A stretch of DNA of 62,279 bases, filler included, from Stramenopiles sp. TOSAG23-3 (taxonomy: Eukaryota): NCBI GenBank assembly GCA_900128585.1. It is 22 parts of 22 records of this genome, joined end to end, with 100 filler letters (N's around TTAATTAATTAA, not from the genome) between each part and the next. Parts side by side here need not be neighbours in the genome. Positions count along the whole stretch, not along the records: positions 36,952 to 39,685 come from LT644621.1; 21 more parts are not named here. One strand, 5' to 3'. Positions within the stretch are counted from its first letter, which is position 1; each line of letters opens with the position of its first letter. Below, in pieces: positions 1 through 62,279 of the stretch. Position numbers and translations under genes: made by a program. The notes under the pieces were generated by a model that saw nothing but the letters and a program-made list of their open reading frames with translations, was not told the origin of the DNA and ran no database searches.

Positions 1-264
1 CTTCTTCTTTTTTTCTTCTCTAAGTAAAAAAAGGTGGGTACCGGTACCAGGTAACGATCTGAGGCAGGCCCTATTCTATAATTTGCTTCAAATTTTGTCG
101 CCTGCTTCTTCCCAAATTTTAGTTTTTAACACATGTACACATTTCTTCCGAGAGTTGCATTTTTCGTACGTGCATTACTTATCATTAAGTTGATTTACTA
201 ATCAACCTTCGATTATTTTCTGGTTTGGAAAGGGCCGATTCCTTGGGATTCCTACTACACTGCC

Positions 265-1401
265 ATGCCAACTCGCAAACGTCCAACGTGTGGACCCTTG
301 TCTGCAAATAAAAGAAGAGTGAAAGAAAAGAATGAAAGCACTGCCGTTAAGGCGGAAATTAACGTCTCGCCGGTCCCTGAAGCGCTTTTAGACTCCAATT
401 CATCGCGCCGCTTTTGCTATGTTGCTCGTGGAATAAACCGGACGTTTTTGACTGTGAACGGACCCATGGTGAAAGAATTGTTACAGAGAACAAATAAGAC
501 TGGAAAATTATCAAAGAAGACCCTTGCCGAACATTTGAAACCATACCATCGCGAAAAATCCAAAGGCTTTAAGATGCGACAGGCTGTTTTACGCGGAGAT
601 TGCAAAATCGAACGAAAATTTGGGTGCGGAAAATGCCGGTGGACACCAAAGGGCTGTGCTCGCTGCCGCGCACCTGGCTTCAAGTTGGGTCCAAAAGAAG
701 GCCTCTCGGGCGTGGGTATCCCGCGCCCTGGCTCTGAAAATAAGAACATGGTCGAAATTGGAAAAATCGGGGACAGTGGTGGGGTGAAGTTCCCCGTTGT
801 GGTTACCTCAAATACTCCTATATGCAAACGCATTCAGAAAATGACGAAAGGGGCACGCCGCGGGTATGGGCTGGTGGCTGGTGACAGCATTAGATGTGGT
901 GCCGCGATCTTGGAGTTTGCCGGGGAACTCCTAACACACGACCAGGCAGGGAAACGCGAGGAGTTCTACGCAAAGGAAGGCATTGCGTGCTGCTACCAGA
1001 TGAAAGTGAACCGGGGACTATGCTCCCACGTGATCGATCCCACATTGTACGGGAATGCGGCTCGCTTCGTAAACTCTTCCTGCTCTCCAAATATGGTGTG
1101 CAAACGCCTTCCCCTGGATTTTCAAAACAAGGCCGCCATGAAGTTCCCGCGGCCAATGTTTTATGCCATGCGGGATATACAGAAGGGGGAGGAGTTGACA
1201 TGGAGGTACTCCGTCCCTTCTAGTGAGGGCGAGGGAAATTATAGTGGACGAACAAGTCGTTCATGCTCGCGGCAGAAGAGTTCAAACGATGAGGACGCGA
1301 CGACGCAGCTAACAGTTGTAACTAGAAAAAAAAGTGGGGAAGACGGAAACGAGGGCTCCGCCTGTTTCTGCGGAGCCCAAAACTGCCACGGGCAGTTATG
1401 A
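265..1401 (+). CDS. SET-domain histone lysine methyltransferase with post-SET and an N-terminal GCxKCRxxxxGCxxC Cys motif
   Basis: GYGL, ILEFAGE, NAARFVNSSCSPN, FYAMRDIQKGEELTWRY and post-SET CFCGAQNCHGQL motifs. Confidence 0.9.
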   Translation: MPTRKRPTCGPLSANKRRVKEKNESTAVKAEINVSPVPEALLDSNSSRRFCYVARGINRTFLTVNGPMVKELLQRTNKTGKLSKKTLAEHLKPYHREKSKGFKMRQAVLRGDCKIERKFGCGKCRWTPKGCARCRAPGFKLGPKEGLSGVGIPRPGSENKNMVEIGKIGDSGGVKFPVVVTSNTPICKRIQKMTKGARRGYGLVAGDSIRCGAAILEFAGELLTHDQAGKREEFYAKEGIACCYQMKVNRGLCSHVIDPTLYGNAARFVNSSCSPNMVCKRLPLDFQNKAAMKFPRPMFYAMRDIQKGEELTWRYSVPSSEGEGNYSGRTSRSCSRQKSSNDEDATTQLTVVTRKKSGEDGNEGSACFCGAQNCHGQL

Positions 1402-1629
1402 CGCATTACCAAGCAACACTAATAACTCGACAAATTCAGTTTTTAATTAATAAGTAACTTTAAAAAAATACAAAAGGTAAGTAACTTATAAAAAAACAAA
1501 TTATATTAGTATGCGTTAAGACTCTCAATTTAAATCAATTACGATTTCAGTTCCAACCCTGATCTTATCTTGATCTGTTATGTTTAACATATTTGGTTTC
1601 TAATACAAAAAAAAAACAATAAATTACAG

Positions 1630-1965
1630 TCACTCCATCACGTTTTTCTTCCTCTCATAGTACCCGTCCACTGCATTTTTTCCAACGTTCAATATGCAGG
1701 GACAACCATCCCTGTCTTTCCCTAGCTGCACGCACTCCTCGCAGTAATACGCTTCTGCCACTGCGGGCATGCCCGATATGATGCATTTATCGGCCTTTGA
1801 GCCATAGCAACACTCATCGCATACGTATGCTTTAGTCGCCTGTCTAACAAAAGAGTCGCAACCTTCTGCGACGCATATACCATCGTACTGTTCACTTACT
1901 TTACCTACGTTAATCCCTGGCAACTTGCCGCACACTCGCAAGTCGGTCTGGTGCCTGGTCGCCAT
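1630..1965 (-). CDS. PHF5A: PHF5A/Rds3-like SF3b splicing factor, divergent
   Basis: Colinear with PHF5A: CDECxYGS, AYYCxEC, KDRDGCP, YERKK; three Cys substituted. Confidence 0.88.
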   Translation of the reverse strand: MATRHQTDLRVCGKLPGINVGKVSEQYDGICVAEGCDSFVRQATKAYVCDECCYGSKADKCIISGMPAVAEAYYCEECVQLGKDRDGCPCILNVGKNAVDGYYERKKNVME

Positions 1966-2124
1966 CTATACAAAACTAAACGTACGCAAGCGTGAGGCAA
2001 TCAAAACGCCCGAAACAATTGTCCTTTTCTTCAACAAACAGACAATATTTAAATTAAAATTCTATGGTATGAAACGTTCTTAGTTCTTTCAGATCTTTCA
2101 TCTGTAAAAAAATGAAAACAGGTA

Positions 2125-2171
2125 NNNNNNNNNNNNNNNNNNNNNNNNNNNNNNNNNNNNNNNNNNNNTTA
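2125..2171. other. Truncated artificial contig linker
   Basis: 44 N followed by only TTA; the rest of TTAATTAATTAA and the second N44 are absent, unlike all other linkers. Confidence 0.9.
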
Positions 2172-2527
2172 TTACCTCTCTCTTCTCCTCTTCTTCCGTC
2201 CAACCACTGCCAACCATTTTAAAAATATTACACCTATCCATAATTATTGAATATAATAGGTAAAAATAAAATAGAGAATATAATATTACCGTAGTTAATT
2301 TTTAAAGGGCTGGAGAGATGAAATCAGGCAGAATTCAGTTAAGGTTTGTGTCTGTATAATGAAGCTAGGAAGTTAAAAATAAAATTGATTTAAATTATAT
2401 ATTCATAGTCCTCTAATAAATTATAACCTAAACAGAAAAGTGACAAAATTATTTATTCACCAAAGGGACGAAATAATACTTAACACTTTTCAACTTTTTC
2501 TTCAAAAAAATGACTTTTCAAAAACAA

Positions 2528-2749
2528 AAGAAGAAGAAGAAGAAGAAGAAGAAGAAGAAGAAGAAAGAAGAAAGAAGAAGAAGAAAGAAAGCAGAAGAAG
2601 AAGAAGAAGAAGAAGAAGAAAGAAAGAAAGAAAGAAAGAAAGAATTAAAAAAAGAAGAAGAAGAAGAAGAAGAAAGAAAGAAAGAATTAAAAAAAGAAGA
2701 AGAAGAAAAAGAAGAAGATAGAAGAAGAAGAAAGAAGAAGAAGAAAGAA
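2528..2749 (+). repeat. GAA/GAAA purine microsatellite
   Basis: Imperfect (GAA)n run up to the contig end. Confidence 0.95.
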
Positions 2750-2849
2750 NNNNNNNNNNNNNNNNNNNNNNNNNNNNNNNNNNNNNNNNNNNNTTAATTA
2801 ATTAANNNNNNNNNNNNNNNNNNNNNNNNNNNNNNNNNNNNNNNNNNNN
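2750..2849. other. Artificial 100-bp contig linker N44-TTAATTAATTAA-N44 (representative copy; recurs about every 2.83 kb)
   Basis: Identical spacer with stops in all six frames, e.g. 5598-5697, 8445-8544, up to 59460-59559. Confidence 0.99.
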
Positions 2850-3136
2850 CGTAAACGTAATATCATCCTTAATTGTTTTTATTTTATTTTTTTATTCTTT
2901 CTTCTTCTTCTTTTCATCTCAAAAAATTGTAATATTAGAGACGAGAACGTTTTCTTCTCGATCTCCCTTTTCGTTCGAACTATATCTACTGAAAAGATTG
3001 AAAATTAAGATTTGAGATTTGAGATTGACAAAGAATCATCGACAGCAGGAATTCTTTGTGTAACCATAGGCATACGGTGTAAATTGAGTACGCTCGATTG
3101 ATTTTTTTGTGGTTTGTCGTTTGGTTTCACGTACGA

Positions 3137-3592
3137 ATGCTTCGCAGTGGGGCGTTTGTTCGACGGGCGTTTGTCCCGTTGGGGAGGACCGTTCGGCGGG
3201 AGTGGTCCACGACGCCGACCATTGATTACAGCAACATAGAGGTTAGCAAAGACGAGTTAACGTCCAAGTTCGGGAACCCTGGGGTTATGGTGATCGATGT
3301 TAGGAGTGCGGAAGAGGTCGTTGCGACGGGGGCGCTCCACTCGAGCGTGATTAACATTCCCCTCTACGAATGCTTTGAACCAACGGCGGACTCCGAACCG
3401 GGGGCTTTGAAAATGGACGAGGAGGAGTTCAGGGATGAGTACGGAGTGGACAAACCAAACGCGACGGACGAAGTCATATTCACCTGCAAGGCGGGCGTCA
3501 GAAGCCACATGGCCGTCACGCTCGCACAAGCACTAGGCTTTTCGAACGCCAGGCATTACCCTGGCGGCAGCGACGGGTTTTTCTCGGCCTGA
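3137..3592 (+). CDS. Single-domain rhodanese/sulfurtransferase, probably mitochondrial
   Basis: VIDVR..E, INIPL, active-site loop FTCKAGVRS, YPGG; Arg-rich presequence from ATG 3137. Confidence 0.9.
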   Translation: MLRSGAFVRRAFVPLGRTVRREWSTTPTIDYSNIEVSKDELTSKFGNPGVMVIDVRSAEEVVATGALHSSVINIPLYECFEPTADSEPGALKMDEEEFRDEYGVDKPNATDEVIFTCKAGVRSHMAVTLAQALGFSNARHYPGGSDGFFSA

Positions 3593-3914
3593 CCGACCGA
3601 ACGAACGGGGCTGGAGGAAAGTATCTTACACATTGTTTTTAGTTATATCCCATGTATGCTCTTACTGAAGAGAAGATTTGCTAAGAAGATACGAGTAAAA
3701 TTATGGTGATGCCCAACAAAACAACGGTAGTTAACACATGATATCTAAAATTACTATCGTACGAGCGAAGGCGACTAAAGCTCTGCTGTCAGCCGGTCGA
3801 TCGGGAACCACCAATAATGTACCGACGGTTCTGTAAAAATATGTTATGCATAACGTAGTTTTTATTTTTGAAATTTTACTAAATTATTTCTTTGATACAC
3901 TACGACTATTATTC

Positions 3915-5597
3915 CTATTTGTTCTGGGCGTGCACTTCTTTCCGTGTGCACCCTTTCACAGCCACTGCGCGTGCTGCTCTGCCTCGACCCCGCCCCCGCT
4001 GCTTGTCATCTCTGGCGGCATGTCGGACATCCCGGCCGGCGCCGCGCTGGCCGGCGTTGCATCTCCCCCCCCCTCCCGCTTTTCCGTTCTCCTCCCCGTC
4101 CATGTCCTTGTGCATTTTGATGATAAAGTCCAAGACTTCAAAAATCCTGTCGCGGCTCATTGGCACGCTGAAGCTGAGCTCCCCGTGTGTCTTTGACAGC
4201 GCGGTGAAGCCCCCGACGAGCCCGTCAAACTTCCAGACGGCCACAACGTCGCGGAACGACACCACCTTCTTCTTCGTAAACATAAGGACGTTGCTGTAGA
4301 AGGCCAGGTGGTTCCACGTTATGTACAGGCGACCGATGCGGCTCCCCATGCTGCAGGAGATCGACAGGAGGACGGCCTCGTTCCCGATGCCGAACGTGTC
4401 GTAGAAGGTCTGGGTCTCGCTCCACCCCAGCGTGGCAAGGCTGTCGCGCAGCAGGGAGATCAGCGACGTGCGGTGTCGGTTACAGTTCTCGACCCGCTGC
4501 ATGACGTGCGTGTTCTTCCGCTTGCACCGGACCTCGGACTCTTCCTTCATCTGCTGGTTCAGCTCAACGTGCAAGAGCTTGTCCAGCAGCACGACCTGCT
4601 CCGCGTACGGGAGGCTCAGGTCGACGCCCGGGGCCGCCTGGTTCCTGCGCTCCGATATCGTCTGAAGGTCCAAGGGAAGGTCCCCTAGGGGCGGGGCCCG
4701 CGTCGGCCGGGGCATGAGCACCCCGCTGCTCTGAAAGGCCGGCTCGAGCGCCCCGATGAAGAGGGCAGTGCTCCACTCCGCCGACCGGGCGTACTCTTCG
4801 AGCGGTTCCGCGAACGCCGCGAGCTCCTTCCGCATCTCTCGGCGAAAGGCCTCCTTCAGCTGGCCTTCGTAGTCGTCCGCGAGCGCCGCGGGGGCCTGGA
4901 GCCCCGTCCCCGTCGGCGTCGGCCCGATCCCTTGGCACACCGCCCCGCGCATCATGGCGCTGAGCGTCACGTTCTCCTCGTGAAAGCTCGTCTGCAGGGC
5001 GTTGAAGAACCGGGACGCGAACTCCTCCAGCGTGTTCTCGTCCCCGTCCGCGCCCTTCCTGCCCGGCCCGTCGAACCCCGCGTTCCCGAAGAACACCGTG
5101 ATCAGCATGACCCGGGCCTTGTCCGAATTGGCCCCCACCACCATGGCCACCGTCCGGTTGTTCCGACGGTCCTCCGCGACGGTGTGGTTGTTCTCCTTCA
5201 TCACGACGACAAAGTTCCGCGAGAGGATGATGCTTTGAAAGATGTGCTGGACGACCGCGCTCGGAATGTCCTGGCGAAGTTTCGTCTCGAGGATTCGGCA
5301 GTGCTTCGCCCCGTTCCCGGAGAACGCCATGAACAGCCCGGTCGCCTCCGCCTGCTCCCGGGTCAACCGCCGAAAGTCCGAGAACGGGTCCGCCCGGGCG
5401 CTCTCCGCGCTCCGGACTACGATCGACGCCCCGAGGGGCATCTCGTCCATCATCCTGTCTGCCCGGGTCTCCTTCGGGCTGCTGCTGCTGCTGCTGCCTC
5501 CGCCGCCGCTGCTGCTGCGGCCGCCCGTGAACGCCATCGGAAGCCCGTTCGGGTCGAAGAAGTCCTCGTCCTTCTTCAGCCCCCCCCACGCTACCCT
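3915..5597 (-). CDS. GRAM-domain protein, 5' partial
   Basis: SCSMGSRIGRLYITWNHLAFYSNVLMFTKKKVVSFRDV is a GRAM signature; frame is open upstream of the listed ATG; possible homopolymer frameshift near 4065-4073. Confidence 0.75.
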   Translation of the reverse strand, partial: RVAWGGLKKDEDFFDPNGLPMAFTGGRSSSGGGGSSSSSSPKETRADRMMDEMPLGASIVVRSAESARADPFSDFRRLTREQAEATGLFMAFSGNGAKHCRILETKLRQDIPSAVVQHIFQSIILSRNFVVVMKENNHTVAEDRRNNRTVAMVVGANSDKARVMLITVFFGNAGFDGPGRKGADGDENTLEEFASRFFNALQTSFHEENVTLSAMMRGAVCQGIGPTPTGTGLQAPAALADDYEGQLKEAFRREMRKELAAFAEPLEEYARSAEWSTALFIGALEPAFQSSGVLMPRPTRAPPLGDLPLDLQTISERRNQAAPGVDLSLPYAEQVVLLDKLLHVELNQQMKEESEVRCKRKNTHVMQRVENCNRHRTSLISLLRDSLATLGWSETQTFYDTFGIGNEAVLLSISCSMGSRIGRLYITWNHLAFYSNVLMFTKKKVVSFRDVVAVWKFDGLVGGFTALSKTHGELSFSVPMSRDRIFEVLDFIIKMHKDMDGEENGKAGGGGRCNAGQRGAGRDVRHAARDDKQRGRGRGRAARAVAVKGCTRKEVHAQNK

Positions 5598-5907
5598 NNN
5601 NNNNNNNNNNNNNNNNNNNNNNNNNNNNNNNNNNNNNNNNNTTAATTAATTAANNNNNNNNNNNNNNNNNNNNNNNNNNNNNNNNNNNNNNNNNNNNACT
5701 TTTACAATTGGAGCAGCAGCGAAGAGGACGAAGAAGACGAGCAGGGCAGCCCCCGATACTGGTAACAATTGTTGCACGATTGAAGCGCTGGGGTGTTATG
5801 TGAAATTCAGAAAGGTGTTAGCTTTTGAGAGTACGTATACAGGATACACGTTCTTTTGCGTCTATGACGGCAACAATTACACAATTTAATTTATTTATTT
5901 GCTGTTA

Positions 5908-5995
5908 TTAAAAAACAAGAAAATTGGCTGTTATTTAAGTAATTAAGTTAAAAACAAGAAAAATTGGCTGTTATTTTAATAGTAATTAAAATTAA
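5908..5995 (+). repeat. Dispersed intergenic motif A, two tandem copies
   Basis: TTAAAAA(A)CAAGAAAATTGGCTGTTATTTAAGTAATTAA; also at 27531-27579(-), 48130-48170 and 60316-60515. Confidence 0.85.
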
Positions 5996-6146
5996 AGAAA
6001 AAAAGAAGGTCTCAGTTCAAGAACAATATCTCCTACACTATTGCAGATCCTCCCCAATTTCTGTACATCGACTTATCGCCATATTTTTGATTTTTTCAAT
6101 TAGTCATAGGCGTTCAAAATATAAGAAAAATCCTTTTGTTGAAAAA

Positions 6147-8228
6147 TTAACATTGACCTCCACAAAATTCACAGCCTAAGTTGTTACAATCAGGCGCACA
6201 GATCTTCATTCTTATCAACTCATCTATCAGGCGTGTTTGGAAGTACGGAGAACATTGTTTTTCACATCCCGCTCCTATCTTATTTGCTTCCATGACAAAT
6301 GCTGAAATTTCTTCATTGCTGCTTTCGTCCAGCCACCCATTAGAACAGACAAGGTTACCATATAGGAACAGATGGTGTGTTGTCACTAATTTTGAATTTG
6401 AAATTGTATCCCAGGGAATCTTTGATAAGCTATTGTTACGCAAATCCAGAACATTTAAGTTCAACATGCCTTTCAGGTCAATCACAGAGAATCTATTGTT
6501 ATGAACTTTTAGCTGGAGTAAAGATGCCATTTCAAACTCCAGCTTTCCACCCAGCATATTCCCAGCAAGCACTAAATCAATCAAAGAAGGGAATAATTCA
6601 GTATTTGGTATTGACGATATTGTGTTATTTTCTAAGTACAAAAATCTTAAATTGCGGGCTCCTGCAATTTCTGCTGGCAGGACAGACAGAAAATTATTGT
6701 TCGCTTCCAGATAAACCATGTGGGGTTGTGACCATACAGACATTGGTAAAGCATGCAACTGATTATAAGATAGTTTCAGTTGTGTATATGCAATGGCAGC
6801 GCCAAGATCTTTCGGTATCCACCGCAATTTGTTGTAACGGCAATCAATTTTTGTCAATCGAACAAAACTCAGAAAATACAAGGGCAACTGCTGTAAAGGC
6901 CCATTGTTGACAACGAAAAGTTTTAGTGCTGTCATTTCACGCCCACCCGCCGGTAAGGTAGAAAAATTATGGTGGGGTATGTGCAAACTTGCACAGTTAC
7001 ATGTCGGAGAATACAAATGCGTGCAAAATGGCACTGGTATATCGCAATATTTCCAAACTTTGTTTCCAGAACAGTCGAAACTGCGAAATGCAACCAAGTG
7101 GGCGATTGCTGTTGTGGCCAGGAAAGTGGCGTACATGAAGGAGATGATCGAAAAGGTGATTATTGCCCATCGTGGAGTGAACTTGAGTTGGACCGAAGTT
7201 GCTTTTTGTGTTTTTTTAATTTTTGCCACGTGATCAATATTATCAAATGCGGAGATTCTCCGACTTCTTACGAAATTTAAGCTTGTCTCTCGAACAATAG
7301 CCTCTGAAATTTCCGTTATTTTGACCACCGCGAAAATAGCAGGTATCAAACCAATTATATAAAATTCAAACACCGTAAAATCCATTCCATAAACAAACCG
7401 CATCACAAGAATTGTACAGGCGCAGGAGAATGTTTCAACAAGTACGTCTACCAACACCCTGTTGTTGCGGCGTTTTTCACTCAGGCCATGATGTAGTGTC
7501 CAATAAGTATCAAAAGATACACAATATGCTTCGAAGGCAAGTATCATGAAAAAAGTTGAAGAGAGTGGAACCGTAAATGAGCAGGTGTACACAGTCATCG
7601 CGTAAAGCTGACCTGCAAATTCCATGCACTCGGATATGTACGTCTTCAAAAGATAATATGGCCCATCCGGGTCCATTACAGAGTTAAAACAAGCAAATAT
7701 ATCAGCAATACCAGAATTACATCGCTGACGAAACGAAAGCTTATTTTCCGTCTTTTCACTTTTGTTCGATTGTATTACATTTAACACTTTTTCAGACCGG
7801 TGCACAGCGATTAGTGTCCTATAGATAAATATTAACGGGCTTAATATTGCGCATACTGCAACTAATAAAATAGGGATCGGCCTGACAGTTATCTCCAAGT
7901 AAGCGTAAAGCAATAAGCCACCAATTGCACAGGACAGCAAGATTAAAATAGCACCACGAAAACCTAACAAATAGAAAACAATGAGAACCCGGCGTTTCTT
8001 GGTTGCGCGACCGACTATAGACGCCAAAATATTTTGTGTTTTGTGTGAGCCCCGGGTATGATCTATAGCGCTCCTGAAAGACGAGTTTTTCCTTACCGGA
8101 CCTGTTGATACTATTTCTAAGCTTTCTTTACCAACAGCCCATGAATTTTGTTTGGCATATGTTTTCCGTTTTGAGTCATACTGCCCAGCTTTTGTTCCGT
8201 CCGAAACCACAACCTTTTCAGAGCTCAT
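6147..8228 (-). CDS. Multi-pass membrane protein with Cys cap, LRRs and a degenerate LNR-like C-terminus
   Basis: About 7-8 hydrophobic segments, then LxLxxNxLxxLP repeats, ending CEKQCSP...CAPDCNNLGCEFCGGQC. Confidence 0.8.
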   Translation of the reverse strand: MSSEKVVVSDGTKAGQYDSKRKTYAKQNSWAVGKESLEIVSTGPVRKNSSFRSAIDHTRGSHKTQNILASIVGRATKKRRVLIVFYLLGFRGAILILLSCAIGGLLLYAYLEITVRPIPILLVAVCAILSPLIFIYRTLIAVHRSEKVLNVIQSNKSEKTENKLSFRQRCNSGIADIFACFNSVMDPDGPYYLLKTYISECMEFAGQLYAMTVYTCSFTVPLSSTFFMILAFEAYCVSFDTYWTLHHGLSEKRRNNRVLVDVLVETFSCACTILVMRFVYGMDFTVFEFYIIGLIPAIFAVVKITEISEAIVRETSLNFVRSRRISAFDNIDHVAKIKKTQKATSVQLKFTPRWAIITFSIISFMYATFLATTAIAHLVAFRSFDCSGNKVWKYCDIPVPFCTHLYSPTCNCASLHIPHHNFSTLPAGGREMTALKLFVVNNGPLQQLPLYFLSFVRLTKIDCRYNKLRWIPKDLGAAIAYTQLKLSYNQLHALPMSVWSQPHMVYLEANNNFLSVLPAEIAGARNLRFLYLENNTISSIPNTELFPSLIDLVLAGNMLGGKLEFEMASLLQLKVHNNRFSVIDLKGMLNLNVLDLRNNSLSKIPWDTISNSKLVTTHHLFLYGNLVCSNGWLDESSNEEISAFVMEANKIGAGCEKQCSPYFQTRLIDELIRMKICAPDCNNLGCEFCGGQC

Positions 8229-8546
8229 ACTTTACTTTGGCCAGGTGGGTATAAATTATATAGCCTTGGAACGTCTTAAGGTGTTTCCTGTCCGCTTCCG
8301 TTTTTGGAGAATGCAATTGTGTAAAATAAACTAGTGTACCTAATCTCTTTTTCAATCATTAACCTACTTAGTGCACATTCCCTGAATAGATTTTGGAAAA
8401 GAAAAAATATACTGGGAGGACCATCTTGCCCTACACATACCCAGNNNNNNNNNNNNNNNNNNNNNNNNNNNNNNNNNNNNNNNNNNNNTTAATTAATTAA
8501 NNNNNNNNNNNNNNNNNNNNNNNNNNNNNNNNNNNNNNNNNNNNAG

Positions 8547-8880
8547 GCGCGGGAAGACGCTGCTGCAAAGATACAAGCTGTCCAGCGGGGTCGGCAAGAG
8601 AGAAAAGAGCTGAAAGAGCGAGAGCAGGCTGCTGCAAAAATACAGGCGGTACAGCGGGGGAACAAAGAGCGGAAAGAACTTAAAGAACGGGAGCAGGCGG
8701 CGGCGAAGATACAGGCGGTGCAGCGAGGGAACAAAGAGCGGAAAGAACTTAAAGAACGAGAGCAGGCGGCGGCGAAGATACAGGCGGTGCAGCGAGGGAA
8801 CAGGGAGCGGAAAGAACTTAGAGAACGAGAACAAGCCGCGGCGAAGATACAAGCCATTCAGCGTGGGAGACAAGCCCGGA
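8547..8880 (+). repeat. 69-bp coding tandem repeat (about 5 IQ units)
   Basis: GCGAAGATACAGGCGGTGCAGCG-type unit recurs every 69 bp. Confidence 0.9.
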
Positions 8881-11290
8881 GAAAAGTCCCCGCCAAACGA
8901 CAATTGACCGAGGAAGAAAAAGTAGCGGAACAGCAGCGGAGAAAAAAGGCCAAGGAGAGGCAAAAAGCGGCACGAAAACGGGTTGAGGACGATCGCAGGA
9001 AACTTGAAAAAGAGAAAGAGGAGGCGGCGGTAAAATTGCAGGCATTGATGAGGGGACGGCAGGCACGGAAAGACGCCGACGTCATAAAGAAGAAACGCTC
9101 CATTGCAGAGAAAAAGAAACGGAAGAAGGAAAAGCTAGAGAAGAAGGAACGAAAACGCGTAGAAACAGAGAGGCGCATTCGCCGGGAGCGTTTGAAGGCC
9201 GAACAGGACGAGATTCGCAAAAAGGCGGTGAAGGTAGGCAGCCAGGACGGAAAAAAAAAGATCGGCGTCAAACCAACGCGCAGAAAGTTACGGGAGCTGT
9301 TTAACAAAATAGACGAGAATGGAAATGGGACGCTGGAAAAGGCAGAAGTGATGAATTCCGTGATGCTTGGGAACGACCTCGGGTCCTACATCAGCCCCAA
9401 AATGTTCGTAAAGGAGTTCCAAAGCCTTTTAAAACGGCCTGGCGTGAGAAAACGCGGAGGGAAAATTAATTTTGAGGAATTTTGTAACATATTCGACGTG
9501 GAGGTTCCCCCTGATGAGTTTGTCGACGACATAAAGCCTAAACTGCTGTTGAACGAAAGCGAGGCAAGGAACGTCAGCGATCGCCTGTACAAAGAGAACA
9601 TGCGCCGGGAAGCCCGGATCGAGAAACTCAGGCAGAAGGACGAGGACTTCTACAGCGAGTTGTCCAAGCAGCACAAACCAATGGAATGGCGCGAGCGTAA
9701 AAAAGTAACCGAACGTTTGTACTCTGAAGCAAGTCGGCGGGAAAAAAAGTTAGCCGCGAGAAGGAAAAAAGAACTCGACAGCTACTCTTTCAAGCCTACG
9801 ATCCATTCAGACCGGCAAGAAGCGGTCCGCCCACCGCTGCTCGACCGGATGGCGAATGCCGAGAAAACACGAAAGAAAAAATTGGCCAAGGAAATGGAGG
9901 ATAAGAAAAAAAGAGAAGACAAGGAAATAGAACAGATTATGAGACCAAAAGTTAAAATGTCCAAAGGCAGCCGCAAGTGGCTCATGGACCGCGAGAAACG
10001 AAACACGGGCAAAGCTCCAGGCTCAAAAAACAGGGCATCCCCAAAAGCAGGGCAAACGGGGCGCACCAACCCAACAATGCGCCTGAGTGTACCGCCCCCT
10101 CCAAAGAACAACAAAACGGAGGAGTTGCGGGAAATTTTTGAGTCTTTGGACAAGGACAAAAGTGGCGCCCTGGAGTCGCACGAGATTAGAGGGGTGGTCA
10201 TGCTTCGGAGCGATTTGGGCCAGCACATCTCGCCAAAATTATTTTTGAGAAACTTTGACACCATCTTGAACCTTAAGCGTGACAATGGCATGGCGCCGGG
10301 AATTACCTTTGAGGAATTCGTGTACTTGGTAAACCAAAGCGCGCCTGTGCGCTCCCTTCGCAACGCATCCCCGCGAAATTCGGGGGGGGGGCACAAGCCC
10401 GGTGGCGGCGAAAATCGCGGTACAGCGCTACTCGGACGAAATGGTCCACCAGCTGCTTACCGCTTCCCTGGACGAAAACCCGACAGCGTTGACCAACTTC
10501 AGGCCGGACGAGAAAAAATTGAACCAGGTCGTCATGCGCAGTCCGACAAACGTGCCCCACGCGTCATCGAAACCAGCCCCCGTGCCTCGCATTACGATCA
10601 TCGCTGAGCCGGTAGTTGTGGGCGTCATGCAAGAATCACAGGCAGAACAGGCAGAACCGGCCGAAAACCAGCCGTACGACCCGAACACAACGTACAAAGC
10701 TCGGTCGGACCGCCTGCGAAGGCAGAATATAAAACGGCGAAAACGCCTGCAAGAGAATAGCAAAAAGGCCGCACATTTTGGGCGATCGAAAAGTCGATCC
10801 CCTGTTCGATCCAAGATCGCGAAACGCCAGGTGAAGAAACGGGCAACCAGGAGAAAGGCGGGCGCTAAGCGTGGGCGCCCCCGTGGCGATTCCGACATAT
10901 TTTCCGAGCAAAGCCCGTTCAGCGATTTCTTAGGCAAGACCAGCGATGCAGATGACGACGCGGGCGGTGTTTCCCCCCGGGCGACTGGCGACACGATCAG
11001 CGATGATCTGGCCAACTTTCTCAGCAATCCCTTCGCACCGTCGTCCCCTGTAGAAAACGCGATATTTGACGGCAGCGGCGGGCTTGGTGGTTACGGGAGC
11101 ATGAACAGTGACGGAAGTGCGGGGGACGAAGATTTTGGCCTGCCTTCGGGGCTGATCGATTTGGTATGGACGGGTTCCGACATGCAGAACAACACCGGAA
11201 TCGGAGTGGCGGGCGCAATGAAAAATGCCAACATTGCGTCGAACGACAACGCGCACAACGAAAAGGTTTTGAGGCGAATGCTGCAAGGCC
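8547..11290 (+). CDS. IQ-repeat and EF-hand protein, partial at both ends, apparent frameshift at G10 (10382-10391)
   Basis: 23-aa repeats EREQAAAKIQAVQRGNKERKELK; EF-hand loops DENGNGTLEKAE and DKDKSGALESHE; ORFs 8718-10607 and 10402-11290 switch frame at the G-run. Confidence 0.8.
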
Positions 11291-11390
11291 NNNNNNNNNN
11301 NNNNNNNNNNNNNNNNNNNNNNNNNNNNNNNNNNTTAATTAATTAANNNNNNNNNNNNNNNNNNNNNNNNNNNNNNNNNNNNNNNNNNNN

Positions 11391-11490
11391 CTTCTTTCTT
11401 CTTCTTTCTTCTTCTTTCTTCTTCTTTCTTCTTCTTTCTTCTTTTATCTTCTTCTTTCTCTTCTTCTTCTTTCTTCTTTCTTCTTCTTCT
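11391..11490 (+). repeat. CTT/CTTT pyrimidine microsatellite
   Basis: Repeated CTTCTTTCTT. Confidence 0.9.
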
Positions 11491-11750
11491 CCTCGGGAGG
11501 TTTTTTATTTATTTGATATAGAGAGAGACTATATTTTTATTAAAATTAAGTATTTGTTTCATAGGGTTTATAATATTAATATATGTTGTATATTTTGTAT
11601 TCTATGAAGATACTATCCTTCCTTCCTCTTCTCCTTTGGAACCTTCTTTCCATTTTTCTTCTTCTCTTAAATTAATAACTCCACCGGAAAGGGGGGGATG
11701 TGCTAATAGACACATCATATTTGCTCGTTGCGCTCCTTGTTCCAGCGGCA

Positions 11751-14135
11751 CTACATGACGGAGAAAATGCTTTCTGCTTTGCCAGGTGCATCGTCCGCGT
11801 TTCTTGCACCGTCGACACCGTTCTCTTTGCTCTCCGACCCATCGCCATCCACGGTGGAAAATATGCTTTCGGCGGGGGGATTCCCGGGCGCAGCGGCGGA
11901 GCTCTCGTCTTTGCTCTCCGACACATTCGCCCTGGCGCCCCCCTTGAGCGCGGTTAACATTTGTTTAATGTCGGTTAACAGTTGGTTGTTCATTGCCACG
12001 TTGGCCTCGAGGGTGTCAAGGGACGACCGAAGCCCAGCAGTACCCATTTCTACTACCGACGGGCTGTCCACCAACGGTTGCACCGGTCGGGACCCCGAAC
12101 CTTTCTTTGGCACCTCCAGGGGGTCCGCTCCCAGCGATTCTAGTTTCGTGTTCATTCGTTGCCGCTCTCGCATTTCGTTCAGCAAACTTCGACTCGACGG
12201 GCTTTTCATCTTTAACATCTGGCTCTTCCGCCGGCTCACGCGAATGTTGTGTATCTTGCTCTTCTGGCGTTGGATGAACTCGTTTATGCAGCACCGTCGC
12301 ACAATTTTCCCAACGAGAGGGAGCTGGAACAGCATCTTCCTCAAGTAGCGGTAAATCTCAGGCCCCAGTGGGGTGTCTGGCGTCGCTTTCAAGCGCGCTT
12401 CTGCCTCCGTGTAGGCGTCGCTGATAATGGCAATTATCATGTTTAGCACTACAAAAACTTGGATGCCGACGTAAAGGAAGAAAAAGAGGGGACCGCTGGC
12501 CCAGTCCGCCTCCCGCAACTCGTCGAGGTTGGCATCTCCAAGCAGCGCTAACGCCAGGGTGTACATGCTGTTCGTCAGGGTCCTGTAGCTGTACACTTTG
12601 GTCCCAAACGTGATCATGAACATTGTGCTGAACCCGGACAGGGTGATGGCTTCGACCATCATGAAGCCAAAGACCGCCCGAGTCGACAGAGTGAGGGTCA
12701 AGGTGACGATGGCAAAGGTGTGCGACAGCGACAAGTAGAACACGAGCTTCAGGAAACACAGGCAGCTGTTCATCGACATTACTCTATTCGCCGACTGCAT
12801 TAATTCCGAGTACGAGCGCAGCATTATATACCCGTCCCCGTCCCCGTTTTCCGGGACGGCCGGGGGGAGCTGGAACGCCGCCACGATCCGAACGCCCCAG
12901 ACAAAATAGTACAGGACAATGTTCGTTCTGTTTTGTTGATTGTGGAATTTGTATGTTGTTAGAGAGTTTGTTCATTTCTTTCGTATTCTGTCGTGTACTT
13001 ACATGTGAATCCAGCGGCCGCTCTCTGGGTATTTGAAGTAGTTTCCCACCCCGATCTTACTAATGATACGGCTCTCTATGACGACAAAGTAAAAGTAGTA
13101 GAGAAATACCGCCGTCTGCCCTATTGTGGTGTACATGCTGTACCCGGCCATGAAGGGGAGCGGGACGGTGCTCGCCATGGTGCTGTCGAACGCCGGCACG
13201 GCCCCCCCACTCTGGGTGATCACAAACATCATCCTGCACTGGACGATGACGCCGAGCATCGCGTTGTAAATGTTTACGTCAAAGAAGACTGCTTTCGTGT
13301 GCAGGTCGACGTACCGTCCCTCGATCATCTGCTTCAGCAGGGCCTTTGCCTTTGTCCCGTTCCGATTGGGCAGGACGATGCTGTAGGCCGGGGTAGGAAA
13401 GGACCGGTCGGGCAGCTGGGTCGGGGTGCTCTGGCTGGAGTAGAACGTTGCCCTCTCCTTGGCAGTGTCGGTGCCGTTCCAGCCAGACCAGAGAAACGGT
13501 CGCCGCGGATCCCCGAAGGGCTCGGTCAGCTCTATCTTCCCAACCGAGTACTTGCCGTAGCACTTCTGCTCAACGCGCGAGCCCATGAACGGGCGGTACC
13601 CCCATTTGCATGGCATTGCCCGAACCCGAAACTGCCCGATACGGACGCCGCCCACGACCTTCCCGTAGCCGAGGATAAACCCCGACGTGTCAACGCCGCC
13701 TTCCCCGTCGAAGGTCCCCCCGCCGTAGACGGTCTGGAAGAACGTGCTCTGGGCCCACTGGTACATTTCCTCCACGGTCGCGACGTCCTTCATCGATTTG
13801 CCCCACGTCGGGCTGAAGCGTTCCCCGAACTCCACGTCTACAAACTGGCCCTTTATCCCGTCCACAAAGTAGAACCGGTCTTCGTCTTGGTACGGTATGA
13901 TGGCGGCGATAGTGTACACAACGAGGAAAATCACGTACACTACAATGTCGTGAATTTTCTTCTTGAGCATTCGCTGCCGAACGCGCATCCGTCTGAGCTT
14001 TTCCCGGACTCTCCAACTGTACTGGATGACGCTTGCGGCCCGGTTTTGTACGTCCATCGCGTTCCCCCTGGCCCGGAACGCGGAGCTCAAGATGGCCGTG
14101 TGGAATCGTTCCGTCCCCCCCCCCCCCCCCCCCCC
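11751..14135 (-). CDS. PKD2: Polycystin-2/TRPP cation channel, 5' partial, two exons (14135-13003 and 12927-11751)
   Basis: TOP-domain motifs VGGVRIGQFRV and YVDLHTKAVFFDVNIYN; S5-S6 GPLFFFLY...VLNMIIAIISDAY; splicing out 12928-13002 joins WIH-I-TNIVLYYFVWGVRIV in frame. Confidence 0.88.
12928..13002 (-). other. 75-nt spliceosomal GT-AG intron
   Basis: 5' GTAAGT, branch CTCTAAC, 3' CAG; removal restores the reading frame. Confidence 0.9.
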
Positions 14136-14584
14136 NNNNNNNNNNNNNNNNNNNNNNNNNNNNNNNNNNNNNNNNNNNNTTAATTAATTAANNNNNNNNN
14201 NNNNNNNNNNNNNNNNNNNNNNNNNNNNNNNNNNNACTTGTAGTTAGGTAGAATTGAATAAAATAAAAAACCGTTTCGTTCAACCAATCTTCTCTCTCCT
14301 CAGAAGAGGTCAGAGGCTCATCCCAGAAAAAGCAGGAGAAATAATAATAATAATAATCATAATTAATTTAATAATCAACGTCGTTTTGATACTTCGAACT
14401 TTCTTCACTTCTACACGATACTTTGTCTGAGGACTGTTTGAGTGAAAAGAATATTATTATGAGAAAGAAACGGGTTAAAAACATGATTCTTAAAATCTTC
14501 AATAATAAGCACTTCAATTAAAAGAAATATATTGATATTTAAACCCGTAACATCAAATAGAAACCGTATAGTAAAGTTGGAACC

Positions 14585-14794
14585 ATGTCAGCAAACGTTG
14601 GTCGAATATTTATGGCGGAACAAATCAAAGTTCCCAATGACCTGCCAGAAATTCTTAAAGAATACACCAAAGCAGTAATCCGCGAAGGGTGTGAAACGCA
14701 GGAGCAAGTACTTCAGTTCTCGGCAGCATACTTCCAAGCGAAAGCTGCAGAGTCAGGAGCCCAAGCTGTGAAAGAAGAAGAGCCGGCTGCCTAA
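14585..14794 (+). CDS. Small RIIa dimerization/docking-domain protein (ropporin/RSP11-like)
   Basis: EQIKVPNDLPEILKEYTKAVIRE...VLQFSAAYF. Confidence 0.85.
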   Translation: MSANVGRIFMAEQIKVPNDLPEILKEYTKAVIREGCETQEQVLQFSAAYFQAKAAESGAQAVKEEEPAA

Positions 14795-15555
14795 GGAAAG
14801 AGCGAGTCTTCTAAGTTCTTGGCCCGCCCGGAGAACTGCCCGTCCAATGGCAACAGGAAATGGGGTTGGTGTTCTTTACGGAGGAAAGAAAGGTTTAGTC
14901 GGCTCCCTTGCTTGGAGGGACCACAGACGTTACCGTTCAATCTGTGTCGAATGTACCGTTGTAGAAACAGTTTCACCAATTAGCATTAAATTTTACCTAT
15001 AAATTTTCTGTTCTCATCACACATAATCTTTGTATTATTATTTTGTTCGCGTGGTTTAAAAAAAAAAAAAAAAACAGTCATCGTTAATTCGATGCTGTTG
15101 TTATGTTAAACACTTATCGTTAAGGTTGTCTGAATCATAATATAAGAAATTAATTATTATTATTACGAAAAGATAATAATTATATCAATAATGCACAAAC
15201 TAACAAAATCAATGCTACAATAGAAAACAAAATAGTATTCTTTTTATTATAATAGTCGTCTATCCTTATAATAGGATGATGGTGGTGATGATGATTATTA
15301 TTTGGTTTGGTGTTGTTGTTGTTGTCTTCTCTCTTCTTTTATTATTATATTATTTTCAATTTTCAATTTTCAAAAAAAACTATTTATATTATCAAAATAC
15401 TTCACGATCAAATAACTCACTCATAAAAATAGTCATCATTTTATTCTTCCAATTGTACATATTAAGAAACGGTGATAACAATTATTAACTTTGATATATA
15501 TGTATACAACCAGGCGTTCGCGTCCAAGTTTTATATTCAGACGTAGTCGACAAAT

Positions 15556-16521
15556 ATGGCAAGCATTGCTGCGAGCGGAACCAGCTCCGTCGCCGACGCG
15601 GTTGCGGGCCTGGCCCTAGCGTCCCGCGAGTGGAAACGTTTGACTGGAAACACGTACCTTCACATCCATGTTGCCAAACTTCAGTCTCCTGGTGCAGTTA
15701 AGACCAGCTTTCAAGATTACTTGCACATGATGCCAGCCGCTGTGCTTCGTAATGTGAATCTTTTTCTGGTCGGCCCTGGGGGCTTTAGGGCTGCGCATGA
15801 GGAGTGGACTCACCACGAAACCGTAAGCGGGTCGGCAACTTTGGGCCCACGGAACTTGACCTCAATAAAGGTCAAAAACTTTTTGACATTGGTGGGGGAT
15901 TTTCATAACTTCAATCGTGAATGGTCGCAACCATCGGTTTATTCTTTGTGGTCGTGCAAATCGTCCATCGGTTTGTGCGCACTTCGGATTGACAAGTATG
16001 CCTGGATCCTTGAACAGCTTGCAAACTTTTTGCAAACTTTGAGAAACCTGGACTTGAAATGGAAAAAGCTGGACGACAGTCAAGCATGTGCAATGGGGGA
16101 CGTCTTGAAGCTCAATACGACCATTTTGGGATTGGATTTGGGGAGAAATGAGATCAGGCAAAGAGGGGGGATTGGGCTCGCAATTGGCTTGCAGGGTAAC
16201 TGTACACTTAGGACTTTAAAAATTAGCGACAACAGCATTGATGACCAAGGCGCTGAAAAATTTGCTGAGGCCTTGACCGTGAACACCTCGTTAACCTCTT
16301 TGGATCTGTCTGGGAATCGTATCACAGAGGCCGGTGGGCTGTCCCTCTTGCGCGCACTGCAACACAATAATACGATAGCCATGCTTTCCATCGGGGGAAA
16401 CCGAATGGAGTACGAATATTCAAATGAGAAGGGAAAACAATTGCCTATGACCGTACATGCAACACTTCAACAGGAGTTCGACGGCTACAATGTCCGTGAG
16501 GACCCGAGAGTGGAATTATAA
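15556..16521 (+). CDS. RNI-like (NLRC3-type) leucine-rich repeat protein
   Basis: 28-aa repeats such as NTSLTSLDLSGNRITEAGG and NSIDDQGAEKFAEALTVN. Confidence 0.85.
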   Translation: MASIAASGTSSVADAVAGLALASREWKRLTGNTYLHIHVAKLQSPGAVKTSFQDYLHMMPAAVLRNVNLFLVGPGGFRAAHEEWTHHETVSGSATLGPRNLTSIKVKNFLTLVGDFHNFNREWSQPSVYSLWSCKSSIGLCALRIDKYAWILEQLANFLQTLRNLDLKWKKLDDSQACAMGDVLKLNTTILGLDLGRNEIRQRGGIGLAIGLQGNCTLRTLKISDNSIDDQGAEKFAEALTVNTSLTSLDLSGNRITEAGGLSLLRALQHNNTIAMLSIGGNRMEYEYSNEKGKQLPMTVHATLQQEFDGYNVREDPRVEL

Positions 16522-16703
16522 GAATTAGTTTGAGGGCGTTGAGCAACAGGAGGGGCTGGGCCAAGAGTATTTGTAAAAGAATATTTTAGAGAGTGTTTAA
16601 GAGTTGAAGAATTTTTGTTCAATAATATTTAATGGATTTGCTTCCTGCGCAAATTAAAGTGCGTGTTGTTTTATTTACAGTTCGGGTTATTCTCTCCCCT
16701 GTT

Positions 16704-16979
16704 TCACATGTGGGGTGCAGTTATTAGATTGTAAATCGCCCGTTTAATAATTAGCATAGTCGAGCGGTACTCCCCGACCTGCTCGGAGACTGGGGCAAAT
16801 CGGCAATGTTTACCATCTTCCCCGCACCACCACTTGTTGTCTTTAAACCACGGGTCATTAATGCCATTCTTTTGAACTGTTGGATCGTCCGAGTAGTCAC
16901 TCAACAAAACAAATCGCTCGTGGCAAGTGTCCGAACTCGATAGGTTTAGTAAGCGCTGTGCGCCATTCCATATTTTCCG
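16704..16979 (-). CDS. C-terminal fragment of an unknown protein (possible SGNH-like DxxH end)
   Basis: Frame open to contig edge; DGKHC followed by a terminal helix. Confidence 0.45.
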   Translation of the reverse strand, partial: RKIWNGAQRLLNLSSSDTCHERFVLLSDYSDDPTVQKNGINDPWFKDNKWWCGEDGKHCRFAPVSEQVGEYRSTMLIIKRAIYNLITAPHM

Positions 16980-17082
16980 ANNNNNNNNNNNNNNNNNNNN
17001 NNNNNNNNNNNNNNNNNNNNNNNNTTAATTAATTAANNNNNNNNNNNNNNNNNNNNNNNNNNNNNNNNNNNNNNNNNNNNCG

Positions 17083-18198
17083 GCGGGTACACACGGCGTA
17101 AGGAAACCCCGACACAAAAGGTCCCGCGTGAAAAAAACGACGAGGCCCATCTCTCCCAAACTAGGAAGAAGAAATGCCCTGAATGATGCCCAGCAAAACC
17201 TTAGTATGCTGCCCATTAGCCCTGTCCGAAAGGCCACCAAGGAAGGGCTTGCACGATTGACGAACCCCCGCTACAAACCAAATAAGTACAAGGAAGAGAT
17301 GACCGAACGCCTGAAAAAGTCCAAAAACGTGAGAAAAATCGACGTGGGCGAGTTGAATAAGCGCTTGGAGAAGTTTGCAGTCCCAAAGCGTGTAGAGAGA
17401 ACGTTTCAACAAATCCAGGATGCGTTGCCGACAGGTGAGCGTCGTAGGCACGCCTTTGGGATCAGTGGTGATCGTTTTGTCCACGATTCCAAATATTCTA
17501 ATTCCAGTGCTAAATCGCCGGGTCCAGGAGAATACAAACTAAATACCAGTACCCTGAGCAGTGTCGGTGCCCGAATGGGGAATTATGTTCCCATAAATCC
17601 AATCGACCTGGTTATGCAAAAAGCATCGGAGACCCCCGGGCCCGCAGATTACTGCCCGAGGAAACAAGACCTCCAAGGGGGAGCGTTCTCTACGAGCTTC
17701 CCCCCCAGGGAATTAGAAATGATCGAGAGAGTACATTCTCGCCTTCCTGGACCCACGCATTACTCTCTTCCTTCTTTCTGTTCCAGCGTTCCGGGTGGAA
17801 AATTTAATCTGAGCAAACCAAAAACGGCACTGGAGGAATACCTTCATAATAAGAAATACGTCCCTGGCCCAGGAAGTTACAATCATGCCGACATGCAGAG
17901 GGATTCTGGCGCTACGCTGTTTTCAAAGGTAGACAGAGATAACAGTCCTAATTTGCTGGCATTAAAAAAAGAAGGAGAAACTCCTGGTCCGGGACATTAC
18001 AATGCTCAGCGTGGTGAGGATTACGTCCGTTCCGTCCGAGTCACAACATTTCCTGCGTCTTCTCCCCCTAGTTCCCTTGAGAACCTTATAAGTAGAACCA
18101 GTCGACTTCCAGGGCCGAATAGTTACGATAGCCTTGCCCCTATTAAAAGTGGCAAAGTAAGCAACGGTTTATCGTCATGGAAAGCCCCAGTATTTTAA
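17083..18198 (+). CDS. ODF3/STPG (SHIPPO, PGPGxY-repeat) flagellar protein, 5' partial
   Basis: SPGPGEY, TPGPADY, LPGPTHY, VPGPGSY, TPGPGHY, LPGPNSY. Confidence 0.88.
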   Translation, partial: AGTHGVRKPRHKRSRVKKTTRPISPKLGRRNALNDAQQNLSMLPISPVRKATKEGLARLTNPRYKPNKYKEEMTERLKKSKNVRKIDVGELNKRLEKFAVPKRVERTFQQIQDALPTGERRRHAFGISGDRFVHDSKYSNSSAKSPGPGEYKLNTSTLSSVGARMGNYVPINPIDLVMQKASETPGPADYCPRKQDLQGGAFSTSFPPRELEMIERVHSRLPGPTHYSLPSFCSSVPGGKFNLSKPKTALEEYLHNKKYVPGPGSYNHADMQRDSGATLFSKVDRDNSPNLLALKKEGETPGPGHYNAQRGEDYVRSVRVTTFPASSPPSSLENLISRTSRLPGPNSYDSLAPIKSGKVSNGLSSWKAPVF

Positions 18199-18490
18199 AT
18201 TTTAAGGAGTGTAACATAAAGACAAAATAATGGCAGCTGTTATTTAAGCAAATTATCTTATATGGCAGCTGTTATATTTAATAAAGAAGAGGACAAAATT
18301 TAAAAAACGGTTTTATTAATTTCAAAGAGAAGAGTGTAAACTTTAATTTGTTAAAATACAAAAAAGTAAGTTGCCTATATGATACAAATTGGATTTGAAG
18401 TTAGTATTTGATTTAAAATGAGAGTCTTAAAACATACTATATATTTTGGTTTTGATATACAAATTTTATCAAAGCTCTTTGTTTTTTAAC

Positions 18491-19720
18491 TTAATTCATG
18501 AATTTTACGAGAAAGGCATTTTGGTTAACGGTTGTGATTACCTGACGCAAAGAAACGGATGTTCCGTGCATCAATACCAAATCGCATTTTGTGTTTGGAT
18601 AATTAGTAGACCAATTTCTAACATTTTCAACACGAAACAAACGCAATTGAGTTCGGTCTGTTAGTCTAGAGTGAACGAATTCGTACGCCTCACCTGCGAT
18701 CTCCCGATCTTCATCCGTAAACGTAAATATATTGTACGTCAATTCGGAGGAAAAAGAGTGCTTGTTTTGAAGCCAAAATAATGAAATGGGGATGGATTTG
18801 CTGATTCCAAACTCGCATATTTCCTTCAGGGGATAAGATCTTCTAATTTGTGTGTATCTGCCGAAAAGGGCCCCAAGCTGACTACTCTCTAATAATATTC
18901 TGCCTCTTTTCTTCTGCAAACGATTCCAGTCCCTTAGGGCGTGTTTTTCCGTTCGGCAATTGCAACACAAATTGTGGCGCACAATATTTTCTATGGCATT
19001 TCCATGGCGAACCAGAAGCGGTGAAACCCCCAAGTGCTGTACTAGCTTCTCTTCAAAGTACAACGTTTCAGACGCCACTACGAGGGGGTTGAAAATGTGA
19101 ATTCGCAACGAACGAGGCGCGCCATCTCCTTGGCGTGTCTCTAACGTCAACAGAGAGCATGAAATGGATTGTTTAGGGTTCAAGAAAGGACTTGGCTGTG
19201 TCGAAAATTCGCACTCTGTAATTTTTTGGTAAGAACCACTTGAAAAGAGGTTGGAGATCCACTTTTTCGTTGGCGTTGGCAGGTTTCCAACGTAAAACGC
19301 GTTCCAGGAAAGTGGAACCCGATTCTTTGGACCGTTGGCTTTATTTTGATGCCGATGTTGTGCAGCGGAAGGAATAGCTTTGGATGCCAGTATTTTTCCA
19401 CCTTGTGTACCCTTGCGCACATGCCCTAAAGGATCCCCTATCACCCACATACTGTTGACAATAATTTGGCTACTCCTATCGGGCGACTTCGAGAAATTCT
19501 CCATCCACGTTCTTAGCTCTGTGCGCGGGTTGATAGAGTGCACCTTTGAATCGATCCACAAAATGCTATGGCCGTTTTCTATGGCTTTCGCCACCAAAGT
19601 CCCCCTTCTATCCGCGCACCTACTCCGTCGCACAATTACATAGTTTATGCCGCCTCCCTGCAATTTACACGTTTCGTCCATCATTAGTCCGTAATGCTTT
19701 GCCCTGTCATCATCGCACAC
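18491..19720 (-). CDS. Hypothetical protein, possibly degenerate glycosyltransferase plus methyltransferase-like domains; start unresolved
   Basis: 409-aa ORF; GHSILWIDS resembles a DxD region, ICEFG and CDLVLMHG resemble MTase strands; weak. Confidence 0.45.
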   Translation of the reverse strand: MCDDDRAKHYGLMMDETCKLQGGGINYVIVRRSRCADRRGTLVAKAIENGHSILWIDSKVHSINPRTELRTWMENFSKSPDRSSQIIVNSMWVIGDPLGHVRKGTQGGKILASKAIPSAAQHRHQNKANGPKNRVPLSWNAFYVGNLPTPTKKWISNLFSSGSYQKITECEFSTQPSPFLNPKQSISCSLLTLETRQGDGAPRSLRIHIFNPLVVASETLYFEEKLVQHLGVSPLLVRHGNAIENIVRHNLCCNCRTEKHALRDWNRLQKKRGRILLESSQLGALFGRYTQIRRSYPLKEICEFGISKSIPISLFWLQNKHSFSSELTYNIFTFTDEDREIAGEAYEFVHSRLTDRTQLRLFRVENVRNWSTNYPNTKCDLVLMHGTSVSLRQVITTVNQNAFLVKFMN

Positions 19721-19922
19721 GAAAATTAACTTGGTCGTACGCTGTTTAACTTACGGTCTACTTGTTTCTTTACGGTGGCTTCGGATAGCTTTCCAGAATC
19801 TGGTGCTATGACACTTTTCATTNNNNNNNNNNNNNNNNNNNNNNNNNNNNNNNNNNNNNNNNNNNNTTAATTAATTAANNNNNNNNNNNNNNNNNNNNNN
19901 NNNNNNNNNNNNNNNNNNNNNN

Positions 19923-20063
19923 ATGGCAGAATATGAAAAGATATTTGAAGAGCAATTTATAGCCAGTCTTGAACGCCCATACAATGAAGATGGAATTGTG
20001 GTAAACAGTCGCCCACAAATGGGGCCCATTGCATCAATCAAAATCCCGTTGTCCTTGGTGTAG
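19923..20063 (+). CDS. C-terminal fragment of an unknown protein
   Basis: Open frame from contig edge to TAG at 20061-20063. Confidence 0.4.
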   Translation: MAEYEKIFEEQFIASLERPYNEDGIVVNSRPQMGPIASIKIPLSLV

Positions 20064-20606
20064 AAAATGAGTTTAAAGTACTTCGTTCGAACTTTCCTCT
20101 TTAAAAGAACTAACGTACGAGTATGATATTATCACTCTATCTACCAGTCCTAAGAAAACCAAGAGCCCAGGATGATTGCTCGTTGCCCTATATAAAAAAA
20201 AACTAATGATATAGTATGTTTTAAGACTGTCTCAAGATTAGCCCTATATAAAAATCTGCTTCTGCGGCTTGACGCTTTGCTCGATATCTTTCCCCCATAT
20301 CGTTATGCCCTGACGGTGCCACGATTTTCGGCTTTCTCTCGTTATTTTCAAACTCATGTTTGAATAAATATGTGTGTATGAACACGCAGTTAATCTTGAC
20401 CACGGCTCTTTTTCGCAGAATCTCTCTATTTTCTTTTTGTGGTTCTGGCAGGGGCGGGCTTTGTGTAATGATGATGCTGTGGTGGTGTATGTACTAATAG
20501 TCTTTAAAATATTTATCATAGAGGTACTAACTACACTACTTCAAACTAGCAATTGAAGAATATAATAGAAGAAAAAGCTGAAAATGTGAAAATAATATTT
20601 CGTCTA

Positions 20607-22418
20607 CTAACTCCGTTTCACTACGACGAACGAAACTACAGAACGGCAATAGTGCAGCCCTTGCCACCACAACAATTTTTCCTCTTCATTCGCTGCTGCG
20701 AGCCGGATGACGACGATTTCATCGTTGGGGCTTACCACGATCAATTCCAATATTCTGGAAAACGCTATTGTGTCCAAATCTAACGATATTGCCGTGCGGC
20801 CATATTTGTCCCGCTTTTTTTGCTCAATCTTGATTATTTTTTCCGTGGGAATAATTCCGCTGTTGCCCGTTGCGTGCTCGTACCATTGCAAACTACAAAT
20901 GTCTGAAGACAGCCAAAACGTACACTTGGCGCCCTTCCAAAGACCAGAGGGGGGTGACTTTGGTGTGAGACAACGAAAAACCGTGCCTTTCAGTAATGGG
21001 TCCACCAGGCTCCGCATAGCTGCATGGTCCCTGAATGGTTTCATTCCTAAAACTGGCAATTGGCGCTTCGTCTGGTATCGAACTCGCCCCTCCTCCGTGC
21101 TCTTGCCATACAGATTGTCAAAATTCCCGAGCAGTTGTCTTGACTCGTCGGGGTTGCCTTCGCCCCTGCTTGTCTCTCGTGCACCTTGGTAATGTACATC
21201 GTTTTTTCCCCATTCTGATGATTTAAACTCTTGGTCGTAAACGTTTACACTAGAATGTTGGCTATATGAGCGATTGAAAACTTCGTGTTCCGAGGCGGTG
21301 GTCTCAGTGTGCCGCTTTGCCCGATTTTTTAATATCCTATCCACTTCTCTCTCCAACTCTTTGGGGGGGAGCGACCTCTGCAAACGCTTCTCACCCGTGC
21401 GTGCGATTTCTTCGTCCAAGGACATGCTGTTCAGAGTTGCGATAAATTGTTCGCTTCGCCGCATTGCTGCCATAACAATAGGAGAAGAGTAACTTCTCGG
21501 GTAATCTAAAAGTTTTCGTCCCGTTGGAGTGCTTGCAAATACTGCACTGGGCACTGGTGCGCTCTCACTGCTCTGTGCCCCACTGCCTTCGGTGGCATCG
21601 TTTTCACCGACCGAGAGTCTCTTCTTGCGATTTTTTAAAATTCTCTCCACTGCACTGCTCGAGGCACTGTTCTTCTCCAAACGTCCCACCTTGCTGGGTT
21701 TCGGCTCGTTTGTATCCTCCTTCGCTGGCGATCGCCCGTTTGAGATTGCTTCTGTTCCTCCCTCCTTGGGGCTTGCCAGTTTGCTGTTCGATTCTGTCCT
21801 TGGGCGTTCTTGTATTTGTGAAATTTCAACACAATTGACGACAAAACCGTTGTCAAGCTGCAGGGGCGACGTGACAATATCTGCCCGTGCATTCTGACCG
21901 CCTTCATCATCAGTATCCTTATCGGAAGATATTGGGTCGTCCATTTGATTATCTTCGTCCAGACTGTCGACAGACGGTGAGGCCGGGAGTTGTGGTTCCA
22001 AAGATACGTCTATTTTACTTTCTGTTGGACCTGGGGAAACGCTACCCTTTTCCGTGTTTTTTTTTGGTGTGCTACCATTCTTGCGCTGTGTGTTATTGAA
22101 AGCCTCCTTGTCTCCTTCTCTTGATTCTATTGTGGGGAGGGGTGATTTAGCAACGGGGGGGTCCCCCTTTCCGGCGTCTAGTCCTTCCGTGGCGAGGGCC
22201 GTCACACCACTGTCTTCTCCGGCCCCAAGCTTCGGTGGGCTGCTCTGTGGTGGTGGCGGTTGTAGTAGAGTATAATCATCTACGCTCTCTATGGTTGTGG
22301 GAGTCTCTGCGTTAGGAGGGGGAGGTGGCGGTGGGGGCACACTGGGACCCTTACCTAGCAATGATGTCAACGAAATAGATACACGACGCGAAGGACGCCG
22401 AGAAGGTTTAGCTTCCAT
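20607..22418 (-). CDS. Disordered Pro/Ser-rich protein with a C-terminal PH domain
   Basis: LLKGTVF...TFWLSSDICSLQWY...IRLAAANEEEKLLWWQGL. Confidence 0.78.
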   Translation of the reverse strand: MEAKPSRRPSRRVSISLTSLLGKGPSVPPPPPPPPNAETPTTIESVDDYTLLQPPPPQSSPPKLGAGEDSGVTALATEGLDAGKGDPPVAKSPLPTIESREGDKEAFNNTQRKNGSTPKKNTEKGSVSPGPTESKIDVSLEPQLPASPSVDSLDEDNQMDDPISSDKDTDDEGGQNARADIVTSPLQLDNGFVVNCVEISQIQERPRTESNSKLASPKEGGTEAISNGRSPAKEDTNEPKPSKVGRLEKNSASSSAVERILKNRKKRLSVGENDATEGSGAQSSESAPVPSAVFASTPTGRKLLDYPRSYSSPIVMAAMRRSEQFIATLNSMSLDEEIARTGEKRLQRSLPPKELEREVDRILKNRAKRHTETTASEHEVFNRSYSQHSSVNVYDQEFKSSEWGKNDVHYQGARETSRGEGNPDESRQLLGNFDNLYGKSTEEGRVRYQTKRQLPVLGMKPFRDHAAMRSLVDPLLKGTVFRCLTPKSPPSGLWKGAKCTFWLSSDICSLQWYEHATGNSGIIPTEKIIKIEQKKRDKYGRTAISLDLDTIAFSRILELIVVSPNDEIVVIRLAAANEEEKLLWWQGLHYCRSVVSFVVVKRS

Positions 22419-22763
22419 TGCCGTGCTCTATTGACGGAGGCAGCCTATGGGAGGGGTAGGGGGGATTCTTGCAACAGTCCAACGCCACAACTTCAATAGC
22501 TATGTCTGCCTGGTTATATTTTTTCGTCGGGCCGCTAATTCCTCCTCTATTGCTCGCAATATCAATTTTTCTTTCTTTCTTGGCTTCTGCCATTCTTTCT
22601 TTTATCACGGTCTTATCCAATTTTTGGCAAAAAAAATGTCAACATAAAAAATTACAAACAACANNNNNNNNNNNNNNNNNNNNNNNNNNNNNNNNNNNNN
22701 NNNNNNNTTAATTAATTAANNNNNNNNNNNNNNNNNNNNNNNNNNNNNNNNNNNNNNNNNNNN

Positions 22764-23274
22764 GCTTCAAGTCCCGGTGTATAAACTGTTTGCTCCACAT
22801 AAAGTCCAACCCCCGCGCCAAATCGTTCATAAACACCCTCGCGACGTTCTGCCCCAACGCCCCGTTCGCTTGAAGGAACTGGTGAAGGTCCCCCCCGTCG
22901 CAATACTCCATAACTAAAAATATATACTCCATCGAGGACGTCTTGTCGATACCGTACAGGCCGACGATGTTCTCGTGTTTAAAATCCTTCAGGATCTTAA
23001 TCTCGCACTCTAAGTTCTCCCTTAACTTTGCATTGAGCTTTCGGGCCGCAATCGCTTTCACCGCTACTTCCTCCCCAGTCCCATCGTGCACCGCACCGTA
23101 CACTTGTGCAAACGAACCAGAGCCCAGGTGGCGAACGAAACGGTACGGGCCTATCTGCCGTGGAACGTTCGTCGATAAAAAACTAAGCGATGCTCCACGG
23201 TCCTTTCGGACCGGTACTGCGTTGGAAGAAGCCGGACCGTCTTCCCTTGCCGTAGTAGTACTCATCGAATCCAT
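22764..23274 (-). CDS. ATG1: ATG1/ULK-family Ser/Thr kinase, 3' partial
   Basis: LGSGSFAQVY, VAVKAI..KLNAKLRENLECEIKIL, MEYCDGGDL, IHRDLK. Confidence 0.85.
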
Positions 23275-23797
23275 ATTACTATTTGCACTTTTCTCACCAC
23301 TATACTTCTTAACAATTACACGGTGTTTAGACGTATGTTACTACGTACTTCCTAAAACGAATGGTACAATCGATGGAAAGCTTTTGTAGATAGATTGAAT
23401 TGAATTGAGACGGGGTGAAATGGTGGTGTGTTGTGGCGTGTGAGGAATGGAACTCTTGGTTGAGTGCGTGTTCATAATTTATTCAATTTTATATGAAAAC
23501 TGTACATTATAACTAAGAATTAAAATTTTGAATTCCCCAACAACGGCAAGGCTACGACGAGAAGCGGCGGCGACCGGGGGTGCCCTAACTGGACAATTGT
23601 TGAGAATTATAATTAATATAAAGAGAGTTATTAATTTCAAATATATAATGTGAGACAGTTTGGAATGTTTGCAAAAGGTTTCCAAACGAGCCCTTTCTGC
23701 TTTGGCTGTTTGTTCCGTTTTGCTCCGTTTCTATTCATTTGATATTTGTTCTTTTCTTTTTCGTTTTCTTTTTCCTTTCTTTGACCAACCACAAAAC

Positions 23798-25424
23798 ATG
23801 TCGGACCATGCGTCTCATACTTGCTCGGCCCCAGGGAAAGTACTTTTAGCTGGTGGGTACTTGGTGTTGGACCGACCAAACATTGGTATTACAATAGCTA
23901 CGACGTCAAAATTTCACACGACGACAGAATGGGATTCGAAGAAACACCAGAAGGACGATAATGATGAGCATGCAACCCTCCAATCGCTGGCGATTACGGT
24001 AGTGTCCCCTCAGTTTGGAACGACAAACGTGTACAACGTTTTGCCTCCGGGGAAAGAAGACGGGTCAACGCCATACGTAGTCCTTACGGACGTTACTGGC
24101 AGCGAGACCCCGCGGAATAAGTTTGTAGAGACATGCTTGGTGTATGCTATTAGCGCATGCGTGCTGCTCGGGAAACGAGAACATATGTTTGGAACCTCCG
24201 ACGTTAGGATCACCCTACGAGCGGACAATTCGTTTTATTCCCAGCGCGACGAGCTGAAACGACGAGGCCTGCCGTGCACGTCTGGCGCCCTTCGAACCTT
24301 GGAGCCGTTTCGGCCGTTGCAAACGGTAGCAAAGACGGGCCTGGGAAGTTCTGCGGCACTGGTAACGTCGTTTGTCGGTTCGTTTCTGGCATTCATGGGG
24401 TGCGCAGAGCTGCCGTCCGTTGTGTCGGAAGCGGACCGCGTACGGACATCAAGGGATTTGGAACTGGTCCATCGGCTCGCGCAGGCGGCCCATGTCATGG
24501 CCCAGGGGAAAGTTGGAAGTGGGTTTGACGTTTGCTCGGCGTGTTTCGGGAGCAACGTGTACGTCCGTTGCTCGCCGGATATTTTAAAACCAGTGTTGGA
24601 GGAATGCCCGGCCGGGGTCGAGGCGGCAGAGGGGCAGACCGTAGGCCCATTGCTCCACGTCCTGGAGCGGATCGTGGTGGGTGGACAAGGGGCACGGGCG
24701 GAGGGGGACGACGGGGCATCGGTTCAATGGGACCACGGGTCGACCCCGTTTGGTCTTCCAAAACATTTTTGCATGGGGCTTGGGGACATAAGCGCGGGCA
24801 GTTCTACCCCATCTATGGTTCGAAAAGTCAAGGCGTACTTGGCCGCATCGAAAGCGTCGGTTGAAGCCGGGGAGACGCCCATAGACGTTGGCGCGGCCCT
24901 CTGGAACGAGCTTGGGGAGTTGAACGGTTCGATCCGGACGGAGTTTGAAGCGCTCTCCACGGTCTCGGGTGCTCACCCGTTCGTATACAAGCATACCCTT
25001 CACGTGTGCGAAACGGTAAAGTGCACGGAGTGGGGTGGGGAGGGCAATCCCAGCGAGGGCATCGTTGGGTGGATGAGCGATGTCTTAGGGGCCCAAGTGA
25101 CGGTGGACGAGGGGACCCGGTCGCTAGCGGCCCCGCCGCTATCGATGGACGAACGGTTGAGTGTTTCCAAGGGTATTGTCCACGGCCTGTGCCGCCTCCG
25201 GGACATGTTTCAGCGGGCGAGGGCGTGCTTGAAAGAGTTGGGGGATTTGGCAAAGGTTCCCATCGAACCGGAAGAGCAGACGGTCCTGTGCAACCGAACC
25301 CTGTTTGAACTCCCGGGTGTTCTTTCGGTGAGTGTCCCTGGCGCGGGGGGGCACGACGCCATCGTCGCCATTTGCATTGGAAAGGAAAGCTTGAAACAGG
25401 TCGAAACGTTTTGGGCAGAAACGA
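23798..25424 (+). CDS. ERG8: Phosphomevalonate kinase (ERG8/plant GHMP type); 3' end replaced by a chimeric copy of kinase sequence
   Basis: SAPGKVLLAGGYLVL, KTGLGSSAA, AQGKVGSGFDV, VPIEPEEQT, VPGAGGHDA. Confidence 0.93.
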
Positions 25425-25503
25425 GCGAGGGTGTTTATGAACGATTTGGCGCGGGGGTTGGACTTTATGTGGAGCAAACAGTTTATACACCGGGACTTGA
25501 AGC
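25425..25503 (+). repeat. 79-bp exact inverted copy of the contig start (22764-22842)
   Basis: Exact reverse complement; mismatch at base 80. Confidence 0.95.
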
Positions 25504-25934
25504 NNNNNNNNNNNNNNNNNNNNNNNNNNNNNNNNNNNNNNNNNNNNTTAATTAATTAANNNNNNNNNNNNNNNNNNNNNNNNNNNNNNNNNNNNNNNNN
25601 NNNTAAAAATAAATAAATAATAGTTCAACCAAATTACAGAAAGAAAAACCAATAAGAGTTCGTAGTATACAAAAAAAAAGAGTTTGCCACCCTTTCTTCT
25701 CGTGTCACTTTCTTTTTCCGGGTATTTCTATGCGTTTTATATGCTAGTGTCTTTGCATTTGTGAATGGATGATTGAAAAAGTGAATGATTGTAATAAATA
25801 AAGAGAGAGAGACAGACACGAGACAGACACGAGACGAGAACGCGAAAGGTTGCACCCGTTCGACAAGATAATACAACTGCAGCCACTTTTATTTTCACTT
25901 TAGAGCTCTTCTTCTTTTTTTGGCACGTTTCGGA

Positions 25935-27272
25935 ATGGCGTCGATGAAGGGGACACTTGGTGTGACACCGCCGCGGGTGAAACTGCGAGGCCACGGCAGT
26001 TCGACGGAGGGCATGCTTGCCGCGACGAAGGTCCAAGACGGCGCCGCGCGGCGGCAATCCTCCCAGCCGGTGCCAGACCCACAGAGGAGTGGTGGAAGCC
26101 GCCCGAGCGCAAAGCCCGAGATTGAGATTCCACCAATTGACAAGGACGAGATTAAAGCGCTGTTGGACTTGGCTAATTACGTGCAGGGTGGGATGGCAGA
26201 AATTGAGAATAGTAACAGCGTCTCCTCCACCGGGAGCGACATCGACGCGTGGACGGAGTACGCCGGCTGGGTCGCCAAGCGGTCCGTAAAGTCAACTAGC
26301 GTTAAAAATGCTGTATATAACAAACGCTATTTTGTGTTGGCCAAAAAGAACCTGCGCGGGTCCAGCCTTCAGCTGGACGGGCAACCGTGCTGCTTCATAT
26401 ATTACTACAAGACAGACAAGCTGACCAAGAGCACCATGAAGGCGAAAGGGAAGACGATCGTTATTACCAGGGACGCATTTTTGAAGGAGGAAGGGGCGCT
26501 GGGACTGTCCATTTGGAACAGAAACTTCGATTCGGACGACGGGCCGAAGGCTTTGGCAAACATCAATTTGAAGGACGCGGAGGAGCGGAATGAGTGGGCA
26601 GAGCATTTAGACTACAACATAAGGCTGTGCAAGCGACGTTGCATCGAGAAAAGCATGAAGCTGATAACGTCGCACTTGGGGTTCAAGAACGCCATTTGCG
26701 ACTTGAAGAGAATCGAAAAAACAATCGGCGAACGGCACAAGCTCGACCGGGCGTTCCGGCGCCTGGAAGGGGCCGTCGACAGCCTGGAGACGAAGAGAGC
26801 CTACATGCGGCAAGTGCGGCTGGACTCCGAGGAACGTGCGGCCAACGACGACGATGACGACGACGACGAGCGTGGGGCGTCCATCTCGGAGAAAGGGGAG
26901 AGCCCCACATTAAAGTCGGCCGTGCCCCCGTTGGGCACCGCAGACGTTGAAGGCGTGCGCATCGAGGTGACGAAAAGCGCGGCCGTGCCCCAGTACTTGC
27001 CCAGGACGAGGAGCAATACTACCATGTCTGGGACCACGGGGAGACGCAGCGCAGACATAGGCAAGCTGAGCGTTAGACAATCTTTGCAAGTCCCTTCCAG
27101 CCACAAACGAGAAAGCGACCCGCGGCAGCCGCGCAGCAGGTCCGCAACGGTGACCACGGATTTAGCAAATTTTAACAAGTTGTTCGTGGGAGGGAAAAAG
27201 AAAATTGGGGGGGGACGAGTACGCGCTCGGAAGAAAGGGAAACGGTTTTCTCAGGTCAACGAGGTGGATTGA
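25935..27272 (+). CDS. PH-domain protein
   Basis: YAGWVAKRS...NKRYFVL...IYYYK...EERNEWAEHL. Confidence 0.8.
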   Translation: MASMKGTLGVTPPRVKLRGHGSSTEGMLAATKVQDGAARRQSSQPVPDPQRSGGSRPSAKPEIEIPPIDKDEIKALLDLANYVQGGMAEIENSNSVSSTGSDIDAWTEYAGWVAKRSVKSTSVKNAVYNKRYFVLAKKNLRGSSLQLDGQPCCFIYYYKTDKLTKSTMKAKGKTIVITRDAFLKEEGALGLSIWNRNFDSDDGPKALANINLKDAEERNEWAEHLDYNIRLCKRRCIEKSMKLITSHLGFKNAICDLKRIEKTIGERHKLDRAFRRLEGAVDSLETKRAYMRQVRLDSEERAANDDDDDDDERGASISEKGESPTLKSAVPPLGTADVEGVRIEVTKSAAVPQYLPRTRSNTTMSGTTGRRSADIGKLSVRQSLQVPSSHKRESDPRQPRSRSATVTTDLANFNKLFVGGKKKIGGGRVRARKKGKRFSQVNEVD

Positions 27273-27530
27273 GCCAGGGTATTGTATCGCAAGTAAGAGA
27301 GTGTTAAAGTGAGCGTTCTAAGAGAGATTGTTGACGCATGGAAAAGGTAAGAGTAGACGGTAGTCAGATTGATAAAATAAGAATCTTATTTGCTTCAGCT
27401 AATTTTGGTTTTCGTTTTCAACAAAAAAGAGAAATAATTTTTCAAGAATGTACCACAAATGATAGTCAAGACTAAAGTGACAAGGGTATTATTGATTAGT
27501 AAAATATCACAACAGTAGAGATCATTTCGC

Positions 27531-27579
27531 AGTACATTAATTTTAATTACTTAAATAACAGCCAATTTTTCGTTTTTAA
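27531..27579 (-). repeat. Dispersed intergenic motif A
   Basis: Reverse complement reads TTAAAAACGAAAAATTGGCTGTTATTTAAGTAATTAAAATTAATGTACT. Confidence 0.85.
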
Positions 27580-27713
27580 GAATGTACGCACTTTTTAGTT
27601 TTTTTTTTAGAAAAGAAGTGGTGTGAAAATACCAAAATGTACGTTACTTAACTGTTTAAGAATTAAAATATTTTAAAAAGCGGCAGAAGCAAGGCAAAGT
27701 TTAAAATACGTTA

Positions 27714-28076
27714 TTACAAGGCCGTGCCAAATACCGTCACTATACACTGCATCGACGAGTTCTGCCATTTAATCGTGCAGCAACCGTCTGTTTTTTCATT
27801 CCACAAGGACGTAACGCTGGCACAAACCCCGGCCCCCGTTTTTTCAGAAATGAAGCAAGAAACCACAAGCTTAAAGTTTTCGTTCAGGGCCTTCAGCCCT
27901 TTCAACGAATTATCTCCTATTTCATCGATCCAAGTTTGAACGTTTCTCTGCTGAAAAACTTGACCATTCAACGCGTCAAGGATAGCGTTCTTTACCACCG
28001 CGCTCACATCATCTTGCATATCATTGAAATCGTACGCATGGGGACATAGAAAATCGTTCGCTTTCGAGGCTGCCAT
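27714..28076 (-). CDS. DYNLT1: Tctex-1 family dynein light chain
   Basis: FKLVVSCFISEKTGAGV, LWNEKTDG, WQNSSMQCIVTVFG. Confidence 0.9.
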   Translation of the reverse strand: MAASKANDFLCPHAYDFNDMQDDVSAVVKNAILDALNGQVFQQRNVQTWIDEIGDNSLKGLKALNENFKLVVSCFISEKTGAGVCASVTSLWNEKTDGCCTIKWQNSSMQCIVTVFGTAL

Positions 28077-28722
28077 CAGATACCGTTCCAGCAGTCACAG
28101 AAACGCCAGTAGGGTAGTATAATTTCCAACAGTTCCAACCTAGCAAACGGTTTTCCCACTAAAATCAACAGAATGAATACTCAATATCGAAACATTCACA
28201 AAAAACAATTGTTGTCGCGAGTCATTAAACAGATAACATAATCTTTCAGCCGAAACATTTTTTCATTTTCGAATCATCGTTCATATAAGATGATGAAAGT
28301 GTTATTTTAAAAAACTCTAATAATAAAAAAAAAATAATAATNNNNNNNNNNNNNNNNNNNNNNNNNNNNNNNNNNNNNNNNNNNNTTAATTAATTAANNN
28401 NNNNNNNNNNNNNNNNNNNNNNNNNNNNNNNNNNNNNNNNNAAAAAAAAGAAATATTCTTCGACATGTACAATTCCGACTGTTGTTTTTTACATCAAACT
28501 TTGTTGTAAGTTGAGGAAGCAACCGCCTCAAGGAGTTAGCACGAAAAAGAAGGGGTGATATCTCCATGTTAAACTGTTTTGTTAATGCTATTCCTATATT
28601 AAAATCTTGTTGTTGGAAAACTTAGTTCAAAGCGGAAGGAGGGAAAATTTTTCATTGTAAAGAAAAAAATATATTTATAATACATGTAATACAATGGAAA
28701 ATATTTATCGTCCCGCCTAATC

Positions 28723-28988
28723 TTAAAAAAATTATTGTCGAATTGCTTATTGTGTGGCTGTTATTTGAGCGCCGACAAGATTCATTTTCATTTTGTTGTT
28801 GTACACCTACACAACATAGAAAATAAGTAAAAACGACGTTCATTTTTTTTCTTCTTCAATTAAAAAAATTATTGTTGAATTGCCTTATTGTGTAGCTGTT
28901 ATTTGAGCGCAGACAAGATCAATTTCATTTTGTTGTTGTACACCTACACAACATGGAAAATAAATAAAAACGACATTCATTTTTTTTT
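28723..28988 (+). repeat. Two imperfect tandem direct repeats, period 137 bp, upstream of the transposase
   Basis: 28723-28850 vs 28860-28988, sharing ATTTTGTTGTTGTACACCTACACAACAT and GCTGTTATTTGAGCGC. Confidence 0.92.
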
Positions 28989-29154
28989 GTTCTTTATTCT
29001 TTTTTTTTTTCTGTTCAAGGGTTTTCAATATTGTGACTACCAATTCTTTTTATAAGTACAACTTCAAATCCATACTTATAGGAACCATTATGGTAAACTT
29101 GTCATCGATTTTCGGACGAAGTAGGCCAAATTGGTTGTATTGCTACCTGTGTTT

Positions 29155-29243
29155 ATGTGATTCTTACACTAGGAATAACGTCTTAAAAGTATAATTAAAA
29201 AATTAAAATTATCCCTCGGTTTTGTTCCTAAATGCCTGCAACA
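29155..29243 (+). repeat. 89-bp segment shared with 45259-45347(-)
   Basis: 84/89 identical, first 56 nt identical. Confidence 0.95.
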
Positions 29244-29444
29244 AATTTTTTGGAAAAGCCATTAAATTTTCATAACAGCGAATAGCATTAACTTCTTGTT
29301 TGGGAAAAAATAACTTTTTTTGTTATTTTTTATTATGATAATTATTATATACTCGACCGAAGGCTTGCGTAAACTCTTTTGGAACTGGAGAAAGCCTTGG
29401 GAAAACATCAAATCTCCCAAGTTGAAGTGGCTCGCCGTAAACAC

Positions 29445-31110
29445 ATGAGCAGTGGACATCAAACAGAAGAACATAGATTTGAATGCAAACAGGTAAAATG
29501 TTTGTTACTTGAAGACTTAAAATGCAAGCTTCGTAAAAACTGTGCTGAACGCCGTCCGAAATGGAAGCTGCGTGCAAAATCTTTTCGGCGAAAAATAAAA
29601 TGTGCAACTCGCGAATTAAAGCGAGCAAAGGATGGACACCCAACTGAACAGAAATGTGTTCACTGTGGGTATGGCGGCGCAGAAGAGGTCTCAGCAGTCC
29701 CTAGCGACGATGATAGCGACGAAGAAGTGACGAACGTTGATAGTAAATTGAGCACACGGTTTCGCCATGTGCCAGAAACTGTTGCTGAACCAGAAACAAT
29801 TGCAAATGACCATCCAGTAAAAACAAGCCGGTATGGACGCCGTATCGTACAACGTAGCAGGTCTGGAACCCAGACGCCGAGGAAGAGAATGGTGAAGAGC
29901 CCGTTCAACTGGCAGGAACATCACCCAGGACATAAAGTTCTGGTTAACGCGGAGATGTTAAATGCGTTGACACCGCCCGGCACGAGTGTAGTAATTCAGC
30001 CCCGGTCGCGGTCTTTGATTGTGTCAAAGAAGAGGAGTGGGGAGGTTGTTGGACGAATTGAAACACAGAGAAAGTTGAAATTTCGTAAGCGTGTTTATTA
30101 TGAGAGAAATATTGTCAAAGCTATCAACTCAACCTTCAATGGAACCAAAAGTTCAAATGCTCGAACAGACATATTAAATCAAGTCTCTACTCCTGCAGAT
30201 TCCACGTTAGATCGCATACAAACACGGGTAATATTGCCAGCCATAAGACGGCTACACAAAGAAAGCGTGAAGAGGGCACTTGAAGAATATGTTGCCTGTT
30301 ACAGACGCACTCACCCAGATCACCCAGCTTCTAGTCCCATCCCTGTAGCCCTTGCCACTGATGGCAGGTGGCAAAAGAGATGGGGCTGGAATAGCCTGGA
30401 TGGTCACGTAATCGGACTAATTCTCTCCCCGGATGGCCTTGACCTAAACCAAACACGGAACTGCGTCGGGGTGCACACGTTCCATAGGGAATTGCCAGGG
30501 AAATTTAAAAGGTCAAAGTATTTCAGTAAAATCAAGAATTGGTTTGAACATGAAATGGATGATGATGGTGTCTATGATGCAGAGGTTTTTGCTGGGTCTG
30601 CTGGGTCAATGGACCCAGTAGGATTAAGTAAATTTGTCGTCGATTTGTTAGAGTTCGGCTTAGATGTGATCACCATCATTCATGATGACGATACAACTGG
30701 ATTCAACAAGGCCAAAAAAGCGAAAGATGAATATATTGCCGCCCACCCAGAGGCCATGTTCACACCTGAGTTGAAAGAGCTCCTCTGTCTTCGTCATGGT
30801 GCCAAAAATGTCGCAAAGAGTTTCGTAAAACTTTTTAAGGAGAGTGACCTTCCACGCCATTATAAGAAAATTGGGAACCGTAATACGTGGCAATGTAGTA
30901 CCGACGCCATACGTTATATGTCAAAAGTCTTCAGAGACATAATGATTAAGAATACAGAGGTGGAAGAAGCTAGGGCACAGATGAGAGATATGTGCCTATT
31001 CCATTTAACAGGCAGATGTCGTGAGCCAAATAGATTTTGTACAGTGCGTCGCTGCTGGGAAAAAGAGCGTAGAACGAACCGAGTTCCTTTAGCTCCTGAG
31101 TCGTTTCCTT
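29445..31110 (+). mobile_element. DDE transposase of Sola2/Mutator-like type, 3' truncated
   Basis: VALATDGRWQKRWGWNSLDG (first Asp), GSAGSMD, IIHDDDT (second Asp), ELLCLRHGAK (CxxH); runs into low-complexity contig end. Confidence 0.8.
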
Positions 31111-31981
31111 TGCCGCCGCCGCCGCCGCCAAAAAAAAAAAAAAAAAAGCAAACGCCGCCCCCGCCAAAAAAAAAAAAAANNNNNNNNNNNNNNNNNNNNN
31201 NNNNNNNNNNNNNNNNNNNNNNNTTAATTAATTAANNNNNNNNNNNNNNNNNNNNNNNNNNNNNNNNNNNNNNNNNNNNAATTTTTGTCGCCAAATAGAT
31301 ATTTATACAAAATGCAGTTCAATTAAAAAAAGGAGGCAGGAAAAAAAAAAAAAGTGGGGGGGATGCGTACAGATAGTATCTCGTGTGTAATATCTACTAA
31401 TTTTTTTTTTTTTTGGTACTACTACATACACCATCGTCGATGGTCCATCCTCCCTCGTAGGCCTCGCCTCACACTAATAAGCACCAGTGAGAGGTCAAGC
31501 ATCTGTATAATACCTGCCGGTAATATTAGACGACTAATAATAATTGGGAATTTAAAATACCAGGTACAGTATTAATAATACTACGGAATATTTATTTTTA
31601 TAGAGACTGTAGTAAACAAAATATATTTAATATGATTAGCTTATATGGATTATAGCTTATACTACTGAGAAACTGAGAATTGAGAGCTTTTTACTAGGGC
31701 CCACCACACATAGAGAAATTGTTTATTGCCGATAATATAGTATGGGTAGTAATAGTAGTAGAAGTAGAACGATTTTTAAATTTTTTTAAAAAAAATTTGA
31801 GAATATTTGTAAGAGAAAGTGAATAGAATTGTATACATAAGAAGAAAAAAGTCATTCAACGATATATTTTTACTGGGGTTGAAACAAAATTAGGCTATAC
31901 TCATGGATGATAAGGAGGGGGCAAATATTTGTAGTTTGTAGGTGAAGTTTTGCACCACGGTGATATAGGAGTGATTGCAGA

Positions 31982-32524
31982 ATGTTCACGTTCACATCCC
32001 ATCATTGTATCACCCCGAAAGAACTTCATCCGTACTTGTGTGGAGTATGGAAGCGCACTCTAGAGTGTCGAAATTTTGGAGATGCTTACCAGCACATTAT
32101 GACGACAAACACCGTAGTAGTAATAGAGGAAGTCGATTCGGACAGTGAATCACAGAATCTTAACTATCTTAACTGGAGCTTTGGTAATCACGCGACAGAG
32201 GGTTTGGTTTTTGGCTACAAGATGAAACTCATACCAGATGAGAAGGGAATTCACTTGGAGTGGAAAGTTGGTGATGATCGTTGCCACGGTCGTTTCACGG
32301 GCTCACTTATCGTACTCAATTATCATTTTGGCGATACGACGTTAATTGCTTCTTACCAATTACTTGGGCCAGACAACATGGCCGTCTGCCTGGTGGAATC
32401 AGGTAGTGAGCGGGGCCCTACGATAGAGTACGGCAACATGTTGAGGATTCGCAGGGAAAACTACAAGGAACACCCGGCTTTGAACAGATCCGACAAACGT
32501 GCTGCCGACGACACCCGGCTTTGA
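31982..32524 (+). CDS. Hypothetical protein, 180 aa
   Basis: ATG-initiated ORF with coding composition inside AT-rich flanks. Confidence 0.7.
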   Translation: MFTFTSHHCITPKELHPYLCGVWKRTLECRNFGDAYQHIMTTNTVVVIEEVDSDSESQNLNYLNWSFGNHATEGLVFGYKMKLIPDEKGIHLEWKVGDDRCHGRFTGSLIVLNYHFGDTTLIASYQLLGPDNMAVCLVESGSERGPTIEYGNMLRIRRENYKEHPALNRSDKRAADDTRL

Positions 32525-32550
32525 ACAGATCCGACAAACGTGCTGCCGAC
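32470..32550 (+). repeat. Perfect 40-bp tandem duplication spanning the stop codon
   Basis: ACACCCGGCTTTGAACAGATCCGACAAACGTGCTGCCGAC twice, separated by one G. Confidence 0.95.
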
Positions 32551-33338
32551 AATCGTTTAAATTGGCAGATATTGTAATACGTACGAAGAGCAAAGAATCG
32601 TCTGCATTTTGCAGAAGTTAATCAACAAACGAAGACGTATCTTATCATGCGTGTTTTAGTAATTTATGACATATAGTGAGGGAGAAAGTTGTGATATTTT
32701 TGAAACATTTACGCCGCTGCTTAGAAAATAAAAGACCTGATTTATCTATGGGTGAGACAATCGATGTGATCAAATCCAAATGCTCATTCGGATCATGCAT
32801 GGAGCACATCAGAGAATGATAGTCTAGACTAAGTAAGAAGAGTAAATTGATTAGTAAAATTACAGGAGCAGAGTTAAGGTCGCAGTACATGAAGGAAAGT
32901 AAACCTTTAATGGATAGAAGGGCACAACTCACTTTCGTGGCATATGAAGACAATAAAATTTTAATTTTTACCTTTAAATTAAACATACATATCATACTAT
33001 AAGTAGTTTTTTTTTGTGAATATAGATTTAATTATTTTTGAAATAGTCTTAATCAATTGTGGATGTAGTGGAGAGTTTTTTTTAATTTCAGAGTCTTAAA
33101 ACATACTATATTAATACGTTTTTACCCAAGGAATAATGTGCACTCTTCATTTGAGCTAGGATTGGGAATCCTATGATAAATGGACCCCTTTATGGATTCA
33201 TTTTTATTTGGTCCGCGTATTCTTAATTCTGAAATAAAATATGATTACCTCGTCACTACGAAAAATAGGTATACATGTTTTTCTCCTACCCAAGAGAATA
33301 CCTTAAGTCGTTGAAAATTGTTGTGAATTTACCGGTTC

Positions 33339-34016
33339 CTAGCTGCAAACATTAATGGATACGTTTGCTGTCCTAAAAGCCAATACAAAACTGTTTATAC
33401 CTTCAGTGTCCTTATGATGAAACCTAATTAACTTGGTTTCTCCTCCAGATTTAATGCAAAATTCTTCATATAAAGGAATGCCAAATCGCTGACTCTTTAT
33501 ATTTTTTCGATGCTCGACCTTCGTGCTGTCGGTGATGTAAAGAATTGTATGCCCCGACCCATCCTCTTTTTTCAAATTTACAACGCATGTTTTTCCAGAT
33601 GTTTCATTCTCAGATACTTTGTACATCATTTGGCGATCACTCCATTTCCAAAAATTATCTTTCATATACCTAATTTTCTTGGTCCTAATTTTAATTTTAA
33701 CGGAATATATTCTGCTTTGGTTGTTGTTGTTATCTGATTGTGATTGCTCCCCAGATTCAACCACTTCTGATTTTGCACCAGGCTCCTCGTTTTTCCCGAC
33801 TGGGTTCTCAAGGTATACTGTGGCATCGCTTTCTAGTAGGAAATATTTATTCTCTTCCAGTTTGGAGACGTGCGTGGGTCGAACCCAGTGGATACATAAA
33901 TTACCTTCTTGAGACACCCGGACCAGTTTTTTCTCCCGTTTTATGTCTGCCCACTCTTTCCTATCCTCTCCATCATCCGTAGTCAACAATTTTTTAATTA
34001 CTTCGTAGTTCGTTTT
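33339..34016 (-). CDS. Hypothetical protein, 5' partial, possible PH-like C-terminus
   Basis: Frame open to contig edge; KWSDRQM...INSFVLAFR pattern. Confidence 0.55.
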   Translation of the reverse strand, partial: KTNYEVIKKLLTTDDGEDRKEWADIKREKKLVRVSQEGNLCIHWVRPTHVSKLEENKYFLLESDATVYLENPVGKNEEPGAKSEVVESGEQSQSDNNNNQSRIYSVKIKIRTKKIRYMKDNFWKWSDRQMMYKVSENETSGKTCVVNLKKEDGSGHTILYITDSTKVEHRKNIKSQRFGIPLYEEFCIKSGGETKLIRFHHKDTEGINSFVLAFRTANVSINVCS

Positions 34017-34346
34017 NNNNNNNNNNNNNNNNNNNNNNNNNNNNNNNNNNNNNNNNNNNNTTAATTAATTAANNNNNNNNNNNNNNNNNNNNNNNNNNNN
34101 NNNNNNNNNNNNNNNNGGCCGCCCGGCGGACCGGGAGTGCTGGGATGACGACCGTGCTTTTGTTGGGCACAATTGCTTTTTCGGTGGGAATGGTAAAACT
34201 ACGGAAATCGAGAGGAGGATCACGGCGTTGATGCGAAGAAAGCAAAAGCGTGGTTAAAAAAGAAAGAAAGTCTCTTTAATTAAAAATTATTAAATTCTTA
34301 ACGAGTAATAAGAAAAAGCAAGCTACCTCTCACTTTTCATTTTTTT

Positions 34347-35318
34347 TTATTTTTTATTCGAAAAGTATTCGTTCGCCCGCATCTCAAATTCAAAGCATGC
34401 GATCAAGTCCGTCTCCAGTGTCACATAATCTGAATGGTCCAATTTAGATTTCAAAAATTCTTGATCCATCAGCAGCTTTGGGCTACGATTCTTCAAAAGC
34501 TCGAAAATGGCAGGGAACATGGCTAAATTAGACCTCCCCAATATCCAATTGGTTACATCCGCCCCCGACCAGCGACGGAGTGGAACCCCGCGGTGGTTCG
34601 ATTCAATCCGCCCCACTACAACCTTCCCATTCGTCCGTCGTACTGCAACGTAGGACCCGTAGGCGAGCGAGTTCAGAAGTTCTTTCCTGTCCTCCCGAAC
34701 GTTCATCCCATTGGCGTTGTTTTCATACCAGTCGATGCTCCCAACGACATCGTCCCACAACTTCATCCCTATTTTCCTTCCCCACCCTTCGTTGTAGATG
34801 GACACCCGCTCCGGCGTGCGAGACCTCCTCTTCGCGCGCTTCTTGTTGGACGGGCTGCTGCGCTTCTCCGGTGTCCGACTACGTTGCCTTCGGGCTTCCT
34901 TTCGGTCAATAAATTTCGTAGGGCTGAATGGGGGCAATTTTCCCAACTCCCGAAGCGTCGTCTTCCGTGGCGCAGGGGAAAAGCGCTTGGCAGTTGAAAC
35001 ATTGACCAAAAATACCAGCTCCTCGTGCAGTTTCTGCACGGGCAAAACAAAGTGAACGTAGTGAAGGGCGTACAAAGACCCCACGACCAATATCAAAATA
35101 CTAACCCCTACCGAAATAATATTCGTGTGAATCGTTTGTTCTATTTGGCCCTTGTTCGGGTTGAACACAAACTCCTTTAGACAATACCCCACGAACGCCC
35201 CAGCGATGCATTTGGACAACCACGCAAAAAACCACGTCGACGCTTGCGTTGGGTTGCTCAGCACAATATGGCTCAGGTTGTTGCTTTCCTTGTTGACGTT
35301 GCGAGTAGTAGTATCCAT
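34347..35318 (-). CDS. Hypothetical two-TM protein with a SAM-like C-terminal segment
   Basis: Two hydrophobic segments; RWSGADVTNWI. Confidence 0.65.
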   Translation of the reverse strand: MDTTTRNVNKESNNLSHIVLSNPTQASTWFFAWLSKCIAGAFVGYCLKEFVFNPNKGQIEQTIHTNIISVGVSILILVVGSLYALHYVHFVLPVQKLHEELVFLVNVSTAKRFSPAPRKTTLRELGKLPPFSPTKFIDRKEARRQRSRTPEKRSSPSNKKRAKRRSRTPERVSIYNEGWGRKIGMKLWDDVVGSIDWYENNANGMNVREDRKELLNSLAYGSYVAVRRTNGKVVVGRIESNHRGVPLRRWSGADVTNWILGRSNLAMFPAIFELLKNRSPKLLMDQEFLKSKLDHSDYVTLETDLIACFEFEMRANEYFSNKK

Positions 35319-35609
35319 TTGTCCACGGACAGAACCACGAACTATATATTATTCAAATACACGAAAACACAAACGAACGTAACGTTCCCAGTTAAAGAGA
35401 AAGAGGGAGGGAAGGGAAGGAGACGTGAGGACAAAAAACAAGAAAATGAGGATAATAATTATTTTCCATGTATCCAACTGTTTGTGTACAGATAGATATA
35501 AATAAAAACAAAATAAAAAAAAACAATCGATCATCTATTAATACTACGATCTACTCTCTACGCGAAGTCAGAAGAAGTGTGTCACTTATTATTATAATAT
35601 CTTCTTCTC

Positions 35610-35975
35610 TAAAAAAAATATAAAAGAATAAAAAGAAGAAAGAAGAAGAAAAGAAATAAAATAGAAAAAAGAAAGAATAAAAAAAAGAAGAAGAAATAAA
35701 AAAAGAATTAAATGAAAAGAAGAGGAAGAAAGAAGAAGAAGAAGAGAAAGAAAAAATAGAAAGAAAGAATAAAAAAAAGAAGAAGAAATAAAAAAAGAAT
35801 TAAATGAAAAGAAGAAGAGGAAGAAAGAAGAAGAAGAAGAAAGATAGAAGAAGAATATTAGACCGACTATTATATAACCTATTATTAACACTAATATTAA
35901 TAAAAAGATCTTTTTTTTTTTTTCTTCTTCTTCTTCTTTCTTTTTTTTTTTCTTTCTTCTTTTTTGTTGTTGTTG
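35610..35975. repeat. A/G-rich then T/C-rich low-complexity microsatellite region
   Basis: (GAA)n and (TTC)n runs. Confidence 0.85.
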
Positions 35976-36229
35976 GTTTGTTGGTTTGTTTTGTTTGAGA
36001 GATATAATTATATTTCATATTATAATATCAATCCAATACATTAATATTTATATATATTTAGATTGAGTTTAAAAGAATGAACGGATGAATTTGATGTGTA
36101 TTGGATTTTACACTTTGTGTACTTGTTCCTTCTTTTATCCCACTCGTTGTTGTTTCTTTTCATTTCTAAAAGTTTGGTTTATTGCGGTTTCGCTTCCCCT
36201 TTCCCTTCCTCCCTTCCCACCGTTTTCTT

Positions 36230-36851
36230 ATGTCAGACGAAGAGGCTGGCCTGGCCTCGCTGCCGCTCGAGGACGCCCTTGGAGAGTCTACAATAGACGA
36301 GGCGAAGATGTTGGCCGAGCGGAAGAAGATCGATGCGATGATCGAAAGCATAGGGACGTTCGACTTTGACGACATAGACTTTGGGGACTTTAGCGACGAG
36401 GTGCAGGATGCCTTGAACGAGCTTTTCCCGTCCGACGACCCCCTGGACCAGCCCGACTTCGACCCGATCGCGTACTTGAACGAGCAGTTCCCGGACGAAG
36501 CGTCGCTCTCACGGGCGGACACGTTCTTGGCAAACTTGGACGCTGACATAGCGAAAACAAACAAAGAGATATCGGACATCATACACACCCAGGCGACGAC
36601 GAGCCAGCGGGCCCACGCGGAAGTGAAGGAAGCGAAGCAGTCCGTGAAGCAGCTGTACGTAAAGGTGAAGGACATAAAGAGCAAGGCCGAGGAGAGCGAG
36701 GCGATGGTGGAAGAGATATGCAAGGACATCAAGCAGTTGGACAACGCGAAGACCAACCTGCAAACGACCATCACGACGCTGAAGCGCCTTCACATGCTGG
36801 TGACCGCGGTGGACCAGCTCGAGTACATGGCGGAGCGGCGGCAGTACCGGG
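36230..36851 (+). CDS. VPS53: GARP complex subunit Vps53, 3' partial
   Basis: DPLDQPDFDPIAYLNEQFP, DIKQLDNAKTNLQTTITTLKRLHML. Confidence 0.95.
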
Positions 36852-37251
36852 NNNNNNNNNNNNNNNNNNNNNNNNNNNNNNNNNNNNNNNNNNNNTTAAT
36901 TAATTAANNNNNNNNNNNNNNNNNNNNNNNNNNNNNNNNNNNNNNNNNNNNCTTTTTTTGTTGTTGTTGGAGGATGAAAAAAAGATATTTGTTGTTAGCT
37001 CATAATAGTGTGTTGTAGGAGGAGGTAGGAAATAAAAAAAATACCGTAATAATAAATTCCTATATAATTATCGACACCCCATCTGTTGAGATATTACCTG
37101 TATCTCTGGTGGGGTTTGATTGTTGTGTCAACGCAGAACATCCGCACCCCGACGTGCGCATTGGAAAAAAATTGTAAAGAGTTATACTCTCTATTCAGTG
37201 AAGTTTCCCCAACGACTTTAAGAACCGAGCATACGAAACTATTTAGAGACA

Positions 37252-39303
37252 ATGGAAGTACCACAGAAAGGGCAAAGCATATTTCTCTTTTGGGTTAATG
37301 CCGACGATCAACTTCAGAACAGCTGGCTCTCTGGAAGGGTGCTTAGTAACCGCCAAGCCAAAACTGGTTTATTTAAAGTGTCTTTAAAACTGCCTGGCGA
37401 TGGCAGCATTATTACAAGGTTGATAGATTTCTGCAGCCCTCACATGCGACCATTTTGGAAAATTGCACCCCCTGGCGGAGTAGTTGCACCAGAGTCAGAC
37501 GAAGGTATTGTTAATTGGCTATGCTGTGACATTGCGAGCTGTCAGAAGTGGCACCAGCTGCCTGTAGGACTTGGACCTGCTAGTTTTACAAGCGAGAAGT
37601 TCACATGCGCTGGGGCTATTTGGGACGCCAAGAGAAATGCCGAGTGCGACAGTGTAAGCAAGAAAAATGCAAGTGAACGCGCAAGTAAGAACAGTGCTCC
37701 AGTCGTTTTGAGTGCCTATGAGAAAGAACGGGAATTGAACGTTTTACAGAACAGAGCGTTTTTGAAAGCTTTAATGCCAGAAGGTGGTTCGTCCCTGATG
37801 GCCAGTAGCATTACCCAGAACTTGCACACCAGTGTTGCCGAAAAGAAAAGAAAACGCGATAGGGACAACACTACCGCTTTGGTGCCAGTGCGGTGGAGTA
37901 GCAGAGGCATGGTTGAAAAGAATGCGAAATGGGAGCCCGCAGACTTTACAGTCAAGAAAAAGAGAAACCCACGGCGGGATTGCCACGTAACGTTTGTGGG
38001 AGCTTTGGGTCCAAGGGGCAGCGCCACCTTTCAGAAAGGATCTAAAATGACAATTGAGTGGGAAATGGATGATCCTAGAAGCGCCAGGGGAGCGTATTTA
38101 TACGTAGGCCAGAAACACCGTCGCGTTGACGACATTTACGTTGTTTGCCCAAGCGTCGACGCAGGCGTTGCGAACCGAATGAGCTTCGATTTTGTCATGC
38201 CGTTGCATCTCGCCCCTGGCAAAGAATATTTCATAGAAATGGGAAACAACAGGCCGCGAATTTTTGGCCAATCGCGCTTATTTACCATCGAAGACCCTGT
38301 TGGAATGTTCTTGGAAAGTGATGTTGGTGTATGGTGCTGTGGATGCAACCTTACAAGGCATTATGTGGGTAGAAAAGGCTATAAAGGCTCTTGGATTCAG
38401 TGCGAGACTTGTCAGGGATGGCAGCATGAAGATTGTTGCATGCCATCAATGGTGAAAAAGGTTTCATTTGCATGCAAATATTGTCGGGTGGAAGCGTCTT
38501 CTTTCTCTGCTCTCCCACCGCTTCAAAATGAGACTCCAAGTCGACCACCGAAAAAGAAGGACGGGGCCCAAATGGAAACACGACCAGGCGGGCACCTTTC
38601 CGTAGAAACACCGAGCCAGAAAAGGACGCGCTTTAACGACCAGAAAAAAATGCTGACGGGAATCCTCGCCATGATATCAAAAACGGCAAAGTATAGACGG
38701 ATTTCTTCGAAATTGTGCAGCACGCCTAAGCACGTGTCTGTGTTCATTAGGCAAATTGTGGAATCGTACGGTCTTGTGGAATCTAAACATAGATTAATTG
38801 ACTTGGGAGCAGGCCATGGATCGCTGACAAATGAACTTCCCGCAGGCACCGTTGCAGTCGAAAAACTAGAAAATCGGTACGAAAAAGGAAAATCTCGGGT
38901 GCCGCACGCTACTTGGATGAACGCCGATGCTTTTGGGGACAGCTTTCTGAAGTACGTTATTGACAACAAGCGTTCATTTGATTTCGTCATCAGCAATCCA
39001 GATTTCGAGGTTGCGTTTCAGACTCTTTTCATTGCCATGTACTTGCTGAAGGAAGGGTCAAAAATGATATTTTTGTTGCCTTCTGACTTTTTTGAAGCAA
39101 GCCCAGCTCGGATGAGAGTCTACAAAATTCTCAATTGTAGAATTGAGAAAGAGTATAAACTGGGCCACCTGGCATTTTACGAAGACAATCGAAGCGCAGA
39201 AAAACTCAGCACAGATAGCATTTTCATAATTACACACGGCCGGTCTCCAAAGTACGAGTACACGGTGATGAATTCTAGGCTTGCAGGCATGTTGAAAACG
39301 TAA
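37252..39303 (+). CDS. Tudor-like + CW zinc finger + PHD finger + amino-(N6A/N4C) methyltransferase fusion
   Basis: CW: WLCCDIASCQKWHQL..FTC..W..C; PHD: WCCGC..WIQCETCQGWQHEDC..FACKYC; MTase: STP, LIDLGAGHG, VAVE, ADAF, FDFVISNPDF, FLLPSDF. Confidence 0.85.
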   Translation: MEVPQKGQSIFLFWVNADDQLQNSWLSGRVLSNRQAKTGLFKVSLKLPGDGSIITRLIDFCSPHMRPFWKIAPPGGVVAPESDEGIVNWLCCDIASCQKWHQLPVGLGPASFTSEKFTCAGAIWDAKRNAECDSVSKKNASERASKNSAPVVLSAYEKERELNVLQNRAFLKALMPEGGSSLMASSITQNLHTSVAEKKRKRDRDNTTALVPVRWSSRGMVEKNAKWEPADFTVKKKRNPRRDCHVTFVGALGPRGSATFQKGSKMTIEWEMDDPRSARGAYLYVGQKHRRVDDIYVVCPSVDAGVANRMSFDFVMPLHLAPGKEYFIEMGNNRPRIFGQSRLFTIEDPVGMFLESDVGVWCCGCNLTRHYVGRKGYKGSWIQCETCQGWQHEDCCMPSMVKKVSFACKYCRVEASSFSALPPLQNETPSRPPKKKDGAQMETRPGGHLSVETPSQKRTRFNDQKKMLTGILAMISKTAKYRRISSKLCSTPKHVSVFIRQIVESYGLVESKHRLIDLGAGHGSLTNELPAGTVAVEKLENRYEKGKSRVPHATWMNADAFGDSFLKYVIDNKRSFDFVISNPDFEVAFQTLFIAMYLLKEGSKMIFLLPSDFFEASPARMRVYKILNCRIEKEYKLGHLAFYEDNRSAEKLSTDSIFIITHGRSPKYEYTVMNSRLAGMLKT

Positions 39304-39785
39304 ACAATCCCGAAAGGAGTTGAGGAAAGACATATTGCCACAAACCATATTACTGGCCGAGTTTAAATAGAATTTAGGTTTTTTATTAGTTACTATTTAA
39401 AGTTTAGGAATTGCAAGTATATGGAGGAACCAAGGAGGGGATTGAGCTTTGGAGTGGGCGGTACGGGGGCTCACCCCCGTCAACTCTCGCGCCCGGCAAA
39501 AAATACATTATTATAAATAACATACCTAAATAGAATCAAAAACAATTTTTATTAATTTTTTTCCAAAAACTTTTTGCGTCTTAAAACGGTCATTTTAAGG
39601 GTAAGTAAATATATACACACAGCACTAAAAAAAGAATCAACTTTGTTTCAATGTACCAACAACAAGTGTTCTTTCGCAATTGTTTNNNNNNNNNNNNNNN
39701 NNNNNNNNNNNNNNNNNNNNNNNNNNNNNTTAATTAATTAANNNNNNNNNNNNNNNNNNNNNNNNNNNNNNNNNNNNNNNNNNNN

Positions 39786-40791
39786 ACTTGTAATCTTTGC
39801 TGACGCAAGTATTTGCTGGAACTTTCGCTTGGGCTCTGCTATTCAAGTCCTTATTTTCTGGAACTGCTGAGAGTTCGTACCGATTCCATGTACAAGCGCC
39901 AGCGCTGCGGCAAATTGTCTCGGAATTTAATACACTACAGTCCTTTTTATAATCTTCATAATCTTTGCCCGTTAAAAAAATTGCCCAAGCAGCTCTTGTG
40001 TATGTTTTAGTGTTCGTTGTGATGCACTCGGGGGCAGCACGGGTACGGTAATACAGACTGTCGTCCATTCCTTGGCACGTTTTCTGTTCAAATCTGTTGA
40101 CGTTGAACGCCAGTAAGTTAGCTTTGTTTGTTATTAAAAACAGAGTTGGGATTACAGCAATTACCAGAATCATCTTTTGCTTCGACCACTTAAAACTGGC
40201 TAAGAGTGAGAGAATGCCGGAAAAAAGAGCAAAGAAGCTCATAAAAGTTATGTTTCTCTCGAACAGTGGTCGAAAATGGGATCCAAGAGACGGTCTGAGT
40301 AAAACCGACTCGTTTTTAAAGTAGTTTCCCGCATATTCTTGTCCTGATACGCTTTTGCGTATATAATGTGCATTGCTGTCGTAATTTTGCCATATTGAAA
40401 ACGGATTTGTTTGGTCACATTGTCCCTTGAAGACCCCTTTTGCCTTTTTACATTTTGTATCTTTGTCCTCTTCAATTAGCCTCTGGTCGTTCTCGTTAAA
40501 GGCCATGCAATATTTGTAACTGGTGTTTTGATAAGTAGGCGACATAGGGGTATTCAATTCAATAGCCAAAGGATCAAAGCTTCTTACAGGATATATTCCA
40601 CCTTTGTAATCACTGGGACTGGTCATTTTCCCCCCATATAAAAAGAGAGAAGATGGCATATGCCAAAACCCAACCCCACCCCCAAGAAGACAGCAGAAAG
40701 CAAGTATCCCAAAAAGGCAATTGCATAATCCAAGAACTATGGGAACCCACTTGTTCCTGAATCCCTCTTTCATCGACTCCATTTTTTTCAT
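39786..40791 (-). CDS. Cys-rich membrane protein, paralog 1, 3' partial
   Basis: LAFCCLLGGGVG, CQGMDDSLYY..RAAPECITTNTKTY; homologous to 41529-42516. Confidence 0.75.
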
Positions 40792-41140
40792 TGTGGCTTG
40801 TTTTTACTTTGTTGAATGCTCGGGTACAATTTTCCAAAAACACAAATGATTTTAAAAATGAACAACAGCAGTATATGTGTAATTTACAATTATGTATATG
40901 GTTCCAACAATTTCGATTTGTTTCTATTGTGAATGAATATTAATTCGTACCGTATATAAGTGGAACAGATAGATACCAAGGTACGGAATATATTAGTGTT
41001 AACAAATAATAATTATATAATAAATATTTTATATAATTTTAATATGAATTATTATGAAATGATGACCCTTCTTCTTCCTTCTATTTTCTCTTTCTTCTCT
41101 TGTATCATATTTTATTTTTTATTTTTCATTTATAACGGTA

Positions 41141-41306
41141 AAGAATAGAATAGAATAGAATAGAATAGAATAGTATAGTGATATATTATGTACATTTGAA
41201 GTTAGGTACAACCCCCAACCCCCAACGTTCACATGAGTGGGTAGTCGTCTTGAAGTTACCTCCAACAACCCCCAAACCCCAACGTTCACATGAGTGAGTA
41301 GTCGTC
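41141..41306 (+). repeat. (AGAAT)n microsatellite and an imperfect ~55-bp tandem duplication in the bidirectional intergenic region
   Basis: 41196-41249 vs 41250-41306 share CCCCAACGTTCACATGAGTG.GTAGTCGTC. Confidence 0.85.
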
Positions 41307-41528
41307 GTAGTTTCTGGATGGTGGATTTTACCGGTATAAGAAATTGATTCATTTAAAACAGCATAATGCATTTTATGTGGATTATATAATATTACAATGT
41401 ACATTCTTTACGACATATATATTAACCCCAAAATAATTCAAATAGCCTGTGTTTACATATAATTATTTTTGTTTCCTTTGTTTCTTCATAATTATTTTGT
41501 TGGTGTTATTCATTTGCAACTAATAGCC

Positions 41529-42516
41529 ATGTATCAAAAGGCACAGACAGCAGCGAACCATGCGCACGCGCCAGTAGTCCTGGGTGCGACCGCATGCTGC
41601 TTTGGAACTCTTGCTTTCTGCTTCCTTCTTGGGGGAGGTATTGGGTACTACAACGTCAGCACGAATGAATTATTGTACAGTGGCGTCATGCAAACTCCCT
41701 TTGATTATAAGGGTGAGTTCTACCCTTCACGTATGGTTTTGAACGGAATAGGATATCCTTTTTGGGCGTACGATGACCTCGCCTTCAATGAATCATTTGC
41801 AAAGTGCATTGGGTATGACGAATCACTTTTGATTGAGGCCGACGAAACGACAAAGTGCAAGAGTTCCAAATTGTACACCCCTAAGTGTGATGAAACTCAT
41901 CCAAAAGCCAGCTTGATTTACAGCTCCGCGAGTGGAGCATATGCGAACGCCCAAAGCTGGAAGTGGTCTTGGAAAAATAAGACTTTAGTCCAGGATGAAC
42001 GTAACAAAAAAGGGGCTCCGTTTAGTGCCTCAAAGGCCACAATTGCATGGACCGGCTTGTACGCTCTGTTTGCGGGGATTGTGGCCTTGGCAGCAACCCG
42101 AAGCTGGACAAATCTTAAAATGATTGTCCTGCTGGCGCTTTTGCCTCCCCTTCTCTTAAGTGCTGTCGATATCAACAATGTTATCCAATCGAACTGGGAT
42201 CAGTTCCATAGTTGGGCTGTAAACTGCCAAGGAATGGACGAAAGTGTGTATTACAATACTCGTTCTGCCCCCGATTGCATCACAACGAATAAAAAGACTT
42301 ACGCAAGTTTCCAAATTCAGTTTTTGACGGGGAAGGAATTTGAAAAGTTTGACACTGACTGTGGCCTGCTGAAGACCCAGACGATGTGTTTCGGCGCCTC
42401 CAATGCATGCTCATGGAATCCAATCGAAATCCCAGCGGTTCCAGAAAATAAGGACTTGAATAGCAGAGCCCAAGCGAAAGTTCCAGCAAATACTTGCGTC
42501 AGCAAAGATTACAAGT
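41529..42516 (+). CDS. Cys-rich membrane protein, paralog 2, 3' partial
   Basis: LAFCFLLGGGIG, CQGMDESVYY..RSAPDCITTNKKTY. Confidence 0.75.
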
Positions 42517-43025
42517 NNNNNNNNNNNNNNNNNNNNNNNNNNNNNNNNNNNNNNNNNNNNTTAATTAATTAANNNNNNNNNNNNNNNNNNNNNNNNNNNN
42601 NNNNNNNNNNNNNNNNTATTATCAAAATATCACTCTTTAATCCTACAACTCATACAACTCCCTCTTGTGTGTATGTTAGGAGCAATACAAGATGCTGTAT
42701 GACTGTTACGAAACATTAGTAAATTAGATTAGCTGCTGAAAATAGACTACAAAATCGAATAGGCTGCCATTCAGTATTATTATTGGCATTTCTGTAATTT
42801 GACGAAGTTATGTCTTCTTTAAAAAAAATAGAATTACGAATAAAAATATTAAAAAAATAAATTATTATAATTAAAAAAAAGAGAATAATAAAATCCATAA
42901 TATTGTGGTATTATAATATTCTCAGATTTCAATCCGTGTGGTCGTCGAAGCACTAACATCCTGGTTAATTAATTACTGGTGAGAATGTATTTTTGTTGTA
43001 GATGTTAAAATTTATTTTAAAATGC

Positions 43026-44912
43026 TTATATTGGGAATTTCTCATAATAGTTAGTCAGTAAACGATCTGCTTTTATTCGTTTGCAAAGTCCGCTCAATCC
43101 ACCGGGGAGATGACTCCCGTAGACTTGTCCTACCCGGTCACATGCAATTTCTGCAGATGTATGCATCACCAATTTACCCATTGCCAGCCAAAAAGACTTT
43201 CGCCATTGATACCGGTGTTTAACTTGTTTCTTGTTGCGTTCAGCCATACTAAGCTTGCTTGCTGGTTTATTACCTGATATTCCAAATTGCCACTCTGCCC
43301 ATAACTGTGAAAGAGTTTTACAATCAGCCAAGTCAGCATTCCCGTTAACATTCCCATTATCATTGGAAACATTTCCAGTACGAAACGAAATGACACGATC
43401 AACTGATTGTGACAAATTATCCACACGGTGATTCAGTGATTTGAATCGTTTTGCATTTAATTGGCTTTCTCGTTCATTTTGCCGTTTCAGGGAGCGCACT
43501 TCAGATATTAATAGTTCCACTTTGTCTTCCATATCACCAGTCATACTACCATCGTTTAAATCATCAATCACATTTACTAAATTCCGGTTTATATGAATCC
43601 GGACACGTTGCCGTGAAGGCTGAAAATTGACATGTGCCATTTGATAATCTGTAATTCGCTGTTTAAGATCTGAGGACAACAGCTCGGAGGCAATGGTATC
43701 TTTGCTTGCCCAGATCACTGCAGCAGTTAAGATTTCTTGTACTCCTGGACTTAAGACCTTTCCAGCGGGCAAAATAATATCACATATCGTAGCAGTTAGA
43801 TTTTGCACTTCATATCGACAGGGACCCAATGGGCCAGCAAGGCATTCTGCAGCTTGATAATCGTACCCTTTATTAAGCCGCTTGTGGTACAGACTCGATG
43901 CTTGCCGATCCTCATTTGACTGCCATCGTCCACGTTGTACGGAGATTGCCCGGTGCAGTTGGCAATCCTGCATCTCCTCGCAAGCTTTCTTTCTTACACT
44001 GTGAGTGCTACAATTTTTTATATTCTCTTGAGCATTGATACGTTGTAATCGAATCCGCACGGAAGCTTTTGTGAGCTTCACATCTCGAGCAATCCTGAAC
44101 AATCCGGGTAGAAGGGGTTCCGCATGTTGTTTGAGAAACCATCCAGGCACTTCTGGTTCCACAACTGGTATTTCACGATCCTGATGCTTTGTCAGTGCAT
44201 CGTGATCACACATTGCCCCAACATATGCACCAATTGCAATCAGTGGGCATAGCATACTGTCCATACTGCCCACTACCAACTGCCAATACGTTGCCTCCTC
44301 AGCATATATGTTTTTAGACCAACTAAGTTTCACTTCAATCAAACCATGTTGATATGACTTTCTAATCTCATCAACATCAACCATAATCATGTCGTCAATA
44401 CGACCTGCTAACGAGTTTTGCAGCACTACCAAAGCTGAGAAAACAAATCGCACAATTTCTTTTTCACGCTTCATTACTTTTTTTTTTCCTCTTTTTATGA
44501 CGGCATTGAACTCATCACACGTATATGCACGCACAGCACGGCTTCGCGCTCCTTGCTTCCGTGCTTCTGCTTGCTTGATTTTTTTAATGACAACACCAAT
44601 CGCCTTTGACCGTGTTGGATTTCCTTCTTTTCGGATTGAATTCCATTGATTTTCATTCAGCGGCATGTAAAAGGATATTGCACGCTTATAGGCTAGGAGG
44701 CTGTTGGCACGACGTCCAGTGGGTTTGTCTTCAGGCGCAGGTGTTTCAGTACCATATGCAAGATATTTCAAATACCTTGCAACGTCCATAGGCTGTATTT
44801 CAAGGAGTGTTTTCACATTTATCAAGCTCATGTTCTGAAATTCGTGCCCAGTTTGTTTTACAGTAATGTAAAACGTTTGCAAGCTTTGTTTCATTACCGG
44901 GTGTCTTGCCAA
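43026..44912 (-). mobile_element. Crypton (CryptonS-like) tyrosine recombinase with a C-terminal GCR1_C-like domain
   Basis: YKRAISFYMP, GNPTRS, GRIDD (Arg), STHSVRK (HxxR), GRW, SSLY (Tyr); LWAEWQFGISGNKPA...YQWRKSFW. Confidence 0.85.
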
Positions 44913-45258
44913 AGTGATATGTTAAAAATGCACTTAACGGTTTATAGTAATCGTGTTCATTGGTATTTTTTTTTACCATTGTTCCAAGTGGTATCAGTGG
45001 TATATGCTTTTTGTACAGTTTTTGTTTTAAAACTTTAAATTGTTAATGCTCACATGGAGATTTGTTACAAATTAACGGTACCAGTGCATTCCTTTGAACC
45101 AAACGTCATCTCACACTCATACATCTTTTTATTATAATGTATAATATATATAGTAATAGTAAAATGAACATACATCATTATTATTGTTATAAAAAATGTT
45201 TAACAGGTATATAGCATCGTTATTATTCTGTTGCCTATCAAGTAGATTTATAAAATTC

Positions 45259-45347
45259 TGTTGCAGGTATTTAGGAACAAAGCACAGGGAAAATTTTAAT
45301 TTTTTAATTATACTTTTAAGACGTTATTCCTAGTGTAAGAATCACAT
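45259..45347 (-). repeat. 89-bp segment shared with 29155-29243
   Basis: 84/89 identical; runs to the contig end. Confidence 0.95.
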
Positions 45348-45447
45348 NNNNNNNNNNNNNNNNNNNNNNNNNNNNNNNNNNNNNNNNNNNNTTAATTAAT
45401 TAANNNNNNNNNNNNNNNNNNNNNNNNNNNNNNNNNNNNNNNNNNNN

Positions 45448-47229
45448 TTCGTACGAAATGGTCCCTTTTCCAGTTTTGTCGAACGTTTTGAAGAGTGCTT
45501 CGATGTCTGTATCGCTGACGTTCATTAGCCCTAGCTTCCACCGGATGGCCTTCTGAAACTCTTGCAGATCAAGTTCTCCGCTATCATCTTCATCAAATTC
45601 TTTAAAAAATTTTCGCAGAATGTGGGGGCTTGTCATCGCCCATTGCCCGCATGCAGTTCCCTTTGCTTTCTGCTCCAACTTGTCTTGTAGCAAACTTTGC
45701 AAGCGCTTGACACCGATGTGCTGAACAACGGTATGTTTCTTCTTTTTATGGCGCCCACCCCCAATAAAGAAGTTATTGTCAGTGGCTTCGACGTTTTTGT
45801 TCAACTCACTCGCAAATTCATCAAAATCAATGAGCCCGCTGCCGTCTTGGTCAATCTTCTTGAAGAGGATTCCCATGGCTCGGTCCATGCCGATTCCTAA
45901 GTTGGCGTTTCTCAAACAGGCTTTGAATTGGTACAGAGAAACCTCGCCGTTTCCAGCCGCGCCCATTTTTCGGAACGCCTCGCGCATATTTTTCTGCTGC
46001 TCCAAGTACGTTCGCAATTGGTTTTTTAGCTTCGGAAGGTGTTCGTCTGCTCCACCTTGAGGGTCTCCGTGGGGAAAGTCAATGATTCCACGTCCTTCAT
46101 GAAAGTCTTGGGGCAGTACCTGGGCACTAAACTCCTCGTAAGTTATGTTTCCATCCCCGTCTTGGTCGTATTCGTCCATGAGAGCATTCATGTCTTTCGA
46201 GCTTATATTTTCGAGGCCCAATTTTTCGCGCAACGCCGCTGCAAACCTGTCTCGCGGCAACTCCCCATTGCTATTCGGGTTGAAGAGTTTGAAGAAGCCC
46301 TTGAGTACGTGCGGGTTCACTGTTGCCCACTTTCCCGTGGATGGGCCCCTCACACGCTGCTCAACTTTGTGCTTTACCACTTCCTTTACGCGCTTAAGTC
46401 CGATACTTGGAATTTTATCATAGCGAGACTTTGCCCCCGCTTTTCCTTGGTTAAAGGCTACATCGAAAGTACCGTCATCGTTCTTTTGCACGATGTTTGC
46501 CGGGCGGTACTCGTTGCGACTGTGTGACCTTGCTTCGACGCTGTCGCCGACGGTGAGCTTCCGTGGTTCGCGGGCACTTTGGGGGCGCTGCCTACCATTC
46601 GACTTTGAGCTACCCGCCGTTTTTCGAGACGCTTGGCTCGTTGTGCTCCGCGCGCTCTGTGGACGAACCCTGCGAACCACTTTCCGGGGGCGTAGGTCGG
46701 CCGTGGTTACGTACAGTTTATCTAAGGCGTTGCGAATGGGGCTGTAATCATAATGCCTAGCCTGCCGCCGGTACCCCGCGCTTCTCGGACGCTGCCGGCT
46801 GTCAGCGGACGATGACGCGCGCGAGCTTCGGGCGCTTTGCGGTCGGCTGCTCCGGGCGCTTTGGGGTCGACTCCGCGTGGCGCTTCGCGAGCGGGCGCTT
46901 GGCGGTCGGCTACCGGCACGACTTGGAGCACGAACACTAGCGGCACTGGGTGGGCGCCCCGCATCCAAAACGTTCACGTCCTCGCCCTGTTGTTCCACTT
47001 CGCTGTTTTCAACAACCTTCCCCAATCCATTGTTCGCTAATAATTCGTTGACTGCGGCGTCTGTTTTCTCCTCCAAAGCTTTGGTCGGTGCAAAACCACC
47101 GCCATGCTTTATTTGCAACTCTTTGAACATAGCGTCCTTCATTTCTTCCTTCTGGAGGAGACGGATGAGCAATTCCTTTTTCCTAGAATGAGCCAGCATG
47201 GCATTGTTGAATTCTTCGTTAACAGACAT
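45448..47229 (-). CDS. Multi-EF-hand calcium-binding protein with RPxSAR repeats and a Tudor/Agenet-like module, 3' partial
   Basis: DQDGDGNITYEE, DQDGSGLIDFDE, DEDDSGELDLQE; LTVGDSVEAR...NDDGTFDVAF. Confidence 0.85.
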
Positions 47230-48129
47230 ATTGGTCTCTTAATATATATCTAAATAGAAATGCAAATTTACAAATATTTCTTCTTTCTTTCGCACAATTT
47301 CTACCTTCTTTTCCAAGACCTGCAAAAACTTCTTTGCTTTCCTTTTTGTTGTGGGTACATTTATTTCTTGGAACATGCATACTTTTGTCTTTTGGATGTA
47401 TGTATACCAAGAGGGTGAATGTAAAAAGTGCGCAAATTCTAGTCTCCCCTATATAATATAATTCATTCTTTCTAGAGTGTTATAATAATAATAATTTAGA
47501 TGTTGTGATCATGTTAATTATATTTATTATACAAAAAAATGTGATATTATTATATGGAGGAGAGAGGGGATCGAATTGTTTATATTGTATATTGAAATCG
47601 ATGCTATCATTATGTTAATATATTTATGAGTGAAACGTCTTTTTTTTAATCCTCGTTTTAGTTATTTTTAGCTATATCCAATACTAAACTAGTACTAGTA
47701 TCAAGACGACTAGTATGATAATTGTATTATATTTATTGCTCAAACAAAGGATTCCATTTAGATAGATATTTTAAGTAGTAGTGATACATACTATTGTTAT
47801 ATTAATTAGCCTTACATATTTGTAGAATGGGTACGTATAATAAATATAACAACGTCTCTACGTGTAGAGCTTTGGCTGTAAGTAAAACGCCCGAAATAAA
47901 GTTACTTTATAAAAAATTAAAAAGAAATATAACTATAAATAATATACTGTAGCTTATTATTATACTAGTCTAAAGTAACAAATCGGACAGGAGGACTTTG
48001 TTTCAGTTTAATGAAATTTTGATTTTTGTCTGTTAAACGTCACACCACACCGGATCTCTCCTCTCTCTCCTTTTTTTTATTGTTTCCTTGGTAGGAGGAG
48101 ACATTGTTCTTGAACTGACACCTTCTTTT

Positions 48130-48170
48130 TTAAAAACAAGAAAATTGGCTGTTATTTAAGTAATTAAATT
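48130..48170 (+). repeat. Dispersed intergenic motif A
   Basis: TTAAAAACAAGAAAATTGGCTGTTATTTAAGTAATTAAATT. Confidence 0.85.
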
Positions 48171-48271
48171 TNNNNNNNNNNNNNNNNNNNNNNNNNNNNN
48201 NNNNNNNNNNNNNNNTTAATTAATTAANNNNNNNNNNNNNNNNNNNNNNNNNNNNNNNNNNNNNNNNNNNN

Positions 48272-49774
48272 AGCTCCCCCAACGAGCAGTTAAAAACAGT
48301 GTCCTTCGAAATCTTAGACAATTTACTCCAGGGAAATATAAAATTGAGCGTTCGCAACATTCTGTCCCTCCTGCTGCGCATTGAGGAGACGCTTTTGATA
48401 ATTCAAGATAGCAGCTTTCAAAGTAGCATCTCGACAGTATTGTCAGAGGGCAAGAACGAGAGCGAAGAAAGCAACGGGCACGATGACAACTTTATCATAA
48501 AGATGCATACTTTGGAAAATTCGTCGCTATTTCAAGGGCTTCGGCTGAAGGAGATGAACGAGGTCGCTGCAGTTGTGACGACCTTGTCTGTGAAAAAGGG
48601 AGATGTTCTGAGTTACGACGACGAAAAAATTTACATCATTGTGAGTGGGAAGTTTAGGGTCAAAGAGGGGGAAAGCTCAATGGAGGCAACGACTGGCCAG
48701 TCCATAGGAGAGCCCCCCCTTTCGAGCTTTTTCTCGACGTTTCTACCGCCAATGTCTTCCCCCACCAATACCTCGAGAAATTTGTCCCGGGAGATGGTGA
48801 ATACGTACGAGGGTTCTGCCAAAGCACTGACTAACTGCCTGGTTCTTCAGCTGACGCATGCGGCGCTCGGTGTCTTATTGACAGAAAATTCTAGAGTGCT
48901 GCAAGGGATTTTGAGGACGCTGCTTTTAGGACTTCGAGACTGTGTTCTCTTGCAGCTGCGAGGCAAAGGAGAGATTCAGGACAGTGACGTTGCATTGCAG
49001 GGAATTTTAAAAAGGCATGTACTAAATGCAAAAAATATGGAACAAAAATCACCGAGAGAGTTGGCTCAGCCAGGTTTTGTGGCCGGGTCAAAATTGGCCA
49101 AGTGCATTAAATTGTCCCGAACCCAAGTTTTCGCTGCTTTGGACCACAATTTGATCGAAGAACTCTCTCTGATTGCAGAAGAAAAAATATACTACGCTGG
49201 CGACATTATCTATCGCGAAGGGGACTCTGCAGACACTATTTACGTTGCCGAGCGCGGCTCTATCTCCGAAGAATCGGGGGATGAATTTTACGCAAGAACA
49301 AATTACCCGCGAGAGCTTTATGGTGAGTTGGCCCTGCTACCCCAGTCGACCAGAACAAAAACAGTGTACGTATGCAAGAAGAGAGGCAGTATCAAAGTGC
49401 TTAAATTTTCATCCAAACCACTTCTTGGGCTCATGGCTCGATTTCGAAAAATAAGCCAGGCAATATGCGTCATTGTTGCCTCCCGTTTAGAGATTGAATT
49501 GGCGGCGTTGCGCAATTACGTAAGTCCAAAGGGCAGCAACCCAAAGCGAACGGGCGGAGAACCTGCTGGCTTTCACAGACGATCAAGAACACACAATTTG
49601 ACCATCGATTTAGAATCGATCAAAGAGTTGCAAAGCAGTGCATACACCCAGGACGACGTATTGGTCGGGGGGCAAGAGAGTGCAGTGGAAATGTTAAAGC
49701 CGCCACTTTCCCTGACACGTGCATTCAGCAGCAATGCTGGGCTGAGGCGGAGGAGAAGGACACACATGATGTAA
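48272..49774 (+). CDS. Protein with two cyclic-nucleotide-binding domains, 5' partial
   Basis: IYIIVSGKF..GQSIGE; GDIIYREGDSADTIYVAERG..LYGELALL..RT. Confidence 0.82.
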   Translation, partial: SSPNEQLKTVSFEILDNLLQGNIKLSVRNILSLLLRIEETLLIIQDSSFQSSISTVLSEGKNESEESNGHDDNFIIKMHTLENSSLFQGLRLKEMNEVAAVVTTLSVKKGDVLSYDDEKIYIIVSGKFRVKEGESSMEATTGQSIGEPPLSSFFSTFLPPMSSPTNTSRNLSREMVNTYEGSAKALTNCLVLQLTHAALGVLLTENSRVLQGILRTLLLGLRDCVLLQLRGKGEIQDSDVALQGILKRHVLNAKNMEQKSPRELAQPGFVAGSKLAKCIKLSRTQVFAALDHNLIEELSLIAEEKIYYAGDIIYREGDSADTIYVAERGSISEESGDEFYARTNYPRELYGELALLPQSTRTKTVYVCKKRGSIKVLKFSSKPLLGLMARFRKISQAICVIVASRLEIELAALRNYVSPKGSNPKRTGGEPAGFHRRSRTHNLTIDLESIKELQSSAYTQDDVLVGGQESAVEMLKPPLSLTRAFSSNAGLRRRRRTHMM

Positions 49775-49913
49775 TATGGAGGGTGCGTGCGTATTTTTAA
49801 CGGTTTCTGTACAAACATTCTTTACGCACAAGTACTTCATTTTATACGAAAAGACTCTCAGTAAATTAAGGTTCTACCTTTCGAGAGAGAGACCCAACCT
49901 TTGCACGCTTTTT

Positions 49914-50744
49914 TTACAGGCTGGGGGTGGATTCTGGCAGCATCCCTAGCAGTTCTTTTGCCACATCTTGCAGCTCTTCGTCCGAAGCACTGTGCTCCAG
50001 GCCTGCATAAGTTTTCATACCAATGTCTTCCGCTCCAGCGGCTTTGATTATATCATAAGATTCTTTGGCAAGTGACGGGGGCACAACATTATCCTGTTCT
50101 CCATGAAATATTCTAATCGGCGACTTGAATGCATGGTCGGTGCGCCAATCCGAAAACGTTTTTGGGTGAGGAAGGTAGCCACTGCAGCAGCAAATCCCTG
50201 CGGATTGAAAAGGTAGGTGAAAACTGGAATATAGAGACAGCGCCGCACCCTGACTAAAGCCAGCAAGAACAATTCTTGATCCATCGATACCATTCTTTAC
50301 TTCACTCTCAACAATATCTAATATTATATCCTTCGAATCGTTCAGGCCTTCATAAGGCTCCATGCTTCTATCGCTATGGCCCTCGATGTCGTACCATGAC
50401 GGCATAACAAAACCGTTGTTGATCGACACTGGTTTTGAGGAAGCAGTTGGAAGTATGAACTTTACGTGGTCTAGTTTCTGCATGCTAGCTATCGCCCAGA
50501 CGCCAGGTGCCCACCCATTTGCCATATCTCCCAAGCCATGAGAAAAAACTACAGTGGCGCTGTGTTCGGAACGTTCCTTTATCGGCGTAAAGGTAATGCA
50601 CCCGTTCGCCTGGTCAACTTCTACGTCGTGGTGTTGCACCCCTCCCGTCGAGAACTGCATTGCCATGCTCCTCTTTTTCTTTGACAAATTCAAACTTGTT
50701 AAGAATCTCCGTCCAATCATACTATGACAATTAAATCTTATCAT
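49914..50744 (-). CDS. LYPLA1: Acyl-protein thioesterase/lysophospholipase (APT1-like)
   Basis: HGLGD, MPSWYDI, GFSQG, HGEQDNVVP, YAGLEHS. Confidence 0.92.
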   Translation of the reverse strand: MIRFNCHSMIGRRFLTSLNLSKKKRSMAMQFSTGGVQHHDVEVDQANGCITFTPIKERSEHSATVVFSHGLGDMANGWAPGVWAIASMQKLDHVKFILPTASSKPVSINNGFVMPSWYDIEGHSDRSMEPYEGLNDSKDIILDIVESEVKNGIDGSRIVLAGFSQGAALSLYSSFHLPFQSAGICCCSGYLPHPKTFSDWRTDHAFKSPIRIFHGEQDNVVPPSLAKESYDIIKAAGAEDIGMKTYAGLEHSASDEELQDVAKELLGMLPESTPSL

Positions 50745-51095
50745 CTACTTGAACCCGTTAACAAGTGAATACATAATTTTCTTTCCATTTGTTGTATAAG
50801 CATTTCATCAGTGAAGTTATCTAATAGTCGGCTAACTGGTAGCACGGTTCCGAATAATAAATACCGTGATGATATAAAAATAAAAAATAAAATAATAATG
50901 AATGAGAAGAAGAGAAAGAAGTGGCATTTATTAGGAGAATTTCTTCTTTCTTTCTTTTTTCCTCCCTTCTTCTTCTTCTTCTTCTTCTTCTTCTTNNNNN
51001 NNNNNNNNNNNNNNNNNNNNNNNNNNNNNNNNNNNNNNNTTAATTAATTAANNNNNNNNNNNNNNNNNNNNNNNNNNNNNNNNNNNNNNNNNNNN

Positions 51096-51174
51096 ATACA
51101 AGTGGACGCTCAATGTATCGATGATAGCCTCGTTTAAATTCGCCCATATCTATAATTAATATATTTTGTTGAAT
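51096..51174 (+). repeat. 79-bp exact inverted copy of the contig end (53740-53818)
   Basis: Exact reverse complement. Confidence 0.95.
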
Positions 51175-51297
51175 ACTTCGTTGACAAAGATTGATTTGAG
51201 CAGTAACAACATTGGTGCTGAAGGGGCAAAATATGTTGCAGAGGCGTTGAAAGTGAATACTTCGTTGACAGAGGACAATATTATATTAGACGAGTAG
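51169..51297 (+). pseudogene. Fragment of an NLRC3-like LRR gene
   Basis: LNTSLTKIDLSSNNIGAEGAKYVAEALKVNTSLTE, no start codon. Confidence 0.7.
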
Positions 51298-51323
51298 TAC
51301 TAGTTATATATTGTTCTCTCCAT

Positions 51324-53132
51324 CTACTTCTGCACCGCTTCCATGGCGCCCTTCATAACGTAATCCATGTACAAACAGTCTACCTCAATTGTACCCTTTG
51401 CAAGATCTGGTACTTTGAGCCCTGGTACGTCGTCAACAGTGATTTGCTTCCCACCAATGTGGCGTCCGATTACTTCCGTGGCTGACAAAATGCTGCCAGT
51501 TTGACTTACAGGTATCCCTAGCTTCTTCCACTTGTGGGTCGACATCTTCAGGCTCGACAGAGTTTTGTGCCCCTCGTATATGGCGTTAATGCGCTCGTTT
51601 GCAAAATGGTACCTCTCCTCCCCCACTATTCCCGCTTCAAACCCAGACTGTGTCAAGCGCTCGTCGGCATTATCCGACCTCAAATGAAGTCTGTGCTCAG
51701 CCCGGGAGGAAAACATCCGGTATGGTTCGTTTGCACCATTGGTGACGAGATCGTCGATTAGCACCCCGATCATGGCCTCGTCGCGCTTCAAAGTGAACTC
51801 GCGGGGGTCGTCCCCGTGGTGCGCGCGGCTGCCTTTCAGCCTCAATCCCGCGTTGCTTCCTGCAACGATGCCTTGGGCGCCCGCTTCTTCGTAACCAGTT
51901 GTCCCATTTATTTGACCGGCTAAAAACAGGCCTTTCACGCTCTTGGTCTCCAAGGTGTGCCTCAGCGCTCTAGGGTCGACGTAGTCGTACTCTACGGAAT
52001 AACCTGGTCTCACCAATTCAGCACGGCTTAATCCTGGAATGGTTCGCACGACCGAAACTTGCACGTCTTCTGGCAATGACATGGAAATACCATTCGGGTA
52101 CACAAAGCTGGAATCAATACCTTCAGGCTCCAACCAGACGGTGTGCCCAGTGCGATCCGGAAACCGCGCTACTTTCCTGTCGAGCGAAGGGCAATAACGA
52201 GGGCCCGTGCCCTCGCCTTCGTTCGTGTCGTATTTTGGTAACAAATGTTCATTTTGCATGATCAATTGGTGCGTTTCTGGTGTTGTCCTAGTCTGAACGC
52301 AATCGACAAGTGTCTTGCCTTCTTTCAAAAATGTGTAATTCGGGTGGTTAAACAGCGACAAATAAGACATAAATTCGGGCGACTCGTCGCTCTTCTGAAC
52401 TTCGAGTCCTTCGTAATCGATCGTAGCGATGTCTAGGCGCGGAGGAGTTCCCGTGTTCAGGCGTCCCAAGTGGAACCCAAGCCGCTGAAACGTGCTAGCC
52501 AACGCAGTAGTGGGTGGCTCAACCCCGTCTTCAGAACTTCTGCGGAACCGTCCCGCGGGGAAATGTTCGGGCCCCAAATGAATCATGCCTCGCAAAAATG
52601 TGCCGGTAGTCACAACAACGGACTTGGTTGCGATCTCCTGCCCGTCAGATGTTGTGACCCCAGTTATCCGCTTCGGGATGCCCCCGTCCGCAGTACCATC
52701 GTTGGAGAAAACCAAGTCTTCCACCCCAGCTTCGTAAAACATTAAATTAGAGCTAAAATCTGGTGTATTCGTAAGCATGCTTTGAATGGCGCTCCGGTAC
52801 ATGTCCCTGTCAACTTGCACTCGTGGCCCCTGCACCGCCGGCCCCCTGCTTCTGTTCAACAACCGGAAGTGAATAGCAGCTTGGTCGGCTGCTTTCCCCA
52901 TCAACCCGTCAAGTGCGTCAATTTCTCGCACAAGTGTCCCTTTTCCAATCCCACCGATAGCAGGGTTGCACGATAGCTCTCCAACAGTATCCCATTTCTG
53001 CGAAATCAAAAGCGTTTTCGCCCCAGTCCTTGCCGACGCAGCCGCTGCTTCACAACCTGCATGACCACCTCCAATAACGACGACGTCCACGGCAAGCTTC
53101 GAGTCCCCGGCGATGCGCTTCAAAAACTGCAT
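51324..53132 (-). CDS. MTO1: Mitochondrial tRNA U34 modification enzyme MTO1 (MnmG/GidA family); C-terminus looks short
   Basis: [66 protein letters not shown]. Confidence 0.95.
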
Positions 53133-53918
53133 CTCAAAAAATATCTAAATCCTACCACGCCCCTTGCATTCATTCCTCAACGAGTATCTTTGCACGAAAT
53201 AGTGGATTGGAATCATCCTTCAAATGTTTTAATTGACACTTTTCCATTTGCATTGTTTCCTCTTAATCAATCGTTCGTTTTTGTTGTTTTTTTTTTATTA
53301 AATAAATAAAAAAATAATAATAAAAAAAAAAATTTTTTAAAATAATAATTAATTAAAAAAGGTCATCAGCAGTCTAACGCTGTGCTTATGATAACAACTA
53401 TAATTCCAATAATAATATAATACGTAGGACACAGCATTCGTTAGGACTAACATAGTTATCCCTATATAATATATATACTACTTTGTCGTATTCGAATAGC
53501 TTCCATCTTTTTTCTTCTTCTTTCTTCTTCTTCTCAATATTCTCAATCAATCAATAGCTAACACAACAACAACAATGTTTGTTATTTATTCGTCGCCCAC
53601 ATCGAACGAAGGACGAAGGACGACGAAGGAAGAACGAACACACGTCGGATCGGGGACGACTAATAATTAATTTGTTCTTCGCGATGTTCGATTTGGTGGT
53701 GGTAAGTATTATAATGAATGTTTTCAGTGTGATAATTACATTCAACAAAATATATTAATTATAGATATGGGCGAATTTAAACGAGGCTATCATCGATACA
53801 TTGAGCGTCCACTTGTATNNNNNNNNNNNNNNNNNNNNNNNNNNNNNNNNNNNNNNNNNNNNTTAATTAATTAANNNNNNNNNNNNNNNNNNNNNNNNNN
53901 NNNNNNNNNNNNNNNNNN

Positions 53919-55902
53919 AGAGCAGGTCGAAAAGTTGGTCTATCCTGTTGCTGTTTTCTGAAACGTTCACCAACCACATGTTGGCAGGAATCGGGGCAAA
54001 CACGTCGTTCACCTCCGCCATCACGGTGACAGGAATATCCTCCCCTTTGCTGCCTATATTGTAAAAATGAACCTCCGAGTCGAACGTTACGAGCCCGAAC
54101 AGCGATTGGCTTTCCCCATCGCCTATTTCCGACATGCAGTCTTTTACAATGCTCATTGTTTCCTTCAGCGCCCCCGTCGCAATTGAATTTGGAGACACAT
54201 CGAGGACAAAAACGTAGGTTGGGATTTGCTTAGGCCGAGCGCAGTACGTGTCCGGGACCAGCAAATCCACGGTGCCACTGCTCAGCTCGGGCCGGCTGCC
54301 CCTATCGTATCGATTCCCGTACCCATCCAAAGAACTGCGATATTCTGGTGGGACATTGTTCAATTTTTCGCACAGACTACACCGCCACACGCGACCGTCG
54401 TCTTCGAACACAGAAAATGAACTGACGTAGCCTCCGCACCGCGTGCACCGCACAGGACCACCATCTCTGGAAAAGTCCGCAGTTGGAACCGTCTGTTCTG
54501 ATCGGACTGCGGGGGCCAATGGGCGTATGAACGCACCAAACGGTATTCCTGACTGTTTCAAAATTTCTTGGGAACGGGGCACGTGCTTGACAGACATTCT
54601 AATGAAGCTGGGGGCAGTTTCTCCTTCGTCGGAAGAGTCGACAGGGTTTAGGGACGAGGGTATAAGCACTTTTGCGGCTTTGGTTTTGAACAGGGTGACC
54701 TTTCTATCAAACTTTGGCCGTGGAATTTGCCGGGGGTCTATGCGGTTGTCCCGCTTTGGCTTCGCAATCCCGGAGGGCGACTTCGTGGCTGCTTTCATTT
54801 GACGCGCAGCGGTCGCCGGTGCTGTGCTTCTCCCGCCATCTAAAGGCGGACCGCTGCTTCCGGCAATCGGGGGGTGTGCGTTCGCCGGTGCCGTCCTGCT
54901 GGTGGGCGGGCCATTGGCATGGGCTACCCGGGGATCCATCATCACCGGAGGCCTAACCTGGCTCTGGAACGATGTCGGGGGCGCGCCCGTCGGTGGCGCG
55001 CGCTGGTTCGTGTAATGTGGCACTTGTCCTGCCCGGGTGCCGTGAGGGGCCGCCCCGCTATTTCCTAAGTTTTGTTGCATCATTGCACTAGTTGCAGTCA
55101 TGGGCGGATGAGAGCCGTACGTCCTCGTCGCAGGCGGTGCGCCACGGTGAACCGTTTGGGGGGGTCTCACGCTGTTGTTCGGCGCCGAGCGGGAAGGTGG
55201 CACGCCGTTGTTCGCTATTGGCGGTGCTCCCATGCTGCCGGTGGGGGGCGCTCCGCGAGAAGGCGGTGCTTCGTTCCTGAGTATTGGCGGGGCTCCCATG
55301 CTGCTGTTCCCTCCACGATAAGGCTGTGCGCCCTTGTTCGCTACGGGTGCCCCCCCCATATTATTGGGTACTCCACGAGAAGGCGGTGCTCCGTTGTTCG
55401 CTATCGGCGGGGCCCGCGTGCTGTTGGGCGCTCCACGAGAAGGCTGCGCGCCATTGCTTGCCATTGGCGCGCCCCCCATATTGTTCGGGGCACCATACGA
55501 GGGGTGTGCTGCAACGGCTGGGTTGTTGTACCGGTTTGGCGTTTGCTGCCCTTGCGTCCCAGGTGGCCCATAGCCTTGCGCGGGTTGGTTGGGTTTATGC
55601 ATTGAGTAATTGTTCGCTGGGGCAGTATGGTTGTTTCCAGGAAAGGAGAAATTGTTCTGTTGGGGTGGACCACCCGACGGCCTGTAATAGCCAGAAGGGT
55701 TGTTCGCGGCCGGCGGTCCAGAAAAATGAGGTCTTTGGTGGGACGGGGGCACGTTTCCCATCTGCGGGGCCCGAGTGGGAGGCCCGTGCACCCCATGCTG
55801 CGAACGAGGCATATTGCCAGGAGGATGAAAATTACCATTGTTCCCAAACGAGTTGCCGGCCCTTTGCGGAGGCGGCCCACCACCAAACGACCGGTTCGCC
55901 AT
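53919..55902 (-). CDS. SEC24: COPII coat subunit Sec24 (C/D-like), 3' partial
   Basis: Pro/Gly-rich N-terminus, RIDPRQIPRP, zinc finger RCTRC..WRCSLC, RPELSSGTVD, YVFVLDVS, LVTFDSEVHFY. Confidence 0.93.
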
Positions 55903-56739
55903 GGACTGTACCGGAAATTGAACGACAAGATACCACTAACTCCCTAAGTAAAGTCAACTTGGCTGCTTTATCGATTCCTACACCGTTCCAATAAACCAAT
56001 GCAAGAACAGTCATATCTCACGGTACAGATTTTAATTTATTGTTTGTTGTATAAAAACCAACAAAGGTTGGTGCCTAAATGAAATTGATTTATTGTTTGT
56101 TTTTTGTTTGGTGATGGTGGTGGTAAAATAATAATAATAATAATATTTTATTATAATATAAAATTCGTACCGGGTAGTAGTTGTTCGTTCTCTTTCCTTC
56201 TTCTTCTTTATTACTAGACACTATTACTATATAGAGCATATTAATATTATAATAATTAATTGGTTACTTAGAGACTACTAGTCCTCGTATATTGATATAA
56301 CAACGACACAATTTAAATTAGTCGTCTATTAATAAATAGAAAATATAAAAAATAGCATTCCACTTCTTGTCTTTTCTTCTTCTCTTTCTCCTTCATTAAA
56401 TTAAATTAAATAACTATACACCACCTATTAATACCTGTCCGTCGTACCATCAATCCCAATGACGTATCCTTGTACCTCTAAGAATTATGCAACACCAATA
56501 TACCAATTAAGTACAATAAAATAGTATTCTAATAATAATTTATAGATATATTGTATACCACTCTTGATTATATAGTCTATATACTGTACCTTTATATCTT
56601 CTTTTATTTTCCTATATAAACATTTCTCTTGTTTTAAATNNNNNNNNNNNNNNNNNNNNNNNNNNNNNNNNNNNNNNNNNNNNTTAATTAATTAANNNNN
56701 NNNNNNNNNNNNNNNNNNNNNNNNNNNNNNNNNNNNNNN

Positions 56740-56912
56740 TGTATGTTGGTGGTGGAAAAAAGCCATTGCATTTGGCATCTCAAAATGGTCATGTAGAGGT
56801 TGCACAACTATTGATCGACAAGGGTTCCGACGTTAATGCAGAGGATAATGATGAATGCACTTAGTTGCATTTTGCATCTAAATATGGTCATGTGGGGGTT
56901 GCAACACTATAG
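56740..56912 (+). pseudogene. Ankyrin-repeat fragment with an in-frame stop
   Basis: PLHLASQNGHVEVAQLLIDKGSDVNAEDNDECT*LHFASKYGHV. Confidence 0.75.
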
Positions 56913-57127
56913 CAGCATTGCAAAAGACTGACTGTACTTTTTTTTTGTAATAAATTTGGTACCACTCTCTCTAAATTGCATCGAAATAGCAAAAGATGCT
57001 ACTCTATATTAAATGCTCTTCAGTACCACCACATGTTGAAACAATTAAAAAATTTACGTGTTTCTAAAACTAAATCGTGGAGACTAACTTCGTGGGGTGT
57101 ATTTTCTTAATTTTTCGTCTCACTATT

Positions 57128-58846
57128 TTACACCTCCTTGGAAGGGTCAACCGTGTCCGTGTTCTGTGCTTCCGTATTTGTTGGGACTGCTTGAGCTTTG
57201 CCTTCTTGCCCGCCACTACCTACCACCACAGACTCCGCATTAATTTCGATATCTAAAGTGCTCACACCTGCTTTGACTTCTTCTGCCCCGTTGGACACGG
57301 CCGTAGGTACTTCTTCATTTTCTAACGTATCTGGTACGTTCGTATCAGTAGACGAAGCCGCTGCCAAAACACCATTAGGAAACAGGTTCTGAAGAAATTT
57401 TTCTCCACAGAAAACCTTCATGGAATTAGAAGTGATGTTCCAAAGTTCTTTTCTTTCGTCGCCGCTTTTGCCTGCGACTGAATCATCAAACATTTCGCTG
57501 CCTTGCATGACTAGAAGCATGTTTTTACAGGTTTCAAGCACCGTTTCTGTCAAATGTTTCGAAGACAACGAAATACCTAAATCCATAAACTGCTCCATGA
57601 AGCGCAGGATTTGTATCCAGACTACTTGGAAGTTGGGCAAACCCACTAGTAAACTCAACCTGCTCAAGTAAATTTTCGACACGATCGACACTGCAGCTAC
57701 CCTCATTTCATCGCTTATCACAGTGGCAGAAGTTTTCAGGCGCGATTTCTGTTCCACACCAGTTTTGGCTTGGCGGTCACTTGGTGCAGTCAACTGTGCC
57801 TTGGTTTCGTTTCGCAGCAACGACGATGCAATTGGAAATAGAAAAGTGTCAAATACTGCTTTCCATTGGCTAGCGGACAAGTAGTCACCGTGCGTGTCTA
57901 CAAGTGACCTTTGGATAAGGTTAAGCGCGTACAGTTTGACTGGTTTTCTCCGATCTCTTAAGCACGCTGCCATTGAATTCAAGACTGGTTGCCAACAATC
58001 GTGCCAAGGGTCAAATTGATTGCCCCCGTCTGCATTAGCGTTGTCGTCTTGCTTCTCTGCACCCGCTTCGGAAAAGCGTTTCATGAGCGGTTTTACACGT
58101 TGATGCAGGTTGAACAGTAAATCGAGAGCAGCAAGACTTGAGTACCGCCCACTCTTTGCTCCTGGCGCGGCGGCCCCGACTGTAGATGTTGCGTAAGCGA
58201 CAACAGTCGATGAAATTGTCAAAGGTACACATGCCCGCATGTGCGGGTCTCGAAGAAGGAAGGACACCGATTGGAATCCATTTTGTGCCCCCATTTTGTG
58301 CGATGCCAGGTATTTCAAGAGCAAAAATAAATTGCGCCATGTGGCTGGGGCAGTGATGGTAGACGCATTTCCTTGAACCAAGTCTAAAACGCCATTGCCA
58401 AGGTATCCTGACAAGGCATCGCCAACAACAGCACTCACCGACTCGCCAAGGACCGCCTTCTTGCTCTTCTGTTTCCCCTTTTTTGCAGCCCTGCAGGAGC
58501 TTGGTAGCAAGACGAGAAGTGTATTTACGAGTTTGTCAACAAGGCTAGGTTTGTGGGACAGTCGGACAGCCATACGAATTATTCCCCTACCAGCAACATC
58601 TACAATACCATCTGGCTCTGCTGAACGAGTCAGAATATCAACAAAAAAGCTCAACACCGGATCAAGAACTACATCTAACCGGTCGCGATTTTGCAATACC
58701 AGCGTAGTCATCGATTCTAAACAAAAACATGTAGAGCCTTGGGAAAGGCCACTGAAAGCGACCGAATTGGTCCGCGACGGGCTTTGGGGCATTTTTGCAA
58801 TGGCTTCATCGTCAGCTTTGGAATCGGACCCGTTCGCGGTGTCCAA
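57128..58846 (-). CDS. GBF1: C-terminal (HDS) portion of a GBF1/GNOM-like ARF-GEF; Sec7 domain absent
   Basis: LVLQNRDRL, WQPVL..CLRDRRKPV..AL..IQRSL, LSASQWKAVF..LFP, SKIYL..L..L..LPNF..W..IL..M, L.E.V.E..KNMLLVM. Confidence 0.8.
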   Translation of the reverse strand: MDTANGSDSKADDEAIAKMPQSPSRTNSVAFSGLSQGSTCFCLESMTTLVLQNRDRLDVVLDPVLSFFVDILTRSAEPDGIVDVAGRGIIRMAVRLSHKPSLVDKLVNTLLVLLPSSCRAAKKGKQKSKKAVLGESVSAVVGDALSGYLGNGVLDLVQGNASTITAPATWRNLFLLLKYLASHKMGAQNGFQSVSFLLRDPHMRACVPLTISSTVVAYATSTVGAAAPGAKSGRYSSLAALDLLFNLHQRVKPLMKRFSEAGAEKQDDNANADGGNQFDPWHDCWQPVLNSMAACLRDRRKPVKLYALNLIQRSLVDTHGDYLSASQWKAVFDTFLFPIASSLLRNETKAQLTAPSDRQAKTGVEQKSRLKTSATVISDEMRVAAVSIVSKIYLSRLSLLVGLPNFQVVWIQILRFMEQFMDLGISLSSKHLTETVLETCKNMLLVMQGSEMFDDSVAGKSGDERKELWNITSNSMKVFCGEKFLQNLFPNGVLAAASSTDTNVPDTLENEEVPTAVSNGAEEVKAGVSTLDIEINAESVVVGSGGQEGKAQAVPTNTEAQNTDTVDPSKEV

Positions 58847-59184
58847 AAAGGTATGTGGTGGTGGCTTCTTCTTTTTCTCTCTCCCTCCGGAGAAAAAAAG
58901 AGAAGAGAAGAAAGAAGAAGTTGTAGTACTACGGTAATAAATAATAATAGACCGACTACTACATTATATAAAAGTTCCGACGGCGGCGGCGGCGGACCAA
59001 AATTATAATTTGTATTGCTAAACTATATATATCAGAAAGGGCTTCAACACACGTTTTTAAATTCACTTTTGTTTTCTTTCTCTTAATATTTTCAAAGTTC
59101 AAACCACTTCTTTCAACGTTAGACTTCACTGCCAATCTGTGTAAGCAGATTTGCCCGTGTAGTATACTTTTTCCGCGCCGTAAA

Positions 59185-59459
59185 ATGGCGCGGTTTACGA
59201 GCGAAATTGAGCCTTTTTCGTTGGACAATGATTTTGACTATGACAACTCGCCGCTAACTTCGCTTGAGGTAACCTCGGTGGGGTGCGTAGAGAGTCAGAA
59301 GGGTGAGACCTGGAATAGTTTGGATAATAAAATGGCGAGGAAAGCCCGTGAGAAAGAGAAGGGGAAGGGGAAAATTTCCCACTTGGCGGTTGCCCGGAGT
59401 GGCTCGGCGACACTCTCGGCCCGAATGAAAAATATGTTCACTTCGACGCACGCGGATAC
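59185..59459 (+). CDS. N-terminal fragment of an unknown protein
   Basis: ATG-initiated frame open to the contig edge. Confidence 0.5.
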
Positions 59460-59560
59460 NNNNNNNNNNNNNNNNNNNNNNNNNNNNNNNNNNNNNNNNN
59501 NNNTTAATTAATTAANNNNNNNNNNNNNNNNNNNNNNNNNNNNNNNNNNNNNNNNNNNNC

Positions 59561-60163
59561 CAGGGGAGCGTCGCGGGGGCCTCCCTCGTCCACCCCCACG
59601 CCCAGCTGGTCGCGCTGCCGTTCATCCCGCGGGACGTGCGGGTTGGGCACCAATCGAACTTGGGCTACTTTTTGGACAAGCGGGTGTCTGTGTTCGACCG
59701 GACTATCGAGGAGGAGCTGGGGGCCCACGAGGAGGGGACGACGAAGGACCAGTTTGCCTCGCGCGTGGTCGAGCTGAACGACGATTTCGTCGCGTTCATC
59801 CCGTACGCCGCGACGTCACCGTTCAATCTGTGGATCATGCCGCTGCGGCCAAACGCCCACTTCATCGAGGCCACGGACGCCGACCTCCAGTCGTTCGCCG
59901 CCATCCTCAGCAATTGCCTCAGAAGGCTGGACGCATGCCTGAACGAGCCGGACCTGAACATTCTTTTGAAGTCGGCCCCTTTGCCCGGCCGGCACTCCCA
60001 GGAGGCCTACAACTCGAGCTCCTTCTTTCGGTGGTACTTGACCATTACTCCCAGGCTGGGTGCGGGCGCGATGGCCGGGTTCGAATTGGGGAGTGGGATC
60101 TTCAGTAACGGCAACCTTCCAGAGCACGACGCGCACGACTTGAGGAATGTGTTTGGGAGGTGA
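59561..60163 (+). CDS. GalT-family nucleotidyltransferase (galactose-1-P uridylyltransferase/ADP-glucose phosphorylase-like), 5' partial
   Basis: AGASLVHPHAQ (HxHxQ), FVAFIPYAA..PF..WIMP, AGFELGSG..N..PE. Confidence 0.9.
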   Translation, partial: QGSVAGASLVHPHAQLVALPFIPRDVRVGHQSNLGYFLDKRVSVFDRTIEEELGAHEEGTTKDQFASRVVELNDDFVAFIPYAATSPFNLWIMPLRPNAHFIEATDADLQSFAAILSNCLRRLDACLNEPDLNILLKSAPLPGRHSQEAYNSSSFFRWYLTITPRLGAGAMAGFELGSGIFSNGNLPEHDAHDLRNVFGR

Positions 60164-60315
60164 AGGTTGATCCTTAGTTTTAGTTTTAAAAACATAATGT
60201 ACACACACATGAAGGAAGTAAATAAAATAACGAAACAACAATTACTTAGATTTTTTTTTATATTTTTAATAAAAAAGGGGGTGTCAGTTTCAAGCACCGA
60301 ATCTCACTATTTAAA

Positions 60316-60540
60316 TTAAACAAGAAAATTGACTGTTATTAAAAACAAGAAAATTGGCTGTTATTTAAGTAAATTTGAAATTAGTTTTTTTGAAATTAAT
60401 GTACTACGAACTGAAATCTAGATTTATACATTCTAGGTTTGCATTCCGTCATGGCTGTTATTTAAGCTTAAGTAACAGCCAATTTTCTTGTTTTTTAAGT
60501 AATTAAAATTAATGTATCATACTGCGAACTGAACTCTAGA
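60316..60540. repeat. Cluster of motif A copies in direct and inverted orientation
   Basis: Forward 60316-60340, 60339-60372, 60452-60466; inverted 60467-60498. Confidence 0.85.
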
Positions 60541-60579
60541 GGAGATTAAAATAAATAAATTAATTTGGCAGACTCTTCT

Positions 60580-61860
60580 TTAATAAATAACCCTGCACGC
60601 GGCCGCGCTCATCACCTTTAGGTACAACGTCCAGGATTTGATCAGCCTGGACCCTTGGGCCTGGGGAAGCATGGGCATGGCGGCGATCAGGCACGAGAAC
60701 AGGACGCCCGTCTCGGCCGCCCGGAACTCGCAGGTCTTCAACGGGACGCAAACGTCGTCGAGCAAGTCCTCAAAAAAGTCGCGGAACTCCTTGGCCTGAC
60801 TGAGCCCCGTCGCGATCTGCACCAGGCTCTTCAAAAACGACCGAAAGTGCCGGTGCGCGAACCGGTTTGCCCGCCGCGGGGGGATGCTCCCCTGAAACGG
60901 CGCGCTCTTCACGACCAGATCGATGTATTGCGGGATCCCAGAGAGCACCAACGGCTTCAGGTCCCGCAGGTCGGCAAGGAAGCGGTCCCCGAGATCCAGG
61001 GGACCCTGTCGGCGGTTCGTGCGCCTCGCCCGCCCCCCGTCTTCGCCCAGGCTGTCCGGCGTGCTCAGGGCGCGCACGAGCCTCGGTAGCCCGGCGGGGG
61101 AGGCCTCCAAGGCGCCGACCCCGCCACCATCCCGCGCCGCGCCGCCCGGCGTCCCCGGCCCAAGCTCCGTCAGCGCGAGCAGGCCGGGCTTGTGGAGCCA
61201 GTGGAGCATGATCTGCTCGGCAACGTAACAGCAGTCCTCCCAGGTGAGGAGCTGGTACTTTTTCTTTGATATTTGGAGCTGAAACCGGTGAGCCAACAGA
61301 AAAATGGCGCACGCGTACGACCTCGAGAGGTGCCGGGGCAGGAGGAACTCCATCTCGAGGAACTCCTGGACCGTGGTGAGGACGACCGAGTCCCCGACGT
61401 CGTCGTACCGGTCGAAGATTCGCCGAAGGTTGTCGAACTGCCGGCGCACGCTCCGGAGCGGAATGTCACACTGCTGCTCGACGTCGTCCAGGTCTTTCCT
61501 GAACTTGTTCGTAAGCTTTCGGCCCAAAAACGCCCGCATCACCGTTGATTCGAAGGAGTAGTACTTTCCCAAGAGCTGGCGCTGCTGCTTGTCCGAGAGC
61601 ATGAGGGCGTCGCGAGACAGGAGCCTCGGGGACCGGAGCGACTTTTCCAGCATCGCGTACGTGCGGAAGCAGTCCACCGTCTCTTGAATATACAGTCGGA
61701 GGGTGGTCTCCTTCGCCGATTGGTCCTGCTCGTTGTACGCATCTCCAAGGTCAATCTTGCACCGGTGCTCCCCTGCCGTCTGCGCAGAGAACCCAGAGAC
61801 CCACAGCGCAAACGACTGGGGGTCGAGCGACGGCGGGGTCAGCAGGCAGACGTCGGCCAT
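60580..61860 (-). CDS. FIBP: FGF intracellular-binding protein homolog
   Basis: FRTYAMLE, YYSFE..VMR.FLGRKL...RKDLDDV, LRSVRRQFDNLRRIF, RDFFEDL. Confidence 0.9.
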   Translation of the reverse strand: MADVCLLTPPSLDPQSFALWVSGFSAQTAGEHRCKIDLGDAYNEQDQSAKETTLRLYIQETVDCFRTYAMLEKSLRSPRLLSRDALMLSDKQQRQLLGKYYSFESTVMRAFLGRKLTNKFRKDLDDVEQQCDIPLRSVRRQFDNLRRIFDRYDDVGDSVVLTTVQEFLEMEFLLPRHLSRSYACAIFLLAHRFQLQISKKKYQLLTWEDCCYVAEQIMLHWLHKPGLLALTELGPGTPGGAARDGGGVGALEASPAGLPRLVRALSTPDSLGEDGGRARRTNRRQGPLDLGDRFLADLRDLKPLVLSGIPQYIDLVVKSAPFQGSIPPRRANRFAHRHFRSFLKSLVQIATGLSQAKEFRDFFEDLLDDVCVPLKTCEFRAAETGVLFSCLIAAMPMLPQAQGSRLIKSWTLYLKVMSAAACRVIY

Positions 61861-62199
61861 GTAGAGAGGAAGCGACACAATGAAAAGTGTCCGTTTCGGA
61901 GTGTGACCGGCAACTCAAGCGACGTGTACACTTGTAAGAGAAAGGGTTGAAGAACTTCTTCAAGGACTTGCTGAATGTAATAATATGAGTTTATAATCCA
62001 ATCCAATCTGAAATCAAATCATCACCATCGAATTGAATTGTTAAATAATAATTGAATTATTTAGTAGAAGAAAAGAAGAAAATAAATAAATATTTTTTTA
62101 TATACCCCACCAGAAGAGAAGAAGAATTCGAATAAAAAATTGGGGGTGGGAGGAGGAGGAAGAAGAAAGATATTTAGTAAGGAAAAAATTAGGATGTTC

Positions 62200-62208
62200 G
62201 CTTCTTCT

Positions 62209-62279
<71 letters not shown>
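62200..62279 (+). repeat. (TTTC)n microsatellite
   Basis: Perfect tetranucleotide run to the window end. Confidence 0.95.

Follow-up and report, generated by a model that had tools for sequence, protein, structure and literature searches.

A gene of an uncultured marine unicellular eukaryote encodes a 683-aa protein that we consider a candidate chromatin-tethered DNA N6-adenine methyltransferase, a tentative reading, with catalysis and DNA as substrate both predicted, to which we give a probability of roughly 45%. From N- to C-terminus the protein consists of a beta-barrel, a CW finger, a conserved helix, a Kre9/KNH-type Ig-like domain, a C4HC3 PHD finger and a C-terminal Rossmann amino-methyltransferase (Table 1). 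In the proposed mechanism the readers (the PHD finger, the CW finger and, weakly, the Agenet/Tudor-like barrel) would dock on histone tails, with the Ig-like domain and a basic linker resembling a nuclear localisation signal also lying in the N-terminal two thirds of the protein. The C-terminal 205 residues, a predicted minimal phage-type SAM-dependent amino-methyltransferase (MTase), would then methylate the N6 position of DNA adenine beside nucleosomes with the mark to which the PHD and CW fingers bind, probably H3K4 methylation. Nuclear localisation, the histone mark, activity and substrate are predictions.

The window, by which is meant the whole stretch of DNA analysed (62,279 nucleotides), consists of contigs of ~2.7 kb in series, with spacers N44-TTAATTAATTAA-N44 between them. 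The target contig occupies positions 36952-39685 of the window, and its sole long ORF is that of the 683-aa protein (37252..39303, plus strand, stop codon included), which is unbroken, has a single exon and is found in one copy only within the window.

Table 1. Features of the 683-aa protein and its gene, in window positions
Feature	Position	Strand	Residues	Remark
Five-strand beta-barrel, Agenet/Tudor-like (weak)	37273..37464	+	8-71	
CW-type zinc finger	37513..37650	+	88-133	
Helix motif LSxYEKxRxxNVxxNxxxLxxLxP	37708..37779	+	153-176	
Basic patch KKRKR	37843..37857	+	198-202	read from sequence
Kre9/KNH-type Ig-like beta-sandwich	37987..38292	+	246-347	
PHD finger	38326..38490	+	359-413	C4HC3
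Long helix leading into MTase	38611..38685	+	454-478	pLDDT 72-88
Minimal seven-strand Rossmann amino-methyltransferase	38686..39300	+	479-683	
Motif X, STP	38719-38727	+	490-492	
Motif I, DLGAGHG	38800-38820	+	517-523	
Motif II, E537	38860-38862	+		
Motif III, D559	38926-38928	+		
Motif IV, NPDF	38995-39006	+	582-585	SNPDF = 38992-39006, aa 581-585
FLLPSDFF	39070-39093	+	607-614	

A genuine gene in a cellular context

The gene is a genuine, conserved nuclear gene of a cell. Translation bore out the intact ORF described in an earlier, sequence-only reading of this DNA, and the CW finger, the helix, the PHD finger and the STP, DLGAGHG, SNPDF and FLLPSDF motifs each lie where that reading had placed them. 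Across the alignment the full-length orthologs P0002/P0003, P0004 and P0005 show 49-51% identity, with all domains in common, and P0049, in which the full length is also kept, is 66% identical across the MTase domain. It is highly improbable, and by now largely refuted, that the ORF is a chimera created by assembly or amplification, or that it belongs to a transposon or virus rather than to a cell. Amplification-type artefacts do occur in the source assembly, where 79-nt inverted termini were found on three window contigs, but the target contig has no such termini. Furthermore, a 4822-nt metagenome contig from an independent DNA run (X3) covers 36953-39489 with the entire ORF inside, differing from the window by 9 substitutions plus two 3-nt insertions upstream of the ORF, and the architecture is kept in five ortholog lineages at ~50% identity. 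The sequence-only reading had taken the fusion as a real architecture while naming an amplification chimera as the danger, and both the orthologs and the independent contig speak against a chimera. The stretch, or part of it, is present in 20 of the 24 listed runs, drawn from 14 studies, and all labelled ones are marine or seawater samples.

The same protein is encoded on a 13.4-kb contig (L001), which has inverted duplicated arms, another feature on the side of an artefact. The neighbours of the gene there are ordinary eukaryotic ORFs, and transposon and viral genes were looked for among them and not found; the genomic context is cellular. A transposon origin might be suspected from the relatives of the MTase domain that lie within Ty3/gypsy Pol proteins (see below), but Pfam shows no reverse transcriptase or integrase domain in the 683-aa protein. 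For a virus, a viral contig collection was scanned twice, with the full-length ortholog alignment and with a 12-sequence alignment, and returned no relative; these patterns are narrow and do not imply absence, and they lend no support to a giant-virus route.

Contigs from poly-A/oligo-dT RNA libraries match stretches of the ORF at 99% identity or more, with no splice joint within it; they may derive from carried-over DNA, and those stretches of the ORF with no RNA-contig cover speak neither for nor against expression. One RNA contig has a joint at 39513-39574, 3' of the stop codon, the shorter side of which is only 23 letters.

The N-terminal reader region

The N-terminus had been read as weakly Tudor-like, and the assignment stays weak. 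The AlphaFold model contains a five-strand barrel (strands 9-14, 24-30, 41-46, 53-58 and 69-71; pLDDT ~80) in which F13, W14, V15, W25, G28, V30, R56 and L57 are invariant among the orthologs, whereas the sequence signature of the family stays weak: Pfam Agenet matches the N-terminus in only 2/5 orthologs (E 0.015), the window's own N-terminal 83 aa submitted alone match 0 Pfam families, and a PDB profile search with the barrel returned 0 matches. The CW finger, in the place given to it earlier, is matched by Pfam zf-CW in 5/5 orthologs, the window protein scoring E 4.7e-05 and 23.8 bits, below the 27.5-bit cut-off, and its four Cys and three Trp residues (W89, C92, C97, W100, C119, W124 and C132) are invariant in 5/5 sequences. 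The next element, the helix LSAYEKERELNVLQNRAFL (aa 153-171), had also been recognised, and nine of its columns (L153, S154, Y156, E157, R160, N163, V164, N167 and L171) are invariant in the orthologs. The model places a helix at 155-174 with low pLDDT, Pfam finds 0 families in this region alone, and residues 2-25 of a relative from Creolimax (P0053) include a similar YExxRxxNIxxN stretch, a weak local match (E 0.14). The linker that follows is disordered (pLDDT <50 for aa 174-238) and contains the KKRKR patch, of which K199 and K201 are invariant in the orthologs and which may act as a nuclear-localisation-like signal.

All of the features listed in the sequence-only reading are present, but the list was not complete, as the Kre9/KNH-type Ig-like domain had been overlooked. 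On aa 237-353 alone Pfam PF10342 scores 28.3 bits (cut-off 24.6 bits; E 3e-06), and it matches 5/5 orthologs; P0049 scores 24.9 bits. The model shows at least 8 strands with pLDDT ~70-80, and the C-terminal part of the domain can be aligned with the Creolimax relative.

The PHD finger that had been proposed proved to be canonical, with the spacing C362-x2-C365-x18-C384-x2-C387-x4-H392-x2-C395-x12-C408-x2-C411, and all eight ligands, together with G359, W361 and W390, are invariant in 12/12 aligned relatives. Pfam PHD scores E 0.005 on the window copy (17.2 bits vs a 24-bit cut-off) and E 1.1e-11 (45 bits) on the relative P0051, and a scan of 55 family members detects it in 10, where the MTase domain stands directly after it. 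Tryptophans W361, immediately preceding the first Cys, and W390, which the His follows two residues later, occupy what we take to be the two aromatic methyl-lysine cage positions of H3K4me3-binding PHD fingers; counting these in its favour, methylated H3K4 is probably the mark read.

The methyltransferase domain

The model of the domain (pLDDT 88.4, pTM 0.87) has the strand order of class I methyltransferases. Its motifs follow one another as X-I-II-III-IV on an unpermuted Rossmann fold, which is the order of the gamma class (M.TaqI/M.EcoKI-type, 'Group 2'), and translation and the modelled strand order together confirm the gamma-type order X-I-IV of the sequence-only reading. That reading had also set the enzyme outside MT-A70, in agreement with the unpermuted order, the core of MT-A70 being permuted and of the DPPW type, and with the 6 Pfam families that match the 683-aa protein at E<=1, among which MT-A70 does not appear. 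Around the lead-in helix M474, Y481 and R483 are invariant in 12 sequences, as are, fully or nearly, T491 and P492. The TP pair recurs in nearly all 103 aligned rows, and TP is set out as a feature of Group 2 N6-MTases in the available text of PMC4738411. At motif IV, N-P-D-F departs from the tetrapeptide (D/N)-P-P-(Y/F/W), with Asp in place of the second Pro.

No other section of the protein is as well conserved as the MTase, with long invariant runs in aa 607-681, and STP, DLGAGHG, SNPDF and FLLPSDFF are invariant among orthologs. Basic residues R483, R542, R620, R622, K651, R664 and K667, spread through the domain, are each invariant in 12/12 sequences and would suit a nucleic-acid substrate. 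The domain ends ~100 residues past motif IV, with just strands 5-7 there, and Pfam finds no MTase-S or TaqI-like C-terminal domain in the 683-aa protein; with no target-recognition domain, target choice would come mainly from the sites on which the readers dock. Among solved structures, the rRNA m6A enzyme METTL5 (6h2u) and the DNA adenine methyltransferases lmo1582 (2f8l), M.TaqI (1aqi) and HsdM (3lkd) are tied as nearest in fold, and the identity of the window domain to METTL5, M.TaqI, type I HsdM and lmo1582 is only 14-20%.

Phage, retrotransposon and PHD-linked relatives

The MTase family, which is without a Pfam model of its own, has 181 members at E<=1e-3 (HMMER). They are phage and cyanobacterial proteins of ~200 aa, domains at the C-terminal end of Ty3/gypsy Pol, and a clade of eukaryotic PHD-linked proteins. 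This clade (31 rows, the window protein and the Creolimax fragrantissima member P0053 included) has NPDF in 28/31, the motif II Glu in 31/31 and the motif III Asp in 29/31 rows, and the GxGxG motif is kept. Canonical NPPF is present in 24 of the 27 phage and cyanobacterial rows, and in the 13 retrotransposon rows the third position of motif IV varies freely (NPEF, NPTF, NPQF, NPSY, NPIY, NPRF and others). NPDF had been suspected of altering or abolishing activity, a suspicion that the comparison does not support: it is the conserved state of the clade, with motifs II and III kept. Nor is there the decay of motifs I and IV that had been raised as a contrary sign, as both are invariant in orthologs and kept across the clade. 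The retention of NPDF and of the SAM-binding residues throughout the clade looks like purifying selection on the active site rather than decay; judged from these intact SAM-binding and catalytic motifs, the active site appears preserved.

A non-catalytic role has already been proposed for the MTase-like domains of DIRS1, and the least probable of the readings of function is that the domain is catalytically silent here, the protein being a reader or scaffold in which it merely binds SAM, DNA or a partner. The non-canonical NPDF, the free third position among the retrotransposon rows and the negative outcome for a different family of TE-borne adenine methyltransferases in heterologous tests (reported in 10.64898/2026.05.21.726589) can be cited for such a role, but the clade conserves every SAM-contacting motif as well as the Asn, the Pro and the aromatic residue of motif IV, and the long invariant runs fall in this very domain.

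Among 37 members, the PHROGs 'DNA methyltransferase' families phrog_3820 and phrog_799 match 35/37 and 28/37, respectively, the window domain matching phrog_3820 at E 1.2e-09, and Pfam detects Eco57I in 11/37 and N6_Mtase in 6/37. The nearest ESM-Atlas clusters are phage proteins of 184-225 aa with Eco57I, MTS or N6_Mtase; the full 683-aa protein gave no usable match in the ESM Atlas. Acaryochloris phage A-HIS1 has a homolog that bears the annotation 'putative DNA modification methylase', and a cyanobacterial one (Stenomitos frigidus, locus L004) adjoins two ParB-like genes and a gene for the small subunit of a terminase. The latter locus was found in a genome contig scan with an 8-sequence alignment, and a genome contig scan with P0128 alone gave no match. 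The 'DNA methyltransferase' labels of these phage proteins come from annotation rather than experiment, which weighs against DNA as the substrate. That the MTase domain came from prokaryotes or phages may reasonably be proposed because its nearest sequence relatives are small phage and cyanobacterial methyltransferases annotated as DNA methyltransferases, and the prokaryotic-type, horizontally derived enzyme of the sequence-only reading is reasonable on the same grounds.

Of the 55 proteins scanned, 13 are Ty3/gypsy integrase or Pol proteins that end in this domain, a link absent from the sequence-only reading, and a route via retrotransposons is therefore an alternative to direct horizontal transfer. 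Because the retroelement rows are scattered over basal branches of poor support (13 rows require 12 changes, with 206/500 shuffles as low), no claim is made on the direction of transfer between retrotransposon and host.

Substrate and proposed function

The relatives point to DNA as the substrate, through the PHROGs, ESM-Atlas and Pfam assignments, the A-HIS1 annotation and the terminase and ParB-like neighbours, and both eukaryotic settings of the domain, after a PHD finger and in Ty3/gypsy integrase or Pol, are DNA or chromatin settings. In amino-methyltransferases an Asn as first residue of motif IV is adenine-type and a Ser 4mC-type, and 4mC is less likely than 6mA, since the first residue here is Asn. 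Against DNA stand the departure of motif IV from the canonical (D/N)PP(Y/F/W), the scores of the window copies of CW, PHD and Agenet, all below the Pfam cut-offs, and the fact that characterised minimal amino-methyltransferases without a target-recognition domain are mostly RNA enzymes. Furthermore, eukaryotes converted acquired DNA adenine methyltransferases to RNA methylases at least 4-5 times, according to the available text of PMC4738411, and retrotransposon DAM domains, of another family, gave no gain of 6mA in E. coli in the tests described in 10.64898/2026.05.21.726589. In the foremost rival, which we consider unlikely, the protein would be a chromatin-associated RNA N6-adenine methyltransferase, brought by its readers to transcribed chromatin and acting there on nascent or chromatin-bound RNA, or else acting on rRNA as METTL5 does.

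Less likely again is a Rossmann-fold protein methyltransferase similar to HemK/N6AMT1, acting on a Lys or Gln nitrogen of histones or other chromatin proteins, with the readers positioning it on the substrate nucleosome. The nearest sequence relatives are phage methyltransferases, not HemK, the seven invariant Arg and Lys residues would fit a nucleic acid, and it is hard to see which protein a methyltransferase joined to a retrotransposon integrase would modify.

Beyond the core reading of a chromatin-tethered DNA N6-adenine methyltransferase lies a larger proposal, which we regard as somewhat unlikely as a whole: the protein would be a 6mA writer independent of AMT1 and guided by H3K4 methylation, its catalytic domain, once in eukaryotes from a phage source, would have been exchanged between Ty3/gypsy integrase fusions and PHD-finger genes of the host, and P0053 would contribute to the overlap of 6mA and H3K4me3 in Creolimax fragrantissima, where 6mA has been reported to overlap H3K4me3 domains tightly.

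Significance

The means by which unicellular eukaryotes place 6mA beside nucleosomes marked with H3K4me3 still await an explanation. The available text of a 2025 survey attributes 6mA to the MT-A70 enzyme AMT1, and the possible link to H3K4me3 there is only a PHD finger in the partner subunit of ichthyosporeans (PMC12695648). The family described here joins a PHD finger, and in the window lineage a CW finger, on one polypeptide to a different, phage-type amino-methyltransferase, and the idea is directly testable because Creolimax, a culturable ichthyosporean, has a family member. Chromoviruses carry a chromodomain at the C-terminus of Ty3/gypsy Pol, and the placement of the MTase domain in Ty3/gypsy Pol would make it a second amino-methyltransferase domain family on LTR retrotransposons, beside DAM, with possible exchange between transposons and host chromatin genes. 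Even with RNA or a histone as its substrate, the protein would stand out among writers, its catalytic loop being the variant NPDF.

Comparison with known systems

Among the solved relatives of the fold, M.TaqI, HsdM and lmo1582 carry or recruit a target-recognition domain or subunit, whereas the window MTase is without one; METTL5 is said to need TRMT112. The N4CMT of bdelloid rotifers, which carries a chromodomain fusion, is an N4-cytosine enzyme of an animal, whereas the window protein has an Asn-first, adenine-type motif IV and PHD and CW fingers, and is from a protist. The two are alike in that N4CMT is a bacterial amino-methyltransferase acquired horizontally and put to use as a eukaryotic epigenetic writer (PMC8885841), as would be the case here. 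We weighed oomycete DAMT (PF10237) as a possible relative but set it aside, as it belongs to a different Pfam family (PMC6211444) that is not among the matches of the window protein.

The chlorophyte-type Dam proteins (Group 2 clade 2) combine BMB/PWWP, PHD, N6-MTase and ZfCW domains, and Iyer, Zhang and Aravind (2016, PMC4738411) proposed that such fusions link 6mA in DNA to histone marks. As in the window protein, PHD and CW fingers of a unicellular eukaryote are joined to an adenine methyltransferase of phage or cyanobacterial ancestry. However, the motifs given for the chlorophyte-type domain are WYTP...DLDP...NPP[FY], with no GxGxG, whereas the window domain has DLGAGHG and NPDF, and the window protein further differs in its N-terminal CW finger, the absence of PWWP and the extra Ig-like domain. 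Pfam Dam (PF05869) does not match the window protein, and it matches 2/37 family members (E 0.0032). The strings NPDFE and SNPDF have 0 occurrences in the available supplement text of PMC4738411, in which many alignment lines are incomplete, and no published description of the MTase family was found in a comparison that covered known systems apart from the Emiliania phage-derived Group 2 clade 4 of that paper.

DAM-LTR and DIRS elements are Ty3/gypsy-like and other protist retrotransposons that carry a prokaryote-type adenine methyltransferase and are tied to 6mA-associated chromatin. The preprint on them (10.64898/2026.05.21.726589) screened for the DAM domain, in which the Asn-Pro-Pro triplet is described as near-universal and an N-terminal catalytic subdomain as absent. 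The window gene, by comparison, is a cellular PHD-linked gene and no transposon, and 0/13 of its retroelement-linked relatives match Pfam Dam at E<=1e-3, their matches being MTS, Methyltransf_25 and Methyltransf_31. The phrog_3820/phrog_799, A-HIS1 and Stenomitos frigidus proteins belong to the same HMMER family as the window MTase and share its length and order of secondary structure, but these small phage and cyanobacterial methyltransferases, unlike the window protein, are standalone proteins of ~200 aa with DDWETP and NPPF, lack readers and are encoded in prophage-like loci. MT-A70, the chlorophyte-type Dam fusions and the recently reported retrotransposon DAM domains are all distinct from the MTase family described here.

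Authenticity of the gene

Rather than a single locus, the window strings together short contigs, each 2.72-2.75 kb long and apparently ordered by length; the spacers between these contigs read N44-TTAATTAATTAA-N44. Three contigs (22764-25503, 39786-42516 and 51096-53818) each carry the same 79 bases, inverted, at their two ends, a usual mark of hairpin or palindrome artefacts from amplification or assembly; no such ends occur on the target contig, which bears the sole copy of the ORF within the window. On one contig, divergent paralogous ORFs of 353 and 367 aa face outward (39730-40791, minus strand; 41469-42572, plus strand). Their N-terminal segments are hydrophobic and their bodies rich in Cys; their C-terminal stretch is identical because the contig has inverted ends. 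An ORF at 36182-36851 (plus strand), acidic and rich in coiled coil, runs off the end of the contig that adjoins the target contig in the window.

The sequence-only reading had allowed that the fusion might be an amplification chimera. When 5.8 billion proteins were searched through a word index, the identical protein came up with four more full-length clusters, P0002/P0003 (798 aa), P0004 (684 aa) and P0005 (733 aa). Identity to these over the alignment is 49-51%, and every domain contains long stretches of invariant residues. The same gene lies on L001, a 13.4-kb contig, flanked by ordinary eukaryotic ORFs. In L001 the segments 171-2759 and 10596-13184 form inverted arms, and the contig is probably a chimeric palindrome whose only unique part is the middle, which holds the gene; the arms are perfect duplicates, and in each an 862-aa ORF precedes one of 136 aa. 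Words of the target contig are present in 20 of the 24 runs listed, from 14 studies, marine or seawater wherever labelled (two of the 20 are flagged as possible sources). Four runs were compared, and in one of them, the independent DNA run X3, a single 4822-nt contig spans 36953-39489; it differs by nine substitutions and, upstream of the ORF, by two 3-nt insertions. Three RNA libraries (with poly-A or oligo-dT selection in two cases) contain contigs that match parts of the ORF at 99% identity or more, and no joints inside the ORF were found in the run contigs compared. Expression is likely, with the proviso that RNA libraries can contain DNA. The gene is thus real rather than chimeric, and an artefact or mobile-element gene is a very remote explanation, given the full-length orthologs, the unique middle of L001 and the X3 contig.

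Domain architecture

Every landmark of the sequence-only reading was found where that reading had placed it.

Features of the target contig and of the 683-aa protein
Feature	Position	Strand	Basis or remark
Target contig	36952-39685		bears the ORF
ORF	37252..39303	+	intact, 683 aa
Five-strand barrel	aa 8-71		AlphaFold
zf-CW	aa 88-133		Pfam, E 4.7e-05, under cut-off
Small CW fold	between barrel and aa 155 helix		AlphaFold
Helix	aa 155-174		AlphaFold
Disordered basic linker	aa 174-238		AlphaFold
Beta-sandwich	aa 246-347		AlphaFold
Kre9/KNH-like Ig domain	aa 254-346		Pfam, full-length scan
PHD	after beta-sandwich, before linker 418-450		AlphaFold
Disordered linker	aa 418-450		AlphaFold
Long helix	aa 454-478		AlphaFold
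MTase	C-terminal, after long helix 454-478		AlphaFold

The full-length AlphaFold model has a mean pLDDT of 67. 'Tudor-like' stays a weak label for the barrel, because a profile search of it against the PDB was empty. Neither the N-terminal 83 aa nor the helix region, each scanned alone, gave a Pfam match. The Ig-like domain by itself scores 28.3 bits against a cut-off of 24.6. Pfam matches to PHD, MTS, Eco57I and RrnaAD are weak in the window protein; among five orthologs, zf-CW, Kre9_KNH and MTS are matched in all, RrnaAD and PHD in three, and Agenet in two. Despite an E-value of only 0.005 for the PHD region scanned by itself, the finger is canonical by its pattern: none of its eight zinc-ligand positions varies, nor do W361 and W390, in any of the 12 aligned relatives. 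The helix motif [LS]xYExxRxxN[VI]xxNxxxLxxL (37708-37779) belongs to no Pfam family, is invariant in five orthologs, and recurs at the extreme N-terminus (residues 2-25) of P0053, the Creolimax relative.

Fold and catalytic motifs of the methyltransferase

The MTase domain is modelled confidently (pLDDT 88.4, pTM 0.87), and Foldseek ranks highest a Listeria 'MTS' protein, the tRNA m6A37 enzyme TrmM, type I HsdM and M.BseCI; the modelled fold is therefore that of the N6-adenine amino-MTases, and does not tell DNA enzymes from RNA enzymes.

The domain was hit in 153 sequences; the 103 of these that span 150 or more profile positions went into a quick maximum-likelihood tree with SH-aLRT support, and the 50 fragments were dropped. 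One clade (support 99) unites 27 standalone proteins of ~200 aa, 24 of which have NPPF at motif IV. The window protein falls within a six-row clade (support 99) nested in a 31-row clade (support 91), and the retroelement rows are scattered over unresolved basal branches. The sequence-only reading had feared that NPDF might alter or abolish activity, and had named decayed motifs in orthologs as evidence that would count against it. Within the 31-row clade NPDF is kept in 28, the motif II Glu in all 31 and the motif III Asp in 29, so that NPDF is a derived state under conservation rather than a product of decay; the third position of motif IV is variable in the 13 retroelement rows. A non-catalytic role, to which the variant loop might point, is improbable given this conservation, and ranks behind activity on RNA or protein.

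Members and genomic homes of the family

With aa 479-683 as the query, phmmer found 181 proteins at E<=1e-3 among 1.84 billion representatives; 94 of them pass at E<=1e-10 and 26 pass at E<=1e-30. No Pfam model is dedicated to the family: 37 aligned members match MTS (20), Eco57I (11), N6_Mtase (6) and RrnaAD (5), and, among PHROGs labelled 'DNA methyltransferase', phrog_3820 (35/37) and phrog_799 (28/37). In the ESM Atlas, the nearest clusters consist of phage proteins 184-225 aa long that bear Eco57I, MTS or N6_Mtase.

The standalone clade consists of prokaryotic or phage-like proteins. Its member P0128 is 33% identical (E 1e-18) to an Acaryochloris phage A-HIS1 protein annotated 'putative DNA modification methylase', and a search with an eight-member alignment found a homolog (40% identity) on the chromosome of a cyanobacterium, Stenomitos frigidus, next to two ParB-like genes and the gene for a small terminase subunit. 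The surrounding stretch (L004, 1-12576) is prophage-like, also has a glucosyltransferase-like gene (phrog_842), and suggests a phage DNA-modification module. P0053, of the eukaryotic clade, is CFRG1341T1 of Creolimax fragrantissima in EukProt. It is 32% identical to the window protein over 378 columns (E 2e-66), with the PHD finger, linker helix and MTase in common as well as the last part of the Ig-like domain; it has an N-terminal YExxRxxNI-type stretch, and lacks the barrel and CW finger.

Pfam was scanned in 55 of 150 listed hits, chosen as multi-domain-length proteins plus a few short ones. A PHD finger lies just upstream of the MTase in 10, and retroviral-type integrase, Tf2-type SH3 or reverse-transcriptase domains lie upstream in 13; none of the 55 matches Dam or MT-A70 at E<=1e-3. 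Among these 13, P0080, P0135 and P0141 are complete RT-RNase H-integrase-MTase polyproteins, in which the MTase comes last, at the very C-terminus. Their Pol is of Ty3/gypsy type (RT, RNase H, integrase, Tf2-type SH3), and the same group includes P0096, P0105, P0113, P0115, P0116 and P0121. Chromoviruses carry a chromodomain at this C-terminal place of Pol.

Proposed function

The N-terminal part is reader-rich, the SAM-binding site and N-P-x-F loop are intact, and there is no target-recognition domain; relatives of the MTase occur in phage DNA-handling loci and on integrases. We propose, at a probability of roughly 45%, that the protein would enter the nucleus via a KKRKR patch, dock through its PHD and CW fingers on methylated H3K4, and methylate adenine N6 of nearby DNA with little sequence preference. 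The aromatic positions W361/W390 (PHD) and W89/W100/W124 (CW) would fit the known cages. Methylation of RNA to m6A is a less probable alternative, and methylation of histones or other proteins, of the HemK/N6AMT1 kind, less probable again.

Comparison with known systems

The interpretation offered by the sequence-only reading is supported in part. By its predicted domains, the window protein belongs to a kind already known, the reader-fused, prokaryote-derived amino-MTase. Iyer et al. (PMC4738411), in the portion available, count at least 13 eukaryotic acquisitions of adenine MTases, several fused to chromatin readers. Nearest in concept there is the chlorophyte-type Dam (BMB/PWWP + PHD + MTase + ZfCW), whose MTase differs in family, being of the WYTP/DLDP/NPPY type. 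In the accessible text of the other sources, the DAM-carrying retrotransposons of a 2026 preprint have that same DAM type, a 2025 6mA survey (PMC12695648) covers MT-A70 enzymes only, and oomycete DAMTs are PF10237 (PMC6211444). Because the retroelement MTases described here match no Pfam Dam, they look like a second candidate amino-MTase family on LTR retrotransposons, beside that of the preprint. In the literature searched, no PHD-linked MTS/Eco57I-like MTase with NPDF is described, although the 'Emiliania, phage-derived' clade of Iyer et al. might include a mention, and the family appears undescribed. It has a variant catalytic loop, NPDF, and an unexpected link to retrotransposons.
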